Shown here: one piece after another, positions 1-45,149 of the stretch
Layout of the letters: each line of letters begins with the position of its first letter
How positions within the stretch are numbered: the first letter of the stretch is position 1
Source of the DNA: a virus
Reading direction: 5' to 3' (one strand)
DNA: 45,149 nucleotides
Virus record (IMG/VR): IMGVR_UViG_3300035492_000074
Location: 1 to 45,149 of that record
Made by a program: the position numbers and the translations under genes
The notes under the pieces: generated by a model
What the model was told of the DNA's origin: nothing
The model's database searches: none
The model's input: only the letters and a program-made list of their open reading frames with translations

Positions 1-127
1 GGTCGGTGCGCCTTGAGCAGGAACATGGTCAGCGGGTCGCTGTACTTGCGGACGTAGCCGACCTCGTCGCCCTTGTAGAACACCGGCTCCTCCGTGCCCT
101 GGAAGGCGCGCCGGTGGGCCTCAGCCT
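1..127. repeat. Terminal direct repeat, copy 1 (identical to 45023..45149); most likely a circular-assembly overlap
   Basis: Read base by base: 1..127 equals 45023..45149. The repeat lies inside a coding frame (terS) and has no end-specific structure. Confidence 0.9.
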
Positions 128-311
128 CGAGCATGTCGACCGCTTCGTTGATCGCTTCATCCCAGCGCTCAGCGAACAGGGCGTCGTCCTTGCGGTGCTT
201 GTAGACGGTGGCTGGCGAGATGCCGACCGAGCGCGCCGCCACGGTCACGTTGGCGGTCTCGCGTAGGGCGTCGAGAAAGGCGGCCTTGAGGCCTTCGGAG
301 AACACGGTCAT
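1..311 (-). CDS. terS: Terminase small subunit, N-terminal part (gene wraps across the window ends and continues at 44860..45149)
   Basis: ATG at 311 (complement). Translation is MTVFSEGLKAAFLDALRETANVTVAARSVGISPATVYKHRKDDALFAERWDEAINEAV..., an HTH N-terminus typical of small terminases. The frame runs off position 1 and joins ORF 44860..45105 in phase through the 127-bp overlap (total 157 aa). It lies directly upstream of terL. Confidence 0.75.
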   Translation of the reverse strand, partial: MTVFSEGLKAAFLDALRETANVTVAARSVGISPATVYKHRKDDALFAERWDEAINEAVDMLEAEAHRRAFQGTEEPVFYKGDEVGYVRKYSDPLTMFLLKAHR

Positions 312-323
312 GCAGAGAATGCT

Positions 324-357
324 GCACTGGGTTACGCAGGATATGCGCACCCAGTGC
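324..357 (-). promoter_or_regulatory. Stem-loop between the last left-arm accessory gene and terS (9-bp stem GCACTGGGT/ACCCAGTGC, 16-nt loop)
   Basis: Perfect 9-bp inverted repeat in the 57-nt gap between the stop at 369 and the terS ATG at 311. No U-tract follows, so it is not a canonical intrinsic terminator. Confidence 0.3.
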
Positions 358-368
358 GTGCGCTTGGC

Positions 369-983
369 CTAGCCTACCTTGCGCGCTCCCTTGCGTGTGC
401 GTGTGCGTGGCACCTTGAACCCGTGTTTGCGCTCAAGAGCATATAGGGTGCTGGACGAGATGCCTGCGTTCGCACAGATGTTGCCAACGCCTATCGTGCC
501 CTTGGCCAGCTCAGCCTTGACCTGGTTCAGCTGGGGCGTGTCGTCGAACCGGCGTTTCAGCAAGGCCACGGCTGCGGGCACGTCGGCCAGGTAGCCTTTG
601 ATGATGCGGCACACGAGGCCGTCGCTCACGCCCAAGGTCTTGGCCAACCACGCCCGGTTCTCTGCCGGTAGGTGGGCGCGGATACGGGCGGCCAGGTGCT
701 GGTCCCGGCGCAGCTTCGCACCTCGCGCCTTGGCCGTGTGCTTCCGACGCTGTTCCAGGCCGAACTTGCTGGTCGCCGTGATGGTGTAGGCGTGCGCGCC
801 GATATCGCTGGTCGCGTCTGCTGTGGCGCCAACCGGCACCTCGGTTATGGCGCCACCGTTGGCCAGGTACTCATGCACCTTCACCTCGAGGTCAGCCGCT
901 TCCTGCGGGCTTGGGCGCCCCGCCAGGAAGGCCCAGGCGTCGGCCGGGATGTGGATCGGCGCTTCTTCGATGAATGCGGTCAT
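369..983 (-). CDS. Hypothetical DNA-binding protein (two HTH-like segments)
   Basis: 204-aa ORF with GC-rich third positions and RBS AAGAGGA upstream of the ATG at 983. HTH-like stretches are RAWLAKTLGVSDGLVCRIIKG and IGVGNICANAGISSSTLYALERKHG, and the C-terminus is basic. Confidence 0.7.
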   Translation of the reverse strand: MTAFIEEAPIHIPADAWAFLAGRPSPQEAADLEVKVHEYLANGGAITEVPVGATADATSDIGAHAYTITATSKFGLEQRRKHTAKARGAKLRRDQHLAARIRAHLPAENRAWLAKTLGVSDGLVCRIIKGYLADVPAAVALLKRRFDDTPQLNQVKAELAKGTIGVGNICANAGISSSTLYALERKHGFKVPRTRTRKGARKVG

Positions 984-995
984 TGTCTTGTCCTC

Positions 996-1184
996 TTACT
1001 TTCGGCTGTATGCGCCGACGAATTCGGTAATCTCCGCCGAGAGATCCTGGGCCCGGACGCTGTAGTCGCGCGCCACGAACGGCTTGGCCTGCTTGAGCAG
1101 ATCGATGGCCGCCCTGAGCTGGCCTTCGATCCTGCGCTGCGCGGCCGACTTGATCATGCCTGATGGTGGGGTGAGTTCGTTCAT
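996..1184 (-). CDS. Hypothetical protein (62 aa)
   Basis: ATGA start/stop overlap with the upstream gene at 1181-1184, and coding-like third-position GC. Confidence 0.6.
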   Translation of the reverse strand: MNELTPPSGMIKSAAQRRIEGQLRAAIDLLKQAKPFVARDYSVRAQDLSAEITEFVGAYSRK

Positions 1185-1492
1185 TGCTTGGCCCTCCGCG
1201 ACTCTTTCATGCAGGCCACGATCACGATGGTCGAGGACTCCTCTGGCGTGACCGATGGGTTCTCGTAGATTGCCAGCATCAGCAACTCGATGCCGGTGTT
1301 GCCTTCGGCGTGCCCAAGCATCTCGGACAACGGGTAGCCGCTGTCGCGGCCCTCGGCGATGGACCTGGCCAGGTTGCCGGCCTCGACGCAGCTCTTGGTG
1401 CTGGCGTGAGCCGACGATACGTAGGCCAGGCCGTTGGCGGCAATGACAGTGGCAACCGCAGCTGCCGCGAACTTCAGACTTAACACTTTCAT
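1181..1492 (-). CDS. Hypothetical secreted protein (N-terminal signal peptide)
   Basis: RBS GAGGG lies 7 nt before the ATG at 1492. The N-terminus MKVLSLKFAAAAVATVIAANGLAYVSSAHA|ST looks like a Sec signal with an AxA cleavage site. Confidence 0.7.
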   Translation of the reverse strand: MKVLSLKFAAAAVATVIAANGLAYVSSAHASTKSCVEAGNLARSIAEGRDSGYPLSEMLGHAEGNTGIELLMLAIYENPSVTPEESSTIVIVACMKESRRAKQ

Positions 1493-1502
1493 GGTCGTAC
1501 CC

Positions 1503-1613
1503 TCAGTGGGTGGTGCGGATCAGGCAGTAGCGGCTGCCTTGGTCGGTGGTGAGCAGGATGACGCGCAGGGCTATCGAGCCTGGGCGCCATCCGCTCGGGG
1601 TCAGGGTGAGCAT
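1503..1613 (-). CDS. Possible small ORF (36 aa)
   Basis: ATG at 1613 lies 5 nt after the upstream stop, with GGAG 9 nt upstream. It fills the gap between two genes: MLTLTPSGWRPGSIALRVILLTTDQGSRYCLIRTTH. It is below the length cut-off of the ORF track and was translated by hand. Confidence 0.35.
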   Translation of the reverse strand: MLTLTPSGWRPGSIALRVILLTTDQGSRYCLIRTTH

Positions 1614-1617
1614 GGCA

Positions 1618-1767
1618 TCAGCTCCAGGCGCAGAGGCCGAAGACGGCATAGGCGATCACGAAGCCCGCGGCCACGATGATCGGGACGCACACCAGGGTGT
1701 GCAGGCGGGCGGCGCGGCGTGCCTCCTGCCGGCTGATGACGCAGATGCGGGTTGCTTGGTTCTTCAT
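1618..1767 (-). CDS. Small membrane protein (49 aa, one TM helix)
   Basis: Internal ATG at 1767 preceded by AAGAGGA. Sequence is MKNQATRICVISRQEARRAARLHTLVCVPIIVAAGFVIAYAVFGLCAWS. The longer 86-aa version has no RBS. Confidence 0.6.
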   Translation of the reverse strand: MKNQATRICVISRQEARRAARLHTLVCVPIIVAAGFVIAYAVFGLCAWS

Positions 1768-1814
1768 CGTTTGATCCTCTTTGGTGATGCCCGGCCGGAG
1801 CCGGGCGGATGGTT

Positions 1815-1997
1815 TCAGTTGGAGGCCAGATGCCAGCCGTTGCGGGCGAAGGCAGTGCGGCCAGACAGCTTTCGGCACTGGATCGAGCTGCCATCGACGA
1901 AGGTGTATTGGGTAGCATGATCCAGGCGCTCGCGGCGAACGGCAGCAGCGGCGATTTCATTCAACGGCGCGGTCAGGAGTTGTTCGGCTTTGGTCAT
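1815..1997 (-). CDS. Hypothetical protein (60 aa)
   Basis: ATG at 1997 with GAGAGG 8 nt upstream. A GTG at 2006 is an alternative start. Confidence 0.55.
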   Translation of the reverse strand: MTKAEQLLTAPLNEIAAAAVRRERLDHATQYTFVDGSSIQCRKLSGRTAFARNGWHLASN

Positions 1998-2044
1998 CTT
2001 GTTCACCTCTCAGTCGCTTAGGGTTCTTGATCTTGCTGAATTGC

Positions 2045-2073
2045 AGTTAAGCACTTGCTGAATTACTTGTCCA
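2045..2073 (-). promoter_or_regulatory. Putative sigma70-like promoter containing the phage palindromic element (TGGACA-17-TTAACT)
   Basis: The minus strand reads TGGACA AGTAATTCAGCAAGTGC TTAACT. The spacer carries TTCAGCAAGTGCTTAAC, related to TTTAGCAnnTGCTAAAC at 7404, 7488, 10911 and 14956. An 11-bp direct repeat CTTGCTGAATT occurs at 2032-2042 and 2054-2064. Confidence 0.4.
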
Positions 2074-2350
2074 CAGGGTTTTCAGTCCGTTCGTCGGTCA
2101 GCGCCACCTTCTTCCACCGATCCGGGCGCTGCCATCGGCGCCGGTAGCGGCAGATGTCACGGATGGTCGACTTGCTGCACTCGAACTTCTCGGCCAGCGC
2201 CTCGTAGGTGAGCTTGTGCTCCTCCCGCAGCTCGCGGATCAGGTCGACGTCATGGTCGGTCAGCTTCGCCCGATGGTGGGTTTCGCCGACCCTGGAACCG
2301 AACTCGCTGATTCCTACGAGTTTGTAGTTCTGTGCGGATTCGCATTTCAT
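2063..2350 (-). CDS. HTH DNA-binding protein resembling the C-terminal DNA-binding tail of HNH_3-type homing endonucleases (no HNH core)
   Basis: 95 aa. The stretch ...GETHHRAKLTDHDVDLIRELREEHKLTYEALAEKFECSKSTIRDICRYRRRW parallels ...GTGIPQAKLTDQQVQEILWLRGLKTQREVAKLYGVSQSLVSLLQSGKSRRHL of the HNH gene at 10445..10915. Confidence 0.65.
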   Translation of the reverse strand: MKCESAQNYKLVGISEFGSRVGETHHRAKLTDHDVDLIRELREEHKLTYEALAEKFECSKSTIRDICRYRRRWQRPDRWKKVALTDERTENPVDK

Positions 2351-2378
2351 GCGCGTTTCCTCCTCGCCAGGTGCCGGG

Positions 2379-2657
2379 TGCTACCGATGTGGTCGGTAGC
2401 GGCTGCAGCCCAGAGCCGGTGCGGGTTACAGCCCGATCCCAAGCCCTCTGCTACCTCCGCTACCGATGCTTTCACATCGTATTCCCCTGGGGCACTACTA
2501 CTGGATATCCAACCAGTGGTATTTTCTACTAGCTCTCCCCTTGAATTACTAGGAGGTAGCGGAGGTAGCGGCGGCCGAAACCCCCGCCAGCTCTGGGCTG
2601 CAGCCGCTACCGATCCTCCCGTGCAGGTGGTTACGAGGTGGTTACGAGGTGGTAGCG
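2379..2657. repeat. Nested inverted repeats plus iteron-like GGTAGCGG copies around a lower-GC core; candidate replication origin
   Basis: There is a 24-bp perfect inverted repeat (2393-2416 / 2590-2613) and an inner 15-bp inverted repeat GGTAGCGGAGGTAGC (2450-2464 / 2555-2569). At least 6 copies of (C)GGTAGCG(G) occur in both orientations. An 11-bp tandem AGGTGGTTACG is present x2.9 (2625-2657). The central ~90 bp has about 46% GC by hand count. The region lies directly downstream of the primase-helicase gene. Confidence 0.5.
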
Positions 2658-2702
2658 CGGCCTCCTGCCGCGCGTTCGCCAATCTCGCAAAAAGCAACGA
2701 GT

Positions 2703-4895
2703 TCATTCCTTCACCCACACTTTCACGTTGCGCCCACCCACCCGACGCACCCGACGCTCATACCCAAGCGCTGCCAGCACCGAGCCCAAGCGCATCTCAT
2801 CCCCACGTTTGATCCCCTTCGGGTCCATCCGCAGCGCGCCCACCATGATCTCGTGCGAGTGCAGCGGCCGATCACCGTTATGGCTCTCAGTCAGGTCGTC
2901 GAACTCGGCCAGCCACTCGCGCACCACCTCCTCCCAGCTGTCGGTGATCCGGTACTGGTCGTGCTCTGCACCGGCTAGACGTTCGGCCTCCTGCCACAGC
3001 ACGCCGCACGCCGTCCACCGCTCGCGGGCCTCGGCCCACAGCTGCAGCCTGTCGCGCTCGACCGCGCCCACGTCGGCCTTCGGAGCATCCTCGCCCACAT
3101 CGACACCGGCGCACTCCAGCGGCAGCCACCGGCGATTGCCCGTGTCATCGGCCAGGAACTCATGCCGGTTGGTGGTGCCGATGAACAGCAGCCGGCGGGG
3201 GAAGTTGGTGGCGAACTCGCGGTACTTGGGAATCCAGTTCTCGTAGCGGCGGGTGATGAACGCCTTGACGGCCTCCACCTCGCGGTTGTGCAAGCCCTTC
3301 AGCTCGCCCAGCTCCGCCACGAGCTTGCCGCGCATCAGCCTCGACATGTCGTCATCGCGCACCGACAGGTCCAGCTCGGTGAAGAAGTCGTGGTGCGGCA
3401 CGATGGCGGCCACCGCCGACGACTTGCGCAGGCCCTGCGGGCCTCGCAGGATCGGCACCATGTCCGCCTTGCAGCCTGGGTCGAGCACGCGCCCAGCCAG
3501 CGCCGTCCAGGTGTACAGGCCAACCGCCCGAGCGTAGGGCGTGTCCTCGGTGCCGAACACCCGCGGGTAGAACGTCTCGATGCGCTCGACGCCATCCCAG
3601 GCAGGCACCTCGTTCTCCAGCCACAGCTGGGCGCTATCGAAGCGGTTCTCGTCAGCCCGCAGGCCGACCGCCTCCTTCAGCAGCTCCACGCCCAGCGCCA
3701 GGCCCTTGCCCTCGAGCTGCAGCCGCAGCCTGGCGTAGTCGGCGTCGCGGAAGGCACGCCACTCGGTCTTGCCGGCCGGCGTCAGCATCAGCTCATCGCG
3801 GAACTGGTCCTGCGCGATGTCCACCCCGCACCAGGCCGGCGCCCTGAGCGCCAGCATGGCGTTGCGCAGGTTGGTGAGGATCTTGCCGCTCTCCGGGTTG
3901 CGCACGAACATCGGCATCTCGCCGGGGTTCTCGACCTCGCCCTCTGGCGTCTCGACGATCTCGAACTGGGCAGCCACAGCGCCGATGGCCTCGATGAAGT
4001 CACCGTCGTTGCGGTTGGTGCAGTGTGCGTGCAGGCACTTGAAGTGCCCCCGATCGAATCCGCCCACGCCCTTGGGCATGTACTGGGTGGCGGTGTCGTC
4101 AGCGCTCGGGCCTGAGTGCTCGTGCTCGAACGGACAGGTGATGTTCAGGCGGCCGTCGTGCGACTCGCTGAGCACCCATCCGTTGTCGGCCAGGAAGGTG
4201 GCCACGTCATCCTCGACGTCCACCTGGCGCCGCGCCTCGCGCAGCGCTCGGCCCTCGCCCAGCACGACCACCTCCTCGGTGGCGAACTTGTGCATCAGCT
4301 CGGCCCAGCAGGCCTCGAACGCCTCGACGCTGACCTCCGGGAAGTCGTACGGCGTGCCGTCCGCCCACTCGTAGCGCGCACCCTTTGGGTGAGTGCCGCA
4401 GGCGATGAACTGCTGCCCGCCGGCCAGGAACTCGATGGCGCCGTTGGCGGTCTTCAGGATGCGCTTGGTGAAGCTGCCGGGTAGCGTGAACGCCATCAGG
4501 CACTTGGCACTGTCGCCGCGCGTGCGGGTAGGCAGCTCACCCAGGTGCCGGCCGACGATCTCGACGATGCGGCGCACGGTGTCCGCATCGTCAACGTCCA
4601 CATCGAGCGCCCGCACGACGCGAGTCTGGATGCAAATGCCGAGATCCGGGTTGTTCTGCCAGCGGTCGATGTCTCGCGCGGTGCTGGTCTTGAGCGTCCA
4701 CTTCGCGATGCCCACCACCTCGCCGTTGCCGTTGAACAGGCTGGGCACCTTGCCCAAGGCTTTGAGCTTGGAGTCTGGCGAGACCCGCGCCCCAGGGTTG
4801 GAGACCACAGGCAACAGGTCTTCGGTCAGTCCGGCGACGTCGGCGAGCATGGCCCAGTCATCCGGTGTTGCGCCCCACTGCTTAGAACTGGTCAT
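2703..4895 (-). CDS. Bifunctional DNA primase-polymerase / VirE(D5)-type helicase
   Basis: 730 aa. The N-terminal prim-pol-like region has the acidic motif VRALDVDVDD. A Zn-binding stretch reads CPFEHEHSG...GHFKCLHAHC. The C-terminal VirE-like region has the P-loop ILRGPQGLRKSS. Confidence 0.85.
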   Translation of the reverse strand: MTSSKQWGATPDDWAMLADVAGLTEDLLPVVSNPGARVSPDSKLKALGKVPSLFNGNGEVVGIAKWTLKTSTARDIDRWQNNPDLGICIQTRVVRALDVDVDDADTVRRIVEIVGRHLGELPTRTRGDSAKCLMAFTLPGSFTKRILKTANGAIEFLAGGQQFIACGTHPKGARYEWADGTPYDFPEVSVEAFEACWAELMHKFATEEVVVLGEGRALREARRQVDVEDDVATFLADNGWVLSESHDGRLNITCPFEHEHSGPSADDTATQYMPKGVGGFDRGHFKCLHAHCTNRNDGDFIEAIGAVAAQFEIVETPEGEVENPGEMPMFVRNPESGKILTNLRNAMLALRAPAWCGVDIAQDQFRDELMLTPAGKTEWRAFRDADYARLRLQLEGKGLALGVELLKEAVGLRADENRFDSAQLWLENEVPAWDGVERIETFYPRVFGTEDTPYARAVGLYTWTALAGRVLDPGCKADMVPILRGPQGLRKSSAVAAIVPHHDFFTELDLSVRDDDMSRLMRGKLVAELGELKGLHNREVEAVKAFITRRYENWIPKYREFATNFPRRLLFIGTTNRHEFLADDTGNRRWLPLECAGVDVGEDAPKADVGAVERDRLQLWAEARERWTACGVLWQEAERLAGAEHDQYRITDSWEEVVREWLAEFDDLTESHNGDRPLHSHEIMVGALRMDPKGIKRGDEMRLGSVLAALGYERRVRRVGGRNVKVWVKE

Positions 4896-5071
4896 TCATC
4901 GGCACCCCGCTGCTGCGAGTGGACAACAGGCAGGGCGGGGTTGTAGGTGATCGCCTTGACGATCTGGCCGTCGCAGATCTCCCAGGCCACGACGGTAAGG
5001 CCGTCGGCCGTGAGGGTGCCAGGCGCGGCGGGAACGATTGTTGACTTCGGTTTGTGACTAGAAGGTTGCAT
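4892..5071 (-). CDS. Hypothetical protein (59 aa), translationally coupled to the primase gene
   Basis: Translated by hand: MQPSSHKPKSTIVPAAPGTLTADGLTVVAWEICDGQIVKAITYNPALPVVHSQQRGADE. GAGG lies 9 nt upstream of the ATG at 5071. The stop overlaps the primase start as ATGA (4892-4895). Confidence 0.55.
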   Translation of the reverse strand: MQPSSHKPKSTIVPAAPGTLTADGLTVVAWEICDGQIVKAITYNPALPVVHSQQRGADE

Positions 5072-5120
5072 ATCTGCTGCCTCGTTTTTGGGCTTGATGG
5101 GGTGAAGCGGGGGTAGAAAC

Positions 5121-5152
5121 TAGCGCTCGCTCATACCGTTGAGCAAGCGCTA
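5121..5152 (-). terminator. Stem-loop downstream of the RNR gene (possible weak terminator or attenuator)
   Basis: 12-bp stem with one mismatch (TAGCGCTCGCTC / GAGCAAGCGCTA) and an 8-nt loop. It is followed on the minus strand by GTTTCT only, which is a poor U-tract. Confidence 0.35.
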
Positions 5153-5166
5153 AAAGGGTTATCGGA

Positions 5167-7038
5167 TCAGCGCACCTCGCAGGCGCCTCCCGCGCACGCC
5201 AGCTCGCCGGTCAGGTTGGTGTTGTCCTCGATCTCGAGCACCTGGCTCAGGTCGATAGCATGCAGGTGCTGCATCCGCTCGTGATATTCGGCCTCGGTGA
5301 TGTCCTCGAAAGGCGCCTGGGTGTAGGTGCCGCCGTCATAAGGCAGAACGCTGATCCCGTTGTAGGTGTGGCGGTTGTCCCACATCCAGCGCCCCACCTC
5401 CGGCCACTCGTCGTCGCGCACGCTGATCGTGCAGCTCACGTTATGTGTGTTCGCCCCGTCGGCATGGCCGGCGCGGACCCACTCGGTGTTGAACCGGCGA
5501 ACGCGCTCGAGCAGATCCGCTGGCGACTCGTCACGGAGGATCGCCCCGGCCGGCGCGCGCTGCGGGATCTCGATCACCGCCTGGTCGTGCGGGCGGAAGT
5601 GCTCGTCCACCACCAGCGCAGGGCACTCGCTGGCCAGGTAGCGGTAGATCGCCTCGTTCTTGCCCACGCGGATGCGGCGCAGGTAGAAGTCGTTGTGCCA
5701 GGCGTGGATGCCCGACGAGCTACCCAGCACCAGCGAGGAGGTGCCGGCCGGCTTGACGGTGGTCGTGCGCGCGGCGCTGTTGATGCCGATCTGCTGCGCG
5801 ACATAGATGTTGGTGTCGCGCACTACCTGCGCCGCCTTCTCCAGATCCAGGCCGAGCACCGCACCGGAGCCTATGCCGGTCATGCCCACACCGATCAGGG
5901 CGTCGCGCTCGGTGGTCTCCTTGACGATCGGACGCAGGTAGTGGAAGTTGGTGTAGCCCGCCTGCAGGGTGCCGATCACCGAGGCGGCGAAGGCGCGCGC
6001 CTCGAGGTCATCCTGGTCGACGATGTCGTCCGCGTTGATCTCGGTCAAATTGCAGAATTGGTGCGGGCGCAGGCCTATTTCGCAGCAGGGGTTAGTTCCC
6101 CAGTCCAGGTCGTTGGTCCAGTACACGCCAGGCTCGCCGGCACCGGACTCCTCGACCCGCGCCCAGAGCTTCAGGAACTCGGCCTCTGTCACCTCGCCAC
6201 GCGGCAGCACCGCGCTGTTGTTTGCGCGGCCACGCTGCGGGTTGAGTTCCCACCAGGCGCCGGACTTGCATGCGAGCATCTCTTCGTCGTTGCGGTCGAA
6301 CAGGCTGATCATCGCCGCGCGGCGAATCCCACCGGCCAGGACGGCGTCAGCGATGTGGCACATCATGTCGTGGACGTTGATCGGCTCGAGCTTGGTGCCA
6401 GCGCCGTGCGCGTCCAGGTGGGCGTCGAGCACCTTGCGCAGGTTGTGCAGGCAGTCGTGCAGCGGCTGCGGGCCGGGGGCCTTGCCGCCGGATGTGATCA
6501 GTCGGGCGCCCTTGGGGCGGATGTCGGAGAAGTCGAATTCCGGGTTGGCCTTGCCCTCGAAATAGGCCTCGATCAGCACCTTGACCGCATCAGCCCAGCC
6601 CTCGATGGAGTCGCCCACCACATACCGGCGGGAACGCGCGCTCGGGCCGAGCACCGGCGGGAGCTGGCGGACGTGACGCCACTGCACCGAGTAGCCCACC
6701 CCGGAGCCGCCCAGCAGCAGGAACATCGACTCACTGAAGGCATCGATGTGGTCGATGGGGTGGTAGAAGCAATTGAAAATCCGGTTCGGCGCCAGCTCGA
6801 TCGGGCGGCCGCCGAACTGCAGGCTGCGCATCGACGGCAGCACCTTCTTGGGGCGCACGAAGTCGCGATAGACCTGGCGGATCAGCGGGGCGATCTGCGG
6901 GTAGCGCTTGACGTGCATCGCGCAGTTGCGGTCGACGATCTCGTCCCAGGTCTCACGCCGGCCCAGCTCTGGGACGTACTTGGCGTATTTCATGTGAACA
7001 GTGATCGCACTCGCGATCTCAACAGACACGTCTTTCAT
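5167..7038 (-). CDS. nrdJ: Class II (adenosylcobalamin-dependent) ribonucleotide reductase, monomeric RTPR-like
   Basis: 623 aa. Active-site-like TNPCCEIGL and the glycine-rich segment LLLGGSGVGYS are present. A C-terminal redox pair CAGGAC (C-x4-C) occurs at the extreme C-terminus, as in RTPR-type enzymes. Confidence 0.75.
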   Translation of the reverse strand: MKDVSVEIASAITVHMKYAKYVPELGRRETWDEIVDRNCAMHVKRYPQIAPLIRQVYRDFVRPKKVLPSMRSLQFGGRPIELAPNRIFNCFYHPIDHIDAFSESMFLLLGGSGVGYSVQWRHVRQLPPVLGPSARSRRYVVGDSIEGWADAVKVLIEAYFEGKANPEFDFSDIRPKGARLITSGGKAPGPQPLHDCLHNLRKVLDAHLDAHGAGTKLEPINVHDMMCHIADAVLAGGIRRAAMISLFDRNDEEMLACKSGAWWELNPQRGRANNSAVLPRGEVTEAEFLKLWARVEESGAGEPGVYWTNDLDWGTNPCCEIGLRPHQFCNLTEINADDIVDQDDLEARAFAASVIGTLQAGYTNFHYLRPIVKETTERDALIGVGMTGIGSGAVLGLDLEKAAQVVRDTNIYVAQQIGINSAARTTTVKPAGTSSLVLGSSSGIHAWHNDFYLRRIRVGKNEAIYRYLASECPALVVDEHFRPHDQAVIEIPQRAPAGAILRDESPADLLERVRRFNTEWVRAGHADGANTHNVSCTISVRDDEWPEVGRWMWDNRHTYNGISVLPYDGGTYTQAPFEDITEAEYHERMQHLHAIDLSQVLEIEDNTNLTGELACAGGACEVR

Positions 7039-7368
7039 TTACTCATCACTCCCAGTTTCGACACGAAATTCGGATTCAGTCACCACGGCCTCGCCCAGGC
7101 ACTTGCGCGCGAACTCGCAGTCGCGGCAGGCCTTGGCCAGGTCCGTGCGCAGCAGCCTGGGCAGCCGCGGGTTCAGGGCATTGATGCCGACCGACGCGAT
7201 CTCGATCCGGCGCGCCAGCTCCGGTGATGCGTAGCGGCCATAGCCGGACTCGTCGTTGGCCAGGTGGTAGAGATAGGCGCGGCTGGTGCCGGCCGCGGTT
7301 GCAAGGGCCTTCTGCTCCTCGGGGGATGCGATTCGCATCCACGCCTTGAGCTGGGACATACTGGACAT
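7039..7368 (-). CDS. Cro/CI-like HTH transcriptional regulator
   Basis: This is the first gene of the leftward arm. It contains MSSMSQLKAWMRIASPEEQKALATAAGTSRAYLYHLAN... (HTH). The ATG at 7368 has AGGAA 9 nt upstream. The ORF is open up to 7404, but that start sits inside the operator-like palindrome. Confidence 0.7.
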   Translation of the reverse strand: MSSMSQLKAWMRIASPEEQKALATAAGTSRAYLYHLANDESGYGRYASPELARRIEIASVGINALNPRLPRLLRTDLAKACRDCEFARKCLGEAVVTESEFRVETGSDE

Positions 7369-7403
7369 AGAGGTGTGTTCCTGCTGTAGTGGTTTAAGCG
7401 GCA

Positions 7404-7420
7404 TTTAGTATCTGCTAAAC
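7404..7420. promoter_or_regulatory. Palindromic element TTTAGTATCTGCTAAAC (operator-like) at the head of the leftward arm
   Basis: Near-perfect palindrome TTAG-N-CTAA of the same family as 7488-7505, 10911-10927, 14956-14972 and 2046-2063. On the minus strand it ends in TAAATG, a possible -10, but the -35 is weak. Confidence 0.4.
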
Positions 7421-7477
7421 CGAGCGCACAGGCAAACACCGCTGGGCAGAGCCTGAAAACTTTTTGCGAGATAGTGC

Positions 7478-7506
7478 TTGACGAGACTTTAGCAGGTGCT
7501 TAAAGT
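7478..7506 (+). promoter_or_regulatory. Sigma70-like promoter of the rightward arm (TTGACG-17-TAAAGT)
   Basis: TTGACG (7478-7483), a 17-nt spacer and TAAAGT (7501-7506), about 43 nt upstream of the first + strand gene. The spacer and -10 contain the palindrome TTTAGCAGGTGCTTAAAG. Confidence 0.6.
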
Positions 7507-7548
7507 TGGACCCCTAAGCAGCAAAAACTAAGCACCAAGGAGAAACCC

Positions 7549-7953
7549 ATGAGCAGAATCATTTTGAACATCGGCCTCGAGTACAACGCCGCTGAGGGCC
7601 TGGGTCTGCTGGACGTGGACCTGGTCACCGAAGTGATCGCCAACCTGGCCAACGGCGCCGGCTTCCTGGGCACCACCGTCGAGTCTCACACCGAGCAGAC
7701 CCTGGTCGTCGAGTTCGAGGTAGAAGCGCTCGACGCGGTCCACGCCGACATCGTCGCCCTGGCCGAGGCCGTGTGCAACCGCTTCTACCAGGACTGCGTC
7801 GCCCTGTACCACACCGGGCTGCGCAAGGGCCTGCTGATCGGCCCGCGCGCCGCAGCGTGGGGCCCCTTCAACCCCAACTACTTCTTCCTGCTCGACGGTC
7901 GCAGCCTGACCGACGAGATCATCGAGGAGCTGCGCGCGGAGGTGTTGCACTGA
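7549..7953 (+). CDS. Hypothetical early protein (134 aa)
   Basis: RBS AAGGAGA before the ATG and very high third-position GC. The antisense 140-aa ORF is a shadow. Confidence 0.8.
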   Translation: MSRIILNIGLEYNAAEGLGLLDVDLVTEVIANLANGAGFLGTTVESHTEQTLVVEFEVEALDAVHADIVALAEAVCNRFYQDCVALYHTGLRKGLLIGPRAAAWGPFNPNYFFLLDGRSLTDEIIEELRAEVLH

Positions 7954-8165
7954 TGATTGCCAAGATCCGCGTGACCAACCCGAAAGGCGAGGTGTTCACC
8001 ACCAGCATCGCCAACCTGCCGCAGATCACCATCGGCGTCAACGGCGGCGGCTACACCACCGACCAGACCATGCGCGCCATGGCAGACGGCCAGGCTGTCC
8101 ACGACGGCCTGACGGTAAAACGCAACGGCTGGACCATTGAACCGATTCGAGATACCGAGAACTGA
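7953..8165 (+). CDS. Hypothetical early protein (70 aa)
   Basis: The ATG overlaps the upstream stop (TGATG). Sequence begins MIAKIRVTNPKGEVFTTSIANLPQ... Confidence 0.65.
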   Translation: MIAKIRVTNPKGEVFTTSIANLPQITIGVNGGGYTTDQTMRAMADGQAVHDGLTVKRNGWTIEPIRDTEN

Positions 8166-8176
8166 GGAGAAACACC

Positions 8177-8419
8177 ATGCGCGGCACATTCGATTTTGAC
8201 ACCGAGCGATACCCCTTCCTGGCGCAGCACGTCGGCACCAACGAGATCTGCATCCGCAACGTGCTGACAGGCGAGGAGTTCCGCCGCCAGCCGCTGGCAG
8301 GCGAGTTCGGCAGCCCCGAGCGCAAGGCCCAGGCCGAGAAGCTGGACGGCGTTGCACTGCGCCTCTGCCGCGCCAGCCGCGAGGCGCGCAGCAAGCAGTC
8401 GTCGCAGCCCACCACCTAA
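8177..8419 (+). CDS. Hypothetical early protein (80 aa)
   Basis: RBS GAGGAGA lies 7 nt upstream of the ATG. Confidence 0.7.
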   Translation: MRGTFDFDTERYPFLAQHVGTNEICIRNVLTGEEFRRQPLAGEFGSPERKAQAEKLDGVALRLCRASREARSKQSSQPTT

Positions 8420-8497
8420 CCCCACCCCAACCACCGCGAGCCCCTTAATTGGAGCTTTGCCGGTAGCGACACCCGTCAATCCGAAGAGGAAACAGCA

Positions 8498-8998
8498 ATG
8501 TCCCTAGAAGCAAAAGTAGAAGCACTCACCGCCGCCCTGGATCGCCTCGCCGAGGTCATCTCCGGCGCTCAGGCTATCGCCACGGCCGGTGCTGTCGGCA
8601 GCAACAAGGCCTTCCCGCACAGCGATAGCGACGAGCGCACTGTGCAGCAGGTCGCCGACGAGATCGAGGACACCAACGCCGCCGCGGCCGAGAAGGCGGC
8701 CAAGGCCGAGAAACCCACCAAGGCGAAGGCCGACAAGGCGGCCAAGGAAGACCCAAAGCCCGAACCGGAGGGTGCTGCTACGCCCGAGCCAAAGGCCGAG
8801 GATGCAGCTGCCGACGATAAGCCGGAAGGCATCACCCTGCAGGACGTGATCGACATCACCCTGGCCCTGGGCAAGGCCGGCAAGCGCCCTGAGCTGGTCG
8901 AGCTGCTGGGCAAGTACGAGGTCGCGAAGTCGAGCCAGCTGCACAAGAACGACTACGCCGGCTTCCACAAGCGCGCCACCGCGATTCTGGAGGGCTGA
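8498..8998 (+). CDS. Hypothetical protein with a central Lys/Ala/Glu/Pro low-complexity linker
   Basis: RBS AAGAGGAAA. 166 aa: an N-terminal helical part, then KAAKAEKPTKAKADKAAKEDPKPEPEG, then a globular C-terminus. Confidence 0.75.
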   Translation: MSLEAKVEALTAALDRLAEVISGAQAIATAGAVGSNKAFPHSDSDERTVQQVADEIEDTNAAAAEKAAKAEKPTKAKADKAAKEDPKPEPEGAATPEPKAEDAAADDKPEGITLQDVIDITLALGKAGKRPELVELLGKYEVAKSSQLHKNDYAGFHKRATAILEG

Positions 8999-9001
8999 TC
9001 C

Positions 9002-9193
9002 ATGGCTAAGGCGACCATCACCATCGAGGATATCGACGCGGAGAACGCGAGCCTCGAGATCGACTGGCACGGCCAGTACAACGAGGATAGCGGCGCGCAC
9101 CGCCTCGCCGGCACACTGTCCGGCGCGGTGGAGCGCTCGGGTCCGGTCGAGGACATCCACCCAGATGATCACGAGGGCAGCACGAATGACTAA
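9002..9193 (+). CDS. Hypothetical acidic protein (63 aa)
   Basis: The ATG lies 3 nt after the upstream stop, and third-position GC is coding-like. Confidence 0.6.
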   Translation: MAKATITIEDIDAENASLEIDWHGQYNEDSGAHRLAGTLSGAVERSGPVEDIHPDDHEGSTND

Positions 9194-10448
9194 GCACGCG
9201 CTAATCAGCGCCAGCGCCAGCGCTCGCTGGATCGCATGCCCGGGCAGCATCGCGCTGTCCCAGGGCAGCATCGCGCTGTCCCAGGGCAAGCCGGACAACT
9301 CCAGCGAGGCGGCTCGCTGGGGCACCGCCTGCCACGAGCTGTCGGCCTGGTGCCTGGACACCGGGGTCGACGCCGAGGCGTTCCGCGGCCGTGTGATCGA
9401 CGTCGAGGGTGAGAAGTACGAGGTCGACGACAAGATGATCGACTGCGCCCAGGTCTACATCGACGTTGTGAACGGCTTCGTCGAGACCACCGGCGGTCAG
9501 CTGCTCGTCGAGCAGAAGGTCGACTACTCCGCGGTCGTCGGGGTGCCGGAGAGCTTCGGCACCGCTGACGCGATCATCCTCGCCGGTAAGACGATCTACG
9601 TCATCGACCTGAAGACCGGTCAGCGTGGCGTCGACGCCAAAGGCAACACCCAGCTCAAGCTCTACGGACTGGGCGCGCTCGAGGAGTTCGGCCTGGTCGA
9701 GGACTTCGAGACCGTGGTGCTGGTGATCGTGCAGCCACCGAAGTCGAAGGAGCCGAGCGTCTCCGAGGTCACCGTCGAGGAGCTGCAGACCTTCGGCCGC
9801 TACGCCGCCAAGTCGGCCCAGCAGGCCGCGGCGCTGATCGGTGTCCACGACCTCGACGAGATCATGCCGCACCTGCGGGCAGGTGATCACTGCCACGCCT
9901 ACTACTGCAAGGGACGGAGCACCTGCCCAAAGTTGCGGGGCCAGGTGTCCGAAGCAGTCTTCGAGGATCTGGACGCCCTGGAGGCGGAAAGCGTGGCAAG
10001 CGGCTGCAGTACCCCCGCCGCGGTCCCGTCTGACGCGGAGCACCTGGCCGGGCTGCTCGCGCAGTGCGACCTGATCGAGGGCTGGTGCAAGGAGATCCGC
10101 GCTGCCGCGTTTGATCGCGCTATGTCCGGCGAGGAGCTGCCGGGGTTCAAGCTCGTGCAGGGCCGCGCCGGTGCTCGTGCCTGGACCGACGAGGAGGCGG
10201 CCGAGGCTGCGCTCAAGGCGATGCGCTTGAAGCAGGACGAGATTTACAAGCAGTCGCTGCAGAGCCCGACGCAGATCGAGAAGATCCTCAAGGACTCGCC
10301 ACGCCGGTGGAACAAGGTGCTGCCGCTGATCGGCAAAGCCGAGGGCAAGCCGACGCTGGTGCCAGCGAGCGACAAGCGCGAAGCGATTCGAGTGAACGTG
10401 GCGGAAGACTTCGACGTGGTCGAAGACACCGCAGAGGATCTCGTGTGA
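9186..10448 (+). CDS. PD-(D/E)XK exonuclease, Cas4-like / DUF2800-type
   Basis: The N-terminus MTKHALISASASARWIACPGS is typical of this family. The nuclease core reads DAIILAGKTIYVIDLKTGQ. A Cys cluster reads CHAYYCKGRSTC. An in-frame ATG at 9165 is an alternative start. Confidence 0.8.
   Translation: MTKHALISASASARWIACPGSIALSQGSIALSQGKPDNSSEAARWGTACHELSAWCLDTGVDAEAFRGRVIDVEGEKYEVDDKMIDCAQVYIDVVNGFVETTGGQLLVEQKVDYSAVVGVPESFGTADAIILAGKTIYVIDLKTGQRGVDAKGNTQLKLYGLGALEEFGLVEDFETVVLVIVQPPKSKEPSVSEVTVEELQTFGRYAAKSAQQAAALIGVHDLDEIMPHLRAGDHCHAYYCKGRSTCPKLRGQVSEAVFEDLDALEAESVASGCSTPAAVPSDAEHLAGLLAQCDLIEGWCKEIRAAAFDRAMSGEELPGFKLVQGRAGARAWTDEEAAEAALKAMRLKQDEIYKQSLQSPTQIEKILKDSPRRWNKVLPLIGKAEGKPTLVPASDKREAIRVNVAEDFDVVEDTAEDLV
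9243..9284 (+). repeat. Perfect 21-bp in-frame tandem duplication (GGCAGCATCGCGCTGTCCCAG x2) inside the exonuclease gene
   Basis: Read directly from the sequence. It encodes GSIALSQ GSIALSQ immediately after the conserved CP motif. Confidence 0.95.
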
Positions 10449-10915
10449 GCATACGGGATCGCTTGCTCAAGCACTCGATCCCGGTAACCGAGACGGGCTG
10501 CTGGCTCTGGACAGGTGCCTGTCTCCCCTCGGGCTACGGTCAGATGAATGTGGTGACCGAGATGGGGCGGCGCCCGTTGCTGGCGCATCGGCTGAGTTAC
10601 GAGGAGTTTGTCGGTCCTGTAGGCGACGCCTTCGTGCTCCACCGTTGTGATGTGCCAGCTTGCATCAATCCTGCGCACCTGTTCCTTGGAAACCACCAGG
10701 TCAACATGGACGACAAGGTTGCCAAGGGCAGGCAGCGCAGAGGAACGGGCATTCCGCAAGCCAAGCTAACCGACCAGCAGGTGCAAGAGATCCTGTGGTT
10801 GCGCGGCCTTAAGACTCAACGCGAGGTGGCCAAGCTTTACGGCGTGAGCCAGTCTCTAGTGAGTCTGCTGCAATCTGGAAAATCACGAAGACATTTGCTT
10901 GACCGAGGGGTTTAG
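10445..10915 (+). CDS. Free-standing HNH homing endonuclease (HNH_3-like) with a C-terminal HTH
   Basis: The GTG start overlaps the upstream stop (GTGA). Motifs are GCWLWTG...GYGQM...AHRLSYE...HRCDVPACINPAHLFLGNHQVNMDD, followed by the tail KLTDQQVQEILWLRG...VAKLYGVSQSLVS. Confidence 0.8.
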   Translation: MSIRDRLLKHSIPVTETGCWLWTGACLPSGYGQMNVVTEMGRRPLLAHRLSYEEFVGPVGDAFVLHRCDVPACINPAHLFLGNHQVNMDDKVAKGRQRRGTGIPQAKLTDQQVQEILWLRGLKTQREVAKLYGVSQSLVSLLQSGKSRRHLLDRGV

Positions 10916-10928
10916 CATTTGCTAAACT
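10899..10928 (+). promoter_or_regulatory. Internal sigma70-like promoter with the palindromic element (TTGACC-18-TAAACT)
   Basis: TTGACC (10899-10904) and TAAACT (10923-10928). The spacer holds the perfect palindrome TTTAGCATTTGCTAAA. It lies 55 nt upstream of the SSB gene. Confidence 0.5.
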
Positions 10929-10982
10929 CCCTCCCGTAACACCGAAACCGCATCATCCCTATCTGGAAATTGGAGATTCAAA

Positions 10983-11549
10983 ATGGCAAAGGTAACCCTG
11001 CAGTCTGTTCGTCTGTCCTTCCCGCACCTGTTCACCCCGCAAGCTGGCACCGACGGTGGCGAGCCCCGTTACAACGCTACGTTCATTATCGAGCCGGGTT
11101 CGGCAAACGCCAAGGCTCTGTCCAAGGCGGTCGAGCAAGTCGCCAAGGAGAAGTGGGGCGAGAAGGCCGCTGGCGTCCTCTCCCAGCTGCGCAAGACCGA
11201 CAAGGTCTGCTACCGCGAGGACGAGAAGACCAACCAGTCCGGCGATGTCTACGCCGGCTTCGAGGACATGCACTGGGTGTCGGCCTCCGACAAGGTCCGC
11301 CCGACCGTGATCGACCGCGACAAGTCGCCGCTCACCGCTGCTGACGGTCGCCCCTACGGTGGCTGCTACGTCAACGTCATCCTCGACGTCTGGGCGCAGG
11401 ACAACAGCTACGGCAAGCGCGTGAACGCATCACTCAAGGGCGTGCAGTTCGTCAAGAACGGCGACGCCTTCTCGGGCGGCGCGCCGGCCTCGGCTGACGA
11501 GTTCGACGTGGTCGACGCGCCGGAGGATGATGCCGACGATCTGGTCTAA
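10983..11549 (+). CDS. Single-stranded DNA-binding protein, DUF2815-type
   Basis: RBS GGAGA. The N-terminus MAKVTLQSVRLSFPHLFTPQ... is characteristic of DUF2815 proteins. The C-terminal tail is acidic: EFDVVDAPEDDADDLV. Confidence 0.8.
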   Translation: MAKVTLQSVRLSFPHLFTPQAGTDGGEPRYNATFIIEPGSANAKALSKAVEQVAKEKWGEKAAGVLSQLRKTDKVCYREDEKTNQSGDVYAGFEDMHWVSASDKVRPTVIDRDKSPLTAADGRPYGGCYVNVILDVWAQDNSYGKRVNASLKGVQFVKNGDAFSGGAPASADEFDVVDAPEDDADDLV

Positions 11550-11572
11550 ACGGTTGTAGCAAGTGGGGGTTG

Positions 11573-11600
11573 GCCCTGCCTTCGGGCAGGGCTTTTTGTT
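11573..11600 (+). terminator. Intrinsic terminator after the SSB gene
   Basis: GCCCTGCC-TTCG-GGCAGGGC followed by TTTTTGTT. A second imperfect hairpin follows (TTAAGGGCGC...GCGCCTTTAA, 11599-11631). Confidence 0.75.
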
Positions 11601-11660
11601 AAGGGCGCACGCAACTCCCAAGCGCCTTTAACAAAAAGCACAAACCAAGAGGACACCGTC

Positions 11661-11927
11661 ATGACCGATAAGCCGAAGTTCGGGGTCGTATCAACCCTCC
11701 CGGTTAAGCCCAAGCAGACTGTGCCGGAGCGCCTGCGCGCCCTGGCCGACCAGATCGACGCTGGCGAATACGGCGCCGTCGAGGACTGCATCCTGATCTG
11801 GGCGGGCGACCGCACCACAGCCGACTGCGGCGACCTGTCCGCGTCCGAAGCCTATTTCCTGCTGTCGATCATAACCCGCCAGATTCTCGACAACACCCTG
11901 TACGGTGCGCAGGAGGATGGGGAGTGA
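11661..11927 (+). CDS. Hypothetical protein (88 aa)
   Basis: RBS AAGAGGA. The stop overlaps the polymerase GTG start (GTGA). Confidence 0.7.
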   Translation: MTDKPKFGVVSTLPVKPKQTVPERLRALADQIDAGEYGAVEDCILIWAGDRTTADCGDLSASEAYFLLSIITRQILDNTLYGAQEDGE

Positions 11928-14900
11928 CCGACTTCAAGCACATCCTCTGGGCGGACACGGAGACGTACTGCGAGACGCCCATCTCCGCCGGCCTGCACCG
12001 GTACGCCGAGAACGTCGAGGTGATGCTGTTCCAGTGGGCGCTCGATGACGGCGAGGTCTACGACCACGACTTCACCGAAGACCCGCGCATGCCGAAGGAA
12101 CTGCGCGAGATGCTGCTCGACCCGTCGGTGCAGCTCCGGTTCCACAACGCCGCCTTCGACCGCACCGTGATCCGCTGGGGCCTCGGCCTGGACATCCCGG
12201 TGGAGCGCTGGTTTTGCACCATGTCTCAGGCCTACGCGCACTCGATGCCGGGATCGCTCGACAAGCTCGGTGAGGCGCAAGGCCTGGAGGAGGATCAGCG
12301 CAAACTGAAGATCGGCAGCCAGCTAATTCAGCTATTTTGCAGGCCAAGGCCTAAGAACCAGACCCTGCGCCGCGCCACCCGCATCACGCACCCGGTGGAG
12401 TGGGCGCAGTTCCGAGCCTACGGCAAGCAGGACGTCGCGCAGATGCGCGACAGCTCCAAGCGGCTGCCGACGTGGAACTACCGCGGCCAGGAGCTGGCGC
12501 TGTGGCACCTCGACCAGCGGATCAACGACCGCGGCGTGGCTATCGACCTGGACCTGGCGCACGGCGCCGTTGAGACGGCCGAGCGGGAGAAGCGCGAGCT
12601 GAAGCGACGCGGCCAGGTAATTACCAACGGCGAGGTGGAAAGCCTCACCAAGCGCGACCAGCTGCTCGCCCACCTGCTGGCCGAGTACGGCGTCGACCTA
12701 CCGGACCTGCAGAAAGCCACGCTAGAACGCCGGATCGACGACCCGGATCTGCCGGAGGCGTTGAAGGAGCTGCTGCGCATGCGCCTGGACGCCACCACGA
12801 CATCGGTGGCCAAGTACAAGACCCTGCTCAAGGCCGTGTCCTCCGACGGTCGCCTGCGCGGCGTGTTGCAGTTCTGCGGCGCTGCGCGGACTGGCCGCTG
12901 GGCCGGCCGGGTGTTCCAGCCGCAGAACCTCCCGCGGCCAAGCCACAAGCAGCGGGAGATCGATCAGTCCATCGCGCTGACCAAAGCCGGCGCCCTGGAC
13001 CTGGCCTATGCCGACGTGATGGCGCGGCTGTCCTCCTGCGTGCGCGGCGCCATCATCGCACCGGAAGGGCGCAAGCTGGTCATCGCTGACTTGTCCAACA
13101 TCGAGGGCCGCACCCTGGCATGGCTCGCCGGCGAGGAGTGGAAGCTGCAGGCGTTCCGCGACTTCGACGCCGGCGTCGGGCATGACCTCTACGCGCTGGC
13201 CTACGCCAAGGCGTTCGGCGTGTCGCCGGAAGCGGTTATGGACAACAAGGAGTACGGCGACGGCAGCTGGCGCCAGATTGGTAAGGTGATGGAGCTGGCG
13301 CTCGGCTACGAAGGTGGCGTCGGCGCGTTCCTGACCTTCGCCGCGGTCTACGGCATCGACCTTGAGGCGATGGCCGATCAGGCTGCCGCGGCGATCCCCA
13401 AGGACGTGTGGGGCGAGGCTCGCGGGATGCTCGAGTGGACGAAGAAAAAGAGGCGCAGCACCTTCGGCCTGTCCGACCGGGCCTGGCTGGTGTGCGAGTC
13501 GTTCAAGCGGCTGTGGCGCTACGCCCACCCGGAGACGACTGCGTTCTGGAAGGAACTCGACCAGACCGTGCGCGCCGCCACCGGCTCGCCGGGTGTCACC
13601 CTGCCATGTCGCCGCCTCAAGATCCGGCGTGACGGGAGCTGGCTGCGCATCGCCCTGCCATCCGGCCGTGCGCTCTGCTACCCGTCGCCGAAGATCGACG
13701 ACAAGGGCCGCATCAGCTACATGGGCGTCCACCAGTACACCCGCAAGTGGACTCGGTTGCACACCTACGGCGGTAAACTTTGTTTAGCCTTTGATACAAA
13801 AGTGCTAACGTGCTCTGGCTGGGTTGCAATCCAGCAAGTAACGGCCGCGCACAAGGTGTGGGACGGCGTCGAGTGGGTTGAGCAGGACGGCATGGTGTGC
13901 AACGGAGAGGCCGAGGTGATCCAAGCGCACGGCGCGTGGATGACGCCAGACCACGAAGTCCTGACGGATGAGGGTTGGAAAATTGCATCACAGAGCGAGA
14001 GATATAACCGGGCAGCGTGTCGGCTACCTGACGGCGTTGCGCTACCACGGGTCGAACAGCGGGAAGAAGTCCGTGTGGGTGATGCTCTGCGACTGCGGAG
14101 CGGAGAAGTTGATGGACGCATCGGAATTCTTGAAGCAGGGCAAGAGGGGAATATTGGCGTCCTGCGGCTGCATGCGGAAGCGGTCTATCGGCCAGCGGAA
14201 CACCTCGCACGGGATGTCAAGGCATCCGGCGTTCGCGGTGTGGTCGAGCATGCTTGCCCGGTGCAGTCGTCCGACGCATGCGGCGTTCAAGAACTACGGC
14301 GGGCGTGGGATCTCGGTGTGCCCGGAGTGGGCGGAGTCGTTCGAGGCGTTCTGGGCGGACATGGGGCCGACCTACAAGCCGGGGTTGACGCTGGATCGGG
14401 AGGACAACGACGGGAATTACACGCCGACAAACTGCCGTTGGGCTACGCACACCACGCAGGCCAGGAACAGGCGGAGGTCGAGGGTTGTGCAGACGCCCTG
14501 GGGCGAGATGTCGACAGCGGAGCTGTCCGAGCGCACGGGGTTGGGCATGTCGACGATCTATTACCGGCTGGCGCGCAACGTAACGCCGGAGCAGCTGGTG
14601 GCGGAGCCCGACGTATCGCGCAGGTTTATGACCTCGTGAACTGTGGCCCACGCAACCGGTTCGTGGTTGCTACGCCGGATGGTCCGCTGATCGTCCACAA
14701 CTGCGAGAACGTCACCCAGGCCGCTGCGCGCGACGTGATGGCGCACGGCATGCTGCTCGCCGACCCGGCTGGGTACGAGATCCTGCTCACGGTCCACGAT
14801 GAGTTGATCACAGAAACCCCGGACACCGACGAGTTCACGGTCGACGGCTTGGCCGGGTTCATGGCCACCGTGCCGGATTGGGCGCCAGGGCTGCCGCTCG

Positions 14901-14941
14901 CCGCGGCTGGGTTCGAGACTGATCGGTATCGCAAGGACTGA
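11924..14941 (+). CDS. Family A DNA polymerase (3'-5' exonuclease plus polymerase), interrupted by an in-frame intein (13781..14701)
   Basis: The Exo I motif is ILWADTETYCE. The polymerase motifs are LVIADLSNIEGR (A), RQIGKVMELALGYEGG (B) and LLTVHDELITE (C). The extein junction is ...HTYGGKL|intein|CENVTQAAARD. Without the intein the protein is 698 aa. Confidence 0.85.
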   Translation: MTDFKHILWADTETYCETPISAGLHRYAENVEVMLFQWALDDGEVYDHDFTEDPRMPKELREMLLDPSVQLRFHNAAFDRTVIRWGLGLDIPVERWFCTMSQAYAHSMPGSLDKLGEAQGLEEDQRKLKIGSQLIQLFCRPRPKNQTLRRATRITHPVEWAQFRAYGKQDVAQMRDSSKRLPTWNYRGQELALWHLDQRINDRGVAIDLDLAHGAVETAEREKRELKRRGQVITNGEVESLTKRDQLLAHLLAEYGVDLPDLQKATLERRIDDPDLPEALKELLRMRLDATTTSVAKYKTLLKAVSSDGRLRGVLQFCGAARTGRWAGRVFQPQNLPRPSHKQREIDQSIALTKAGALDLAYADVMARLSSCVRGAIIAPEGRKLVIADLSNIEGRTLAWLAGEEWKLQAFRDFDAGVGHDLYALAYAKAFGVSPEAVMDNKEYGDGSWRQIGKVMELALGYEGGVGAFLTFAAVYGIDLEAMADQAAAAIPKDVWGEARGMLEWTKKKRRSTFGLSDRAWLVCESFKRLWRYAHPETTAFWKELDQTVRAATGSPGVTLPCRRLKIRRDGSWLRIALPSGRALCYPSPKIDDKGRISYMGVHQYTRKWTRLHTYGGKLCLAFDTKVLTCSGWVAIQQVTAAHKVWDGVEWVEQDGMVCNGEAEVIQAHGAWMTPDHEVLTDEGWKIASQSERYNRAACRLPDGVALPRVEQREEVRVGDALRLRSGEVDGRIGILEAGQEGNIGVLRLHAEAVYRPAEHLARDVKASGVRGVVEHACPVQSSDACGVQELRRAWDLGVPGVGGVVRGVLGGHGADLQAGVDAGSGGQRRELHADKLPLGYAHHAGQEQAEVEGCADALGRDVDSGAVRAHGVGHVDDLLPAGAQRNAGAAGGGARRIAQVYDLVNCGPRNRFVVATPDGPLIVHNCENVTQAAARDVMAHGMLLADPAGYEILLTVHDELITETPDTDEFTVDGLAGFMATVPDWAPGLPLAAAGFETDRYRKD
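13781..14701 (+). mobile_element. Intein (307 codons) in the polymerase gene
   Basis: It starts with Cys (CLAFDTKVLT, block A). Block B is MTPDHEVLTDEGW, block F-like is VYDLVNCGPRNRFVVA, and it ends LIVHN followed by the +1 Cys (block G). Local GC and codon usage differ from the flanking polymerase sequence. Confidence 0.8.
13968..14639 (+). CDS. HNH/AP2-like homing-endonuclease-type ORF nested inside the intein in the +1 frame
   Basis: 223 aa. Motifs are [10 protein letters not shown]...CDCG...SCGC...[11 protein letters not shown]...[57 protein letters not shown], a family common as phage endonuclease-like ORFs. Third codon positions are G/C-rich in this frame, whereas the polymerase frame here is G/A/R/V low-complexity. 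The ORF fills the gap between intein blocks B and F exactly. Confidence 0.7.
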   Translation: [223 protein letters not shown]

Positions 14942-14943
14942 TG

Positions 14944-14973
14944 TTGCTCAGCCGGTTAAGCATCTGCTAAAGT
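14944..14973 (+). promoter_or_regulatory. Internal sigma70-like promoter with the palindromic element (TTGCTC-18-TAAAGT)
   Basis: It begins 3 nt after the polymerase stop. The spacer contains TTAAGCATCTGCTAAAG. It lies 24 nt upstream of the VRR-NUC ATG. Confidence 0.45.
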
Positions 14974-14996
14974 ACAGGCTCAAGAGGGTTAACCGA

Positions 14997-15311
14997 ATGC
15001 GTGAACGGGATATTGAGCAGCACCTCGTAAAGCGGGTGAAAGCCGAGGGCGGCGAGGTGCGCAAGATCCAGTGGATCGGCCGCCGCGGCGCACCGGATCG
15101 GTTGGTGCTGCTGCCGCTGCGGGTCTTCGACTGGGGCGATATGGGCGAGAGACCCTACCCACGGCAGCCCGAGGCGATTTTTGTGGAGCTGAAGGCGCCC
15201 GGTAAGAAGCCGGAGCCGCACCAGGAAAGAGAACACCAGCGCCTCCGGGCGATGGGTCAACGGGTCGAGGTGATCGACTCAATAGAAGGCGTAGAGAGGC
15301 TATTGCAATGA
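14997..15311 (+). CDS. VRR-NUC domain nuclease
   Basis: 104 aa. Motifs are GAPDRLVLL ... IFVELKAPGKKPEPHQ (PD-(D/E)XK of VRR-NUC type). RBS is AGAGGG. Confidence 0.75.
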   Translation: MRERDIEQHLVKRVKAEGGEVRKIQWIGRRGAPDRLVLLPLRVFDWGDMGERPYPRQPEAIFVELKAPGKKPEPHQEREHQRLRAMGQRVEVIDSIEGVERLLQ

Positions 15312-15502
15312 GAACACTTAGCGAGCAAGAACGCGAAGACATGCTGCTGGATTTTGCCGAGCGGGCGATGGCGGCGCTGATCCCCACATTCGGCGAGTTC
15401 GTCGAGCCGCGGCGCAACGTGATTGCGCACAAGGCCTTCCTAATGGCCGATGCTATGGTGACGGCCTACGAGCAACGCAACTGGGAGCACCCGACATGCT
15501 GA
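15308..15502 (+). CDS. Hypothetical protein (64 aa)
   Basis: ATGA overlap with the VRR-NUC stop. Confidence 0.6.
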   Translation: MRTLSEQEREDMLLDFAERAMAALIPTFGEFVEPRRNVIAHKAFLMADAMVTAYEQRNWEHPTC

Positions 15503-15648
15503 CCTATCCGCTGATGCACGAGCCGGGCACCCTGCCCTTCCATCAGATGCTTGCCCAGCTGCGCAAAGGCGTCACCCGCGGCGACATGCAGGAGCTGGCC
15601 CTGGAGAAGTTCCGCCGCGAGATGAAGCAGCGGGGTGGCTTGGATTGA
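15496..15648 (+). CDS. Possible small ORF (50 aa)
   Basis: Translated by hand: MLTYPLMHEPGTLPFHQMLAQLRKGVTRGDMQELALEKFRREMKQRGGLD. The ATG overlaps the upstream stop (ATGCTGA), and third positions are GC-rich. Confidence 0.45.
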   Translation: MLTYPLMHEPGTLPFHQMLAQLRKGVTRGDMQELALEKFRREMKQRGGLD

Positions 15649-15812
15649 CCGAGCTGCAGAAGCGCGTCCGCGCATTCACCGGCGAGCAGCGGGTCATCCC
15701 CTGCTCGCACGACCACAAGCTGCAAGGCACCGGCGTCTTCTACCAGAGCGCCGGTCTTATCCAATGCGCCACCTGCAAGGGCTGGCAGATTATCCGCAGG
15801 CCAATCGAATGA
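15645..15812 (+). CDS. Possible small zinc-ribbon-like ORF (55 aa, TTG start)
   Basis: Translated by hand: (L)TELQKRVRAFTGEQRVIPCSHDHKLQGTGVFYQSAGLIQCATCKGWQIIRRPIE. There is a TTGA overlap with the upstream stop and an ATGA overlap with the next gene. GGGGTGG lies 5-6 nt upstream. Confidence 0.4.
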   Translation: MTELQKRVRAFTGEQRVIPCSHDHKLQGTGVFYQSAGLIQCATCKGWQIIRRPIE

Positions 15813-16207
15813 CCAAGATGATCGAAGTGAAGACCGCCGAGCTGATCGGGCCTGCGCTGGATTGGACGGTGGCAAAGGCAATAGGGCTTGCCGTGTTCAC
15901 GCTTCCGAAAGACAACCCCGAAGAAAAATGGCAAGTGCAGAGGCGCCTGTACACCGGCGGTCCTTTCTGGCCGTCACAGGATTGGGCGCAAGGTGGGCCG
16001 CTACTGACCGAGTACCAATTGGAGTTCTCGATAGACGAAGACACGAATAGTGTCGGTGCTAGCCTGCTGGCGTGGCGGTCGCACGGTAAATCGCACCGCA
16101 CCCGCTGGAGCAAAGGGCCGGGCCACCTCATCGCCGCCTGCCGCGCCATCGTTGCCGCCAAGCTCGGCGACACGGTGCAGGTGCCTGCCGGGCTGCTAGC
16201 AGAATGA
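15809..16207 (+). CDS. DUF2591-like (NinX-like) protein
   Basis: MTKMIEVKTAELIGPALDWTVAKAIG... matches the conserved N-terminal motif of that family. The upstream part of the 190-aa ORF lacks coding character. Confidence 0.6.
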   Translation: MTKMIEVKTAELIGPALDWTVAKAIGLAVFTLPKDNPEEKWQVQRRLYTGGPFWPSQDWAQGGPLLTEYQLEFSIDEDTNSVGASLLAWRSHGKSHRTRWSKGPGHLIAACRAIVAAKLGDTVQVPAGLLAE

Positions 16208-17580
16208 CCCGCGAGTACACACCGCGCGAGTACCAGGGCCTGGGTATCGGGCATCTGCTCGATGTCCCGCGCTGCGCGCTGCACTCCGGCACCGGCACCG
16301 GCAAGACCTCGATGGTGCTGACCGCGGCGGACATCCTGCTGCTATCCGGGGAGTCGAACAAGATCCTCTGCCTTGGCCCGCTGCGCGTGGCCCGCGACGT
16401 GTGGACCGATGAGGCGCTGAAGTGGGAGCACACCCAGCACCTGCGCATCGCCAAGGTGCTGGGTAGCGAGGCGCAACGCAAGGCCGCGCTGCGCCAGAAC
16501 GCCGACATCTACGTCACGAACTACGAGCAGCTGCCCTGGCTCGTGAAGTACCTGGGCGACAACTGGCCGTTCGACACCGTGGTGGCGGACGAGGCGACGA
16601 AGCTCAAGGGATTCCGGCTGCGCCAGGGTGGTCAGCGCACGAAGGCCCTGGGCCGGGTGGCGCATAAGAAGGTGCGCCGCTTCATCGAGCTGTCCGGTAC
16701 GCCAGCGCCGAACGGCACAAAGGACCTGTGGGGGCAGATGTGGTTCCTCGACGGGGGCAAGCGCTTGGGCCGCACCTTCACCGCGTTCGAGGAGCGCTGG
16801 TTCCAGCGCGGCCGTGACGGCTTCACCCTCGAGCCACTGCCGCATGCGTTCGGCGAGGTCACTGCGCTGATCGACGATCTGTGCCTGTCGATCCAGGCCA
16901 AGGACTACTTCGACCTGCACGAGCCCATCGTCAACAACATCGAGGTGGTGTTACCGCCGAAGGCGATGGCTGCGTACCGGGAGATGGAGAAGCTCATGTT
17001 CTTGGAGATCCAGCAGGTAGGCATCGAGGCCTTCAACGCAGCGAGCCGCACGATCAAGTGCCTGCAGCTGGCCAACGGCGCGATCTACCTCGACGAGAAG
17101 ACCGACACCTGGGCTGAGCTGCACAACGGCAAGATCGAAGCCCTGGAGTCGATCGTCGAGGAGGCCAGCGGCCTGCCGGTGCTGGTGTCCTACAAGTTCA
17201 AAAGCGACCGCGAGCGGCTGCTCAAGCACTTCAAGGGCGCCGTAGACCTGGCAACCCCCGCCGGCATGGCGAAGTTCCGCACCGGCACCGCACCGGTGGG
17301 GATCGGGCACCCCGCATCGATTGGCCACGGCATCGACGGGCTGCAGGACGTGACCAATATCATTGTGTTCTTCGGGCTCGACTACAACCTCGAGGAGCGC
17401 CAACAGATCATCGAGCGGATCGGCCCGACGCGCCAGTTCCAGTCAGGCCACGACCGCCCGGTGTTCATCCACAACCTGGTCGCCAAGGGCACGCTCGACG
17501 AGCTTGTCCTTGCGCGGGTCGAAACCAAAGCAAGTGTCCAGCAGCTGTTGCTGGACCGATTGAAGGGAGTGAAAGCATGA
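16204..17580 (+). CDS. SNF2-family helicase
   Basis: Motif I is HSGTGTGKTS and motif II is VVADEATKLK. A helicase C-terminal region follows. There is an ATGA overlap upstream. Confidence 0.85.
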   Translation: MTREYTPREYQGLGIGHLLDVPRCALHSGTGTGKTSMVLTAADILLLSGESNKILCLGPLRVARDVWTDEALKWEHTQHLRIAKVLGSEAQRKAALRQNADIYVTNYEQLPWLVKYLGDNWPFDTVVADEATKLKGFRLRQGGQRTKALGRVAHKKVRRFIELSGTPAPNGTKDLWGQMWFLDGGKRLGRTFTAFEERWFQRGRDGFTLEPLPHAFGEVTALIDDLCLSIQAKDYFDLHEPIVNNIEVVLPPKAMAAYREMEKLMFLEIQQVGIEAFNAASRTIKCLQLANGAIYLDEKTDTWAELHNGKIEALESIVEEASGLPVLVSYKFKSDRERLLKHFKGAVDLATPAGMAKFRTGTAPVGIGHPASIGHGIDGLQDVTNIIVFFGLDYNLEERQQIIERIGPTRQFQSGHDRPVFIHNLVAKGTLDELVLARVETKASVQQLLLDRLKGVKA

Positions 17581-17945
17581 CCAATCGAATCGACATCATC
17601 GGCCAGAACGGTCCAACCGGCGAGCACTATGACAAGACGTTCCCCAACCGCGAACCCTCACAAGTGCAGCGGACGCTGGACTACGCGAGTCTGAACCTCG
17701 TGCTCGAGCGCGCCTATGACCAAGCGGCCTACGGCAAGGGCGCCCAACGCCACGCCGGCGGTCAGGCCTTCGAGGACCAGCCCATGCAGAAGCTGATCGA
17801 CCTGTACGGCTTGGGCTTCGCCCTCGGCCAGGCAGGCAAGAAGATGCAGGAGTCCCTCCGCATGGACACCGAGGCCGCAGTGCGCGAGCTGCTGGGCGCG
17901 ATCAACTACATCGCCGGGGCGATCATCCATCTGGAGAAGAAGTAA
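17577..17945 (+). CDS. Hypothetical protein (122 aa)
   Basis: ATGA overlap with the helicase stop. The motif YGKGAQRHAGGQAFEDQP...GQAGKKMQES is conserved-looking, but I cannot place it confidently. Confidence 0.7.
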   Translation: MTNRIDIIGQNGPTGEHYDKTFPNREPSQVQRTLDYASLNLVLERAYDQAAYGKGAQRHAGGQAFEDQPMQKLIDLYGLGFALGQAGKKMQESLRMDTEAAVRELLGAINYIAGAIIHLEKK

Positions 17946-18130
17946 TGGCTGACCAATTCGATACCGCCGCGGAGCTGGAAGAGCTGCACCGGCAGCAGGC
18001 CTTGGCCAACCGCCCAAAGCCAGATCTTCAGCCAGGCGTGGAGGGCGACTGCGAGTTCTGCGGTTACTGGTCCGGCCGCCTGGTGCATGGCGCCTGTGCG
18101 CCTTGCCGGGACAAATACAAGCTGCCGTAG
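17945..18130 (+). CDS. TraR/DksA-family C4 zinc-finger protein
   Basis: 61 aa with CEFCG...(11)...CAPC near the C-terminus. There is a TAATG overlap upstream. Confidence 0.7.
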   Translation: MADQFDTAAELEELHRQQALANRPKPDLQPGVEGDCEFCGYWSGRLVHGACAPCRDKYKLP

Positions 18131-18140
18131 CCAGCGCAAA

Positions 18141-18168
18141 AAGGAAAGGCCCCGAGGGGCCTTTTCCA
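18141..18168. terminator. Bidirectional intrinsic terminator between the convergent arms
   Basis: GAAAGGCCCC-GA-GGGGCCTTTTCC is flanked by an A-run upstream and a T-run downstream, so both strands read a hairpin plus U-tract. It lies between the stop at 18130 (+) and the stop at 18181 (-). Confidence 0.8.
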
Positions 18169-18180
18169 CATCCGCCAGAG

Positions 18181-18636
18181 CTACTTGCTCTTGGCGATCT
18201 CCTTCGACACGTTGGCCCGCTTCCACCGATCCGCCGTGCGCAGAGTGCCCAGGCCGAGCATGCCGAACAGTAGCTCGAACAGGACGTCATCCAGCGAGGG
18301 CAGCGCCGGTATGCCCTCGGCGCCCGCAACCGCCAGCGCCCAAGGCAGCAACGGTCGCAACATGAACTCATACCCGAGGCCAAACACGCACGCCCACCCC
18401 GCCGCCGGGCGCCAGCCACCACGGAAGAAGTCGGACTGCTGCGCCTCTGCCTCGTTGATCCGGGCCTGGGCCAGGTTGACCTGCAGCTCGGCGTCCAGCT
18501 CCTTGAATGCCCCCTCCTGCTGCAGCTTCATCATCTCCAGCTGCGCCTTCGCCCGCTGCTCGGGGTCGGGGATTGCCCGGTCGAGGACGTTGGACAACGC
18601 GGGGATGAGGGCCGTAGCCAGTCCGACCAGGCTCAT
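18181..18636 (-). CDS. Holin (3-TM holin family-like)
   Basis: 151 aa. It contains ...QARINEAEAQQSDFFRGGWRPAAGWACVFGLGYEFMLRPLLPW... with hydrophobic segments. It lies directly downstream of the endolysin gene. Confidence 0.7.
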   Translation of the reverse strand: MSLVGLATALIPALSNVLDRAIPDPEQRAKAQLEMMKLQQEGAFKELDAELQVNLAQARINEAEAQQSDFFRGGWRPAAGWACVFGLGYEFMLRPLLPWALAVAGAEGIPALPSLDDVLFELLFGMLGLGTLRTADRWKRANVSKEIAKSK

Positions 18637-18639
18637 GGG

Positions 18640-19119
18640 TCAATCCTCGATCAGGTTGAACGCAATACGGCGGGCCCAGCCGCGCGCGAAGTCGGGCCAG
18701 ACCTTGAGGTCCGCCATGAACCGGAGTCGGTGGCCGTTGAAGCGTTTGTCGATCAGCTGCGGATCTGCAGCGCGGACAGCGGCCAAGGTCTGCGGGCCGA
18801 TGATGCCGTCGTCCGGTACGCCGACGGCGCGCTGCAGGAACTTGGCCGCCTGCGCCACACCAGAGTTGACCGCGGTATCGAACAGGTCAAACCGGAGCGC
18901 ATCCGGCAGCTCGTCGGCGCGGATCTCGGACCAGTAGGATCGCCGGTATATGTCCTTGGCAATGCTGCGTGGCATGTTGCGCATCGGGCCGTAGTAGCCG
19001 TGCGCTCGGGCAACCCGGAAGGTTATACCCCACATCGTCTCGCCACCAGGGTCGCGCGGGTTGTTGGAGTAGCCACCCTCGTGGCCGATGAGGACGTCGA
19101 ACGCTCGGTCGAAGTTCAC
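18640..19119 (-). CDS. Endolysin, GH108-type N-terminal domain with a PG_binding_3-like C-terminus
   Basis: MNFDRAFDVLIGHEGGYSNNPRDPGGETMWGIT is the GH108 signature. The C-terminus reads NGHRLRFMADL...FARGWARRI. Confidence 0.85.
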   Translation of the reverse strand: MNFDRAFDVLIGHEGGYSNNPRDPGGETMWGITFRVARAHGYYGPMRNMPRSIAKDIYRRSYWSEIRADELPDALRFDLFDTAVNSGVAQAAKFLQRAVGVPDDGIIGPQTLAAVRAADPQLIDKRFNGHRLRFMADLKVWPDFARGWARRIAFNLIED

Positions 19120-19382
19120 GGCTGGCGCCTCTTGATCAGCTCGAGGATCTCCCCGCGCAGGGCGCGGAGTTCAAACTTGACTTCCCCCGTCAGGTCTTTC
19201 ATGTCCTGCTGGGCGCGCTGGGCGACCTCCGTTTGGGTGTTAACCCGCTCCTCGAGCACCGCCACCCGCTTGTCCATGTTGTTTGCGTAGGTGAACATCG
19301 AGCCGGCGATGGCGACGGTCGTTAGGATGTGGCTGATGTTGAACGTCTTGTCCAAGTGCCACTGTCGGCGATCTTCAGGCAT
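19116..19382 (-). CDS. Lysis-cassette membrane protein (N-terminal TM plus coiled coil); holin/antiholin or i-spanin-like
   Basis: The ATG at 19382 gives MPEDRRQWHLDKTFNISHILTTVAIAGSMFTYANN..., followed by a heptad-like region. The stop overlaps the endolysin start (ATGA-type). The longer 115-aa ORF begins at a TTG with no RBS. Confidence 0.55.
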   Translation of the reverse strand: MPEDRRQWHLDKTFNISHILTTVAIAGSMFTYANNMDKRVAVLEERVNTQTEVAQRAQQDMKDLTGEVKFELRALRGEILELIKRRQP

Positions 19383-19500
19383 CAGATTGCAAACCCCCCG
19401 AAGCGCATCTCCCGGCGGTCTGCTCGAGGCTGTGGCTGGTGCGGAAGCAGGCGGCGGGCTCAAACGCTTCTAACATATAGTTGGGGACTTTGGTGGTCAT
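19375..19500 (-). CDS. Possible small ORF (41 aa)
   Basis: AGGAG lies 9 nt upstream of the ATG at 19500. Sequence is MTTKVPNYMLEAFEPAACFRTSHSLEQTAGRCASGGLQSDA. It overlaps the next start by 8 nt and was translated by hand. Confidence 0.3.
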   Translation of the reverse strand: MTTKVPNYMLEAFEPAACFRTSHSLEQTAGRCASGGLQSDA

Positions 19501-19561
19501 TCATGGCCGCTCCTGGGACTATGCCCCGGAGGGTAAAGCCCAGATGCTGGCCTAAGCGCAC

Positions 19562-19589
19562 CAAAGAAAAAGCCCCGGCTGGCGGGGCT
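19562..19589 (-). terminator. Intrinsic terminator after the tail fibre gene
   Basis: The minus strand reads AGCCCCGCCAGCCGGGGCT followed by TTTTTCTTTGG, starting 9 nt after the stop at 19598. Confidence 0.7.
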
Positions 19590-19597
19590 GTTAGGAC

Positions 19598-22336
19598 TTA
19601 CTCGACCGGCGCCTCAAGAGACGCAACGCGCGCACGAAGCTCCTGTACCTCCTTGATCAGCAGAGGGACAAACTTGCTGTAATCGACCATGAACTGATCT
19701 GTCTCGGTGACAGCTCGCGGGTAGACCTCAGCAACCTGCTGCGCGACCACGCCCCAGTCTTCGTGGCTACCGTCGGCAAGCCAGTCGTATTGCACGACCT
19801 GAATTGCATCAATCACGACGGAGGCGCTGTCAGCTTCCTCGATGTTCTCTTTCAGGCGGCGATCAGATGAAGTGGCGTAAGTGGTGGCGGTAGCAGAAGT
19901 AGAGATGCCGCCGACCTTTCCGTTCGGGTTGTAAAACTCCAGATGATCGCGCGCCGCCGTGCTATTACGGCTCGACTTCAAGCTGGTAGTGGTTACGTCC
20001 ACCTCCTTACCGCTCGTTGTACCGCTCACGTCAAAGGCGCCCACGCCAAGTGTGAGTCCGGTACTAGACCACTTTAGCGCGCGGTTACCGGCGATGGTCA
20101 CCGAAAAATCATCGTTAGCTAGCGCAATGCTACTACCACCATTTGCAGAGACCAGCTTGATGTAAGGGGACGTGGTTCCACCTTCGCCACGAACGGACCC
20201 GAGCAGTGCTGATCCGCCCAGGAATGTTTGCGCCACATACTCGCCAGACGTGTTTGAGCGAACACGATCACCCCGAATAATGGAAGGCGTGGCTGTGCGA
20301 GTGTCTCCGGGGAATCCAGGGTTATACTTCCAGCCTCCATCCAGCCAAGTGTTGTTGCCCGCTGCACCAGCGTAGTCATCGTCTTTGTTGTGCCGGAAGC
20401 TGCGGATAGTGTTGCGATTACAAGCAGCACCAAGCACCACTTCACGAGCGGTGTTTTGTTGCTCACAGTAGATAGTCAAGTCACTGCTTCGCAACTTTTT
20501 GATATCCATGCCGGGGGATACACCATCTAGCGCAGCGTTTTCCGAGTACCAAAACCCTTTCCAGTCGCGACCCATAAAGTCAGCAGAGGTTGCGATGCCT
20601 GAACCCCAGGTGAACTGCATAAACAGGTTGATTTCGCAGACGCTGAAGTCATCCTGCGTACCCTCGAAATAAACCCCGCGACCGCCCCACCAACCCCAAA
20701 GGGCGTCGATGTTGGTCTTGTTCATGTTGCCGGCGCAGGTGAAGCGATACAGGTCACCCTGGTGATACTGGCAGATGATCTTTCCACGGATGCGAATGCG
20801 CGCGCTGTTGAACCATACGCCGTGAGCGTTCGGGTTTGCCGGGGGCACAGCACCAGGCAGGGTCGGATCATAGAAGCCGGCACCAGTGCCGCGCAGATAA
20901 AGCGTCCCCTCAAGATCGAAATAGTCTGCGCCCCCTTGGATTTCAATACCTACGCCATCGAAGTCTTTCTGAATCTCACAACCGTCGCTGTAGACATTCA
21001 GCCCGTCGAGTCGGATGGTTCTGCTGATTTTGTAAACCGTATTTGGCAGGTATAGCACTTTGTCTGTACCGGCCAGCGCTGCCAGAGCGGCATCGCAAGC
21101 GTCGGCGATGTCGCCGCCAGGCACAGCGCCGAAGGATTCGATGCTAACCTTTTCGCCGTAGAAGCCGCGCAATGTCGAGCCGTTCAGCCCAATCATGCCG
21201 CTCGCGTCTAGCGACAGCTCCTGCCGCAGCTTGTCGTCGCTTGGGACCAAGGACGAAACCACCACCTCTATGTTGTCCGTGCCTGCCGGGGGCGCCTCGT
21301 CGAAGATCAGCACGTCGCCGTTAGCGCCACCTAGATCGTAGGTGTTCTTCTGCTGGTATACGCCCGAGATGAATACGTTGGTGATGCCCTCAGACTCCGG
21401 CGCGTAGTCGAGCAGGAACTCGGTCTCCACGCCATCGCCCGAAAGGTTCTGCACTGTCACAGCGCCAGTCACGGACTCGCGCCAAGCGCTGCCGTTGTAG
21501 GCGCGCATTGCGTTGGTGACGGTGCTGAAGTACAGGTCGCCTACCTGCAGCGGGGAGCCGTCGCGCCGGGTGGTTGGGTCGGTCGCGCTGGGGCCGTAGT
21601 AAACCCCGGAGAAGTTCGACAGATCGGTGATGTTGTCCGCAACGGTGTTCACGTCCGCGATGTTGCCCGCGACGGTGTTCACGTCGGTAATGCTGCCGGC
21701 CACCGTGTTCACGTCGGCGATGTTGTCCGACACGGTGTTCACGTCGGCGATGTTGTCCGCCACCGTGTTTACGTCCACGATGTTGTCGGACACCGTGTTG
21801 ATAGCCACCAGCGCGCCAACCACGCCGTTGACGGAGGCGATGTCCGGCCCCGCAACCGGCTCGCCGGTGGCTTCGTCGAAGGCCAGCACCGTTCCGGCAC
21901 GCGCAGATCGCCCAGGCAGATCGCCCACTGGCCCATCGCTCAGGGGGAACTTGAGGGTGCGGCTGACCACCGATGCAAGCTGCTGCAGCAGGATCGTCAG
22001 TCGGTCGAGCGCGGAGTTGATGACGCGGGGGTAGAAGCCGCCCTGGTTGGTCAGGTCAACCGGTTGCAGCATCTCCAGCGCGGAGGTGAGGGTGAGCCGA
22101 GTGCCGGTTGCGAGCGGGTTGGCCAGCACGACGCTGCCGCCAGGGGCTGCGTTCTGGTCGGCGTTCAGGGTGACCGTGTAGTCGGTCCCCAGCTCGAGGT
22201 CGGTCTCAACGGCGCCTGTTTCGGCGACCACCCGCACCTCGTCCGCGTCGAAGACTTTGAAGGTGAAGGGGAAGAATACGGTGGAGTCGTTGCCATCAAA
22301 AGGCCCCGCGACTCGTGTTTCGGAATTGATGGTCAT
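19598..22336 (-). CDS. Tail fibre/tailspike with a beta-helix-like centre and a C-terminal intramolecular chaperone (peptidase S74-like)
   Basis: 912 aa. The conserved N-terminal adaptor reads MTINSETRVAGPFDGNDSTVFFPFTFKVF.... Six decapeptide repeats DNIxDVNTVx follow. The central region (FGAVPGGDIADACDAALAAL...) resembles pectate-lyase-type spikes. The C-terminus SSDRRLKENIEE...VVQYDW...DYSKFVPLLIKEVQEL is the self-cleaving chaperone signature. Confidence 0.85.
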   Translation of the reverse strand: MTINSETRVAGPFDGNDSTVFFPFTFKVFDADEVRVVAETGAVETDLELGTDYTVTLNADQNAAPGGSVVLANPLATGTRLTLTSALEMLQPVDLTNQGGFYPRVINSALDRLTILLQQLASVVSRTLKFPLSDGPVGDLPGRSARAGTVLAFDEATGEPVAGPDIASVNGVVGALVAINTVSDNIVDVNTVADNIADVNTVSDNIADVNTVAGSITDVNTVAGNIADVNTVADNITDLSNFSGVYYGPSATDPTTRRDGSPLQVGDLYFSTVTNAMRAYNGSAWRESVTGAVTVQNLSGDGVETEFLLDYAPESEGITNVFISGVYQQKNTYDLGGANGDVLIFDEAPPAGTDNIEVVVSSLVPSDDKLRQELSLDASGMIGLNGSTLRGFYGEKVSIESFGAVPGGDIADACDAALAALAGTDKVLYLPNTVYKISRTIRLDGLNVYSDGCEIQKDFDGVGIEIQGGADYFDLEGTLYLRGTGAGFYDPTLPGAVPPANPNAHGVWFNSARIRIRGKIICQYHQGDLYRFTCAGNMNKTNIDALWGWWGGRGVYFEGTQDDFSVCEINLFMQFTWGSGIATSADFMGRDWKGFWYSENAALDGVSPGMDIKKLRSSDLTIYCEQQNTAREVVLGAACNRNTIRSFRHNKDDDYAGAAGNNTWLDGGWKYNPGFPGDTRTATPSIIRGDRVRSNTSGEYVAQTFLGGSALLGSVRGEGGTTSPYIKLVSANGGSSIALANDDFSVTIAGNRALKWSSTGLTLGVGAFDVSGTTSGKEVDVTTTSLKSSRNSTAARDHLEFYNPNGKVGGISTSATATTYATSSDRRLKENIEEADSASVVIDAIQVVQYDWLADGSHEDWGVVAQQVAEVYPRAVTETDQFMVDYSKFVPLLIKEVQELRARVASLEAPVE
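21629..21808 (-). repeat. Six tandem 30-bp coding repeats in the tail fibre gene
   Basis: Units start at 21629, 21659, 21689, 21719, 21749 and 21779 (GATGTTGTCCGCnACGGTGTTCACGTCnnC on the + strand). They are imperfect and encode (V/A/S)(D/G)(N/S)I(V/A/T)DVNTV. Confidence 0.9.
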
Positions 22337-22396
22337 GTCGACACCTTGGGGTGGATACTGCCCGCAGAGTAGCGGCCAGCCCCACCCCTAAGCGCA

Positions 22397-25300
22397 CTAG
22401 CGGCCGGTTGCTATCCCGATGCCCATCTCGGCTGCAGACTGTGGGTCTTTGCGACCTGACTCGACGTCGAACAGGTAACCACCAGCCCGCGCCACCGGCG
22501 CTACCGGCAGTCCCGTGCCCAAGCCCAGCAGGGTGAGCAGGCTGCGGAACTCGGTCTTCGTGAACTCCTCGTCGAACACCTCGCCGGTGAGGATCGCTGC
22601 CAGCCCCTTGCCCGCGGATTCTCCCGCGGACAGCGCGGGGCCGACGTTGAGGCGGTCGTTCCACACTCGGCTATCGGACTGGTTGGCGACCAGCACCGCG
22701 CCGTGCCCCGCGATTGGGATCATCGTGGCCAGCGACTTGGCCTGGCTGCCGAAGAACATGGCCAGCCACTCATCCAGCAGTCCGTCGCCGTCCTCGTCAT
22801 CCTCGTCGTCCGGGGTGCCCTGGGAGATCAGCTCGGCGACGAACGCCGGGATCGCGAGGCCGGCGAACCAGATGAACATCAGCCGCGGGCTCGCCCGTAC
22901 GAAACCGGCCTCGCGCACCGCCTTGTTCGCCTCGTTGCCGATCAGGTTGCCCCACATGTTGAAGTAGCCGTAGAACTGGGTGAACAGCCGCACGAAGGGC
23001 GATTGCACCTCGAACGCCGAGATGTCCTCCGGCGCGAAGCTGCCCTGCGTCGTGCGCACCGTCTCGTCCGCGTAGCGGCGCGCCTCCTTCTCGGTGGCCC
23101 CCTGTGCGATGGCGTGGTCGTAGCCCCCGGTCCAGATGATCGGGTCCATCACGTTCTGCATGGCCTGCTGCAGGAAGTAGGCATGGCGGCGCACGAAGTC
23201 GGTGAACTGCTCGTACGGGTTGGGGTTGGTCAGGATCTGGTCGATCTGGTCCTGCATCGCGTAGGACTGGTTCGCCATCCGCTCAGCCAGCCAGGGCGAG
23301 CGCTCGCCCACCTGCTGGCGCATCTTGAGCGGATGGGCCAGGTAGCTGGCGGTGGCGCGCAGCAGCTTCGGCGCCGGCACCTTGAGTGCGGCCAAGCTAA
23401 ACCCGGTGAGCTGCTGCAGGGTGTTCACGATGTTGCCGAACATGAACAGCAACCCGGTGCGGCTGCGCAGCCCGTTGAAGAACCGGTTCATCTTCGGGTT
23501 CTTACCAGGCATCGATGCGCTCTGCCGCGCGGTGCGCTGCAACCATGGGGTCAACATGTCGCTGATCGCGCCAGGGCTCGCGCCGTTGAGCGCGCGGGCG
23601 ACCCGCTTGTTGCCCATCAGCTGAGCCACGTCCCTGATCGCGGGCTCGAGGTAGGCGAAGCGCGACACCTTGTCGAGATGCTGGCCGATGGCCCGCAGGT
23701 CCAGCTCAAGCGGCTTGTTGTAGAAGACGCGCGACTGGGTGAACCCTTTGCCGGTGGTCGGGAACATGAACGAGTTGCCAGCGTGCAGCAGCTCCTCCTG
23801 CTCGCGCTTCTGCGCCATATCCGGCGAGGACAGGCTATCGGCCAGCGCCGGGACGTAGCCGCCACGGTAGGTGCCGAACGGGGTGTTGATCGGGTCCGCG
23901 GTCACTTCGTTGAAGTAGTAGCCGTACATCTCCTTGTGCGCGGCCTGGGCGTCTTTCTTCACCGTCTCCAGCAGATCCCACACGCCCTGCGCGAAGTCGA
24001 AGTCGGCCTTGGTCAGCACGCCCTCGTTGATCATCCGGGTGATGAACTGGTCCCACTTGCTGGTGTCCAGTTGCCCGTTGGCGTCGAGCGTGCCCCAGCC
24101 TCGGCCGAGCAGCAGCTTGGTAAGGTTCGACTGGTTGCCGCTGTGCAGGACCGCGTGTAGCAGCTCGGACTTGCCCGCGTTGAACACGAAGCCGGTGGGG
24201 CCCAGCTCGGGCGCGTCGATCTTGTTGTAGGTGATGCCCTTCTCGATGGACTTGAGCAGGTCGCGGTACTGTGCCACCAGGGCGTTGCGCTTGTCGCGCA
24301 TGATGGTGGTCGCCTCGGACACCGGCTGCCAGATGTAGCGTTTGAACGCCGGGCCCCAGTTGTCGGCCCAGGTCTCCACGCGAGTCAGACTGGCCTTCGC
24401 ACTCAGCAGCGAGGCCTTCCACTTGTCCAGGCCGGTCGGCGTCCCGGTGTAGCCTGGCAGCGGCGGAATGGTGCCGCCCGAGCGCTCGGTCACAATGGCC
24501 ACCAGCTCGTCGGCGATTGCGTCGATGTCGACCTTTTGCCCGTCGATCTCCATCTGGCGGGTGCGGCGCGACAGGTAGTAGAGGCCGTTGACCACGTCGC
24601 GCATTCCGCGGAACTGCTCGACCGTCAGGTCGCGGAAGTCCACCGACGGCGGCAGGCCCTGCAGGATCGACTTGATGTCGGCGGCCATCGCGCCGTCGTA
24701 GTTCTCCAGCAACTGCTGGTAGGCCTGCGCGTTGGCGGCGCTGGTGTTCGGCGCCAGGCCGTAGCGGGCGAGCACGGCGCGAGCGGCGGTGACCATCGCG
24801 ACGTCGCGCGACTTGGCCAGCTTCTCGTTGGTGCCCTTGAAGATCTTCTTGAACCCGGCCAGGGCCTTGTCGTGCTCCTGTTGCGCGCGGCGCTGCGCCC
24901 GCTCCAGTTGCACCTGCAGGATCTCGGTGCGCTTGGCTTGAGCGGCTGCCGCGGTATCGCCGGAGGCCATCGCCTTCTCCGCGGCCTTGCGGGCGCGGGC
25001 GGCGCTGGCAGCGGCCAGATCCGGGCGTAGGTTGCGCACGGGCTTCGCGGCCACGATCTGCTCAGCGGCCTGGCGCGCGGCACGGGTCAGGGCCGCCGGC
25101 GAGCCGGTTGCCTTGGTCACGGCCTTGAGTTCGGTTGCGACGAGCCGCGAGCGGGCATCGTTGGCCAGCGCCTCGTTGGCGGCCTCGGCCATCGCCTCCG
25201 GCGAGGAGATGTCGCCGTGGCGCTCCAGCATGCGCTGGTCGGTCATGCCTTCGATCACGCTGGCCTTCGGCTCAGCGTTCAGCAGCTCGGTGACCAGCTG

Positions 25301-28300
25301 GCGCCCGGAGCGGAAGCCGAACATCTCGGCCACGGTGTCCGGGTGCAGGCCCGCGTCGGACAGCATGCCATACTTGCCGTAGCCCAGCTTGCGCCACTCG
25401 ACACCGGTGCCCAGCTCGCCCTCCGGGTACATGCGCTCCAGCTCGGTGATGTTCAGTTTCGCGGCCTTGGTGACCTCGATCTGGATCTGCGAACCGTCCT
25501 CGTCGGTGAGGCTGCCGAACTTCAGGAACTCCATCGCCTTGTAGATCGGCTGCTCGTTCACCTCCGCAGTGACCTCGTCGCGCACGGCCTTGCGCAGCGC
25601 CTGGGCAGCCTTCTGCAGCTCCTTGAGCTTGCGGCCTCGGGCGTTGTCCAGCCACTTCAGATCGCGCAGCGTGCGGGCCTGCAGCTCCTCGATGGCCTCG
25701 GCCTGTTGCTCCTGCAGCGTGGCCTGGTACTCGGCCCACGCCTCTGGCTCCATCCCGGCGTCTTCAGCGCTGCGGAACAGCGGCTCGAACTGACGCACGG
25801 CTTGCGCCGCGGCGATGGCCTCGTCGGTGGCGATCATCCGGTCGAAGACCGCGGCCACCTCCGGGTTCAGACTCGCGCGCTCGTTGGTGGCGAGCATCTG
25901 CTGCAGGCTGCGGTAGACGCTGATCAGCCAGGAGCGGAAGCGGCGGAACACGCTCTGCAGCTCTGCGCTCGGGGCCTTGCCCTCGAACAGGTACTGCTCG
26001 AACGTCTCGGCAATCGTCTCGTGCGCTTCTCGGCGCGCGTTGAGCGGCTGAGCCAGCCACTCAGCCGCGGTGCCGGTGTATCCAACGTGGTCGAGCAGCG
26101 TCTGCATGTCGGCGACGACCTCTGCCGGCGCGTTGGGCTGCGCGGCTAGCGTGGCCTGCATCTCGAAGAAGAAGTGCCCGGTCTCGTGCAGGAAGCTGGA
26201 GAGATCCGCCTTCTCTAGCAGCGCGATGTTCAGCGTGCTGGGGTTGAATGTGGCGCGTGCCTGGCCGGGTTGGTTGAGGATGTTCGGGTCAGCTGGATCG
26301 AACCCGCCGGTGTTGCCGATGGCGGACTTGATCTGGGTCGGGTCGAAGACAACGATCTCGCGTCCGCGGATGGCATTCTTAGCGTCGGAGTGCTTGACGC
26401 CACCCTTACGGCTGATCGCGTCGTTGCGGATTAGGGCGTCGTAACCCTGCTTTTCCACTTCCGAGACGTAACCCTCCGGCAACGGGGCTCCGAGCGGGAT
26501 ATTGGTCCTGATCGGCTCGTCGCGCTCGAGCGGGTTCTCCGCCCGAACATAGAGCGGCATCACGTTCTTCTGGAACGGTTGGTTGGGCTTGCCGTCGACC
26601 CAGCCGAACTCGTCGTACCGGTCAAGATACCGGCTTGCCATCTCGGGGTTGTCGGTTACCGAGATGCCGCTAACGCCTGTGTAGCCCATGAACTGGCCGT
26701 GCTTGTCGAACACCTGCTTATCGTCCAGGGTGGAGTGATAGACAACCAAGGGGCGCCCCTGGTCATCCACGATCTTGCTGTCGCCGAACCAGCGCCAGAA
26801 GGCCTGAATGCCCTCTTCGGTCTGGCTCAGCGGCGCGCCGTTGCTGTTTGTTGTTGGCCGAGCAATGCCCTCCACGAGGATTGTGTCGGTCTGCGCCGAC
26901 TGGTTGAACACGTCGCCCTGCTCTGCCTCGTCGGCGACACGCCCCTCGGTCCAGGTCCACTCCGGCATCAGGCCGGTCTTCTGGTCGGCGAACACGGTGT
27001 CCTCCACCTTGGCGGTGCGGTTCTGCTCGCCGTAGGGGCCGTAGTTCAGCCAGCTGTTCTGGCCGCGGGTCTCCGTGGTGATCGCAGCGACCGCCGAACC
27101 GGTGAAGAGCCGGACGTGCGCCTGCCAGGCGTTCTCCTCGCCGCGTGCCCGAAAGCCTGCGCCCTCGAGGCCGTGGCCGAAGGCGTCGTGAACCGCGCGG
27201 AACAGGTCGTTGGCCAGCACACGCTTCGGCGGGCCATCCGGCGAGCCATAGGGCCAGGTCAGACCGGTGTCGGCCAGCAGGGGGTTGTCGTCGACGTTCA
27301 GCTCGGTGGCACCGCTGCCGAAGCCAGCCTCGGTGGCGAAGACGCCCATCCGCTGGTTGGCCCGCAGATCGCGCATGGCGTTCCAGGGGTTCCCGGCGTA
27401 TGGGTCGTTGGTCTCGTCCACAAGGTAGAACTGGTAGCCGGCGGTCTCGAGCGCTTTGTACTGCGCCATGGTCTGGCGGATCAGATTCTCGAACGCCTCC
27501 TTGACCACCGGGTCTTGAGGGGCGTGCGGCATCGCCTCGTAGGCGGCCGCGATGCGGGCGGCGCGCTCGGGGTCTACTTCGACGTATTGCGCCTGCCGGC
27601 GGAGCGGGATTCCGTTTTCGCGGGCGTACTGCTCTGCGACTGCGACGAGGCGGGGGTCCGGGCCGGTTGCGCCTTCAACAGTTGGCGCACCCTCAAGCGG
27701 CGCAAGGCTTCCGCTCGAATACCGTCCTGCTCGGTCTCCACCTGCTCTGGCACCTTGGGCATCGGTCAGCGCTCCTTGGTTGAAGATGGCGCGCTCGGCG
27801 GCTGCGGGGTCGACGCCTTCAGGCTCTGCTCGGGCTGCGAGGGCTTCGCGGACGAGCTGGGTCGCTTCGCGCCGCAGACTATCAGGCCGCCTTTGAGCGG
27901 ATGATTTGCCGGGAGCGGTTGCCCCGTCCTGTTGATCACTGGCATAGCCGTACTCACTCTTCTGCGGGAAAGCGGAATAGACCTGATCGACGTGAATCTG
28001 GAATTCGTCGCCCAGGTGTTCGTTGATCCTACCCGCCAGATCCTCGTTGGACAGAGCGGAATAGTTCAGGATAGTCATCTGGCCGTTGGCCGTTGTGTGC
28101 CCGCCGACCAGCGGCTCGCCGTTCTCCTGCAGCTCGAACAGGCGGTCGTAGAGCGCGGTGACCTCGTTGGCGCCATAACCCTCCGGCAGGGAGATCGTGA
28201 CCGCCCCTACCGGTTCGGTGCCGATGGCCTGGGTCTCGGTGACCACCATCATGCTGTCCTGCGCCAGCGCGTGGCCCAGCAGCTTGGCGGCCTGCACGGC

Positions 28301-31300
28301 CAGCTCCGGACGGTCCAGTCGCAGGGTCATCGACGGGTTGGTCGCGCCCAGGTAGCCGCCCAGCTGCATAACGAAGTCGCCGGTGGTGGAGAGTTCGGCC
28401 AGCACCTTCGGGACCACCTGGGCGGCCACCTGCTGGCTGATCTCCAGCCGCTCGGCGTCCGACAAAGCATTCCACTGCTCGGTGAGCGCAGCGTCGTTCG
28501 GGTCTGGGGCGACCTCGAACATCACGCGCGCCTCGGCCGCCTCACCGGCGCCAGCGTCGCCGCGCTCGTCGATGGCGCGCTGGGCGTCGCCCTCGTAGGT
28601 GCGGCCGGGCGTGTCGTTGAACTCGGCCTCGGTCCAAGTCGGCGGGGTGATGTGGCCGGCCAGCTTCACGATCTCGGCCTGGGCCTGCGCCTGGTCGATC
28701 TCGCCCGCCTTGTAGCGCTCCCAGATCGCATTGGCCGGAGCCTTCATCGCGTTCTTGCGCGGCCCCTCGAACAAGCCACGCACCGCTTCCCAGGTGATCG
28801 ACTGCATCTCGCGCGGCAGCAGACCGCGGGCCTCGGCCGCGCGCCGGTAGGCTTCCAGATAGATCGGGTAGGTGCCGGACAGGCCGGTGATGCTGGAGCT
28901 GGCCGAGCCCGCGCCGCCGAAGTTCTGGACGACCTCCAGATCCCCACCGGCGAGGGGGCGGAGCAGGGCGGCAGCCACGGCGTGGGTGTCGATGGTGGCG
29001 AAGCCCATCTCCGACTTCGGGTCGAAGATGTTGTTGTAGAAGTTGCGCACCTTGTGCTCGCGGCCGAGCTGGTGGAAGACGTTCTCGGCGCGCCCGTCCA
29101 GATAGATGGAGATGGCGGCGGCGATGTTGTCGTAGGTCTTCCAAGCCATCGTGGCCGGGTTGCCGCTCGCGGTGGTGCGCAGGCCTGCAGCGCCGCCCTC
29201 CGGGGTTAGCACGTTGAACGCGCGGCTGTTGTGGGTCTGGTCGAAGACGCGAACCCAGCGGGCGGCCAGGTCCGGCCGGTCGAGCAGTTCGGAGAGCTTC
29301 TTGCCTCGCGCCAGCTCCATCTTCGGGTCGGTCTTGTCGCCCAGAATCCGGTCGGCCTCGACGCTCATCGCGTCGTCCCACTGGAAGTCGCGCATGCCGA
29401 ACAGGATGTCGGCGGTGCGCTCGGCGGCGCTGACGTTCTGGAACCAGTCGTTCTGCGGGCTGAGCACGGCAATAGCCGCAGCGGCCTGCATCTCGGAGAT
29501 GCCGTACCGGTTGGCCCAGGCCTCAGCCATCTTGCGCCCGCCGTCGTACCAGAGCTTCGCGCGGTCGCGCTGCTCGGCTGGCATCAGATCGTGAAGGAAC
29601 AGCAGGTTATCGACGACGTGCTCCACGAACTGCTCGACGACCTTGGCCGGCTTGCGCGCCTTGGTCGGGCGCATGTTCGGCATGGCGCGCAGGGTTGCCG
29701 CGTTCTTGGCGAGCGTCTTCTCGTCAGCCAGCACCGAGGCGAAGTCGATAGCGAGCACGTTGGCCAGTGCATCCTCGGTGGCGCGCACGGCGCTGGGCAC
29801 ACGGGTGGACAGGGACTGGTTGAAGACCTCGCTGTTGCGGGCGTCGGCGATGATGTCGGCGCGGTAGCGCGGCTCGTTGCCCTCGAACATGCCAGTCGGG
29901 GCGAGCGTAGCGTACAGCTCCGGCTCGAGGCGTTCAGTCAGCTCGCCCAGGCGACTCGGCGCAATCTGACCGGCTGGCAGTCGGTTGCTCGCGTCGAGCG
30001 CATCGAGCGCAGCCTGCAGCGGGCTTCGCGCCTGCGCGGCGGCTTCGGCGGGGGCGGCACGTTCGGTGGTCGGCACGTTGTAGGCCGCCTCGCCCAGCAG
30101 CGCCACGACGCCGGAGGTTTTGCCGCCGCCCACGGCCATGACGCCTGGGACGTAGTAGCCGTCGAAGCCGGCGTCGAGCACAGCCTGCTCGCGCGCGTTG
30201 GCGTCCGCACCGGTCCAGATGCCGAGCGGGTCTTTGCCGGTGTCGTAGATGTTCGACATCGTGACGCCGTGCTCGACGCTGCCTACGCCCTGCTCCGGGC
30301 GCACGCCGGCGCCCTCGTCGACGTAGGCCAGCACGCGAGAGCGCAGCGGACTGTCCTCGGGCAAGCCAGCCAAACGTGCGCGCTCGGCGCCCTTCAACCC
30401 GGTGCCGAAGAAACGGCCATCGAGGACCGGCCGGCGGGTGGTGGAGAAGTGAACGCCCTGCACCGTGAGCGCGCCAGGTTTGGCCTCTGGTGTAACGCTG
30501 GAGGCGTACTGGTCCAACACCTGGGCTTGCTGCTGCCCTGGTGCGCGGGAGGTCACGGTCAGCGGAAACCGCGCGTACATCTCCTGCGGGGTGATGCCCA
30601 GCTTGCTGGCCTGCACCGCGTAGAAGTTGCGCACCAGCGTGGCGTAAGCCCGGTTCACGTCGGGGGTGAAGCGGCCCGCTTTGCTCAGCTCACCCATCAG
30701 GGTGTCGAATACGGCGTTGCTGCTGTCCTCCCAGGCCTGCGCCTCGGTCTGCTCGGCGAGCACCTTCTGCGCATCCTGCTCCAGCTGGGCCAGCAGCTGC
30801 GCACCCTCTTCCGCCTCGGCGGCGGTCCAGGCGTCTTCGGAGACGCGCGCGTTGCGCACGATCTCCTGCTCGAGCCCCGAGCCGGCGAAGGCTGCAGTGG
30901 CCTCGCCAATTGGAATGGCGACGGCGCCATCGGTGGCCAGCGCCTCTTCCAGCTGCTCCTGCACGCTCGGCAGGGACTGGGCGAGCTGCTCCGGCGTCAT
31001 GCCAGCGGATTCCAGCAGCGGGGCGAGCACGCGGGCGTCGATGAAGATCTCGGTGGGCGAGCTGCCGGAGTCTTCGGCGGCGCCCTGCACCAGCTGCGCA
31101 AAGGTCTGCGGGTCGCGCTGGCGGGTCATGCTGGCCGCGGCGGCGGTCATCAGGTCGGCCAGTTGCTGCGCGTTCTGGTTGGCGGTGTCGGCGGCGTACT
31201 GGTTGCGGTCCAGCGTACCGGCCAGGCGGCCGACGCCCTCGCCGATGGTGGCGAGCGTACCCGACTGCACCAGCGTCGCGAACGCTGTCTGGATAGCCGC

Positions 31301-32440
31301 CTCGGGGCGCTCGGCCAGGTAGTCGTTCCACGTCTTGGTGGGGTTGGCAATAGCGGTGTCGATGGCGTCCTGCGCGAGCGTGGCGATCTGCTCGCCGGCC
31401 ATGTCGCGTCCCAGGAAGCCGGCGAAGAAGTCGGTGAGGCCAGCCTTGCCCAATCGGTCGACGGCGAACTTCATCGGTACCAGCTCGGTAAGCACCTCCA
31501 CCGAGGCCTCGCCGGCGGCGCCCAGGCTCGCCATGCCCTTGCTCGCGTCGCGCCCGCGGTAGCGACCGTAGGCCTCGCCATAGGTCTGCAGGCCCATCAG
31601 CCCCAGGCCCAGCGCAGGGCTACCGGTGGCCATTGACAGGCCCATCGCGGGTGCCGTCTGCGCGAGCGAGGAGAAGCCGCCGTAGGTCCAGCGCGCGACG
31701 TTGGTGTCGAACTCGGGCGTGGCAAGCTGCCGCTCGAAGTCAAGCTGCCCGCGCTGGCGGTTGTACTGTTCGGTGCGCTCCTCGTTGCCGCCGAACAGAT
31801 CGCCGATCTGCTGGGCCAGACCGAGCTTGGCGGACTTGAACCCGGTAGTGGCGTCGGTGGCCAGGCCGGAGAGGATGTTGCCGGGGGCGGCCTCGGGCTG
31901 TCGAATCTCGCCGATGATGCCGGTTGCACGCAGCAGTTCGCGGCGCTGCTGCTGGCGGCGGCTGAGCGCGGAAGCCGCGGCGAAGCCCTCGGTGCGCAGC
32001 ACCCGCTCGCGCTCGCGCCGCTCGGCGGCGTAGTCAGGGAGCAGGCGGTCTGTCGCGGCTTGCGTGGGGCCCACGCCCAGGTCGCCTAGCATGTTCTGAT
32101 CGATCCGGCCGCGGATCGCCTGCTCGACGGCCGACAGCTGCTCGACGTCGTCGCGGGCCACCAGCGCGTTGTCCGGGTTGGCCAGATAGGCGGCGGCGGT
32201 GGGGAAGCGCTTGGCGTAGTCGGTGGCGTCGAAACTCTCCTGCGCGACCGCTTGCTTGGTCGCGGCGGGGTCGGTGCGGGCGGTTTCAAGAGGGATGCCC
32301 AACCGGCGCGAGGCCGCGCGCAGTTGGGATTCATCATCTGGTGAAGTGGTGGAGCGTGATGCGACCGAGAGGCTGTTGCTCAAGTCCCGCGCCAGGATTT
32401 GTGGATCGACATAGAGCGGGATGTTCTTTTCGTCAGCCAT
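22397..32440 (-). CDS. Giant multidomain (polyvalent) internal virion/ejection protein, 3347 aa
   Basis: A single uninterrupted ORF with consistent GC3, occupying the gp16 position of a T7-like structural cluster. It contains an ART-like module (aa ~1876-2057, FWRWFGDSKIVDDQGRPLVVYHST...EIVVFDPTQIKSAIGNTGGFDPADPNILNQ). It also contains HExxH (FLHETGHFFFE, aa 2085), VHDAFGHG (aa 1751), long coiled-coil stretches, and hydrophobic segments near both termini. Confidence 0.85.
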   Translation of the reverse strand: MADEKNIPLYVDPQILARDLSNSLSVASRSTTSPDDESQLRAASRRLGIPLETARTDPAATKQAVAQESFDATDYAKRFPTAAAYLANPDNALVARDDVEQLSAVEQAIRGRIDQNMLGDLGVGPTQAATDRLLPDYAAERRERERVLRTEGFAAASALSRRQQQRRELLRATGIIGEIRQPEAAPGNILSGLATDATTGFKSAKLGLAQQIGDLFGGNEERTEQYNRQRGQLDFERQLATPEFDTNVARWTYGGFSSLAQTAPAMGLSMATGSPALGLGLMGLQTYGEAYGRYRGRDASKGMASLGAAGEASVEVLTELVPMKFAVDRLGKAGLTDFFAGFLGRDMAGEQIATLAQDAIDTAIANPTKTWNDYLAERPEAAIQTAFATLVQSGTLATIGEGVGRLAGTLDRNQYAADTANQNAQQLADLMTAAAASMTRQRDPQTFAQLVQGAAEDSGSSPTEIFIDARVLAPLLESAGMTPEQLAQSLPSVQEQLEEALATDGAVAIPIGEATAAFAGSGLEQEIVRNARVSEDAWTAAEAEEGAQLLAQLEQDAQKVLAEQTEAQAWEDSSNAVFDTLMGELSKAGRFTPDVNRAYATLVRNFYAVQASKLGITPQEMYARFPLTVTSRAPGQQQAQVLDQYASSVTPEAKPGALTVQGVHFSTTRRPVLDGRFFGTGLKGAERARLAGLPEDSPLRSRVLAYVDEGAGVRPEQGVGSVEHGVTMSNIYDTGKDPLGIWTGADANAREQAVLDAGFDGYYVPGVMAVGGGKTSGVVALLGEAAYNVPTTERAAPAEAAAQARSPLQAALDALDASNRLPAGQIAPSRLGELTERLEPELYATLAPTGMFEGNEPRYRADIIADARNSEVFNQSLSTRVPSAVRATEDALANVLAIDFASVLADEKTLAKNAATLRAMPNMRPTKARKPAKVVEQFVEHVVDNLLFLHDLMPAEQRDRAKLWYDGGRKMAEAWANRYGISEMQAAAAIAVLSPQNDWFQNVSAAERTADILFGMRDFQWDDAMSVEADRILGDKTDPKMELARGKKLSELLDRPDLAARWVRVFDQTHNSRAFNVLTPEGGAAGLRTTASGNPATMAWKTYDNIAAAISIYLDGRAENVFHQLGREHKVRNFYNNIFDPKSEMGFATIDTHAVAAALLRPLAGGDLEVVQNFGGAGSASSSITGLSGTYPIYLEAYRRAAEARGLLPREMQSITWEAVRGLFEGPRKNAMKAPANAIWERYKAGEIDQAQAQAEIVKLAGHITPPTWTEAEFNDTPGRTYEGDAQRAIDERGDAGAGEAAEARVMFEVAPDPNDAALTEQWNALSDAERLEISQQVAAQVVPKVLAELSTTGDFVMQLGGYLGATNPSMTLRLDRPELAVQAAKLLGHALAQDSMMVVTETQAIGTEPVGAVTISLPEGYGANEVTALYDRLFELQENGEPLVGGHTTANGQMTILNYSALSNEDLAGRINEHLGDEFQIHVDQVYSAFPQKSEYGYASDQQDGATAPGKSSAQRRPDSLRREATQLVREALAARAEPEGVDPAAAERAIFNQGALTDAQGARAGGDRAGRYSSGSLAPLEGAPTVEGATGPDPRLVAVAEQYARENGIPLRRQAQYVEVDPERAARIAAAYEAMPHAPQDPVVKEAFENLIRQTMAQYKALETAGYQFYLVDETNDPYAGNPWNAMRDLRANQRMGVFATEAGFGSGATELNVDDNPLLADTGLTWPYGSPDGPPKRVLANDLFRAVHDAFGHGLEGAGFRARGEENAWQAHVRLFTGSAVAAITTETRGQNSWLNYGPYGEQNRTAKVEDTVFADQKTGLMPEWTWTEGRVADEAEQGDVFNQSAQTDTILVEGIARPTTNSNGAPLSQTEEGIQAFWRWFGDSKIVDDQGRPLVVYHSTLDDKQVFDKHGQFMGYTGVSGISVTDNPEMASRYLDRYDEFGWVDGKPNQPFQKNVMPLYVRAENPLERDEPIRTNIPLGAPLPEGYVSEVEKQGYDALIRNDAISRKGGVKHSDAKNAIRGREIVVFDPTQIKSAIGNTGGFDPADPNILNQPGQARATFNPSTLNIALLEKADLSSFLHETGHFFFEMQATLAAQPNAPAEVVADMQTLLDHVGYTGTAAEWLAQPLNARREAHETIAETFEQYLFEGKAPSAELQSVFRRFRSWLISVYRSLQQMLATNERASLNPEVAAVFDRMIATDEAIAAAQAVRQFEPLFRSAEDAGMEPEAWAEYQATLQEQQAEAIEELQARTLRDLKWLDNARGRKLKELQKAAQALRKAVRDEVTAEVNEQPIYKAMEFLKFGSLTDEDGSQIQIEVTKAAKLNITELERMYPEGELGTGVEWRKLGYGKYGMLSDAGLHPDTVAEMFGFRSGRQLVTELLNAEPKASVIEGMTDQRMLERHGDISSPEAMAEAANEALANDARSRLVATELKAVTKATGSPAALTRAARQAAEQIVAAKPVRNLRPDLAAASAARARKAAEKAMASGDTAAAAQAKRTEILQVQLERAQRRAQQEHDKALAGFKKIFKGTNEKLAKSRDVAMVTAARAVLARYGLAPNTSAANAQAYQQLLENYDGAMAADIKSILQGLPPSVDFRDLTVEQFRGMRDVVNGLYYLSRRTRQMEIDGQKVDIDAIADELVAIVTERSGGTIPPLPGYTGTPTGLDKWKASLLSAKASLTRVETWADNWGPAFKRYIWQPVSEATTIMRDKRNALVAQYRDLLKSIEKGITYNKIDAPELGPTGFVFNAGKSELLHAVLHSGNQSNLTKLLLGRGWGTLDANGQLDTSKWDQFITRMINEGVLTKADFDFAQGVWDLLETVKKDAQAAHKEMYGYYFNEVTADPINTPFGTYRGGYVPALADSLSSPDMAQKREQEELLHAGNSFMFPTTGKGFTQSRVFYNKPLELDLRAIGQHLDKVSRFAYLEPAIRDVAQLMGNKRVARALNGASPGAISDMLTPWLQRTARQSASMPGKNPKMNRFFNGLRSRTGLLFMFGNIVNTLQQLTGFSLAALKVPAPKLLRATASYLAHPLKMRQQVGERSPWLAERMANQSYAMQDQIDQILTNPNPYEQFTDFVRRHAYFLQQAMQNVMDPIIWTGGYDHAIAQGATEKEARRYADETVRTTQGSFAPEDISAFEVQSPFVRLFTQFYGYFNMWGNLIGNEANKAVREAGFVRASPRLMFIWFAGLAIPAFVAELISQGTPDDEDDEDGDGLLDEWLAMFFGSQAKSLATMIPIAGHGAVLVANQSDSRVWNDRLNVGPALSAGESAGKGLAAILTGEVFDEEFTKTEFRSLLTLLGLGTGLPVAPVARAGGYLFDVESGRKDPQSAAEMGIGIATGR

Positions 32441-32454
32441 GTGATGGGGTCCGT

Positions 32455-34599
32455 TTATTGCTGCCTGAGGTCTCCCATGAAGAACGCTTCCAGCATCTGC
32501 TGATCTGTCGGCTCGTCGATGCCTTGAGCCCGGAAGTCAGCTTCGATTGCAGTGCGTAGCTCTTTGGGTATGTCGCCGACAGTAGCGCCGAACAGTGTGG
32601 CTTTGCGCACCTCGTCTGCGTTGCCCATGAACCGGGAGAGCCAGCTTTCGTTCTTGAACGAGCGCGTTTTCAGGAACAGCTCGTCGACCACTTTCGTGAT
32701 CTCCGCGTCGTTGAACGCGCGGCCCTCGGCCTGCTGGCGCAGAAGCACCTCGTCGTTGATCGTCTTGCGGATCGCGCCGACTCTAGCAAGTGCTGCACCG
32801 CCCTTGGCTTTGGGGTCCAGCCCCATGCTCTGCAGCCGGCTGTCCACCACGTTGTTGATCATCGCCTGGTCCAGCGTGCCGGGTGCCTTCTCGCCGGTTG
32901 GGGTTCGGCCGCGCATGTCGGAGAACTTCTTGAAGTCCGACTCCGACAGGTACTGGCGCTGGGCGTAGAACTCGCTCTCGCTCATGTTGCGCACGCGCTC
33001 GGGGTCGCTAGCCAGCAGCTGGTAGGTGGCCAGGTCCGAATGTTGCCGACCGTTGCCGCGCACCGTCTCCTCGTACTTGCGCAGATCGTCCCACTTGCTT
33101 GGGTCCACCTTATCGCGGATCTCGCGGGGGATGGTGTCGTAGCGCCCGCCGTTCTCGATGTGGCGCATGCCCTCGGCGAAGGCGTTGCTGCGGGTCTCGG
33201 CCTGGCCTTTGGTGTAGAGGGTGTAGCGGCGGTTCAGCTCCTCGCGGGCCTTCTGCAGGGCGTTCGGGCGGGTGCGCAGATCCGGGTCGGCGTCGAGGCG
33301 CGCGTGTAGCTCCTCCAGCGACGGCGTGGCCGGGCGGCCTTCGCCCTTCGCGTAGGCCTGCAGGTTCCTGGCGACGTAGTTTTGCGTCTCCGTGGGCAGC
33401 TTGTCCAACCAGCCCGCGGGGTTGCCTTCGTCGGCGGCCTCCTCGAGTGCCTTGTTCACCGCCCCCGGTCCGGCGTTGTAGGCCGCCCAGGCGTGTGCCA
33501 GGTTGCCGTCGTACTCCCGCACCATGGCGTGCAGATAGTCACGCCCCACGCGCGCCCGCTCGTCCGGGGAGTCGTCCGCGGCCGGGCGCACGCCATAGCC
33601 GGGGTCGAGGTTCGTGCCGTCCATCACCTGCATCTCGCCCTTGGCGCCGGCCGGGGAGGTCAGCAGCTGGCCGTCCGCGCCGAAGCGCCGGCCGCCCGAC
33701 TCGGTCTGCATGGTGATCGCGGTCACCCGGTCCATGTCGGTCGGGTTGTCCGCCTGGGTGTATGCCGTGAACGTCTGGTTGGCCTTGGCGTTGCCGATGT
33801 AGACCGAGGCCAGCTCGTCGACGCTGGCACGGGCCTTGAGGAGATCCGCGGGGTCCATCTGCGCCTTGTAGGTCCGCAGGTACTGCTCCGCGTAGAGCGG
33901 GTTGTTGGTGGCCAGCGCCTGCTCGATGGCGCCGAGGTGGGCGGCGCTCACGAGTTTGGTGGTGCGGTCTTCGATCTGCACGGCGGACAGGCCACGCAGG
34001 CGACCGTCCTTCATGGCTGCGGCGCGGATCGACAGCACCGACTGATCGATGCGGGCGGGGTCGTTGTAGAAGGCGGCCATCTCCCGGCTGGCGGTGGCGA
34101 CGGTGCCCTCGGCCACGGAGAGCTGGTAGTTGGTGTTCTCCTGCCCCTCGTAGTTCATCAGGTTGCCGCGGAACTGCGCCAAGCGCTCGGCTGCGCGCTG
34201 CTGGAATAGCTGGCGCTGCGCCTCGTTGCCAAGGCTCTGGGCCAGCTCGCTGGTGCGGGCGTTCAGCCGCTCGTAATACTCGTCGGACAGGGGCTTGTTA
34301 TCCGGGCGCTGTAGCGCCTGCACGCCCTTCAACCGGGTGTAGCCGTTCTGCTCGCTGTAGGTGAGGTCTAGCTCCGCCTCGCGTAGTTGATTGAGTGCGT
34401 CGTCGACGCGGGACTGGTTGGCCTCCTGCTGAGCGCGCTCGAACGCGCCGGCCAGATTGCCAAGGCCTTGGGAGAGCTGGCCAAGTTCACGCGCCTGGGC
34501 GGCGCCGAAGGCGTCATCCGGGGTGGCGACTTGAACCCGCGCGCCCGGCAGAGCTTGGGTGCGGACCTGGGGTCCGTCAACGACTGGAACGCGGGCCAT
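32455..34599 (-). CDS. Internal virion protein with a lytic transglycosylase (SLT) domain
   Basis: SLT motifs are MQTESGG (catalytic Glu, about nt 33700-33702), GEMQVMDGT and AAYNAGPG. The ATG at 34599 overlaps the upstream stop (TGATG) with GGGGGTGG upstream. A GTG at 34608 is the ORF-track start. Confidence 0.85.
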   Translation of the reverse strand: MARVPVVDGPQVRTQALPGARVQVATPDDAFGAAQARELGQLSQGLGNLAGAFERAQQEANQSRVDDALNQLREAELDLTYSEQNGYTRLKGVQALQRPDNKPLSDEYYERLNARTSELAQSLGNEAQRQLFQQRAAERLAQFRGNLMNYEGQENTNYQLSVAEGTVATASREMAAFYNDPARIDQSVLSIRAAAMKDGRLRGLSAVQIEDRTTKLVSAAHLGAIEQALATNNPLYAEQYLRTYKAQMDPADLLKARASVDELASVYIGNAKANQTFTAYTQADNPTDMDRVTAITMQTESGGRRFGADGQLLTSPAGAKGEMQVMDGTNLDPGYGVRPAADDSPDERARVGRDYLHAMVREYDGNLAHAWAAYNAGPGAVNKALEEAADEGNPAGWLDKLPTETQNYVARNLQAYAKGEGRPATPSLEELHARLDADPDLRTRPNALQKAREELNRRYTLYTKGQAETRSNAFAEGMRHIENGGRYDTIPREIRDKVDPSKWDDLRKYEETVRGNGRQHSDLATYQLLASDPERVRNMSESEFYAQRQYLSESDFKKFSDMRGRTPTGEKAPGTLDQAMINNVVDSRLQSMGLDPKAKGGAALARVGAIRKTINDEVLLRQQAEGRAFNDAEITKVVDELFLKTRSFKNESWLSRFMGNADEVRKATLFGATVGDIPKELRTAIEADFRAQGIDEPTDQQMLEAFFMGDLRQQ

Positions 34600-35120
34600 C
34601 AGGACCACCCCCAGCTCTTCAGCCTTGCCTGGCCAGCGTCTGTGGCAGCGAACTGGCCTGCAGAGCTGAGCAGCGACAGGCCGGCGGCGCGAGTGGAGTT
34701 TTGCGCGCGGGCGGCGCTCGAGTACATCTGCGAGCTGGCCATCTCGTTGTCAGCCTGCACGCTATACCCCCACGCCTCGCGGGCGGCGTTGTTGCGGATC
34801 GTCTGGACGTCCTGCGCACCGAAGAACGCGGTGTCCTCGAGGATCGACAGTGACGAGCCGGAGGTGATGTCCAGGCCGTTGCTGGCCAGGCGCGCCACCT
34901 GAGTGCCGCGCATGCGCTCGGCTTGGCGGGCGGCCTGCTGGGCGTCCTCCTCGCCGCGGCGCAGCGCGTCCTCGCGCTGGTAGCCTGCCATGGTGGCGTT
35001 GGCCTGGGCCACGTCGGACTGATACTCGGCCTGCGCTTTTGCCGCTTGGCTCGACGAGTAGGCCCCGTACGCCCCAACGGCGGCGGACGCTGCTAAGAGG
35101 ATGGTTGTGGGTTCGCACAT
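34599..35120 (-). CDS. Internal virion protein (173 aa, N-terminal hydrophobic segment), in the T7 gp14 position
   Basis: MCEPTTILLAASAAVGAYGAYSS is followed by a Gln/Ala-rich helical region. Synteny places it between the GNAT-like and SLT proteins. Confidence 0.7.
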   Translation of the reverse strand: MCEPTTILLAASAAVGAYGAYSSSQAAKAQAEYQSDVAQANATMAGYQREDALRRGEEDAQQAARQAERMRGTQVARLASNGLDITSGSSLSILEDTAFFGAQDVQTIRNNAAREAWGYSVQADNEMASSQMYSSAARAQNSTRAAGLSLLSSAGQFAATDAGQARLKSWGWS

Positions 35121-35123
35121 GGC

Positions 35124-35570
35124 TTATGCCTTCATCTCGAAAAGGTGGAAGGGGAGCTGCGCCGCACCGTAGGGGACTGCCGGGTGGATCGTGAACCCAA
35201 GTCGCTTAAGCCAGCGGATGCTGCGGGCGTTGCGCGCGTCCACGAAGTTTATCAGGTGTGGGTAGTGGGTCAGCATGCCGGTAACGTACCCTCGGCACCT
35301 ACGCATTAGCGCACCGGGGTGGCGGTCCAGCTCGTTGGTGCCCAGCATCCAGGGTGCGCCGCGACGCCCTAGCAGCCCGTCGAGCGGAGCCAGGCCGAAC
35401 ACGCAGGCCACCTTGCCCTCCACCAGGCCAACCAGCGTCCAGATGGAGTGCTCCGGAGACTGGCGCACGGTCGCCTCAACCTCGCCGGAGGCGGCGAGCA
35501 CCTCGTCGTAGTCCGCCTGCCGCAGGTCGCGCAGCAGCTCGTCCAAGTCGCCCGGCTGCAGTGGGCGCAC
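35124..35570 (-). CDS. GNAT-fold acetyltransferase-like protein (internal virion protein A-like position)
   Basis: The GTG at 35570 lies 8 nt after the upstream stop, with AAGGTAGAG upstream. Motif: ...VACVFGLAPLDGLLGRRGAPWMLGTNELDRHPGALMRRCRGYV..LINFVDARNARSIRWLKRLGFTI. The upstream 110 codons of the 258-aa ORF overlap the preceding gene and are a shadow. Confidence 0.65.
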   Translation of the reverse strand: MRPLQPGDLDELLRDLRQADYDEVLAASGEVEATVRQSPEHSIWTLVGLVEGKVACVFGLAPLDGLLGRRGAPWMLGTNELDRHPGALMRRCRGYVTGMLTHYPHLINFVDARNARSIRWLKRLGFTIHPAVPYGAAQLPFHLFEMKA

Positions 35571-35577
35571 CTCTACC

Positions 35578-37818
35578 TTAACGGCCAACGGCCACCTCCA
35601 GCGCAAGCGATTGAACGACCAGCGGCAGCGGCGAGGCCTGCCGGATGTAGATGGCACCCTCCCGGTCCCAGGTAGTGGTGATCGGGATCTCGATCTCGCC
35701 GGTAGTGAGCGCAGGCGGCGAGCCGTAGGGCTCCTCGCTGCGCTGCTTGTACTCGGTGAGGTGGTCCACGTCTGGGCCGACGAACACGCCGCTCGACCGG
35801 TAAACCCGCAGGAACACGCGGCTGACGTTCTTGACGTAGGACGGCCCGCCGGTGGCGGTCCCTTCAAGGGAGAGCGGCAGGGTCTTGAACTCGGACACAA
35901 TCGGCAGGCCGATGTGGGCCTTGCTGACGGGTTGCTCCAGTTCGATCTGGCCGTTGACGACCTCCCGCTCGGAGAACACCGCGCCGTCGCCCAGGATCGC
36001 GACGGTTTGGCCCTCCAGGTGCCACAGGCCGGAGATGGTGGTCACCTCAGGGCCTGAGTAGGTCAGGCCGCTGTCGACGAAGAAGGCGTCTTCTTGCGCA
36101 CCGAAAAGCATCGAGTTCAGGCGCTCGATGTAGCGCACGCTGCGCCCATCGATCTCGCGCTGCACGACCACATAGAGGGCATCCTCGTTGGCCTCAGCCA
36201 CGCAGGCGACGCTCTCGAATTTGCCGTTGGCGGTCGTGTGCTGGTGCCAGGCGCGGACCAGCTGCTCCGGCAGGTAGGTTAGCCCGAGCAACGTGCCGTC
36301 ATTGCGCACCGCCCACACGAGCGGCGTAGGCCCGCGCGAGAACGCGAGGTCCGAGATCAGGTAGCCGTCGGTCAGGTGGGGCACCAGCACCGACAGGTCT
36401 TCGGACTGGTAGCTGCCCACGCCCTCGGCGCTGTAGATCAGCTCGCGGAACTTGCTGCCCTGCGCGGAGACGTAGATCGCCGACAGCGAGGTGACCACCG
36501 GCTGCACGTTGTTCGCACCAACGTAGGACTGCGGGCGCGCGATCAGGCTCGACGGGGTGACCGGCTCACCGGAGCCAGTGAACACGCGCCACTCACCGCC
36601 GGCCGTGAGTAGGATCAGGTCGGACAGCGGGACCAGATGCCGGATGCGGTTCTGCTGGCGCGCGGCAATCTTGAACTCGATGGCGTCGTCGTCCTGCACC
36701 GGCAGGCTGGTGCCGAGGTTCGTCTCGCTGCCCGACTTGGTCATCCAAGTGGTCTGCGGCAAGTTGTTCGTCGCCGAGAACACACGGCGCTGATCGAAGT
36801 AGCCCACCGCACTCGGGAAGTTGTTGGTCCCGGTGAAGGGCTCGTACCCTTCCGGCGGCGTGCGCAAGGTGTCGGGCGAGATGTTGTTGTCGATCAGGCT
36901 GAGCGCGTTGGTCTGGCCGATGTAGCCATAGACGCCACCCTGGTAGCGGTAGACGTTGTACCGGGCGGCGTTGGCTACGGCGCTCCACGAGACGGTGTTG
37001 CGGTTGGCGAACTGGCCCAGGTTGTTGGTGATCGACACCACAGCGGACGCCTCGGACTCCTCGACGCCGGAGCTGTTGACCGCGGTCACGACGTAGCTGT
37101 ATGTGCGCTGTGCCGTGGTGTCCGCGTGTTCTTCCTTGGTGATGCTCACGCCCGTCGGCACGGCCATGATCGGCGCGAAAGAGATCGTGGACAGCACCCA
37201 GTTGGTGTTCCCTAGGCGGCGCAGCTCGCGCGGCGCGAATAGCGGATGTACGAGTGTCAGCACGTCCGAGGACTGGACGTAGTGGATGTCGAACAGGTGA
37301 GACTCTTGGAACGGGGTGGCGATCTCGTATACCCGAGCCACGGTAGACCCAGTTGGGGTGACCGCTACGTTGCCAAGATCGCTGACGATGAAGTTGCTGG
37401 CGTCGACGACGGACGCCACCTTGAGGAACCGACCACCGATATAGACCCAGTCGCCAGCGCTGTAGCCATGCGCGGCGACGGTCACCGTCGAGCCCGCGAT
37501 CCCGGTGACCGCCTTGGTGCTCTCCAGTATGGTGCCGCCGTTGGTGTGAAACCGGAGGTATTGATGCCCGACCTCCAGCACCGCCGTCTCGTCCGCGGAG
37601 AACGAGAACGGGATCAGCCGCACTTGGCGGCTACTGTCCTTGCACTCGTTGACGAAAGCGAAGCCGGGGCGGTTCTGCACCGGGCCGTGCGGCAGCACGA
37701 TGAAGTTCTTGCAGGAGGCGAGACCGGTTTGGAACTTGTCCAGGTCCATCCGCCCGAATAGCTCCGGGCTGATCTCGCCGCCCGCAAAGCTGCGGGCTAC
37801 AGTGCGGGCGGTGGTCAT
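35578..37818 (-). CDS. Tail tubular protein B-like (nozzle)
   Basis: 746 aa. The N-terminus reads MTTARTVARSFAGGEISPELFGRMDLDKFQTGLASCKNFIVLPHGPVQNRPG. Size and position match T7 gp12-type proteins. There is an ATGA overlap with the upstream gene. Confidence 0.65.
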   Translation of the reverse strand: MTTARTVARSFAGGEISPELFGRMDLDKFQTGLASCKNFIVLPHGPVQNRPGFAFVNECKDSSRQVRLIPFSFSADETAVLEVGHQYLRFHTNGGTILESTKAVTGIAGSTVTVAAHGYSAGDWVYIGGRFLKVASVVDASNFIVSDLGNVAVTPTGSTVARVYEIATPFQESHLFDIHYVQSSDVLTLVHPLFAPRELRRLGNTNWVLSTISFAPIMAVPTGVSITKEEHADTTAQRTYSYVVTAVNSSGVEESEASAVVSITNNLGQFANRNTVSWSAVANAARYNVYRYQGGVYGYIGQTNALSLIDNNISPDTLRTPPEGYEPFTGTNNFPSAVGYFDQRRVFSATNNLPQTTWMTKSGSETNLGTSLPVQDDDAIEFKIAARQQNRIRHLVPLSDLILLTAGGEWRVFTGSGEPVTPSSLIARPQSYVGANNVQPVVTSLSAIYVSAQGSKFRELIYSAEGVGSYQSEDLSVLVPHLTDGYLISDLAFSRGPTPLVWAVRNDGTLLGLTYLPEQLVRAWHQHTTANGKFESVACVAEANEDALYVVVQREIDGRSVRYIERLNSMLFGAQEDAFFVDSGLTYSGPEVTTISGLWHLEGQTVAILGDGAVFSEREVVNGQIELEQPVSKAHIGLPIVSEFKTLPLSLEGTATGGPSYVKNVSRVFLRVYRSSGVFVGPDVDHLTEYKQRSEEPYGSPPALTTGEIEIPITTTWDREGAIYIRQASPLPLVVQSLALEVAVGR

Positions 37819-38441
37819 CGCTGACTAATCCAGTGGGGGGTGTGTTGGTTCGTAGTCTGGCCGCCGTTGGCTACGCTTTGCGCACTGAGTGAGAGATCGC
37901 GCTCGAACATCTCGTAGCACCACTGCTTGATATCCATGTCGCGCGTGATCGCCCCGGCGAGGTAGCTGGCCAGCAGCCAGGCCACTGCGCTGACGAAGAG
38001 CGGCGGGAACTTGGTGGTGTCGCTGATGCGGCGCAGGTAGAGCAGCTCGACGTCCTCGCGCGAGGTGTAGATGAACGCACCCTCGACCGCGAAGTCGTCC
38101 ACCGCGGGGCGCCCCCCGGGCTGCGGCCGATCCGGGTAGATGGCGGCGAACACCTCGACGTGCGTGCCGGGTTGGGCAACGGATATCGGGCGGATGCAGT
38201 CCGCTGGCAGGGCGTACTTGAACTGCCACGAGGGGTGATCGTTCTCGACCTGGGCCAGCACCACACGCTTTAGTGCAAAGGACCAGTTGCGCATCTCCAG
38301 CGCGGTGTCGCGCGCAAGCGGGTAGAAGCGCTCGCACTTCTCTGCGTGGGCGCTGCCCTCCGGCGGGTCGATGCTCGAGATGTTGGGGATCTCGCCGAGG
38401 TGGGCGAGCGCCAGGTTGCAGATGTCTACGACAGAGGCCAT
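37815..38441 (-). CDS. Tail tubular protein A-like (adaptor/gatekeeper)
   Basis: The ATG at 38441 with GGAGA 7 nt upstream gives MASVVDICNLALAHLGEIPNISSIDPPEGSAHAEKCERFYPLARDTALEMRNWSFA. The size of 208 aa matches gp11-type proteins. The upstream ATG at 38471 lies inside the terminator loop. Confidence 0.65.
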   Translation of the reverse strand: MASVVDICNLALAHLGEIPNISSIDPPEGSAHAEKCERFYPLARDTALEMRNWSFALKRVVLAQVENDHPSWQFKYALPADCIRPISVAQPGTHVEVFAAIYPDRPQPGGRPAVDDFAVEGAFIYTSREDVELLYLRRISDTTKFPPLFVSAVAWLLASYLAGAITRDMDIKQWCYEMFERDLSLSAQSVANGGQTTNQHTPHWISQR

Positions 38442-38451
38442 GCGGTTGTCT

Positions 38452-38482
38452 CCAAAAAGAAAAGGGGCCATGAGGCCCCTTT
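38452..38482 (-). terminator. Intrinsic terminator inside the structural operon (after the capsid-associated genes)
   Basis: The minus strand reads AAAGGGGCC-TCAT-GGCCCCTTT followed by TTCTTTTTGG. It lies between the stop at 38505 and the start at 38441. Confidence 0.7.
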
Positions 38483-38504
38483 ACTGGTTTGCGCTGGGGC
38501 CTGG

Positions 38505-38771
38505 TCAGACCAAGTCGCCAGCGTCGGCTTCGGCCTTCTCGGCTTCGGCTTTGGCTACCGCTTCGGCCTTCGCCTTGGCGCCGCCTTCGCCTCGAGCTTT
38601 CGCCTCGGCTTTGGCCTTTTCCTTCAGCTCGGCGCGGGCCTTCTCGACATCGGGCTTGCCGTCGACTGGTCGGAACCAGTCGGCTTTCTCGTTGGCGCCG
38701 ACCTCGAAGACCGAGCCCTCCCGGCGGCGAACGCCGCCGTAGAAGCCCATCTGCAGTGCGATCACTTTCAT
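38505..38771 (-). CDS. Hypothetical capsid-module protein with a Lys/Ala/Glu-rich C-terminal half
   Basis: 88 aa: MKVIALQMGFYGGVRRREGSVFEV... then EKARAELKEKAKAEAKARGEGGAKAKAEAVAKAEAEKAEADAGDLV. Confidence 0.65.
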   Translation of the reverse strand: MKVIALQMGFYGGVRRREGSVFEVGANEKADWFRPVDGKPDVEKARAELKEKAKAEAKARGEGGAKAKAEAVAKAEAEKAEADAGDLV

Positions 38772-38774
38772 GCG

Positions 38775-39215
38775 TTAGAACCCCGTATGAGAAGTGACAG
38801 CCGCCCAACCACCCGCCTCGGCCGCGAAGCCGGCGTTGACCTTGCCCGCAGTGGCGGTGCCGACGACGGTCACCACGAGGCCCAGGTAGCGCTCGTAGTC
38901 GAAGCCCTTCGGCATCTGGAAGCTGAACAGGGAGCCGGCGGTCAGGCGGGCAACCGGGATAGCGCCGGTGGAGCCATGCACGGTGCCAGTGCTCGGGTCG
39001 ATGGCCGGTTGGGCATCGGACACCAACTTGAACTCCACGCTAGTGGCGCCGGTGATGGTGGTGTCGACGCTGACGTAGAAGTCAGCATACTCACCGGAAC
39101 CGACACGTTCGCCGGTGGCGCCCAGGTCGATCACGTCGCCCAAGAGGACGTTGGCGTTGGCGCTGGTGGGGATTGCCACCGCATCCACGAATTCGCTGCG
39201 TTCGTCGAGGATCAT
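38775..39215 (-). CDS. Putative head decoration/cement protein
   Basis: 146 aa, immediately downstream of the major capsid gene, with RBS AGGAGA. The composition is beta-rich. The function is assigned from position only. Confidence 0.6.
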   Translation of the reverse strand: MILDERSEFVDAVAIPTSANANVLLGDVIDLGATGERVGSGEYADFYVSVDTTITGATSVEFKLVSDAQPAIDPSTGTVHGSTGAIPVARLTAGSLFSFQMPKGFDYERYLGLVVTVVGTATAGKVNAGFAAEAGGWAAVTSHTGF

Positions 39216-39245
39216 CTCAATTCTCCTGTGAAGGTGCAGCCGCCG

Positions 39246-40244
39246 TTAGGCGACTGCTGCCTCGGTGTTGGTGAGGGCGTCGGTCGTGCGAACCGGGATG
39301 CCGTCGAACACTTCGACCTTTTTGCCGCCAACTTCTTCGCGGGTCAGGGTCGAGTTCTTGGTGGCCGAGGCCAGCTGGCGACGCAGGAAGGACTTGGCGC
39401 GGCGGTTCATGTAGAACACCGGGCGGCCCATCGACAGCGACGGGATGCGCTCAATCGCATCGACCATCAGGTCGGCCAGATCCGGGCCGGTGGCCGCGTC
39501 CTTGGTCAGATCCTCTTGGTCGTACTGGATGCGCACGATGTAGCGCCAGTCGCGAACGGTCAGGCCTGCATCCCAGCGGTAGTGGGTGCGGTAGGCTTCC
39601 ATCCGGCCGCCGTTGCCGTCGACGTTCTCGATGGTGACCTGGCCCTTGTCGTCAACCGACAGACCCGCCTTCGACCCTTTCGGGTAGATGCCGTGGACGG
39701 TGTTCGGACCCCACACGATCAGCCAGATCGAGGCGTTGTCGTTGCCCTCGATGCCGGCGCTCTGGATGAGGTTCTCGGCGTTGGCAGCGGTGGTGCTATT
39801 GAAGCGCGGCGCGAAACCGGTGAAGGCTTCCGGCTCGGTGCCCTCGTTGCCGTAGAAGAGGGTCTGCACCATCTCCTGGTTCATGCCCTCGATGTGGGCG
39901 CGATCCTCGGACAGGCGGAACGAGGCGGTATTGCCGTTCAGATCCGCGAGCGCCTTGTCGACCTCGGCATACGCTTCCAGCATACCGGTCGAGTCGGTGA
40001 TCTGGATGGTGGTGCTCTTGGTCGGCTGCACGCCGCCATAGAGCTTACGCCATGTCGGGGTCGGCAGGCCGGTACGCACGGTGGTGCGGTGGCCGGTCGG
40101 CAGGTTGCCCTCGATCCAGACCATGTCTTCGAGGATCGGGTTGGTTTGGTTCAAGATCTCGGCGACAGCGTCGATCTTACCGTTGGGGTCCAAGCGGCGG
40201 GTAACGTCCAGCAGCGTTGGGTGGGTAGTCGGTAGAACGGCCAT
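39246..40244 (-). CDS. Major capsid protein
   Basis: 332 aa. RBS GGAG. It follows the scaffold gene. The N-terminus MAVLPTTHPTLLDVTRRLDPNGKIDAVAEILNQTNPILEDMVW is typical of this podovirus capsid family. Confidence 0.85.
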   Translation of the reverse strand: MAVLPTTHPTLLDVTRRLDPNGKIDAVAEILNQTNPILEDMVWIEGNLPTGHRTTVRTGLPTPTWRKLYGGVQPTKSTTIQITDSTGMLEAYAEVDKALADLNGNTASFRLSEDRAHIEGMNQEMVQTLFYGNEGTEPEAFTGFAPRFNSTTAANAENLIQSAGIEGNDNASIWLIVWGPNTVHGIYPKGSKAGLSVDDKGQVTIENVDGNGGRMEAYRTHYRWDAGLTVRDWRYIVRIQYDQEDLTKDAATGPDLADLMVDAIERIPSLSMGRPVFYMNRRAKSFLRRQLASATKNSTLTREEVGGKKVEVFDGIPVRTTDALTNTEAAVA

Positions 40245-40258
40245 TTAAGGGCACTCCA

Positions 40259-40888
40259 TCATTGGTTCATGTTGGGAAACAGCTTTGCCGCAGGATCTTG
40301 GGCTGCGCCCGGAGTCTGCTGCGCACCACCAACGAGGCGATCCTCGGAGATGGCTTTGCCGATCTTGACGAAGGCCTTCACGAAAGCCGGGTGGTTGCCC
40401 AGCCCGGTTTCATCCAGCACCGCGCGCAGATCCGGCGCGAAGGTATCCAGCACCTTGGCCGCGTACCCAAGGTTCTCGGCGAGCGCTTGGCCGCCGATCT
40501 CCTTGTCGTTCACGACCTCGTTACGCCACTGCTGCTGCGTCTGCGCGAAGGCCTCGGCCTGCTTGGTCTGCGCGCTTTGCATCAGCTTGACCCCCATGTC
40601 TACAACGGCCTGGGCCTTGTCTTGTGGGAGATTCAGCTCGCGGGCGTAGGCCTCGAACTCTCCAGCGACTTCCTTGTTCAGCTCGAAGCCCTCAGGCATC
40701 ACAAACTCGTAGGCCTCGGGGGCGCCTTGCGGCTTCTCCTCGGTCTTCGATTGCTCGCCTGCAGGTGCCTGGTCCTGCGGGGCGCCACCGTCTTGCCCAG
40801 TGGCAGGAGCCGCTGCAGCAGGTTCGGTGGCAGGCTGTGTCCCGGCTTCAGGTGTGCTTGCGCCGGACAACAGAGTTTCTTCGGTCAT
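40259..40888 (-). CDS. Scaffolding protein
   Basis: 209 aa. An acidic, Ala/Gln-rich N-terminus is followed by YEFVMPEGFELNKEVAGEFEAYARELNLPQDKAQAVVD, a typical scaffold motif. It lies between the portal-side genes and the capsid gene. Confidence 0.8.
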   Translation of the reverse strand: MTEETLLSGASTPEAGTQPATEPAAAAPATGQDGGAPQDQAPAGEQSKTEEKPQGAPEAYEFVMPEGFELNKEVAGEFEAYARELNLPQDKAQAVVDMGVKLMQSAQTKQAEAFAQTQQQWRNEVVNDKEIGGQALAENLGYAAKVLDTFAPDLRAVLDETGLGNHPAFVKAFVKIGKAISEDRLVGGAQQTPGAAQDPAAKLFPNMNQ

Positions 40889-41190
40889 TTGCTTTGCTCC
40901 TTGAGCATTGCGAAGTAATCGTCCAAGGCAACCGCCTTGATCTCCTCCAGAAGGAGCAAGCCGACAGAGCGAGCCCCTTCGTTGAAAAACGTGGTCGAGT
41001 TTCCGGTGAAGCTCGAGCGCTGCGTTCCGGTGATCTCCAGCAGGCGTGCCATGAAGCGGCGGCCCTGCGGTTGTTTCATCAACCAGGCGAGGTCATCGAC
41101 CTGCTGTCCGCGGGAAAGCTCCTCGCGGACTCGCTGGTCTCGTTGCTGGCGCTCGATGGCGCGGATGTCACGCGGATCAGGTGTATTCAT
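40885..41190 (-). CDS. Hypothetical head-module protein (101 aa)
   Basis: The ATG at 41190 gives MNTPDPRDIRAIERQQRDQRVREELSRGQQVDDLAWLMKQPQGRRFMARLLEITG.... There is an ATGA overlap with the scaffold start. Confidence 0.6.
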   Translation of the reverse strand: MNTPDPRDIRAIERQQRDQRVREELSRGQQVDDLAWLMKQPQGRRFMARLLEITGTQRSSFTGNSTTFFNEGARSVGLLLLEEIKAVALDDYFAMLKEQSK

Positions 41191-41200
41191 GCTGCGGAAA

Positions 41201-41353
41201 TTACCCGCGCTTGCGACGGGTATGCGCACCTGCGGCCGTGAATCTGCGATTTGCTGCGCGCAAGAGGTCCAGAAACACGACCATCAGGAGGAGCACGCCC
41301 AGGCCGAGCAACACGAGCCGCCCGTGCCAGAGCGGACTCATGCGGCTAGCCAT
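41201..41353 (-). CDS. Possible small membrane protein (50 aa)
   Basis: Translated by hand: MASRMSPLWHGRLVLLGLGVLLLMVVFLDLLRAANRRFTAAGAHTRRKRG. It has one TM helix and a basic tail, a weak RBS, and fills the gap between the portal gene and the next gene. Confidence 0.4.
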   Translation of the reverse strand: MASRMSPLWHGRLVLLGLGVLLLMVVFLDLLRAANRRFTAAGAHTRRKRG

Positions 41354-41388
41354 CTGAGAACGCCCCGGGGGCTGGCATGCTGGCTTCT

Positions 41389-43074
41389 CTACAAGACGCT
41401 GGGGGAGTTGTAGCCCTGGAACATACCCAGGATGCTGGACAGCGCGTTGTCCTCGGACAGGTTGATGTCGCTCGCCGCCTTGGCGGTCTGGGCCATCGCC
41501 GGCATGCCTTCCATCATCTGTTGCGCCTGCGCCTGCTGTGCGCGGTCCTGCCGAATGACGGCGACCTTGTCGTCGGCCACGATCAGCGATGGGTCCACGC
41601 CGAGCATATCGGCATATGCGTCGATCATCTGGTCGGCGTCGATCTTGTCGACCACGTCCGGACGCAGGCCCGCGATGGTGCCGACGGTGCCCAGCAGGCG
41701 GTCGACCGACTGCACGCCGACTGCACGCTGAGCCTGGGCCAGGGTGCTGACGTACTCAACCTGCAGGTCCATGCCTTGCAGCTCCTCCGGCGGCGGGGGC
41801 AGCAAACCGCCCTCCAGCAGCTGGTTGAAGCAGACGTTGATCATCGGGTCGAGCATCTCGTTGTGCAGGCGCTCGAGCACCGGGCCGAGCATGAGCAGCT
41901 TCTCCTCGTGCCGCTCTGCGATCTCGGTCGCGGTGGTGCCGCTGCGCTGGTCGTTGGCGAGCATGAGGAACAGGTCAGCGAAGAACGTCCCGTTGATCCG
42001 CTCGCGCACGTCCTGAATGTCGTTCAGCAGGTGCGACAGGTTGAGCTGCACCTCGTAGAGCGGCCGGATGCCGGCGCCACCCTGGGCCTGGTCGGCAAAC
42101 ACGATGCCGCCTGGGAACCGGTTGACCTGCTGGTTCATCAGCGAGGTCGGCACCATGAGCGGCGGCTTGGTCATGTAGTCGATGGCCTCGGCCTTGCGAA
42201 GCTGCTCGTGCTGTAGCTGCTTCACATCACCCAAGGCTTCCATCGCTGGGCTGTAGCCGTAGACGTCGTTGCCGGTGACGGCCCAGCGCGGCGCGATTAC
42301 CGGGAACTCCTTGAATCCCGACTCGCGCAGGATTTTGCGGTCGTCGCCGCCCTTCTCGAAATAGATCGACTTCCAGGGCATGTTGAGGTTGTCGCGCTTG
42401 CTGTGGTCGCGGTCGTAGCGGGGCTCGATGCCCTGCACGATGGTGACCCAGGTGTCGAGCCCCTTGCCGCCGTTCTTGTACAGGTTCTGCACGGTGGTGC
42501 TGCAGTTGCCCAGGCCGAACTCGCGCACTATCTGCGAGACGGTCATGTCCCATTCACGAAACAGGGTGCAGACCTCACGCCGGTTGTCGGTCGCGATGGC
42601 GTACTCGCCTGCGGTCAACGGGTAGTGGCGGATGACGTGCTCGAAATCGGCGGTGATGATGCATGCGCTGGTGCCGAACAGGCCCAGCTCCTCGTAGTAG
42701 GTCGACAGGCTGCGGTAGGTGTTGCTGCGCGAGAAGGTGTCGCGCATGCGGCGCGTGACCTCGTGCAGCCACAGCTTGACGGTCGAGTACTCCATCAGCT
42801 CGGTGTCGGCGATTGCCAGGCGGAACCACGGGCGCGCCGGGCTCGACATCCCCGACATCATGCCGGCGGAGAGCGTGCGCAAGGCCCGCGTGCCGGTGCT
42901 GTCGTAGATGGAGTTCCAGCGCTTGTCCCCGCGGTTCACATCGGACGCGACGAAGCGCCCGGTGCGAGGCAGGAAGTACTCGGACAGGTCGCGCCAGTGC
43001 GAGTCCCAATCGGAACGCTCGTTTTTCAGGGACGCGAATCGAGTCGCGAACTGGGTGCGATCTGTTTCGGCCAT
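41389..43074 (-). CDS. Portal (head-to-tail connector) protein, T7 gp8-like family
   Basis: 561 aa: ...RSDWDSHWRDLSEYFLPRTGRF...SIYDSTGTRALRTLSAGMMSGMSSPARPWFRL, the signature N-terminal region of podoviral connector proteins. Confidence 0.85.
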   Translation of the reverse strand: MAETDRTQFATRFASLKNERSDWDSHWRDLSEYFLPRTGRFVASDVNRGDKRWNSIYDSTGTRALRTLSAGMMSGMSSPARPWFRLAIADTELMEYSTVKLWLHEVTRRMRDTFSRSNTYRSLSTYYEELGLFGTSACIITADFEHVIRHYPLTAGEYAIATDNRREVCTLFREWDMTVSQIVREFGLGNCSTTVQNLYKNGGKGLDTWVTIVQGIEPRYDRDHSKRDNLNMPWKSIYFEKGGDDRKILRESGFKEFPVIAPRWAVTGNDVYGYSPAMEALGDVKQLQHEQLRKAEAIDYMTKPPLMVPTSLMNQQVNRFPGGIVFADQAQGGAGIRPLYEVQLNLSHLLNDIQDVRERINGTFFADLFLMLANDQRSGTTATEIAERHEEKLLMLGPVLERLHNEMLDPMINVCFNQLLEGGLLPPPPEELQGMDLQVEYVSTLAQAQRAVGVQSVDRLLGTVGTIAGLRPDVVDKIDADQMIDAYADMLGVDPSLIVADDKVAVIRQDRAQQAQAQQMMEGMPAMAQTAKAASDINLSEDNALSSILGMFQGYNSPSVL

Positions 43075-43078
43075 GGGG

Positions 43079-43285
43079 CTAGCCCCCCAGCAGTGTGGAT
43101 TTGCCGGTGGCTGCCCGGCCTGCGCCCGCGGGGCCAGTCAGCAGCGTACTGCCCGGAGCCGAAGCGAAGGCGCCCGTGTTGTTGGCCGTGTTGCGGCGGC
43201 GCTGGTCGATGTTATCGGGCGCCTGTGCGGCCTGAGGTGGCGGCTGCACTTCGATCTTGGGGGTCTTTGGTTTGGACGAGCACAT
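43079..43285 (-). CDS. Hypothetical protein (68 aa) between terL and the portal gene
   Basis: The ATG at 43285 has AGGTGA 5 nt upstream. Sequence is MCSSKPKTPKIEVQPPPQAAQAPDN...STLLTGPAGAGRAATGKSTLLGG. The ORF-track GTG start at 43345 would overlap terL by 56 nt. Confidence 0.55.
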   Translation of the reverse strand: MCSSKPKTPKIEVQPPPQAAQAPDNIDQRRRNTANNTGAFASAPGSTLLTGPAGAGRAATGKSTLLGG

Positions 43286-43289
43286 AGGG

Positions 43290-44882
43290 TCACCTATTGG
43301 ACTTTGCGTAGGGATCGTATTGCTGCTGCTGCACGTTATGCACACTGGTCAGGCCAACGTCAGCCCACAGCGGGGTGTGGCGCAGGGCGAGGAGGACAGC
43401 GGACGCCCGGTCGGGGCTGCGCTTGATGCGCTCGTAGATCTCCTCGCGCGACTCTACCTGGATCTTTGCGCCCTGCAGCCACCACTTCGGAGCGCACAGA
43501 TCGGCCAGCAGTTCCTTGTCGGGTGGCAGCTCGATGCCCATGTTGTTGCTCGGGTCGAGCGCTTCGCGCATGCGCCACCAGTCCTCGGAGCGCTGGTTGA
43601 CGAAGCCCAAGCGGCCGCTCTTGTCGAATCCGGTGGCGCGTTCGGAGACGTTCACGCCAACGATCTGGTGCCCGCCCTGCTTGATGAAGTCGTACGGGCT
43701 CGAGCCCACGCCGATCACGTCGATGTGGATTGGCGCACGGTTGCGCAAGGCGCTCAGCACCAAGCCGGCCACGGTCGGGCCGTCGGGCGTCTCGTTGCCT
43801 GGGTAGTACAGCAGCTCGTCGAACCAGTGCCCGTGCCGGCGCGCGATGACCGTCTTGTCCTTGCCGCCGCGCGCGACGTCCACGCCCAGGCTGTCCATTC
43901 GCGGCTTGCGCTCGCGCTTGGTCCACCGCTCCATGGCCATCTCGACCCACCGGGTGGGGATGACCTGCCATGGATCGTCCTCGATGCCAGCGTGGAAGTC
44001 GCCGTAGAGCATTTGCGAGCGCAGCGGCTCGGGTAGTGCCTGGAGCGTGGACATATAGCCGGTCGCCATGTAGTAGGGGTTGTCGGTCAGGCGCGCGGGG
44101 ATGAACGTGCGGCTCTTGGGCTGCACGATGTCCTCTGGCTTGAACCGCTTGGGGTCGAAGTCGTAGACCCGCTCGCCGTTTATCAGCACGAAGGCGCGCC
44201 CGTCGGGCACCTCCTCATCCTTGCCGGCGACGGTGGTGAACCAGCGCAGCTCGCCTGGTTTGGCTGGGTTGGGGTGCTTGCGGTCGAGCCAGGGGCCGAA
44301 GAAGTCGAGCACCCAGCGGCCCTCGGATGTGGTCGGCGGGTTGAACGTCATCAGCACCTGCGGCCGGATGGTCGGATCTTCCGAGCGCAGCCAGCCCATG
44401 ATGAAGCGCACCTGGTGCTCGCGCATCTCGGTGACCTCGTCGAACGCCTTGAGGTCGTGCGGGCGGCCCTGCCAGCGACGCTCGTCGCCGGGGTTGTCCA
44501 GGCCGCCGAACTCAACCAGCGGCTGGCGCCCGATCGGGATGCGCCAGATCGCCTTCTGGCTGTTGAACCCGTCGCTCGAGTCGAGGATCTGGGTCAGGCG
44601 CTGGATGATGCCCTCGCACTGCGCCTTCTCGCGGCGGATCACCAGGCAGCGCTTGTGCTTGGTCAGGATGCGCCCGGCCACGAGGTCCGACTTGCCGCCC
44701 CCTGCCGCCCCGCCGTAGCCGATGATGTCGGCCTCGGTCCAGTACGCCTCGGTCTGCGGGCCTGGTAGCGGCAGCCACAGAGGGGCGTCCTGTGTCAGCA
44801 GGGCGTCGAGTTCGGCTTGCTCCTCGGGCGTCAGGTGGCGCAGTAGGTGCTCGATATCGCTAGGCGAGATCGCTGGTGTCAT
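43290..44882 (-). CDS. terL: Terminase large subunit
   Basis: 530 aa. Walker A is GYGGAAGGGKSDL. The C-terminal nuclease region is VDVARGGKDKTV...IHIDVIGVG. It overlaps the terS stop by 23 nt. Confidence 0.9.
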   Translation of the reverse strand: MTPAISPSDIEHLLRHLTPEEQAELDALLTQDAPLWLPLPGPQTEAYWTEADIIGYGGAAGGGKSDLVAGRILTKHKRCLVIRREKAQCEGIIQRLTQILDSSDGFNSQKAIWRIPIGRQPLVEFGGLDNPGDERRWQGRPHDLKAFDEVTEMREHQVRFIMGWLRSEDPTIRPQVLMTFNPPTTSEGRWVLDFFGPWLDRKHPNPAKPGELRWFTTVAGKDEEVPDGRAFVLINGERVYDFDPKRFKPEDIVQPKSRTFIPARLTDNPYYMATGYMSTLQALPEPLRSQMLYGDFHAGIEDDPWQVIPTRWVEMAMERWTKRERKPRMDSLGVDVARGGKDKTVIARRHGHWFDELLYYPGNETPDGPTVAGLVLSALRNRAPIHIDVIGVGSSPYDFIKQGGHQIVGVNVSERATGFDKSGRLGFVNQRSEDWWRMREALDPSNNMGIELPPDKELLADLCAPKWWLQGAKIQVESREEIYERIKRSPDRASAVLLALRHTPLWADVGLTSVHNVQQQQYDPYAKSNR

Positions 44883-45149
44883 CGATTGGGGCCTCAGCTT
44901 CGGCGGCGCGCTTCTGCGCCAGCTGCAGAAGAGCGGCCAGGCGCGCGGCGCGGGCGGTGTCGTTCAGTTGCATGCCGCCGGAGATCTCTTGCTTGACCTC
45001 CGAGCGTTCGCGGTATTTGTCGGGTCGGTGCGCCTTGAGCAGGAACATGGTCAGCGGGTCGCTGTACTTGCGGACGTAGCCGACCTCGTCGCCCTTGTAG
45101 AACACCGGCTCCTCCGTGCCCTGGAAGGCGCGCCGGTGGGCCTCAGCCT
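44860..45149 (-). CDS. terS: Terminase small subunit, C-terminal part (continues from 128..311 through the circular junction)
   Basis: The frame is open to the window end. ...EEPVFYKGDEVGYVRKYSDPLTMFLLKAHRPDKYRERSEV...AEAEAPIDDTSDLA is in phase with the N-terminal part at 1..311. Confidence 0.75.
   Translation of the reverse strand, partial: AEAHRRAFQGTEEPVFYKGDEVGYVRKYSDPLTMFLLKAHRPDKYRERSEVKQEISGGMQLNDTARAARLAALLQLAQKRAAEAEAPIDDTSDLA
45023..45149. repeat. Terminal direct repeat, copy 2 (identical to 1..127)
   Basis: See copy 1. Confidence 0.9.

Follow-up and report, generated by a model that had tools for sequence, protein, structure and literature searches.

The polymerase gene and its intein

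The window analysed here is the whole stretch of 45,149 nucleotides formed by positions 1 to 45,149 of the IMG/VR virus record IMGVR_UViG_3300035492_000074. It contains a family A DNA polymerase gene that encloses a long insert, and the insert in turn holds a second gene in the +1 frame (Table 1). The N-extein matches the Pfam models DNA_pol_A and DNA_pol_A_exo1 and belongs to phrog_17, DNA polymerase (E 1e-97). From there the polymerase frame runs from ...HTYGGKL into CLAFDTKVLT...TPDHEVLT...VYDLVNCGPRNRFVVA...LIVHN and on into CENVTQAA. Coordinates and motifs re-read from the sequence agree with an earlier note on this DNA, which had described a 307-codon insert with all four splicing blocks. 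The spliced extein aligns without gaps to the intein-less polymerase of Bordetella phage BPP-1 (64%) and to that of an intein-less APSE-7 variant (54%), and the alignments run straight across the GGKL to CEN junction that the same note had placed there. Intein-less alleles read TYGGKL-A/I-ENVTQAA at the junction, and the insertion is thus exact and in frame. The Cys at position +1 is restricted to intein-bearing alleles, the intein-less ones having Ala or Ile at the same position.

The residues associated with class-1 splicing (C1, T55..H58, H306-N307 and C+1) are all present and conserved among relatives, and V282, D284, G289, P290, R293 and F294 of block F are invariant in our alignment of relatives (alignment A6). 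An AlphaFold2 model of the intein has pLDDT values above 90 at residues 1-90 and 275-307, with block F forming high-confidence strands, and pLDDT below 50 at residues 95-273, which are predicted to be disordered. When the model was compared with the PDB using Foldseek, each of the top 40 matches was an intein or a Hint domain (probability 1.00, best E 3e-4). By sequence, the Hint domain gave no Pfam match, and when its 307-residue translation was used in a word-indexed protein search, only 13 matches came back, as would be expected of a largely nonconserved sequence. A megablast search of 13400..15000 against phage genomes gave no match, and homologues were therefore reached via protein search. 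On the basis of sequence and model, 13781..14701 is a class-1 intein in a podovirus-type family A DNA polymerase; the insert is predicted to be protein-spliced, because its catalytic residues are conserved and the arrangement is present in cultured phages.

Table 1. Features of the polymerase locus, in coordinates of the window
Feature	Position	Strand	Basis or description
Polymerase ORF	11924..14941	+	One uninterrupted ORF, 1005 codons, family A DNA polymerase
N-extein (3'-5' exonuclease and polymerase domains), ends ...HTYGGKL	11924..13780	+	Pfam, PHROG, colinearity
Class-1 intein, Cys1...His-Asn, polymerase frame	13781..14701	+	Exactly 307 codons
Splicing block A (CLAFDTKVLT), Cys1 nucleophile	13781..13810	+	Sequence; Cys1 and ...VLT conserved among relatives
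Splicing block B (TPDHEVLT; Thr55, His58)	13943..13966	+	T55/H58 nearly invariant, alignment A6
Intein-frame linker, double-coded, about 219 codons, nonconserved, predicted disordered	13967..14623	+	Model, stop counts
Nested endonuclease-like gene, +1 frame, 223 codons from ATG 13968	13968..14639	+	ORF, PHROG
Shine-Dalgarno-like GAGGG, 8 nt 5' of TTG 13983	13970..13974	+	Aligned signals in relatives
Four-cysteine cluster CDCG...SCGC (C41, C43, C66, C68)	14088..14171	+	Conservation, model
HNH-like beta-beta-alpha motif (LTLDREDNDGNYTPTNCRWATHTTQARN), Arg144 at the general-base His position	14385..14468	+	Profile, model
C-terminal helix-turn-helix, predicted DNA-binding module	14484..14573	+	Pfam in family members, model
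Splicing block F (VYDLVNCGPRNRFVVA)	14624..14671	+	Alignment A6, model strands
Splicing block G (PLIVHN) and C-extein +1 Cys	14684..14704	+	H306/N307 nearly invariant
C-extein (CENVTQAAARD...LTVHDE...RYRKD)	14702..14941	+	Colinear with intein-less polymerases

The nested protein and its nuclease assignment

The nested ORF extends, as the earlier note had stated, from just after block B to block F: its ATG overlaps the codons just past block B and its TGA stop (14637..14639) lies inside the first codons of block F. Codon usage sets the two frames apart in the way the note described. The nested frame has a GC3 of 0.85 with a preference for G (G3 0.56, C3 0.29), whereas the other genes of the window have a GC3 of 0.88-0.90 and a C3 of 0.45-0.52. 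Across the overlap, the intein frame has a GC3 of only 0.55 and 45% of its codons end in A or T.

A profile search placed the nested protein in phrog_374 (E 1.4e-60) and phrog_3377 (E 1.2e-52), both annotated as "HNH endonuclease". The family is very common in phages, with 7888 homologues at E ≤ 1e-10, and its members are free-standing in more than 1100 phage records. The protein carries YGGRGISVCPEW, LTLDREDNDGNYTPTNCRWAT and QARNRR, and its AlphaFold2 model (mean pLDDT 88) matches phage proteins labeled "HNH endonuclease", "HTH homing endonuclease" and "AP2" in BFVD (E 1e-21). Three modules can be recognized. Toward the N terminus, a region modeled as a beta-hairpin and a helix holds a four-cysteine cluster in which C41 and C43 show no variation and C66 and C68 almost none among 40 homologues, and which is a probable zinc-binding element judging from conservation and the model. 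The central HNH-like motif is modeled as strands 141-144 and 156-159 and helix 161-166, with R144, N155 and N167 invariant. The C-terminal region matches Pfam helix-turn-helix families in many family members (best E 3e-6), and the module comprises helices 183-190 and 194-202 in the model.

The HNH label is weakened by an invariant Arg in place of the catalytic His: this Arg was found in 40 of 40 homologues and in every relative inspected, where HNH enzymes have their general-base His. Searches of Pfam and NCBIfam matched no nuclease model to the nested protein, Pfam HNH included, and phmmer against the PDB came back empty. Foldseek of the full model against the PDB gave no significant match, so the HNH assignment is not confirmed by fold. 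The best PDB match of the family profile, covering the HNH motif, was I-HmuI (1U3E) at a marginal E value of 0.19, the beta-beta-alpha motifs reading LVVDHKDGN...NLRWVT...N in I-HmuI and LTLDRxDN...NCRWAT...N in the nested family. I-HmuI is an intron-encoded HNH homing endonuclease of Bacillus phage SPO1 and nicks DNA. It shares with the nested family the build of a core and a C-terminal DNA-binding helix-turn-helix but has the general-base His where the family has Arg. The description of the ORF as HNH-type thus draws on the PHROG annotation and the marginal profile match to I-HmuI.

Instead of being a nuclease, the nested protein could bind DNA, act as a regulator or assist another nuclease, with the element persisting or moving by other means. 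The invariant Arg, the restriction of Pfam matches to helix-turn-helix domains, the lack of a solved-structure match and our failure to find a characterized member of the family in literature searches would all fit such a role, which we nevertheless consider unlikely. The family behaves as homing genes do, occurring free-standing, between the halves of split inteins and inside inteins; purifying selection acts on its intact copies, and copies in a pseudogenized host gene decay; and its build of a catalytic-type core and a helix-turn-helix matches that of I-HmuI and I-TevI-type enzymes.

Start signals, double coding and predicted splicing

In the window, no clear Shine-Dalgarno sequence precedes the candidate ATG at 13968, and the better-placed TTG at 13983 (218 codons) is a weak start codon; of the two, the TTG is the more likely start. 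Relatives have AAGG, GAAGG or GAGG at the aligned position, followed by ATG, GTG or TTG, and in some of them the codons of block B double as the GAGG Shine-Dalgarno of the nested gene. Overall, a start codon with a Shine-Dalgarno sequence was present at the 5' end of the nested gene in 39 of 44 loci, against a background of 10.6%, the conserved signals occupying two alternative positions. This enrichment suggests that the nested protein is made separately from its own start. We also considered whether this start lies in a regulatory RNA hairpin and rejected the idea (z-score -0.12, no covariation).

Alternatively, +1 ribosomal frameshifting could fuse the N-extein, Hint-N and the endonuclease. 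The +1 ORF does open directly after block B, and the GGNTGGAAA-NTG-CATCACAG region is very highly conserved at the nucleotide level in four distant phages. Against this, the start codon and Shine-Dalgarno sequence are kept, no significant RNA structure was predicted at the site and a nonexhaustive search identified no slippery or shift-prone motif. In the +2 lineages and the split-intein relatives, which would express the same family, a frameshift from the intein is impossible. We therefore regard frameshifting as very improbable and take initiation at the nested start as the working explanation.

The same nucleotides are constrained very differently in the two frames. Nucleotide entropy at nested codon positions 1, 2 and 3 was 1.16, 1.10 and 1.58, and pairwise amino acid identity was 43% in the nested frame vs. 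23% in the intein frame. Among close pairs, we counted 129, 149 and 434 differences at the three nested codon positions; differing codons were synonymous in 349 and nonsynonymous in 220 cases in the nested frame, compared with 81 and 458 in the intein frame. The nested frame is under protein-level purifying selection, and the intein frame is relaxed and selected against stops. The excess at third positions agrees with the earlier suggestion that the selected frame inside the intein is the nested one.

We then considered the stop codons. For the window alone, synonymous shuffling of the nested ORF left the intein frame with 3.5 stops on average and with none in 1% of cases (P ~0.01), so an open frame by chance is moderately unlikely; the third frame has 9 stops. 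The comparison across relatives, by contrast, was decisive. We collected 75 distinct related loci (GC 0.43-0.65) that have an endonuclease ORF and whose two intein ends share one frame. The intein frame contained 0 stops at 75 of 75 of these loci, which are phylogenetically related so that the counts are not independent events, whereas synonymous shuffling across relatives predicted ~8.6; the third frame had a mean of 14 stops and was never open. The claim that the intein frame is kept open across the overlap thus extends well beyond this window. The endonuclease ORF was out of frame (+1 or +2) at all 75 loci and in frame 0 at none.

It is highly improbable that the insert is not protein-spliced and is instead an RNA intron or a tolerated surface loop, as proposed for ShiLan. 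Out-of-frame HNH insertions without splicing domains do exist (PMC11855218), but here every catalytic residue of the intein is conserved over deep divergence, as is the Hint fold, and the insertion lies in a highly conserved segment of the polymerase, as seen in alignment to intein-less polymerases. We rejected a group I or II intron with an endonuclease, given that 13400..15100 matched no Rfam family at E ≤ 1, that the frame stays open and that the Hint blocks are present.

Two further explanations have next to no probability. An assembly or sequencing artefact, in which two compensating indels mask an ordinary intein with an in-frame HNH domain, might be suspected from a metagenome-type assembly with only one other identical record, possibly from the same sample, but the same frame relationship recurs in independently sequenced isolates and assemblies and at the 75 loci, and the nested gene carries start signals of its own as well as a stop inside block F. 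As negligible is the idea that high GC has left the intein frame open by accident, in a polymerase that is interrupted or nonfunctional: at 65% GC long spurious ORFs are common and the shuffle within the window is only modestly significant, but the frame is open also in the APSE loci at 45-47% GC (8 stops expected, 0 of 500 shuffles open), the third frame always has stops, and reading passes through blocks F and G into the C-extein without a change of frame.

Taken together, we consider it quite probable that the locus is a contiguous class-1 intein whose segment between blocks B and F is double-coded and whose nested +1 protein is most likely a homing endonuclease. In the polymerase frame, the segment would encode a disordered linker of ~200 residues whose sole constraint is to have no stop codon, so that the precursor could be translated to full length and the whole insert then removed by protein splicing. 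In the +1 frame, it would encode a separate protein of 218-223 residues, made from its own Shine-Dalgarno sequence and start codon, in which a zinc-cluster domain is combined with an HNH-like core and a helix-turn-helix; the protein belongs to an otherwise free-standing phage family. This protein may cut intein-less polymerase alleles of coinfecting phages, and repair of the cut allele would copy intein and nested gene as a single unit. The PHROG match, the Hint fold and the 75 loci favor, as the earlier note had it, a contiguous intein with a gene of a free-standing-type family in its endonuclease slot.

Relatives and known systems

The closest phage homologues of the nested protein (51-60% identity) are found in APSE phages, the Caulobacter phages GB2A, RW, RLK and KcrB and Shewanella phage SFCi1, all inside polymerase genes and in the same +1 frame. 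The frame relationship is kept in APSE-1 to APSE-7, the four Caulobacter phages, SFCi1, a Parapusillimonas chromosome and a Logan contig. The cultured carriers are plaque-forming, the Caulobacter phages having been isolated on CB15 and SFCi1 on Shewanella fidelis. The identical record is a JGI contig (L096) that is 100% identical to the window at 13931..15653, possibly because the two share a sample. APSE populations contain intein-bearing as well as intein-less alleles, a presence/absence polymorphism that is consistent with homing. Some relatives are deletion mini-inteins retaining a 5' remnant of the nested gene, and an Arsenophonus prophage copy is frameshifted and evolves neutrally, as expected of decay products of a homing cycle. 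At four loci (L044, L037, L067 and L082), split inteins have the same endonuclease gene between their halves at the same or nearby polymerase sites.

The endonuclease family occurs inside inteins at many different insertion sites, and the +1 and +2 lineages are distinct. Pairwise identities of the Hint part and the endonuclease are correlated (r = 0.70, Mantel test, reached by 0 of 999 permutations), and the two co-diverge, as expected of one mobile unit. The proposal that the arrangement is an intermediate on the way to split inteins gains from the four split relatives, but it is not a fleeting one, because it is deeply conserved, being shared by at least 75 distinct loci that cover several insertion sites and both frame offsets. 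We give even weight to a broader reading, and to its being wrong: that these loci form a clade of phage inteins that is large, old and as yet undescribed, whose endonuclease gene is always out of frame (+1 or +2, never in frame), and which spread as a unit to several family A polymerase sites and other phage genes, repeatedly yielding split inteins and mini-inteins. In that case, pairing Hint with a free-standing-type endonuclease by overlapping coding would be a stable arrangement and probably a selected one, and the nested protein would belong to a new intein-associated endonuclease family with an Arg-substituted HNH motif.

The at least 75 loci, among them those of APSE, of Caulobacter phages such as GB2A and of Shewanella phage SFCi1, provide a large comparative set, with cultured phages in it, for an architecture still called rare in recent work. 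As identical or neighboring sites in the set hold inteins that are contiguous and double-coded, others that are split around the same gene, and mini-inteins formed by deletion, the proposed route from an invaded intein to split inteins and mini-inteins becomes testable, and so does, on the same series, the "splicing domain first" view of intein origin. Gene callers merge everything into "DNA polymerase" or truncate the nested ORF, and the endonuclease gene is therefore routinely missed. A very common phage "HNH" family is also flagged for its atypical catalytic motif, its nuclease activity being putative.

The general architecture, which the earlier note had taken to be undescribed, belongs to an already described class: out-of-frame and antisense endonuclease genes in inteins were proposed, as later papers cite it, by Gorbalenya (1998 NAR 26:1741), and such noncanonical inteins were documented in 2025-2026 by the Gogarten laboratory (10.1101/2025.01.02.630785; 10.64898/2026.09.14.751524). 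The literature that we searched held no description of the present polymerase lineage or of this endonuclease family in an out-of-frame role. One close system is the Synechocystis/cyanobacterial DnaX intein (Phillips et al. 2026, 10.64898/2026.09.14.751524), which is likewise contiguous, with the endonuclease slot in another frame and the intein frame open, and which shares the purifying selection in the endonuclease frame, the relaxation of the intein frame and the coexistence of mini-intein alleles. It differs in its LAGLIDADG enzyme, +2 ORF and bacterial dnaX host, whereas the element in the window has a gene from an HNH-like/zinc-cluster/HTH phage family, mostly in +1, has split-intein relatives and resides in phage family A polymerases and other phage genes.

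The noncanonical inteins of actinobacteriophages (Gosselin, Arsenault and Gogarten, 10.1101/2025.01.02.630785) also have the endonuclease gene outside the frame of the splicing domains and an in-frame middle without recognizable structure; in the proposal of those authors, they arose when a free-standing endonuclease gene invaded an intein. Their same-strand case differs in being a short endonuclease VII-like gene in "frame 3" of actinophage genes, and the DNA polymerase host there is Pol III alpha, not Pol A; APSE and proteobacterial phages go unmentioned in that work. We rejected identity of the nested family with the endonuclease VII-like gene, as the supplementary sequences there carry the canonical CVDHDH...CN. 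The fractured genes of Dassa et al. (2009, PMC2677866), with a free-standing-type endonuclease gene between Hint halves and short coding overlaps, have exactly the layout of our four split-intein loci. The window differs in that its intein is contiguous and the polymerase is one ORF rather than split, and the endonucleases of Dassa et al. are Vsr-like and GIY-YIG and not of the present family. ShiLan-type methylase insertions (Arsenault et al. 2025, PMC11855218) have an out-of-frame HNH gene and an open host ORF, and they pose the same question of how the hidden gene is translated; they are without a splicing domain, whereas the gene in the window is flanked by a complete Hint domain.

In APSE phages, differential loss of an "intein domain" has been reported (PMC7313666), and the literature searched mentions the APSE intein and does not discuss its double coding. 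RefSeq labels a truncated P46 of APSE-1 "HNH endonuclease", overlapping P45, and GenBank has included the homologous ORF pair P45/P46 from 1999 onward (van der Wilk et al. 1999, cited in PMC549080). The P45 intein with nested P46 (AF157835 / NC_000935) is the direct homologue of the element in the window: the insertion site reads TYGGK[S/L], then C...HN, then CEN, the intein has 306 codons, and P46 shares the +1 nested frame and 60% identity with the ORF in the window; phage and host differ, and the GC content is 45% vs. 65%.

The intein and its host genome

The family A polymerase ORF is interrupted by an insert that reads, as the earlier note had claimed, CLAFDTKVLT at its start, TPDHEVLT within and VYDLVNCGPRNRFVVA...PLIVHN at its end, followed by Cys. 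With the insert removed, the polymerase aligns without gaps, also across the proposed GGKL/CEN junction, with the intein-less polymerases of Bordetella phage BPP-1 (64% identity), of Escherichia, Yersinia and Xylella phages, and of intein-less APSE variants. The junction of the intein-less alleles is TYGGKL-A-ENVTQAA or TYGGKI-I-ENICQAA and, as these have A or I at the junction, the +1 Cys arrived with the insert.

A Pfam sequence search detected no Hint domain. In the AlphaFold2 model of the 307 residues, positions 1-90 and 275-307 are all beta with pLDDT above 90, and positions 95-273 fall below 50. The top 40 Foldseek PDB matches were inteins or Hint domains only (probability 1.00, best E 3e-4), among them the Ssp DnaB mini-intein, Mtu RecA, Npu DnaE and class 3 DnaB. 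A group I intron was rejected, as an Rfam search of the region matched no family, group I introns included. The insert is presumably removed by protein splicing.

The window represents a 45-kb podovirus-like phage genome of 65% GC. Its replication module encodes a primase/helicase, an exonuclease, the family A polymerase, a small endonuclease and an SNF2-type helicase; the structural module encodes a tail fibre, a virion protein of 3347 residues, a tail tube, a portal/adaptor and a terminase. The giant 3347-residue product matches a profile of unknown function and probably serves as an internal virion protein or an ejection protein. The GC3 of the tail-fibre gene is clearly below the 0.88-0.90 of the rest of the genome, and suggests that the receptor-binding module may have undergone recent horizontal exchange. 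The profile phrog_93 ('endonuclease', 613 positions) matches both the N-terminal region of the intein and the small endonuclease gene, suggesting that it may have been built from intein-containing members.

Coordinates of the features in the window and in related loci (L-handles)
Feature	Locus	Coordinates	Strand	Details
Family A polymerase ORF	Window	11924..14941	+	1005 codons
Antisense/alternative-frame ORF	Window	12722-13762	-	346 codons
Intein, after ...HTYGGKL	Window	13781..14701	+	307 codons
Intein N-terminal region	Window	13781-14005		phrog_93 positions 3-59
Nested ORF	Window	13968..14639	+	+1 frame, 223 codons
Small endonuclease gene, just 3' of polymerase	Window	14997-15311		phrog_93 positions 352-439
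Tail-fibre gene	Window	19598-22336	-	GC3 0.72, T3 0.18
Virion protein ORF	Window	22397-32440	-	3347 residues; phrog_9880, score 1346
Antisense/alternative-frame ORF	Window	29231-31636	+	801 codons
Second-lineage intein	L005	1196-2053
Second-lineage intein	L006	1715-2596
Second-lineage intein	L053	1957-2799
Second-lineage intein	L089	1784-2617
Second-lineage intein	L045, L062, L069, L070
Putative split intein	L044	2537-3499
Polymerase gene with two elements	L037	114-3736
ORFs of upstream split intein	L037	114-1034, 844-1671, 1628-...
Mini-intein	L048	391-774		128 residues
Mini-intein (L089b)	L089	3038-3508		157 residues

A conserved gene in the second frame

The nested ORF is present as previously described and represents a genuine gene, from a family that is common in phages. 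It hits two PHROG families with the annotation HNH endonuclease, phrog_374 at E 1.4e-60 and phrog_3377 at E 1.2e-52, and a search of the protein collection yields 7888 homologues of its product at E<=1e-10. The predicted protein folds confidently (mean pLDDT 88). Four conserved cysteines lie in its N-terminal beta region, the core carries the motif LDRxDNxGxYxPxNCRWAT...Q..N, and a helix-turn-helix forms the C-terminal part; its BFVD matches, with E down to 4e-21, carry the names phage HNH endonuclease, HTH homing endonuclease and AP2-domain protein. The proposed HNH type follows the annotation of the PHROG families and is a weak label. No nuclease model in Pfam or NCBIfam matches the protein, and its model has no fold match among solved structures. 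The best solved structure for the family profile, I-HmuI (1U3E), aligns exactly over the HNH motif with an E of only 0.19, and the position of its general-base His is taken by an invariant Arg in the nested family. Nuclease activity is presumed and, owing to this change, questionable; homing of the element is likewise presumed.

Antisense or alternative-frame ORFs that overlap real genes are numerous in the window and can be very long, as is typical for DNA of 65% GC. Because of such spurious ORFs, an open frame in the window alone is weak evidence. Seeding solely on the block A-B region, we recovered 80 viral and 10 genomic related loci. Of these, 75 distinct elements carried an endonuclease ORF and had their two intein ends in a common frame. 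None of the 75 contained a stop in the intein frame, against a mean of 8.6 stops expected over loci when the synonymous codons of the nested ORF were shuffled. For the window, the shuffles gave 3.5 expected stops and left the frame open in 1%; for the APSE loci, with 46% GC, 8 stops were expected and none of 500 shuffles was open. The third frame had 14 stops on average and was open in no locus. The endonuclease ORF lies mostly in the +1 frame, in a distinct lineage in +2 and in none of the related loci in frame 0, and this out-of-frame layout, conserved across 75 loci, all but rules out an origin by two indels or misassembly. The nearest phage homologues, 51-60% identical to the nested protein and coming from Hamiltonella phages APSE-1/2/3/4/5/7, Caulobacter phages GB2A, RW, RLK and KcrB and Shewanella phage SFCi1, all lie inside a polymerase gene, each with an open polymerase/intein frame and the nested ORF in +1; the APSE-1 annotation lists the two as P45 and a truncated P46. 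Judged by these sequence comparisons, the double coding is conserved and is neither artefact nor chance.

The two frames differ in what is retained. By codon position of the nested gene, nucleotide entropy among 44 distinct +1 loci was 1.16/1.10/1.58. Translated in the nested frame, the same nucleotides gave a mean pairwise amino-acid identity of 43%, and in the intein frame one of 23%. Close pairs differed at 129/149/434 sites by codon position, with 349 synonymous and 220 non-synonymous differing codons in the nested frame and 81 and 458, respectively, in the intein frame. Recomputed codon statistics agree with the bias noted earlier: GC3 is 0.85 and G3 0.56 in the nested frame, the phage genes have GC3 0.88-0.90 and C3 0.45-0.52, and the intein frame has GC3 0.55 over the overlap. 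On the substitution patterns, the intein frame is constrained solely to stay open and the nested frame as a protein. The exception is a prophage copy of an Arsenophonus-type endosymbiont (L009/L085), where the endonuclease gene is frameshifted, the polymerase C-extein carries a stop (CENICQAAA*) and changes relative to APSE are evenly spread over codon positions (31/30/35), indicating a copy in neutral decay.

Two start arrangements recur in the nested gene. In the first, the start is an ATG, GTG or TTG aligned with window 13983, and AAGG, GAAGG or GAGG stands ahead of it in the (E/K)GW codons; in the second, ATG lies 15 nt further upstream, with GAGG inside the His-Glu-Val codons of block B. 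A Shine-Dalgarno motif with a start codon is found at the 5' end in 39 of the 44 loci, against a background of 10.6% in equivalent windows taken from the upstream extein in its +1 frame. In the window, the TTG at 13983, with its GAGGG at 13970..13974, is a better fit than the ATG at 13968. The stop codon always falls in the first codons of block F, and the nested start shows no significant RNA structure. Given these start signals, the stop position and the lack of RNA structure, independent internal initiation is more likely than frameshifting, and we infer that the gene is translated. The string TGGAAA-NTG-CATCACAG at the start (window 13953-13995, in our alignment A2) hardly varies among four phages with nested proteins just 51-60% identical to that of the window; double coding accounts for much of this, and an extra signal is possible.

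Sites and derived forms

The module of Hint domain and out-of-frame gene occupies neighboring polymerase positions (GGK/C, GGKL/C, GGKLxEN/C and GGKITENL/C, slash marking the insertion point). The shift of 1-4 residues among relatives (window 13778-13783; L003, L014, L037) suggests either that adjacent positions were invaded repeatedly or that the boundary has migrated. Further sites are the TGRxGG site and the GK...(LA/LG)/CGYGGG segment, where a second intein lineage has its endonuclease gene in +2 and again keeps an open intein frame; both inteins occur in one gene in some APSE-like contigs (L005). The module has apparently also moved between host genes, as it is found in genes that do not resemble the polymerase site: at ...ILTKGFD/C (L061, L072-L075), ...LQIS/C (L016/L027/L034/L035) and ...SLD.VT/C (L051/L054). 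Pairwise identities of Hint and endonuclease co-vary (r = 0.70; Mantel test, 0/999 permutations) and the endonucleases of the +2 lineage form a subgroup of their own, so that Hint and endonuclease have diverged jointly.

In L044, the intein at GGKLxEN/C, three residues downstream of the window's GGKL/C and a site common to SFCi1-type contiguous inteins, has five stops in its frame, which is cut off shortly after block B; its +1 gene is intact, and a new Met immediately precedes block F (MKVYDILNAGPRRRF). It has the look of a split intein that arose from the double-coded form. The L037 polymerase gene has an upstream split intein at ...HTGRWGG/C, with a free-standing gene of the nested family between the halves, and a downstream contiguous double-coded intein. 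Two-element polymerase genes are also seen in L038, L043, L023 and L053, and split versions similar to L044/L037 in L067 and L082. Both mini-inteins keep GW(Q/H).A(S/D)...R in the intein frame, overlapping the 5' end of the nested gene; they thus arose by internal deletion and do not represent an ancestral empty state.

Comparison with known systems

According to later papers, Gorbalenya proposed in 1998 that inteins can hold endonuclease genes in another frame or strand, the case being the DnaX intein of Synechocystis. A 2026 preprint analysed that intein in depth and found that its LAGLIDADG gene occupies a +2 ORF and that selection on it depends on the frame (10.64898/2026.09.14.751524). 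A study of actinophages describes inteins with an out-of-frame endonuclease gene and proposes that inteins were invaded by free-standing endonuclease genes (10.1101/2025.01.02.630785); its DNA polymerase host is Pol III alpha, unlike the family A polymerase here, and its endonuclease VII-like gene, with a canonical CVDHDH...CN motif, belongs to a different family. Dassa et al. 2009 (PMC2677866) described split inteins whose halves flank a free-standing gene of Vsr-like or GIY-YIG type. The APSE polymerase intein is mentioned (PMC549080, PMC7313666), and the papers searched give no account of its double coding and describe neither this lineage nor this endonuclease family as intein-associated. 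The earlier interpretation of an intein with an out-of-frame endonuclease gene stands, but the arrangement, which the note did not recognise as a described one, belongs to a known kind and is not categorically new. New are the lineage and the endonuclease family, how many cases are conserved and how deeply, and the joint occurrence of contiguous inteins with split and mini forms.

What the first reader, a model, noticed from the sequence alone, without database searches (positions are those of the whole stretch)
22397..32440. 3347-aa polyvalent protein in the gp16 slot of a T7-like ejection-protein cluster
A single 10-kb ORF takes up 22% of the genome. Its neighbours follow the T7 order: tubular A, tubular B, a small GNAT-like protein, a 173-aa protein with a hydrophobic N-terminus, a 714-aa protein with an SLT domain, the giant protein, then the fibre. 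This places it where the largest internal core/ejection protein sits, but it is roughly 2.5 times longer than T7 gp16. It strings together modules typical of polyvalent proteins of phages and conjugative elements. These include an ART-like module, an HExxH module, an HD..GH-type motif (LFRAVHDAFGHG), several unrecognised globular segments separated by FNQ/LNQ-like linkers, and about 700 aa of coiled coil. Both ends are hydrophobic, glycine-zipper-like regions. The implication is a virion-packaged, DNA-co-injected effector array, for anti-defence or host takeover, fused to the channel-forming core protein. At least five segments of more than 150 aa have no motif I can place (roughly aa 1-250, 700-830, 960-1280, 1330-1520 and 2600-3000).
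Basis: partly seen in the sequence, partly recalled or inferred. Interest (0 to 1): 0.8.

Follow-up and report, generated by a model that had tools for sequence, protein, structure and literature searches.

The report
Giant multi-enzyme phage injection protein
This 3347-residue gene is a real, intact member of a known family of giant "polyvalent" proteins that short-tailed phages encode where their DNA-injection proteins sit; it is an expanded but not exceptional example, and it carries one widespread, strongly conserved domain with no match among solved structures.

Summary
The ORF (22397-32440, minus strand, 3347 aa) is real. The identical protein occurs in three independent assemblies, and its neighbours follow the T7/BPP-1 order: tubular A, tubular B, gp13-like, gp14-like, SLT protein, giant, fibre.

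It belongs to the Bordetella phage BPP-1 Bbp10 family (phrog_9880). The backbone is a conserved N-module (aa 1-644, with LPD22) and a conserved C-module (aa 2058-3347). The C-module holds a family-conserved HExxH motif, a helical region, an invariant core and C-terminal hydrophobic helices.

Between the two modules lies a variable cassette slot. The closest relatives (about 75% identical in both modules, 2084-2262 aa) hold only about 100-220 aa there. Here it holds about 1400 aa: D1, DUF7178+D3, D4 and ART-PolyVal with its H-Y-D triad intact. Each junction carries a ΦΦ(N/D)Q motif.

This matches the "polyvalent protein" concept (Iyer 2017) and the listing of Bbp10 as a T7 gp16/IVP-D counterpart (Hardies 2016). 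My own tests for gp16 homology were inconclusive.

Homologues of 3000-4200 aa are common in metagenomes, so the size is not exceptional. D4 is found in at least 4712 protein clusters. It has no Pfam model, and its confident model has no significant PDB match. It is the most novel part.

Verdict: new member of a known kind.

The parts
22397..32440 (-). Whole ORF, 3347 aa: Bbp10-family polyvalent internal-virion/ejection protein
   Evidence: (phrog_9880, 1346 bits)
30509..32440 (-). Conserved N-module, aa 1-644. Holds LPD22 (aa 25-111, nt 32108-32368) and a Gly-rich, mildly hydrophobic stretch at aa ~250-400.
   Evidence: Pfam LPD22 46 bits. 73-76% identical to P0176-P0182 and 31% to Bbp10 aa 50-605. 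Hydropathy.
29825..30508 (-). Cassette D1, aa 645-872: recurrent module of unknown function with no family model
   Evidence: Shared with DC33 aa 1596-1753 and several metagenomic proteins. No PDB sequence match. Similarity to ART not supported.
27785..29815 (-). Cassette D2+D3, aa 876-1552: DUF7178 (about aa 876-1295) plus a companion alpha/beta segment (aa 1296-1552). The two travel together in P0002 and P0004.
   Evidence: Pfam DUF7178 74 bits. 55 homologues. D2+D3 are contiguous in P0002 and P0004. No PDB sequence match. A stand-alone homologue lies in an ejection-protein cluster.
26909..27775 (-). Cassette D4, aa 1556-1844: highly conserved uncharacterised domain with motifs NDxFRAVHDxFGH, GEENA and ETRGQNSW
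   Evidence: 33 invariant columns in 40 sequences. 4712 cluster representatives. AF2 pLDDT 89, pTM 0.87. No PDB fold match, best E 0.88. No PDB sequence match. No Pfam or NCBIfam hit.
26279..26899 (-). Cassette ART-PolyVal, aa 1848-2054 (Pfam match aa 1892-2047), with triad H1902 / Y1938 / D2001
   Evidence: Pfam PF18760, 59.3 bits against a cut-off of 31.2. H, Y and D are invariant in alignment A8. The triad definition comes from PMC5512222.
25841..26269 (-). Start of the conserved C-module, aa 2058-2200: zincin-like HExxH region (H2085, E2086, H2089, then E2093)
   Evidence: H/E/H at least 90% conserved in 35- and 62-sequence family alignments. Aligns to Bbp10 from aa 771. Bbp10 aa 700-1000 seeded the CLCA_X zincin family (PMC3650047).
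22397..25840 (-). Rest of the C-module, aa 2201-3347: helical region, invariant core (about aa 2750-3160), and C-terminal hydrophobic helices including a TM-like segment at aa 3187-3205 (nt 22826-22882)
   Evidence: AF2 pLDDT 79. 103 BFVD matches at E<=1e-3; those listed are mostly unnamed or annotated as polyvalent, 'crystallin motif' or nuclease proteins. Hydropathy.
30509..30520 (-). Junction motif VLDQ (aa 641-644), N-module | D1
   Evidence: Q 87%, L 73%, D 67% at this column in 30 relatives
29816..29827 (-). Junction motif VFNQ (aa 872-875), D1 | DUF7178
   Evidence: a 19-nt near-repeat with the D4|ART junction (family D9)
27776..27787 (-). Junction motif IFNQ (aa 1552-1555), D3 | D4
26900..26911 (-). 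Junction motif VFNQ (aa 1844-1847), D4 | ART
26270..26281 (-). Junction motif ILNQ (aa 2054-2057), ART | C-module
   Evidence: Q 84% at this column in 61 relatives
32455..34608 (-). Upstream neighbour: SLT-domain internal virion protein, in the gp15 position and equivalent to Bbp11
34599..35120 (-). T7 gp14-family internal virion protein
   Evidence: Pfam T7_gp14 and phrog_418
35124..35577 (-). gp13-like internal virion protein (the C-terminal ~150 aa of the listed ORF)
   Evidence: phrog_308
19598..22336 (-). Downstream neighbour: tail fibre with an S74 chaperone domain, followed by a terminator-like hairpin at 19589-19571

Best explanation
The gene encodes a Bbp10-family polyvalent internal virion protein of a BPP-1/epsilon15-like podovirus.

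Shown here:
- A two-part conserved backbone: an N-module with LPD22, and a ~1290-aa C-module with a conserved HExxH motif, a helical region, an invariant core and C-terminal hydrophobic helices.
- The backbone flanks a slot into which different phages have inserted different domains, in different order and number.
- This phage carries about 1400 aa in the slot: D1, DUF7178+D3, D4 and an ART-PolyVal domain with an intact H-Y-D triad.

Inferred:
- The protein is made late and packaged into the head with the gp14-like and SLT proteins.
- It is ejected ahead of or with the DNA.
- Its hydrophobic segments engage the inner membrane, as proposed for T7 gp16.
- The long stretch between the hydrophobic regions, including the cassette array, is exposed in the host cytoplasm.
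- There the ART (NAD+-dependent modification of host targets) and the other modules act in host takeover or counter-defence.

More speculative: the backbone zincin cuts at the ΦΦ(N/D)Q junctions to free individual modules.
For: Family and slot:
- phrog_9880, 1346 bits.
- 32% identity to Bbp10 over aa 2059-3347 and 31% over aa 30-637.
- Same gene order as bbp14-bbp9.
- The closest relatives, P0176-P0182, are about 75% identical in both flanks but lack aa ~688-1841.
- Across relatives the slot holds ART-PolyVal, PBECR1 (in BPP-1), LPD23 (in phage AF), Zeta toxin, GNAT, HD or DUF7178.
- D1, D2, D3, D4 and ART occur in shuffled orders between the N- and C-modules in 46 further relatives.

Signs of activity:
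- ART is above the Pfam cut-off with H, Y and D invariant.
- HExxH is at least 90% conserved.
- D4 has 33 invariant, mostly polar columns and a confident model.

Virion context:
- The gene lies in the late structural operon between the SLT protein and the fibre, with a terminator after the fibre.
- Stand-alone DUF7178 and D4 proteins are encoded in ejection or tail clusters of other phages.

Integrity: identical protein in three assemblies; uniform GC3.

Junction motif: all five junctions carry it, with 4 [FL]NQ against 0.8 expected. The Q is 84-87% conserved at the two backbone junctions.

Literature:
- Polyvalent proteins are predicted to be packaged and injected, with zincins as processing enzymes (PMC5512222).
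- Bbp10 is listed as an IVP-D homologue, and N4 gp50 and H66 gp60 are precedents for IVP-D fused to intracellular enzymes (PMC4819975).
- T7 gp16 is proposed to have two membrane regions flanking a cytoplasmic hub (PMC8954989).
Against: - I found no direct evidence of packaging, ejection or processing for any family member.
- Homology to T7 gp16 was not reproduced. hhalign gave E=0.52. Foldseek listed no gp16 structure among its 50 best PDB matches. None of the 50 BFVD matches listed is named as an internal virion protein.
- The N-terminal 'hydrophobic' region is weak by hydropathy.
- No Pfam metallopeptidase model hits the HExxH region, and that region was not modelled.
- D1, DUF7178, D3 and D4 have no assigned chemistry.
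- In the wider set the strict junction motif is only 1.7-fold enriched upstream of modules, and it is present before only 14-41% of module starts.
Confidence: 0.72

Rival explanations
1. The protein is essentially structural: a core or ejectosome scaffold whose extra globular segments are inert spacers or decayed domains with no effector role.
For: The C-module is predicted to be mostly helical. Four of the cassette segments have no assigned chemistry. The backbone alone (~2050-2260 aa) evidently suffices in close relatives.
Against: The ART catalytic triad and the HExxH motif are conserved. D4 is 50-87% identical across thousands of contexts and has invariant polar residues, which points to strong selection on a specific function. 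The same modules exist as stand-alone genes and are shuffled as cassettes.
Confidence: 0.1
2. The modules are real enzymes but act in the producing cell or inside the virion rather than as injected effectors. Possible roles are head maturation, modification of phage DNA or proteins, or superinfection exclusion.
For: Iyer et al. note that zincins may process proteins before or inside the capsid, and that some polyvalent domains may target rival elements. No injection data exist for this family.
Against: The gene sits in the ejection-protein slot. There are precedents for injected enzymes at this position, namely N4 gp50 and H66 gp60, and T4 Alt is an injected ART.
Confidence: 0.12
3. It is a lysin or 'crystallin beta/gamma motif' cell-wall enzyme, as homologues are annotated in GenBank.
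For: Homologues carry these database names (PMC9239159).
Against: No muralytic or crystallin domain was found by Pfam, NCBIfam or PHROGs. The SLT domain is in the adjacent gene.
Confidence: 0.02
4. The long ORF is an assembly or frameshift artefact that fuses several genes.
For: In a 65% GC genome long spurious ORFs are easier to obtain. Epsilon15 splits the slot into two genes.
Against: The identical 3347-aa product occurs in three independent assemblies. In-frame homology runs along the whole length. GC3 is 0.82-0.92 in all modules. Full-length relatives of 2792-4217 aa exist.
Confidence: 0.02

Closest known systems
Bordetella phage BPP-1 Bbp10 (NP_958679, 2052 aa) and phrog_9880
   Same: The same N-module with LPD22 and the same C-module with HExxH (31-32% identity over about 1900 aa). 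The same position between the SLT protein (Bbp11) and the fibre.
   Different: Bbp10 carries a single PBECR1 RNase-like domain in the slot. This protein carries D1, DUF7178+D3, D4 and ART, about 1400 aa. The BPP-1 diversity-generating retroelement (DGR), listed in the BPP-1 record, was not looked for in this window.
Polyvalent proteins of phages and conjugative elements (Iyer et al. 2017, PMC5512222)
   Same: Many disparate domains in one polypeptide, including ART-PolyVal, LPD22 and a zincin-type motif. Encoded among late virion genes. Predicted co-injection with the DNA.
   Different: That paper does not mention Bordetella, gp16 or 'internal virion' in its main text. D1, D3 and D4 are not covered by any Pfam model derived from it.
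T7 gp16 (internal virion protein D)
   Same: Last and largest gene of the gp13-gp14-gp15-gp16 block, immediately before the fibre. Largely helical, with hydrophobic segments near the C-terminus. Bbp10 is listed as a divergent IVP-D homologue (PMC4819975).
   Different: 2.5 times longer. The transglycosylase is in the preceding gene, not at the N-terminus. No significant profile or fold similarity was found in my tests. T7 gp16 carries no effector cassettes.
Phage N4 gp50 virion RNA polymerase and Pseudomonas phage H66 gp60
   Same: Giant ejected virion proteins in which an IVP-D-like carrier is joined to domains that must act inside the host (PMC4819975). N4-like vRNAPs can also carry a zincin and ART-PolyVal (PMC5512222).
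   Different: No RNA polymerase or methylase domain is present here. The carrier is the Bbp10-type C-module.
T4 Alt (injected ADP-ribosyltransferase)
   Same: A virion-packaged ART that is injected with the DNA and modifies host proteins. It is the functional model for ART-PolyVal.
   Different: Alt belongs to the R-S-E clade and is a separate small protein. This ART is of the H-Y-D type and is embedded in a giant protein.

Membership tests
Bbp10 family (phrog_9880) | Homology over the ~1290-aa C-module | tested here: met
   phrog_9880 1346 bits, aa 2051-3347. Bbp10 32% identity over aa 2059-3347, E 3.5e-150. 859 homologues.
Bbp10 family (phrog_9880) | N-module with LPD22 | tested here: met
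   Pfam LPD22, 46 bits against a cut-off of 28.6. LPD22 is present in all six phage homologues scanned.
Bbp10 family (phrog_9880) | Position between the SLT internal protein and the tail fibre in a BPP-1/epsilon15-type structural module | tested here: met
   The capsid proteins are of the GP7 and Bbp16 types.
Polyvalent proteins (Iyer et al. 2017) | Several domains of disparate predicted activity in one polypeptide of a phage or mobile element | tested here: met
   LPD22, DUF7178, ART-PolyVal, a conserved HExxH, and D1, D3 and D4 as independent recurrent modules.
Polyvalent proteins (Iyer et al. 2017) | Zincin-like metallopeptidase hub domain | tested here: inconclusive
   HExxH plus a downstream acidic residue is at least 90% conserved, and the region is homologous to the Bbp10 segment that seeded the CLCA_X zincin family. 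However, no Pfam peptidase model hits it and the region was not modelled.
Polyvalent proteins (Iyer et al. 2017) | Packaged in the virion and delivered with the DNA | not testable with these tools
   Only context supports this: the late structural operon.
T7 gp16 / IVP-D family | Syntenic position after the gp13-, gp14- and gp15-like genes and before the fibre | tested here: met
T7 gp16 / IVP-D family | Sequence or profile homology to T7 gp16 | tested here: inconclusive
   hhalign of the family alignment against 18 gp16 sequences gave E 0.52, with a collinear C-terminal alignment. The PDB profile search found nothing. The control, epsilon15 gp17 against T7 gp16, also failed (E 0.21), so the test lacks power. 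The relation is claimed in PMC4819975 through stepwise HMM joining.
T7 gp16 / IVP-D family | Fold similarity to solved gp16 (for example 7EYB) | tested here: not met
   Foldseek of the aa 2148-3347 model against the PDB: best E 0.014 (MukB), TM below 0.1, no gp16 chain among the 50 matches listed. Sensitivity is low for a 1200-aa helical model and for a protein that refolds.
T7 gp16 / IVP-D family | N-terminal lytic transglycosylase domain | tested here: not met
   No SLT hit in the giant ORF. The SLT domain is in the upstream 717-aa protein. This feature is known to move between gp15- and gp16-like proteins (PMC8954989).
ART-PolyVal (PF18760) | Profile match above the gathering score | tested here: met
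   59.3 bits against 31.2, full-length match 1-140 of 140
ART-PolyVal (PF18760) | H-Y-D active-site configuration | tested here: met
   H1902, Y1938 and D2001 are invariant in alignment A8. The definition is from PMC5512222.
ART-PolyVal (PF18760) | NAD+-dependent ADP-ribosyl transfer | not testable with these tools
   Needs biochemistry.
HD-domain phosphohydrolases (as a home for the 'HD..GH' module D4) | Profile or fold match to the HD superfamily | tested here: not met
   No Pfam or NCBIfam hit. No PDB sequence hit with a 40-sequence profile. The only HD-type PDB match in Foldseek is Ddi2, at E 1.4 and TM 0.16-0.18.

The most novel reading that the evidence does not exclude
Two linked readings go beyond the known picture.

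1. D4 (aa 1556-1844) may be a previously undescribed enzyme fold. It occurs in at least 4712 protein clusters, mostly inside 2000-4300-aa phage giants. It has invariant His/Asp/Glu/Asn/Arg motifs, a confident model, and no Pfam, PDB-sequence or significant PDB-fold match.

2. The ΦΦ(N/D)Q motifs at every module junction may be cleavage sites for the backbone zincin. In that case the giant protein would be a self-processing polyprotein that releases a set of separate effectors in the host after ejection.
Probability: 0.25. Interest if true: 0.65.

Novelty: new member of a known kind. Interest (0 to 1): 0.35.

Why it matters
The gene adds a well-delimited example of how podoviruses use the largest ejection-protein gene as a carrier for swappable effector cassettes. 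Comparison with about 75%-identical relatives that lack the insert pins down the cassette boundaries to within a few residues.

In practical terms:
- It corrects the 'lysin / crystallin motif' labels that homologues carry in GenBank.
- It singles out D4, a very widespread, strongly conserved and apparently structurally unmatched domain, as a good target for biochemical and structural work on early phage takeover or counter-defence.
- The recurring junction motif gives a directly testable hypothesis for how polyvalent proteins are processed.

Tried and rejected
- **Composite alignment for one structure job.** An alignment of trimmed single-domain fragments over aa 645-1844 (A1) was badly misaligned by MAFFT and was discarded. 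D1 and DUF7178+D3 therefore went unmodelled.
- **Family libraries.** PADLOC and NCBIfam scans of the whole protein found nothing.
- **PDB sequence searches.** phmmer or hmmsearch with the whole protein and with profiles of D1, D2, D4 and the backbone found nothing meaningful.
- **T7 gp16 homology.** hhalign against T7 gp16 alone, against an 18-sequence gp16 alignment and against epsilon15 gp16 and gp17 gave only sub-significant local matches. The positive control, epsilon15 gp17 against T7 gp16, also failed, so these negatives are weak.
- **D1 as a divergent ART.** Only a 28-column match around the GYDG segment, E 0.044. Rejected for lack of support.
- **Junction motif as a general rule.** Across 419 relatives the strict [FLIVMY][NDE]Q motif is only 1.7-fold enriched upstream of module starts. 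It is kept as an observation for this protein and for the two backbone junctions only.
- **DNA repeats at the junctions.** Only a 19-nt near-repeat that encodes the same peptide. This is not evidence of recombination.
- **Megablast against phage genomes.** No close relative found.
- **Virion proteomics in the literature.** Searches for data on Bbp10-family proteins found none. The BPP-1 work identified only the two capsid bands.
Full report
**Observation.** The window holds a single ATG-initiated ORF on the minus strand at 22397-32440, encoding 3347 aa. The first and last 127 nt of the window are identical, as expected for a closed assembly of a 45.0-kb genome, so the gene is 22% of the genome. 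Exactly this protein sequence is called on three independently assembled contigs: a 44.8-kb JGI contig, a Logan assembly of SRR11791769, and one more. GC3 is 0.82-0.92 in every segment, and in-frame homology to other proteins covers the whole length. A frameshift or assembly artefact is therefore excluded.

**Neighbours.**
- terminase 43290-44882
- T7-type portal 41389-43074
- protease or scaffold 40259-40888
- GP7-type capsid protein 39246-40244
- Bbp16-type cement protein 38775-39215
- tubular A 37815-38471 and tubular B 35578-37818
- a gp13-like internal protein (phrog_308)
- a T7_gp14-family protein 34599-35120
- a 717-aa SLT protein 32455-34608
- the giant ORF
- an S74-chaperone fibre 19598-22336, followed by a terminator-like hairpin

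The left arm encodes primase-helicase, ribonucleotide reductase, exonuclease, a gp2.5-like SSB, DNA polymerase and an SNF2-like helicase.

**What family it is.** No phage in GenBank is close at the DNA level. At the protein level:
- The C-terminal 1300 aa match phrog_9880 with 1346 bits.
- They also match 49 phage records. These include Bordetella phage BPP-1 Bbp10, Pseudomonas phage AF gp16, Xanthomonas phage CP2, Caulobacter phage Jess A, Limnohabitans phage DC33 and several uncultured podoviruses.
- In BPP-1 the gene order bbp17 to bbp9 is the order found here.

Pairwise mapping shows a tripartite architecture. The N-module (aa ~30-640) and the C-module (aa ~2055-3347) are conserved in all relatives, while the middle differs. 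The homologues are 2039-3209 aa long.

The closest metagenomic relatives, P0176-P0182, come from contigs of 11-46 kb, most of them 29-46 kb. They are about 73-77% identical to both flanks but only 2084-2262 aa long. P0176 aligns to aa 1-687 and aa 1842-3347 with 35 residues between. Relative to them, this phage has about 1150 extra residues inserted between the N-module and the ART domain.

**The cassette slot.** Pfam places LPD22 at the N-terminus of every homologue scanned. The slot contents differ:
- ART-PolyVal in most
- PBECR1 in BPP-1
- LPD23 in phage AF
- among metagenomic relatives also Zeta toxin, GNAT, HD, DUF3293 or DUF7178

Homology boundaries define the modules in this protein:
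- D1, aa 645-872
- DUF7178 plus a companion segment D3, aa 876-1552; the two are contiguous in P0002 and P0004
- D4, aa 1556-1844
- ART-PolyVal, aa 1848-2054

An exhaustive search with D4 returned 142 further cluster representatives. Of these, 46 carry the Bbp10-type C-module, with the same modules in many different orders and copy numbers, for example N-ART-D4-Zn-C and N-D4-ART-D1-Zn-C. Lengths reach 4217 aa, and 26 of the 142 are at least as long as this protein. The size and the multi-domain nature are thus typical of a populous class, not exceptional.

A published relative, OANV1 gp16, has 2986 aa and was labelled a lysin (PMC9239159). No scan here found a muralytic or crystallin domain.

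**Individual modules.**
- **ART.** It scores 59 bits against a cut-off of 31 over the whole model. H1902, Y1938 and D2001 are invariant in an alignment with four homologues. This is the H-Y-D configuration that defines this ART clade (PMC5512222).
- **HExxH.** H2085, E2086 and H2089 belong to the backbone, not to the variable slot. They are at least 90% conserved in 35- and 62-sequence family alignments. The region aligns to Bbp10 from residue 771, and Bbp10 aa 700-1000 was a seed of the CLCA_X zincin-like family (PMC3650047). No Pfam peptidase model hits it, and I did not model it, so the zincin assignment rests on motif conservation and that literature.
- **D4.** This is the segment containing LFRAVHDAFGHG. 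It has 33 invariant columns in 40 sequences (NDxFRAVHDxFGH, GEENA, ETRGQN). It has 4712 cluster representatives at E<=1e-3 and no Pfam, NCBIfam or PDB-sequence match. Its AlphaFold2 model is confident (pLDDT 89, pTM 0.87) yet has no significant PDB fold match (best E 0.88, TM at most 0.18). It is not detectably an HD-superfamily domain.
- **D1, DUF7178 and D3.** These have no PDB sequence relatives. A suspected D1-ART relationship was not supported.
- **Stand-alone copies.** A stand-alone DUF7178 protein lies in another podovirus, three genes downstream of a gene with a faint Phage_nozzle (tubular B-like) hit, among large uncharacterised genes. That position matches an ejection-protein cluster. 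A stand-alone D4 protein lies among tail and fibre genes of an integrase-bearing phage.

**Junction motif.** [FL]NQ occurs four times against 0.8 expected, at aa 873, 1553, 1845 and 2055. With VLDQ at aa 641, a ΦΦ(N/D)Q motif marks all five junctions that were defined independently by homology. In relatives the Q is 87% conserved at the end of the N-module and 84% conserved just before the C-module. Over all module starts in 419 relatives the strict motif is only 1.7-fold enriched. The pattern is solid for this protein and for the backbone junctions, but not as a universal rule. It could be a processing site or simply a conserved linker.

**Backbone structure and the gp16 question.** A model of aa 2148-3347 (pLDDT 79, pTM 0.68) is mostly helical with a few small beta elements. 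The longest helix is 65 residues, so 'about 700 aa of coiled coil' is an overstatement. Hydropathy shows one strong TM-like segment (aa 3187-3205) and two weaker ones near the C-terminus. The Gly-rich region at aa ~250-400 is only mildly hydrophobic.

Against BFVD the model matches 103 predicted viral structures at E<=1e-3. The best have TM around 0.5-0.66, and significant matches extend down to about 11-13% identity. Most of those listed are unnamed; the named ones are annotated as polyvalent, 'crystallin motif', nuclease or MuF-domain proteins. This shows a widely shared carrier fold.

Against the PDB nothing is significant, and no T7 gp16 chain appears among the 50 matches listed. Profile-profile comparison with an 18-sequence gp16 alignment gives only a collinear but non-significant C-terminal alignment, E 0.52. 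Comparisons with epsilon15 gp16 and gp17 give E 0.017-0.13 over short stretches. My positive control, epsilon15 gp17 against T7 gp16, also failed, so these tests lack power.

The link to gp16/IVP-D therefore rests on position and on Hardies et al. They list Bbp10 as a divergent IVP-D homologue and describe N4 gp50 and H66 gp60 as IVP-D carriers joined to intracellular enzymes (PMC4819975).

**Mechanism.**
- *Shown:* family membership, the cassette slot, conserved catalytic signatures, and the late-operon position.
- *Inferred from the polyvalent-protein model (PMC5512222) and the T7 ejectosome model (PMC8954989):* the protein is packaged, ejected, and anchored through its hydrophobic regions. 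The stretch between them, which includes the cassettes, faces the cytoplasm. There the ART and the other modules modify host targets early in infection.
- *Speculative:* the backbone zincin cuts at the junction motifs.

I found no virion proteomics for any family member in the accessible literature.

**Verdict.** It is a new member of a known kind. The parts worth follow-up are D4, a widespread and strongly conserved module with no match among solved structures, and the junction motif as a candidate processing signal.

Noticed in passing
L009 (ENA ERZ1030004 NODE_750), 2571-8078; compare window 21740-26338: An 11-kb contig is 96.5% identical in DNA over the C-module and the fibre start. Upstream, however, its 1835-aa protein has a pyridine-nucleotide-disulfide-oxidoreductase-like domain plus ART and no N-module, and its neighbours are an RNA ligase and small ORFs instead of the SLT and gp14-like genes. 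This is either a very recent cassette or module exchange, or a chimeric low-coverage (4.9x) assembly.
   Followed up: partly
window 11924-14941 (+): The 1005-aa DNA polymerase ORF has an endonuclease-like hit (phrog_93) at aa 639-694, between two polymerase matches. This suggests an inserted homing endonuclease or intein.
   Followed up: no
window 1-127 and 45023-45149: The first and last 127 nt are identical, as expected for an assembler overlap of a circularly closed contig. The genome is therefore about 45,022 bp and probably complete.
   Followed up: yes
window 19501-21500: The fibre gene region has a markedly lower GC content (0.574 against about 0.65 elsewhere), consistent with a horizontally exchanged receptor-binding part.
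   Followed up: no
L078 (Salmonella phage epsilon15), 9670-14330: Epsilon15 fills the same slot with two genes, gp16 (634 aa) and gp17 (918 aa). Two weak local similarities were seen: gp16 aa 126-189 to the Gly-rich part of the N-module (E 0.017), and gp17 aa 742-770 to the C-module motif RFF..RSR.G..MFxN..N (E 0.1-0.13). These hint that the giant gene corresponds to a fusion, or epsilon15 to a split, of two ejection proteins.
   Followed up: partly
L003 (PQ492659.1, Limnohabitans phage DC33): The GenBank record is filed under Inoviridae (filamentous ssDNA phages). Yet the stretch fetched from this 39-kb record has the same gene arrangement as the other Bbp10-family loci, including a 3125-aa Bbp10 homologue. 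The taxonomy line looks wrong.
   Followed up: no
L076/L077 7001-8218 and L074 5392-7407: D4 and DUF7178 also exist as stand-alone genes of 405 aa and 671 aa. They lie inside the tail/fibre and ejection-protein clusters of unrelated phages, one of which carries an integrase.
   Followed up: partly
window 26898-26916 and 29814-29832: The two VFNQS junctions are encoded by a 19-nt near-repeat (17 of 19 bases identical). This may be only a consequence of the shared peptide and codon bias, or it may be microhomology that helps cassette exchange.
   Followed up: partly
one search hit statistics (aa 1-2046 used as query): 199 of 243 phage records matching the N-terminal two thirds are mycobacteriophages. 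I did not determine which module they share.
   Followed up: no

Follow-up and report, generated by a model that had tools for sequence, protein, structure and literature searches.

A divergent ADP-ribosyltransferase-fold domain beside a conserved HExxH module in the predicted giant ejection protein of a podophage

ADP-ribosyltransferases (ARTs) are the commonest protein-modifying domain of polyvalent proteins, and zincin-like MPTases are a hub domain of the same proteins for which autoprocessing was predicted; N4 vRNAP is packaged unprocessed despite its MPTase region (Iyer et al. 2017, PMC5512222). No biochemical tests of these ARTs and peptidases, predicted in 2017, were found in the literature searched, and no biochemically characterized member of ART-PolyVal (PF18760, N4-ART family, Tox-ART-HYD2 clade; PMC5512222, PMC9503650) was found there either. 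A functional analogy is offered by T4 Alt, a virion-carried ART-fold enzyme delivered with the DNA, a mode of delivery that at the present locus is suggested by the genes. T4 Alt is an R-S-E clade enzyme, made as a separate protein whose capsid-targeting sequence is cut by the prohead protease; the domain described here derives from the H-Y-[ED] clade and forms part of a giant, predicted ejection protein.

The window analyzed, IMGVR_UViG_3300035492_000074 at its full length of 45,149 nucleotides, is a complete ∼45-kb podophage genome, related to Bordetella phage BPP-1 and Caulobacter phage Jess A (genus Rauchvirus). Its giant open reading frame (ORF) holds an ART-like domain followed directly by an HExxH module. 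This layout is itself already known for polyvalent proteins; the active site of the transferase-like domain is unusual.

Genome context and architecture of the giant protein

The ORF and its upstream neighbor are as follows.

22397..32440, minus strand: giant ORF, 3,347 aa plus stop codon, uninterrupted; predicted polyvalent internal-virion (ejection) protein
32455..34608, minus strand: 717-aa internal virion protein with a lytic transglycosylase (SLT) domain (PHROG 10475 and Pfam SLT), in a position homologous to BPP-1 Bbp11

The gene order was T7-like (terminase, portal, protease, major capsid protein, tail tube A and B, internal virion proteins, SLT protein, giant ORF, tail fiber) and collinear with both BPP-1 and Jess A, the giant ORF being flanked by the SLT internal virion protein and the tail fiber gene. 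Gene position and homology to Bbp10 place the giant ORF in the slot of the large internal core/ejection protein (T7 gp16, BPP-1 Bbp10); the likeness to T7 gp16 is one of genomic slot. Pfam domains LPD22, DUF7178, and ART-PolyVal were found together with the HExxH module within this one 3,347-aa ORF in the structural gene block, which fits the definition of polyvalent proteins given by Iyer et al. 2017 (PMC5512222). Its location among internal-virion and ejection genes makes delivery into the host a reasonable inference; the protein would be packaged in the virion and ejected. The genome has 65% G+C, and both of its strands carry many spurious long ORFs.

Megablast with the giant gene as the query gave no match in the phage collection, and its relatives are detectable at the protein level only. 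Searches of PDB sequences with the whole protein, with both module profiles, and with the upstream uncharacterized domain returned nothing meaningful. At the protein level, BPP-1 Bbp10 and Jess A gp39 occupy the same slot and are homologous over the N-terminal ∼650 aa and the C-terminal ∼1,290 aa at 31 to 37% identity; for Bbp10 (locus L053), identity was 32% over aa 2059 to 3347 and 31% over aa 30 to 637. The protein from the window is ∼1,300 aa longer than either, owing to a larger cargo section. Before the module, Bbp10 lacks an ART, whereas Jess A has a canonical one.

The giant protein has three parts: a conserved N-terminal section of ∼650 aa, an exchangeable cargo of ∼1,400 aa, and a conserved core of ∼1,270 to 1,290 aa. 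The cargo section appeared mosaic on blastp comparison with relatives, and similarity to every relative resumed at aa 2051 to 2060; PHROG 9880 spans aa 2051 to 3347. The ART-like domain is the last cargo domain, and the HExxH module is the first core element.

22400..26269, minus strand: conserved C-terminal core, aa 2058 to 3347, common to BPP-1 Bbp10, Caulobacter phage Jess A gp39, and IMG/VR relatives
25766..26269, minus strand: HExxH module, aa 2058 to 2225 (∼170 aa), first element of the core; its homologues were collected in alignments A2 and A3

Relatives of the module were encoded at 527 or more viral loci, and across 73 related ORFs the distance from module start to ORF end was 1,230 to 1,709 aa, mostly 1,230 to 1,430. 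The sequence-only reading had stated that the two modules often accompany each other, and this was borne out: of 74 related giant proteins, 22 had ART-PolyVal no more than 320 aa upstream of the HExxH module. Other domains found in this 320-aa stretch included LPD3 (7 proteins), PBECR3 (5), PBECR1 (2), GNAT (2), and a Zeta toxin (1). Two short proteins, P0013 and P0002, consist of an effector and a terminal HExxH module without the core, and in P0098 and P0186 a whole domain is inserted between the two helices of the module.

The ART-like domain and its active site

The domain and the positions discussed below are as follows.

26270..26815, minus strand: ART-fold domain, aa 1876 to 2057; Pfam ART-PolyVal match at aa 1892 to 2047 (nt 26300 to 26767)
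26732..26737, minus strand: His1902-Ser1903 (strand 1, YHST), the conserved NAD-site histidine and a Ser in place of the family Gly
26660..26662, minus strand: Ser1927 (strand 2, GISVTD), aligned with the family Tyr (G.YFT)
26438..26440, minus strand: Asp2001 (GYDALI), acidic residue starting the strand-5 equivalent; invariant column D126 in A1
26390..26398, minus strand: Val-Lys-His (aa 2015 to 2017), within the subfamily-specific insertion ISRKGGVKHSDAKNAIRG
26324..26335, minus strand: QIKS (aa 2036 to 2039), C-terminal hallmark of ART-PolyVal

The segment at aa 1876 to 2057 (nt 26270 to 26815) reads EGIQAFWRWFGDSKIVDDQGRPLVVYHST...GISVTDNPEMASRY...GREIVVFDPTQIKSAIGNTGGFDPADPNILNQ. These strings were all present where the sequence-only reading had quoted them, as were FLHETGHFFFE, with its first His at nt 26186 to 26188, and ETFEQYLFEGKAPSAELQSVFRRFRSWLISVY. 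That reading had taken the segment for the ART of polyvalent proteins, and the searches agreed. ART-PolyVal matched over profile positions 1 to 140 of 140 with an E value of 9e-16 for the whole protein and 2e-18 for the segment alone, the scores being 59.3 and 67.7 bits against a curated gathering cutoff of 31.2 bits, and the segment has more than 9,000 representative homologues. Its AlphaFold2 model (pLDDT, 90.4; pTM, 0.85) has a PARP-like predicted fold: the top 50 Foldseek matches were all catalytic domains of PARP1, PARP2, PARP4, or tankyrase (best E value, 4e-4; probability, 1.0), with TM-scores of 0.4 to 0.48 and sequence identity of 10 to 15%. Profile match and predicted fold together identify aa 1876 to 2057 as an ADP-ribosyltransferase-fold domain homologous to ART-PolyVal, of a divergent subfamily.

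Like ART-PolyVal, the domain sits inside a phage polyvalent protein among late structural genes and has the full-length profile match, the conserved His and Asp, the N-terminal WFGxSKxVD...VVYH block, and the C-terminal VVFxPxQIKSAxGNxGxFDP block. Within the QIKS motif, Q161 and S164 were invariant and K163 nearly invariant in A1, the alignment with canonical ART-PolyVal. His1902 lies in the predicted strand VVYHST, a strand of the model starts at segment residue 127, just after Asp2001, and the strand-3 aromatic residue (Tyr1964) is kept. The differences concern the active site: HGT has become HS[ST], G.YFT has become GIS[VL]TD so that the Tyr of H-Y-D is missing, and two elements are specific to the subfamily, an RYL[DE]R[YF] helix and the insertion ISRxGxVKHxxAKNAIxG. 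YH[GS]T is similar to the YHGT of diphtheria toxin and to the HGS of PARPs. In comparison with the H-Y-E ARTs (PARP1, PARP2, tankyrase, and diphtheria toxin), among which PARP and tankyrase gave the closest structural matches, the domain has Asp instead of Glu as its acidic residue and lacks the strand-2 Tyr.

These changes define a coherent subfamily of ∼31 representatives (32 alignment rows) at 53 to 77% identity. The Ser after YH instead of Gly, which had been pointed out from the sequence, is correct and marks the whole subfamily (31/31); the preceding His is found in 28/31 members and Asp at the position of Asp2001 in 29/31. The strand-2 Tyr position is occupied by Ser (25 rows) or His (7 rows), accounting for 32/32 rows, whereas Tyr, Phe, or Trp stands there in the other ART copies adjoining the HExxH module in relatives of the giant protein, all of which are canonical. 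Within the VKH-bearing insertion, which is missing from canonical ART-PolyVal, Lys was present in 28/32 and His in 30/32 rows. Since Ser1927 replaces the strand-2 Tyr, neither of the catalytic triads that the earlier reading had proposed looking for is intact, be it H-Y-E/D or R-S-E, and the domain is filed as a divergent homologue rather than a canonical H-Y-D ART. Glu2028, before the IVVF strand, was considered as the catalytic acid by analogy with NEYIVY of PARP1 and was rejected, as its column is not conserved in A1.

With His1902 and Asp2001 kept and the HS[ST], Ser/His, and VKH changes in place, NAD-dependent activity is plausible but not assured. Both of the residues lost here, the Tyr of strand 2 and the Gly of HG[ST], contact nicotinamide in PARPs and diphtheria toxin. 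The domain could be something other than an NAD-dependent transferase, either a binding or structural pseudoenzyme or an ART-fold enzyme of shifted substrate or chemistry, in which the new Ser/His and Lys-His residues stand in for the lost Tyr and Gly; we regard this as possible, though somewhat unlikely. In its favor, all 31 members have Ser or His for the strand-2 Tyr and Ser for the Gly, two have lost the Asp, and three have lost the His, so that the subfamily may not use NAD+ canonically. The Pfam score of 59 bits is also low for the family, and protein P0097 carries a divergent-type ART beside a canonical copy, suggesting that the two are nonredundant. On the other side, ∼90% of members keep His and Asp, and many polar residues are strongly conserved at 53 to 77% identity across contexts as different as stand-alone genes of a T4-like contig and giant proteins of podophages. 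Moreover, ARTs of the R-S-E clade bind NAD+ with a Ser-containing strand 2, so a Ser there is compatible with NAD use. The stand-alone homologue P0031 (220 aa), whose gene is flanked by the neck genes for T4 gp13 and gp14 in a T4-like contig, and the co-occurrence in P0097 argue for a selected, distinct function of the subfamily. The location of P0031 among T4-type neck genes may be set beside the analogy with T4 Alt.

The HExxH module and the cargo/core junction

As the sequence-only reading had stated, the HExxH module follows the ART segment directly, and it is conserved. The module extends past the 3' boundary given there, running to about aa 2225 (nt 25766) rather than nt 25880. Its candidate metal-site residues are as follows.

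26174..26188, minus strand: HETGH (aa 2085 to 2089), on the predicted helix aa 2080 to 2100, 27 residues downstream of the ART domain
25991..26023, minus strand: His2140-Glu2141 ... Glu2148-x-Tyr2150, on the predicted helix aa 2133 to 2153; candidate third metal ligand and catalytic tyrosine

The giant protein contains a single HExxH, against 0.03 expected from composition. In a 93-sequence alignment the H, E, and H were each 100% conserved and His2140, Glu2141, Glu2148, and Tyr2150 were 98 to 100% conserved. The motif was kept in 100 of the 103 protein-database homologues covering the site in an HMM alignment and in 81/81 related viral loci, a set gathered partly with the HExGH pattern. Two homologues without it (P0027 and P0287) also have RQ for HE at 2140 to 2141. 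The invariant signature is HExGH ... D ... HExxAxxFExYxxEGxAP, and ETFEQYLFEGKAPSAELQSVFRRFRSWLISVY (aa 2145 to 2176) follows FLHETGHFFFE; the elements HExxH, HE, FExY, and EGxAP were ∼97% conserved, and W2171 and Y2176 were among the further invariant residues. We read the pattern as a gluzincin-type metal site of two His and Glu2141 or Glu2148, with Glu2086 as the base, and the module is a probable zinc hydrolase.

The assignment to the zincins, made in the sequence-only reading, stood in part: the HExxH motif is conserved and lies on a predicted helix, but neither profile nor fold searches matched a zincin family significantly. In the AlphaFold2 model (pLDDT, 86), a beta-hairpin precedes the helices; two clear strands and one two-residue strand lie before the HExxH helix, and the N-terminal helix of the canonical zincin core was not seen. 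Searches against Pfam, NCBIfam, and PADLOC gave only subthreshold noise, the best in Pfam being Tox-MPTase4 (E value, 0.25) and Peptidase_M78 (E value, 0.043, in 3/26 members). A PDB profile search with the module gave no match, and a profile search with A3 recovered matches of the same family only, with no bridge to annotated zincins. Foldseek matches to the PDB had E values of 0.7 or worse, the best zincin being anthrax lethal factor (E value, 1.5; probability, 0.41), and those in BFVD were uncharacterized homologues only. Anthrax lethal factor recurred among the weak matches. The label "zincin-like" thus reflects motif conservation and predicted secondary structure.

Compared with the zincin-like MPTases of polyvalent proteins (N4 vRNAP aa 2130 to 2448, P1 DdrB, and ArdC), the module shares an HExxH on a helix after beta strands, a second helix farther on with a conserved Glu, an insert of variable kind separating these helices, and a hub position beside varied effectors. 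It differs in that none of them was matched significantly by sequence, profile, or fold, in falling outside Pfam MPTase-PolyVal, in its extra invariant FExYxxEGxAP, W2171, and Y2176, and in always opening a conserved core of ∼1,270 aa. An hhalign comparison with the N4 MPTase region, represented by an 11-sequence alignment from N4-like phages, gave P = 0.006 at a probability of only 6%. The score of 26.0 was in register and compared with a maximum of 20.0 in 30 column shuffles and 22.2 for the reversed control; with HExxH masked it fell to 18.6 (P = 0.086), indicating that the signal depends largely on that motif. Single-sequence hhalign against N4 was weak, and the related-locus search with N4 as the query returned N4 alone. 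N4's own MPTase region has no Pfam zincin match and is not covered by Pfam MPTase-PolyVal, so that the lack of a Pfam match for the module is uninformative.

The giant ORF has the following h-[FL]-N-Q motifs.

26270..26281, minus strand: ILNQ (aa 2054 to 2057), at the ART/HExxH junction; one of four h-[FL]-N-Q motifs
29816-29827, 27776-27787, and 26900-26911: the other h-[FL]-N-Q motifs in the giant ORF

Gln2057 and Arg2062 were at least 90% conserved irrespective of the upstream domain. The module is also always directly C-terminal of exchangeable effector domains and terminates the short effector proteins P0013 and P0002, which have no core; both observations favor self-processing over a host-directed effector peptidase or a metal-stabilized structural or encapsidation element of the core. 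The invariance of the general-base Glu counts in the same direction, since mere metal binding does not need it. For encapsidation there is a parallel in N4 vRNAP, whose C-terminal region is needed for packaging. The module lies in the conserved core of every relative, with or without a recognizable upstream effector, and lacks a significant fold match to peptidases; these points, and the packaging of N4 vRNAP in unprocessed form (PMC5512222), would suit a function other than self-processing, an alternative that we consider rather unlikely.

A polyprotein cut at h-[FL]-N-Q junctions could also be the work of the prohead maturation protease instead of the HExxH module.

window 40259-40888: prohead maturation protease

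Such processing would resemble that of Alt and the internal proteins by T4 gp21. The cargo region contains four h-[FL]-N-Q sites against 0.2 expected, and in 72 relatives the motif was found 40 times in the cargo and never in the core; the only other strict match among the structural proteins is at aa 30 to 33 of the major capsid protein (ILNQ). This capsid site is not conserved, reading MLNE in BPP-1 and LLTQ in Jess A, and this explanation is accordingly considered improbable. The giant proteins of those phages have one (BPP-1) and zero (Jess A) strict motifs, the motif was defined post hoc, and many of its occurrences are at homologous positions.

Finally, that the resemblances arose by chance in a long ORF of biased composition, as the shortness of HExxH and the many spurious long ORFs of a 65% G+C genome might suggest, is refuted to near certainty by Pfam E values of 1e-15 to 1e-18, the more than 9,000 representative ART-segment homologues, the 527 or more viral loci with module relatives, and two confidently predicted structures.

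Proposed course of events and its implications

The observed homology, predicted folds, residue conservation, recurrent architecture, and genomic position are best explained by an ART-PolyVal-like cargo domain and a gluzincin-type core module in a polyvalent ejection protein. The giant protein would be packaged in the capsid and ejected together with the DNA. The ART-like domain may then modify a host macromolecule using NAD+, and the HExxH module, if it binds metal as predicted, may cut the polyprotein at or near the cargo/core junction, which would free soluble cargo from the envelope-spanning core. This account, mechanism included, is judged moderately probable. A stronger joint version appears doubtful: that the HS/Ser-or-His/Asp plus VKH group is an undescribed ART-fold subfamily with altered cofactor or acceptor chemistry and, at the same time, that the HExxH module is a protease which, in a widespread cargo-delivery system of podophages, releases the cargo by self-processing at h-[FL]-N-Q or at Q2057...R2062.

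Phage effectors injected into the cell determine how the first minutes of infection run. The locus provides a compact test case, since one ORF holds both a noncanonical ART-fold domain and an HExxH module marking the cargo/core boundary. The labels "lysis protein" and "crystallin beta/gamma motif" carried by relatives are uninformative and could be replaced. If the Ser/His subfamily is active, the range of ADP-ribosyltransferase active-site configurations would be wider, and if the module releases cargo, the giant proteins would be a natural, modular vehicle for enzyme delivery to bacterial cells.

Genomic setting and layout of the giant protein

The window carries the same 127 bp at both ends (1-127 = 45023-45149), an exact direct repeat of the kind that assembly typically leaves when a genome is circular or terminally redundant. 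It therefore probably represents an entire phage genome of about 45 kb (∼45,022 bp). Its G+C content is 65%. The neighboring minus-strand open reading frames (ORFs) were assigned by PHROG and Pfam scans.

Minus-strand genes of the window around the giant ORF
43290-44882, minus, large terminase
41389-43074, minus, portal
40259-40888, minus, protease
39246-40244, minus, major capsid protein
37815-38471 and 35578-37818, minus, tail tube proteins
34599-35900, minus, two small internal virion proteins
32455-34608, minus, 717-aa internal virion protein with SLT domain
22397-32440, minus, giant ORF (3,347 codons without interruption on translation)
19598-22336, minus, tail fiber

The nearest named phages were the Caulobacter phages Jess A, RapA, SR18, and BL94 and Bordetella phage BPP-1 (genus Rauchvirus), with the same gene order as the window; no nucleotide-level match was found in the phage collection searched. 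This shared order places the giant ORF in the slot of the large internal core/ejection protein (BPP-1 Bbp10, T7 gp16), and by synteny the giant protein, for which Bbp10 provides an orthologous scaffold, would be packaged and ejected. Public annotations of orthologous giant proteins (L001, L098, and other phage records) read “lysis protein,” “crystallin beta/gamma motif-containing protein,” and “coil containing protein,” none of which reflects the domain content found here. Within the internal virion protein region, the 258-aa ORF 35124-35900 (minus strand), as mechanically listed, shares 323 nt with the tail tube B gene (35578-37818). Because PHROG 308 matches it only from residue 108 onward, its true start codon probably lies further downstream.

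Residue k of the giant protein begins at nt 32440-3(k-1), and four regions were matched by domain searches.

Domain matches of the giant protein (minus strand)
aa 25-111, LPD22 (Pfam)
aa 937-1049, DUF7178 (Pfam)
aa 1892-2047, ART-PolyVal (Pfam PF18760)
aa 2051-3347, PHROG 9880

By blastp against Jess A gp39, BPP-1 Bbp10, the closest IMG/VR relative (L002), and four giant proteins of the representative library, aa ∼10-650 were common to all compared relatives, as was a second block beginning at aa 2051-2060 and extending to the C terminus, while the middle 1,400 aa were mosaic. Across 73 related ORFs whose 3′ ends are complete, the HExxH module begins 1,230 to 1,709 aa before the stop codon (mostly 1,230 to 1,430), and the portion N-terminal of the module ranged from about 600 to 2,000 aa across related ORFs. 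From the block boundaries and these distances to the stop, the ART-like module is the last domain of the variable cargo and the HExxH module the first element of the conserved core. Such a layout was termed a polyvalent protein by Iyer et al. 2017 (PMC5512222).

A further conserved domain (window 26921-27658, minus strand; about aa 1595-1840) lies immediately upstream of the ART-like module. It contains the enzyme-like motifs NDLFRAVHDAFGHG, GEENAW, ETRGQNSWLNYGP, and ADQKTGLMPEW and matches PHROG 3170, with no match in Pfam or PDB; it also directly precedes ART or HExxH modules in the proteins P0149, P0198, P0230, and P0245.

The ART-like module and its Ser/His subfamily

The ART-like module (aa 1876-2057, nt 26270-26815) starts EGIQAFWRWFGDSKIVDDQGRPLVVYHST and finishes GNTGGFDPADPNILNQ. 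In the HExxH module that adjoins it, HETGH occupies aa 2085-2089 (nt 26174-26188, first His at nt 26186-26188), with ETFEQYLFEGKAPSAELQSVFRRFRSWLISVY downstream, and is the single HExxH of the giant protein, against 0.03 expected from composition. All strings quoted in the sequence-only reading were recovered in place on translation, and the adjacency of the two segments that it described is confirmed.

The ART-PolyVal profile was matched over its whole length, with E = 9e-16 when the full protein was scanned and E = 2e-18 when the segment was scanned alone (59 to 68 bits against a cutoff of 31.2). An exhaustive phmmer search returned 9,245 representative proteins matching the ART segment at E ≤ 1e-3; multiple copies were common among them, the maximum being 22 matched stretches per protein. 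P0090-P0096, which are 1,700 to 5,300 aa long, carry 9 to 22 stretches apiece, which goes beyond the 12-copy Pseudomonas protein given as an example by Iyer et al. 2017 (PMC5512222). An AlphaFold2 model of the module had a mean pLDDT of 90.4 (34-sequence input), and its 50 best PDB matches were all catalytic domains of PARP1, PARP2, PARP4, or tankyrase (best E = 4e-4, probability 1.0, TM 0.4 to 0.48). Assignment of aa 1876-2057 to the ART fold is secure. The closest known relative is ART-PolyVal, the N4-ART family (Iyer et al. 2017, PMC5512222; 2022, PMC9503650), and T4 Alt is a functional analogue.

The active site of ART-PolyVal was described as a strand-1 His, a strand-2 Tyr, and a strand-5 Asp (Iyer et al., PMC5512222). 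The corresponding positions were read from alignment A1 of ART domain relatives.

Active-site positions of the ART-like module in alignment A1
His1902, strand-1 His, kept
Ser1903, residue following the strand-1 His, Gly in the family
Ser1927, strand-2 Tyr column (GISVTD versus G.YFT), Tyr lost
Tyr1964, strand-3 aromatic, kept
Asp2001, invariant Asp at the start of a predicted strand, kept
QIKS, C-terminal motif, kept

An intact catalytic set is thus not present, the Tyr of H-Y-D being replaced by Ser1927, and because this defining residue is absent, the module is not classed as a canonical H-Y-D ART. The Ser after YH had been correctly picked out from the sequence alone; it belongs to a broader signature that marks a subfamily. 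Among 31 relatives having the motif RYL[DE]R[YF], the equivalent of His1902 was His in 28, that of Ser1903 was Ser in all 31, and that of Asp2001 was Asp in 29. In 32 subfamily rows, the strand-2 position was Ser (25) or His (7) and aromatic in none. The subfamily also carries an insertion of ∼20 residues, ISRxGxVKHxxAKNAIxG (Lys in 28/32, His in 30/32), which canonical members are without. All other ART copies immediately upstream of an HExxH module in the related giant proteins, including Jess A, read YHG[TS] and are aromatic at the strand-2 position. Subfamily members occur inside other giant proteins (P0098, 73% identity; P0097, 68%, with a canonical ART copy after it). One is encoded beside an integrase where a phage-like contig ends (P0035), and another is the product of a separate 220-aa gene flanked by T4-type gp13 and gp14 neck genes on an 11-kb metagenomic contig (P0031, L082 6001-6663; 68% identical to the window's domain). 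The Ser/His subfamily was not described in the literature searched.

We regard the module as a divergent homologue of ART-PolyVal that is maintained by selection and was gained by domain shuffling. In R-S-E enzymes, the strand-2 Ser serves NAD binding. Since such a Ser works there and the His, Asp, and pocket aromatic are kept, NAD-dependent transfer is the most likely activity, though only somewhat more likely than not. The lost Tyr would also suit a pseudoenzyme or a new chemistry, which is a lesser possibility given the residues retained.

The HExxH module as a putative metal-dependent hydrolase

Relatives of the HExxH module (aa 2058-2225) are encoded by at least 527 IMG/VR stretches, and 140 such proteins were found in the word-indexed database. 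In a 93-sequence alignment, His2085, Glu2086, Gly2088, His2089, Asp2111, His2140, Glu2141, Ala2144, Glu2148, Tyr2150, Glu2153, Gly2154, Pro2157, Trp2171, and Tyr2176 were 96 to 100% conserved. H-E-x-x-H was present in 100 of the 103 database homologues that span the site; the exceptions were P0291, with NExxH and loss of Glu2148, and P0027 and P0287, with HLxxD and an Arg-Gln in place of His-Glu 2140-2141. In the latter two, the degenerate module is fused to a C-terminal hydrophobic, membrane-like region in place of the phage core.

The AlphaFold2 model (pLDDT 86) begins with a short strand and a β-hairpin (aa 2063-2066/2071-2074), places HETGH on a long helix (aa 2080-2100) followed by two short helices, and has a further helix (aa 2133-2153) bearing His-Glu 2140-2141, Glu2148, and Tyr2150. 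This predicted arrangement would look like that expected of a small gluzincin. In P0098 (about aa 1530-1670) and P0186, an insertion of ∼150 to 200 aa that includes a ParB/Srx-like motif, DGHRRVMAARAAG, separates the HExxH helix from the HE..A..FE.Y helix; the loop there therefore tolerates an entire domain.

The membership in a zincin family that had been proposed was not borne out by significant similarity. The best Pfam match was Tox-MPTase4 (E = 0.25), Peptidase_M78 appeared at E = 0.043 in 3/26 module members, NCBIfam and PADLOC gave nothing relevant, and profile searches against PDB sequences gave no match. Foldseek with the model returned no PDB match below E = 0.6, six weak matches to anthrax lethal factor (probability 0.15 to 0.41, TM ∼0.29), and only uncharacterized homologues in BFVD. 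The closest known domains are the zincin-like MPTases of polyvalent proteins (Iyer et al. 2017, PMC5512222; 2022, PMC9503650), among which a region of the N4 vRNAP was assigned to the zincins (PMC5512222). Against an alignment of this region from N4 and ten other N4-like phages, hhalign aligned 107 columns in register, with a score of 26.0, P = 0.006, a probability of 6%, and a shared G...I.L...T.LHExxH and later F..W helix; 30 column shuffles scored ≤20.0 and the reversed alignment 22.2, and with HExxH masked the score fell to 18.6 (P = 0.086). The N4 region itself has no Pfam zincin match, so the missing match for the module says little. The module is likely a zincin-type metal-dependent hydrolase, judging from its secondary structure, from the invariant HExxH motif and the general-base Glu within it, and from the Glu and Tyr conserved farther downstream. 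It is somewhat unlikely that it acts as a host-directed peptidase, or as a structural or encapsidation element, rather than as a self-processing enzyme.

The module also occurs on bacterial chromosomes. P0011 (L096, L097; 8001-9056) and P0008 and P0013 from Neisseria are orphan genes joining a PBECR3 nuclease to an HExxH module. The P0011 gene is flanked by hpuAB-like heme uptake genes and norB and has no phage genes in its vicinity; genes of this type are conserved across dozens of assemblies and look like captured polyvalent-protein fragments.

The cargo/core junction and a proposed release mechanism

For the window's giant protein and 73 relatives, the 320 aa preceding the HExxH module were scanned for domains.

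Domains upstream of the HExxH module in 74 proteins
22/74, ART-PolyVal
7/74, LPD3
5/74, PBECR3
2/74, PBECR1
2/74, GNAT
1/74 each, Zeta toxin, LPD37, LPD23, PBECR5, DUF3293, and DUF3990

The module does often accompany an ART, as the sequence-only reading had stated. Given the varied upstream domains, it is a general partner of exchangeable effectors and not of the ART alone. Short database proteins likewise have the effector first and then the module. Gln2057 and Arg2062, before the first strand of the module, were ≥90% conserved irrespective of the upstream domain. The fixed position of this Pfam-less module at the cargo/core boundary in hundreds of podophage giant proteins was not found in the literature searched.

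A short motif, h-[FL]-N-Q, recurs in the cargo region.

Occurrences of h-[FL]-N-Q in the giant protein
aa 872, nt 29816-29827, minus
aa 1552, nt 27776-27787, minus
aa 1844, nt 26900-26911, minus, start of the ART similarity block (aa 1842-1845 versus P0097 and P0098)
aa 2054, nt 26270-26281, minus, start of the core by similarity blocks

These four compare with ∼0.2 expected in 2,000 shuffles for a motif picked post hoc. In 72 independent relatives, strict matches numbered 40 in the cargo (4.1 expected) and 0 in the core (4.3 expected), many of the sites being homologous to one another (N-terminal YVDAEVLNQLP, ART ends DPNILNQ). Such a motif may mark domain junctions or sites of cleavage. The sole other strict match among the structural proteins of the phage is AEILNQT in the major capsid protein (aa 30-33, window 40145-40156, minus strand). 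The aligned position reads MLNE in BPP-1 and LLTQ in Jess A; the capsid motif is therefore not conserved and is probably not a conserved maturation site. Processing of the giant protein by the prohead protease at h-[FL]-N-Q, which would draw on the cargo enrichment and would sit poorly with the capsid alignment, is considered unlikely. Chance as the source of the similarities is refuted, the full-length ART-PolyVal match and the conservation of the HExxH residues standing against it.

A reading that combines new ART-fold chemistry with a dedicated cargo-release protease is rather unlikely.

In the favored explanation, which follows the logic of Iyer et al. 2017 (PMC5512222), the giant protein would be packaged and then ejected, and the HExxH module would cleave at or near the cargo/core junction. 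Cleavage would release soluble cargo, including the ART-like domain, which, once freed, would modify a host target.
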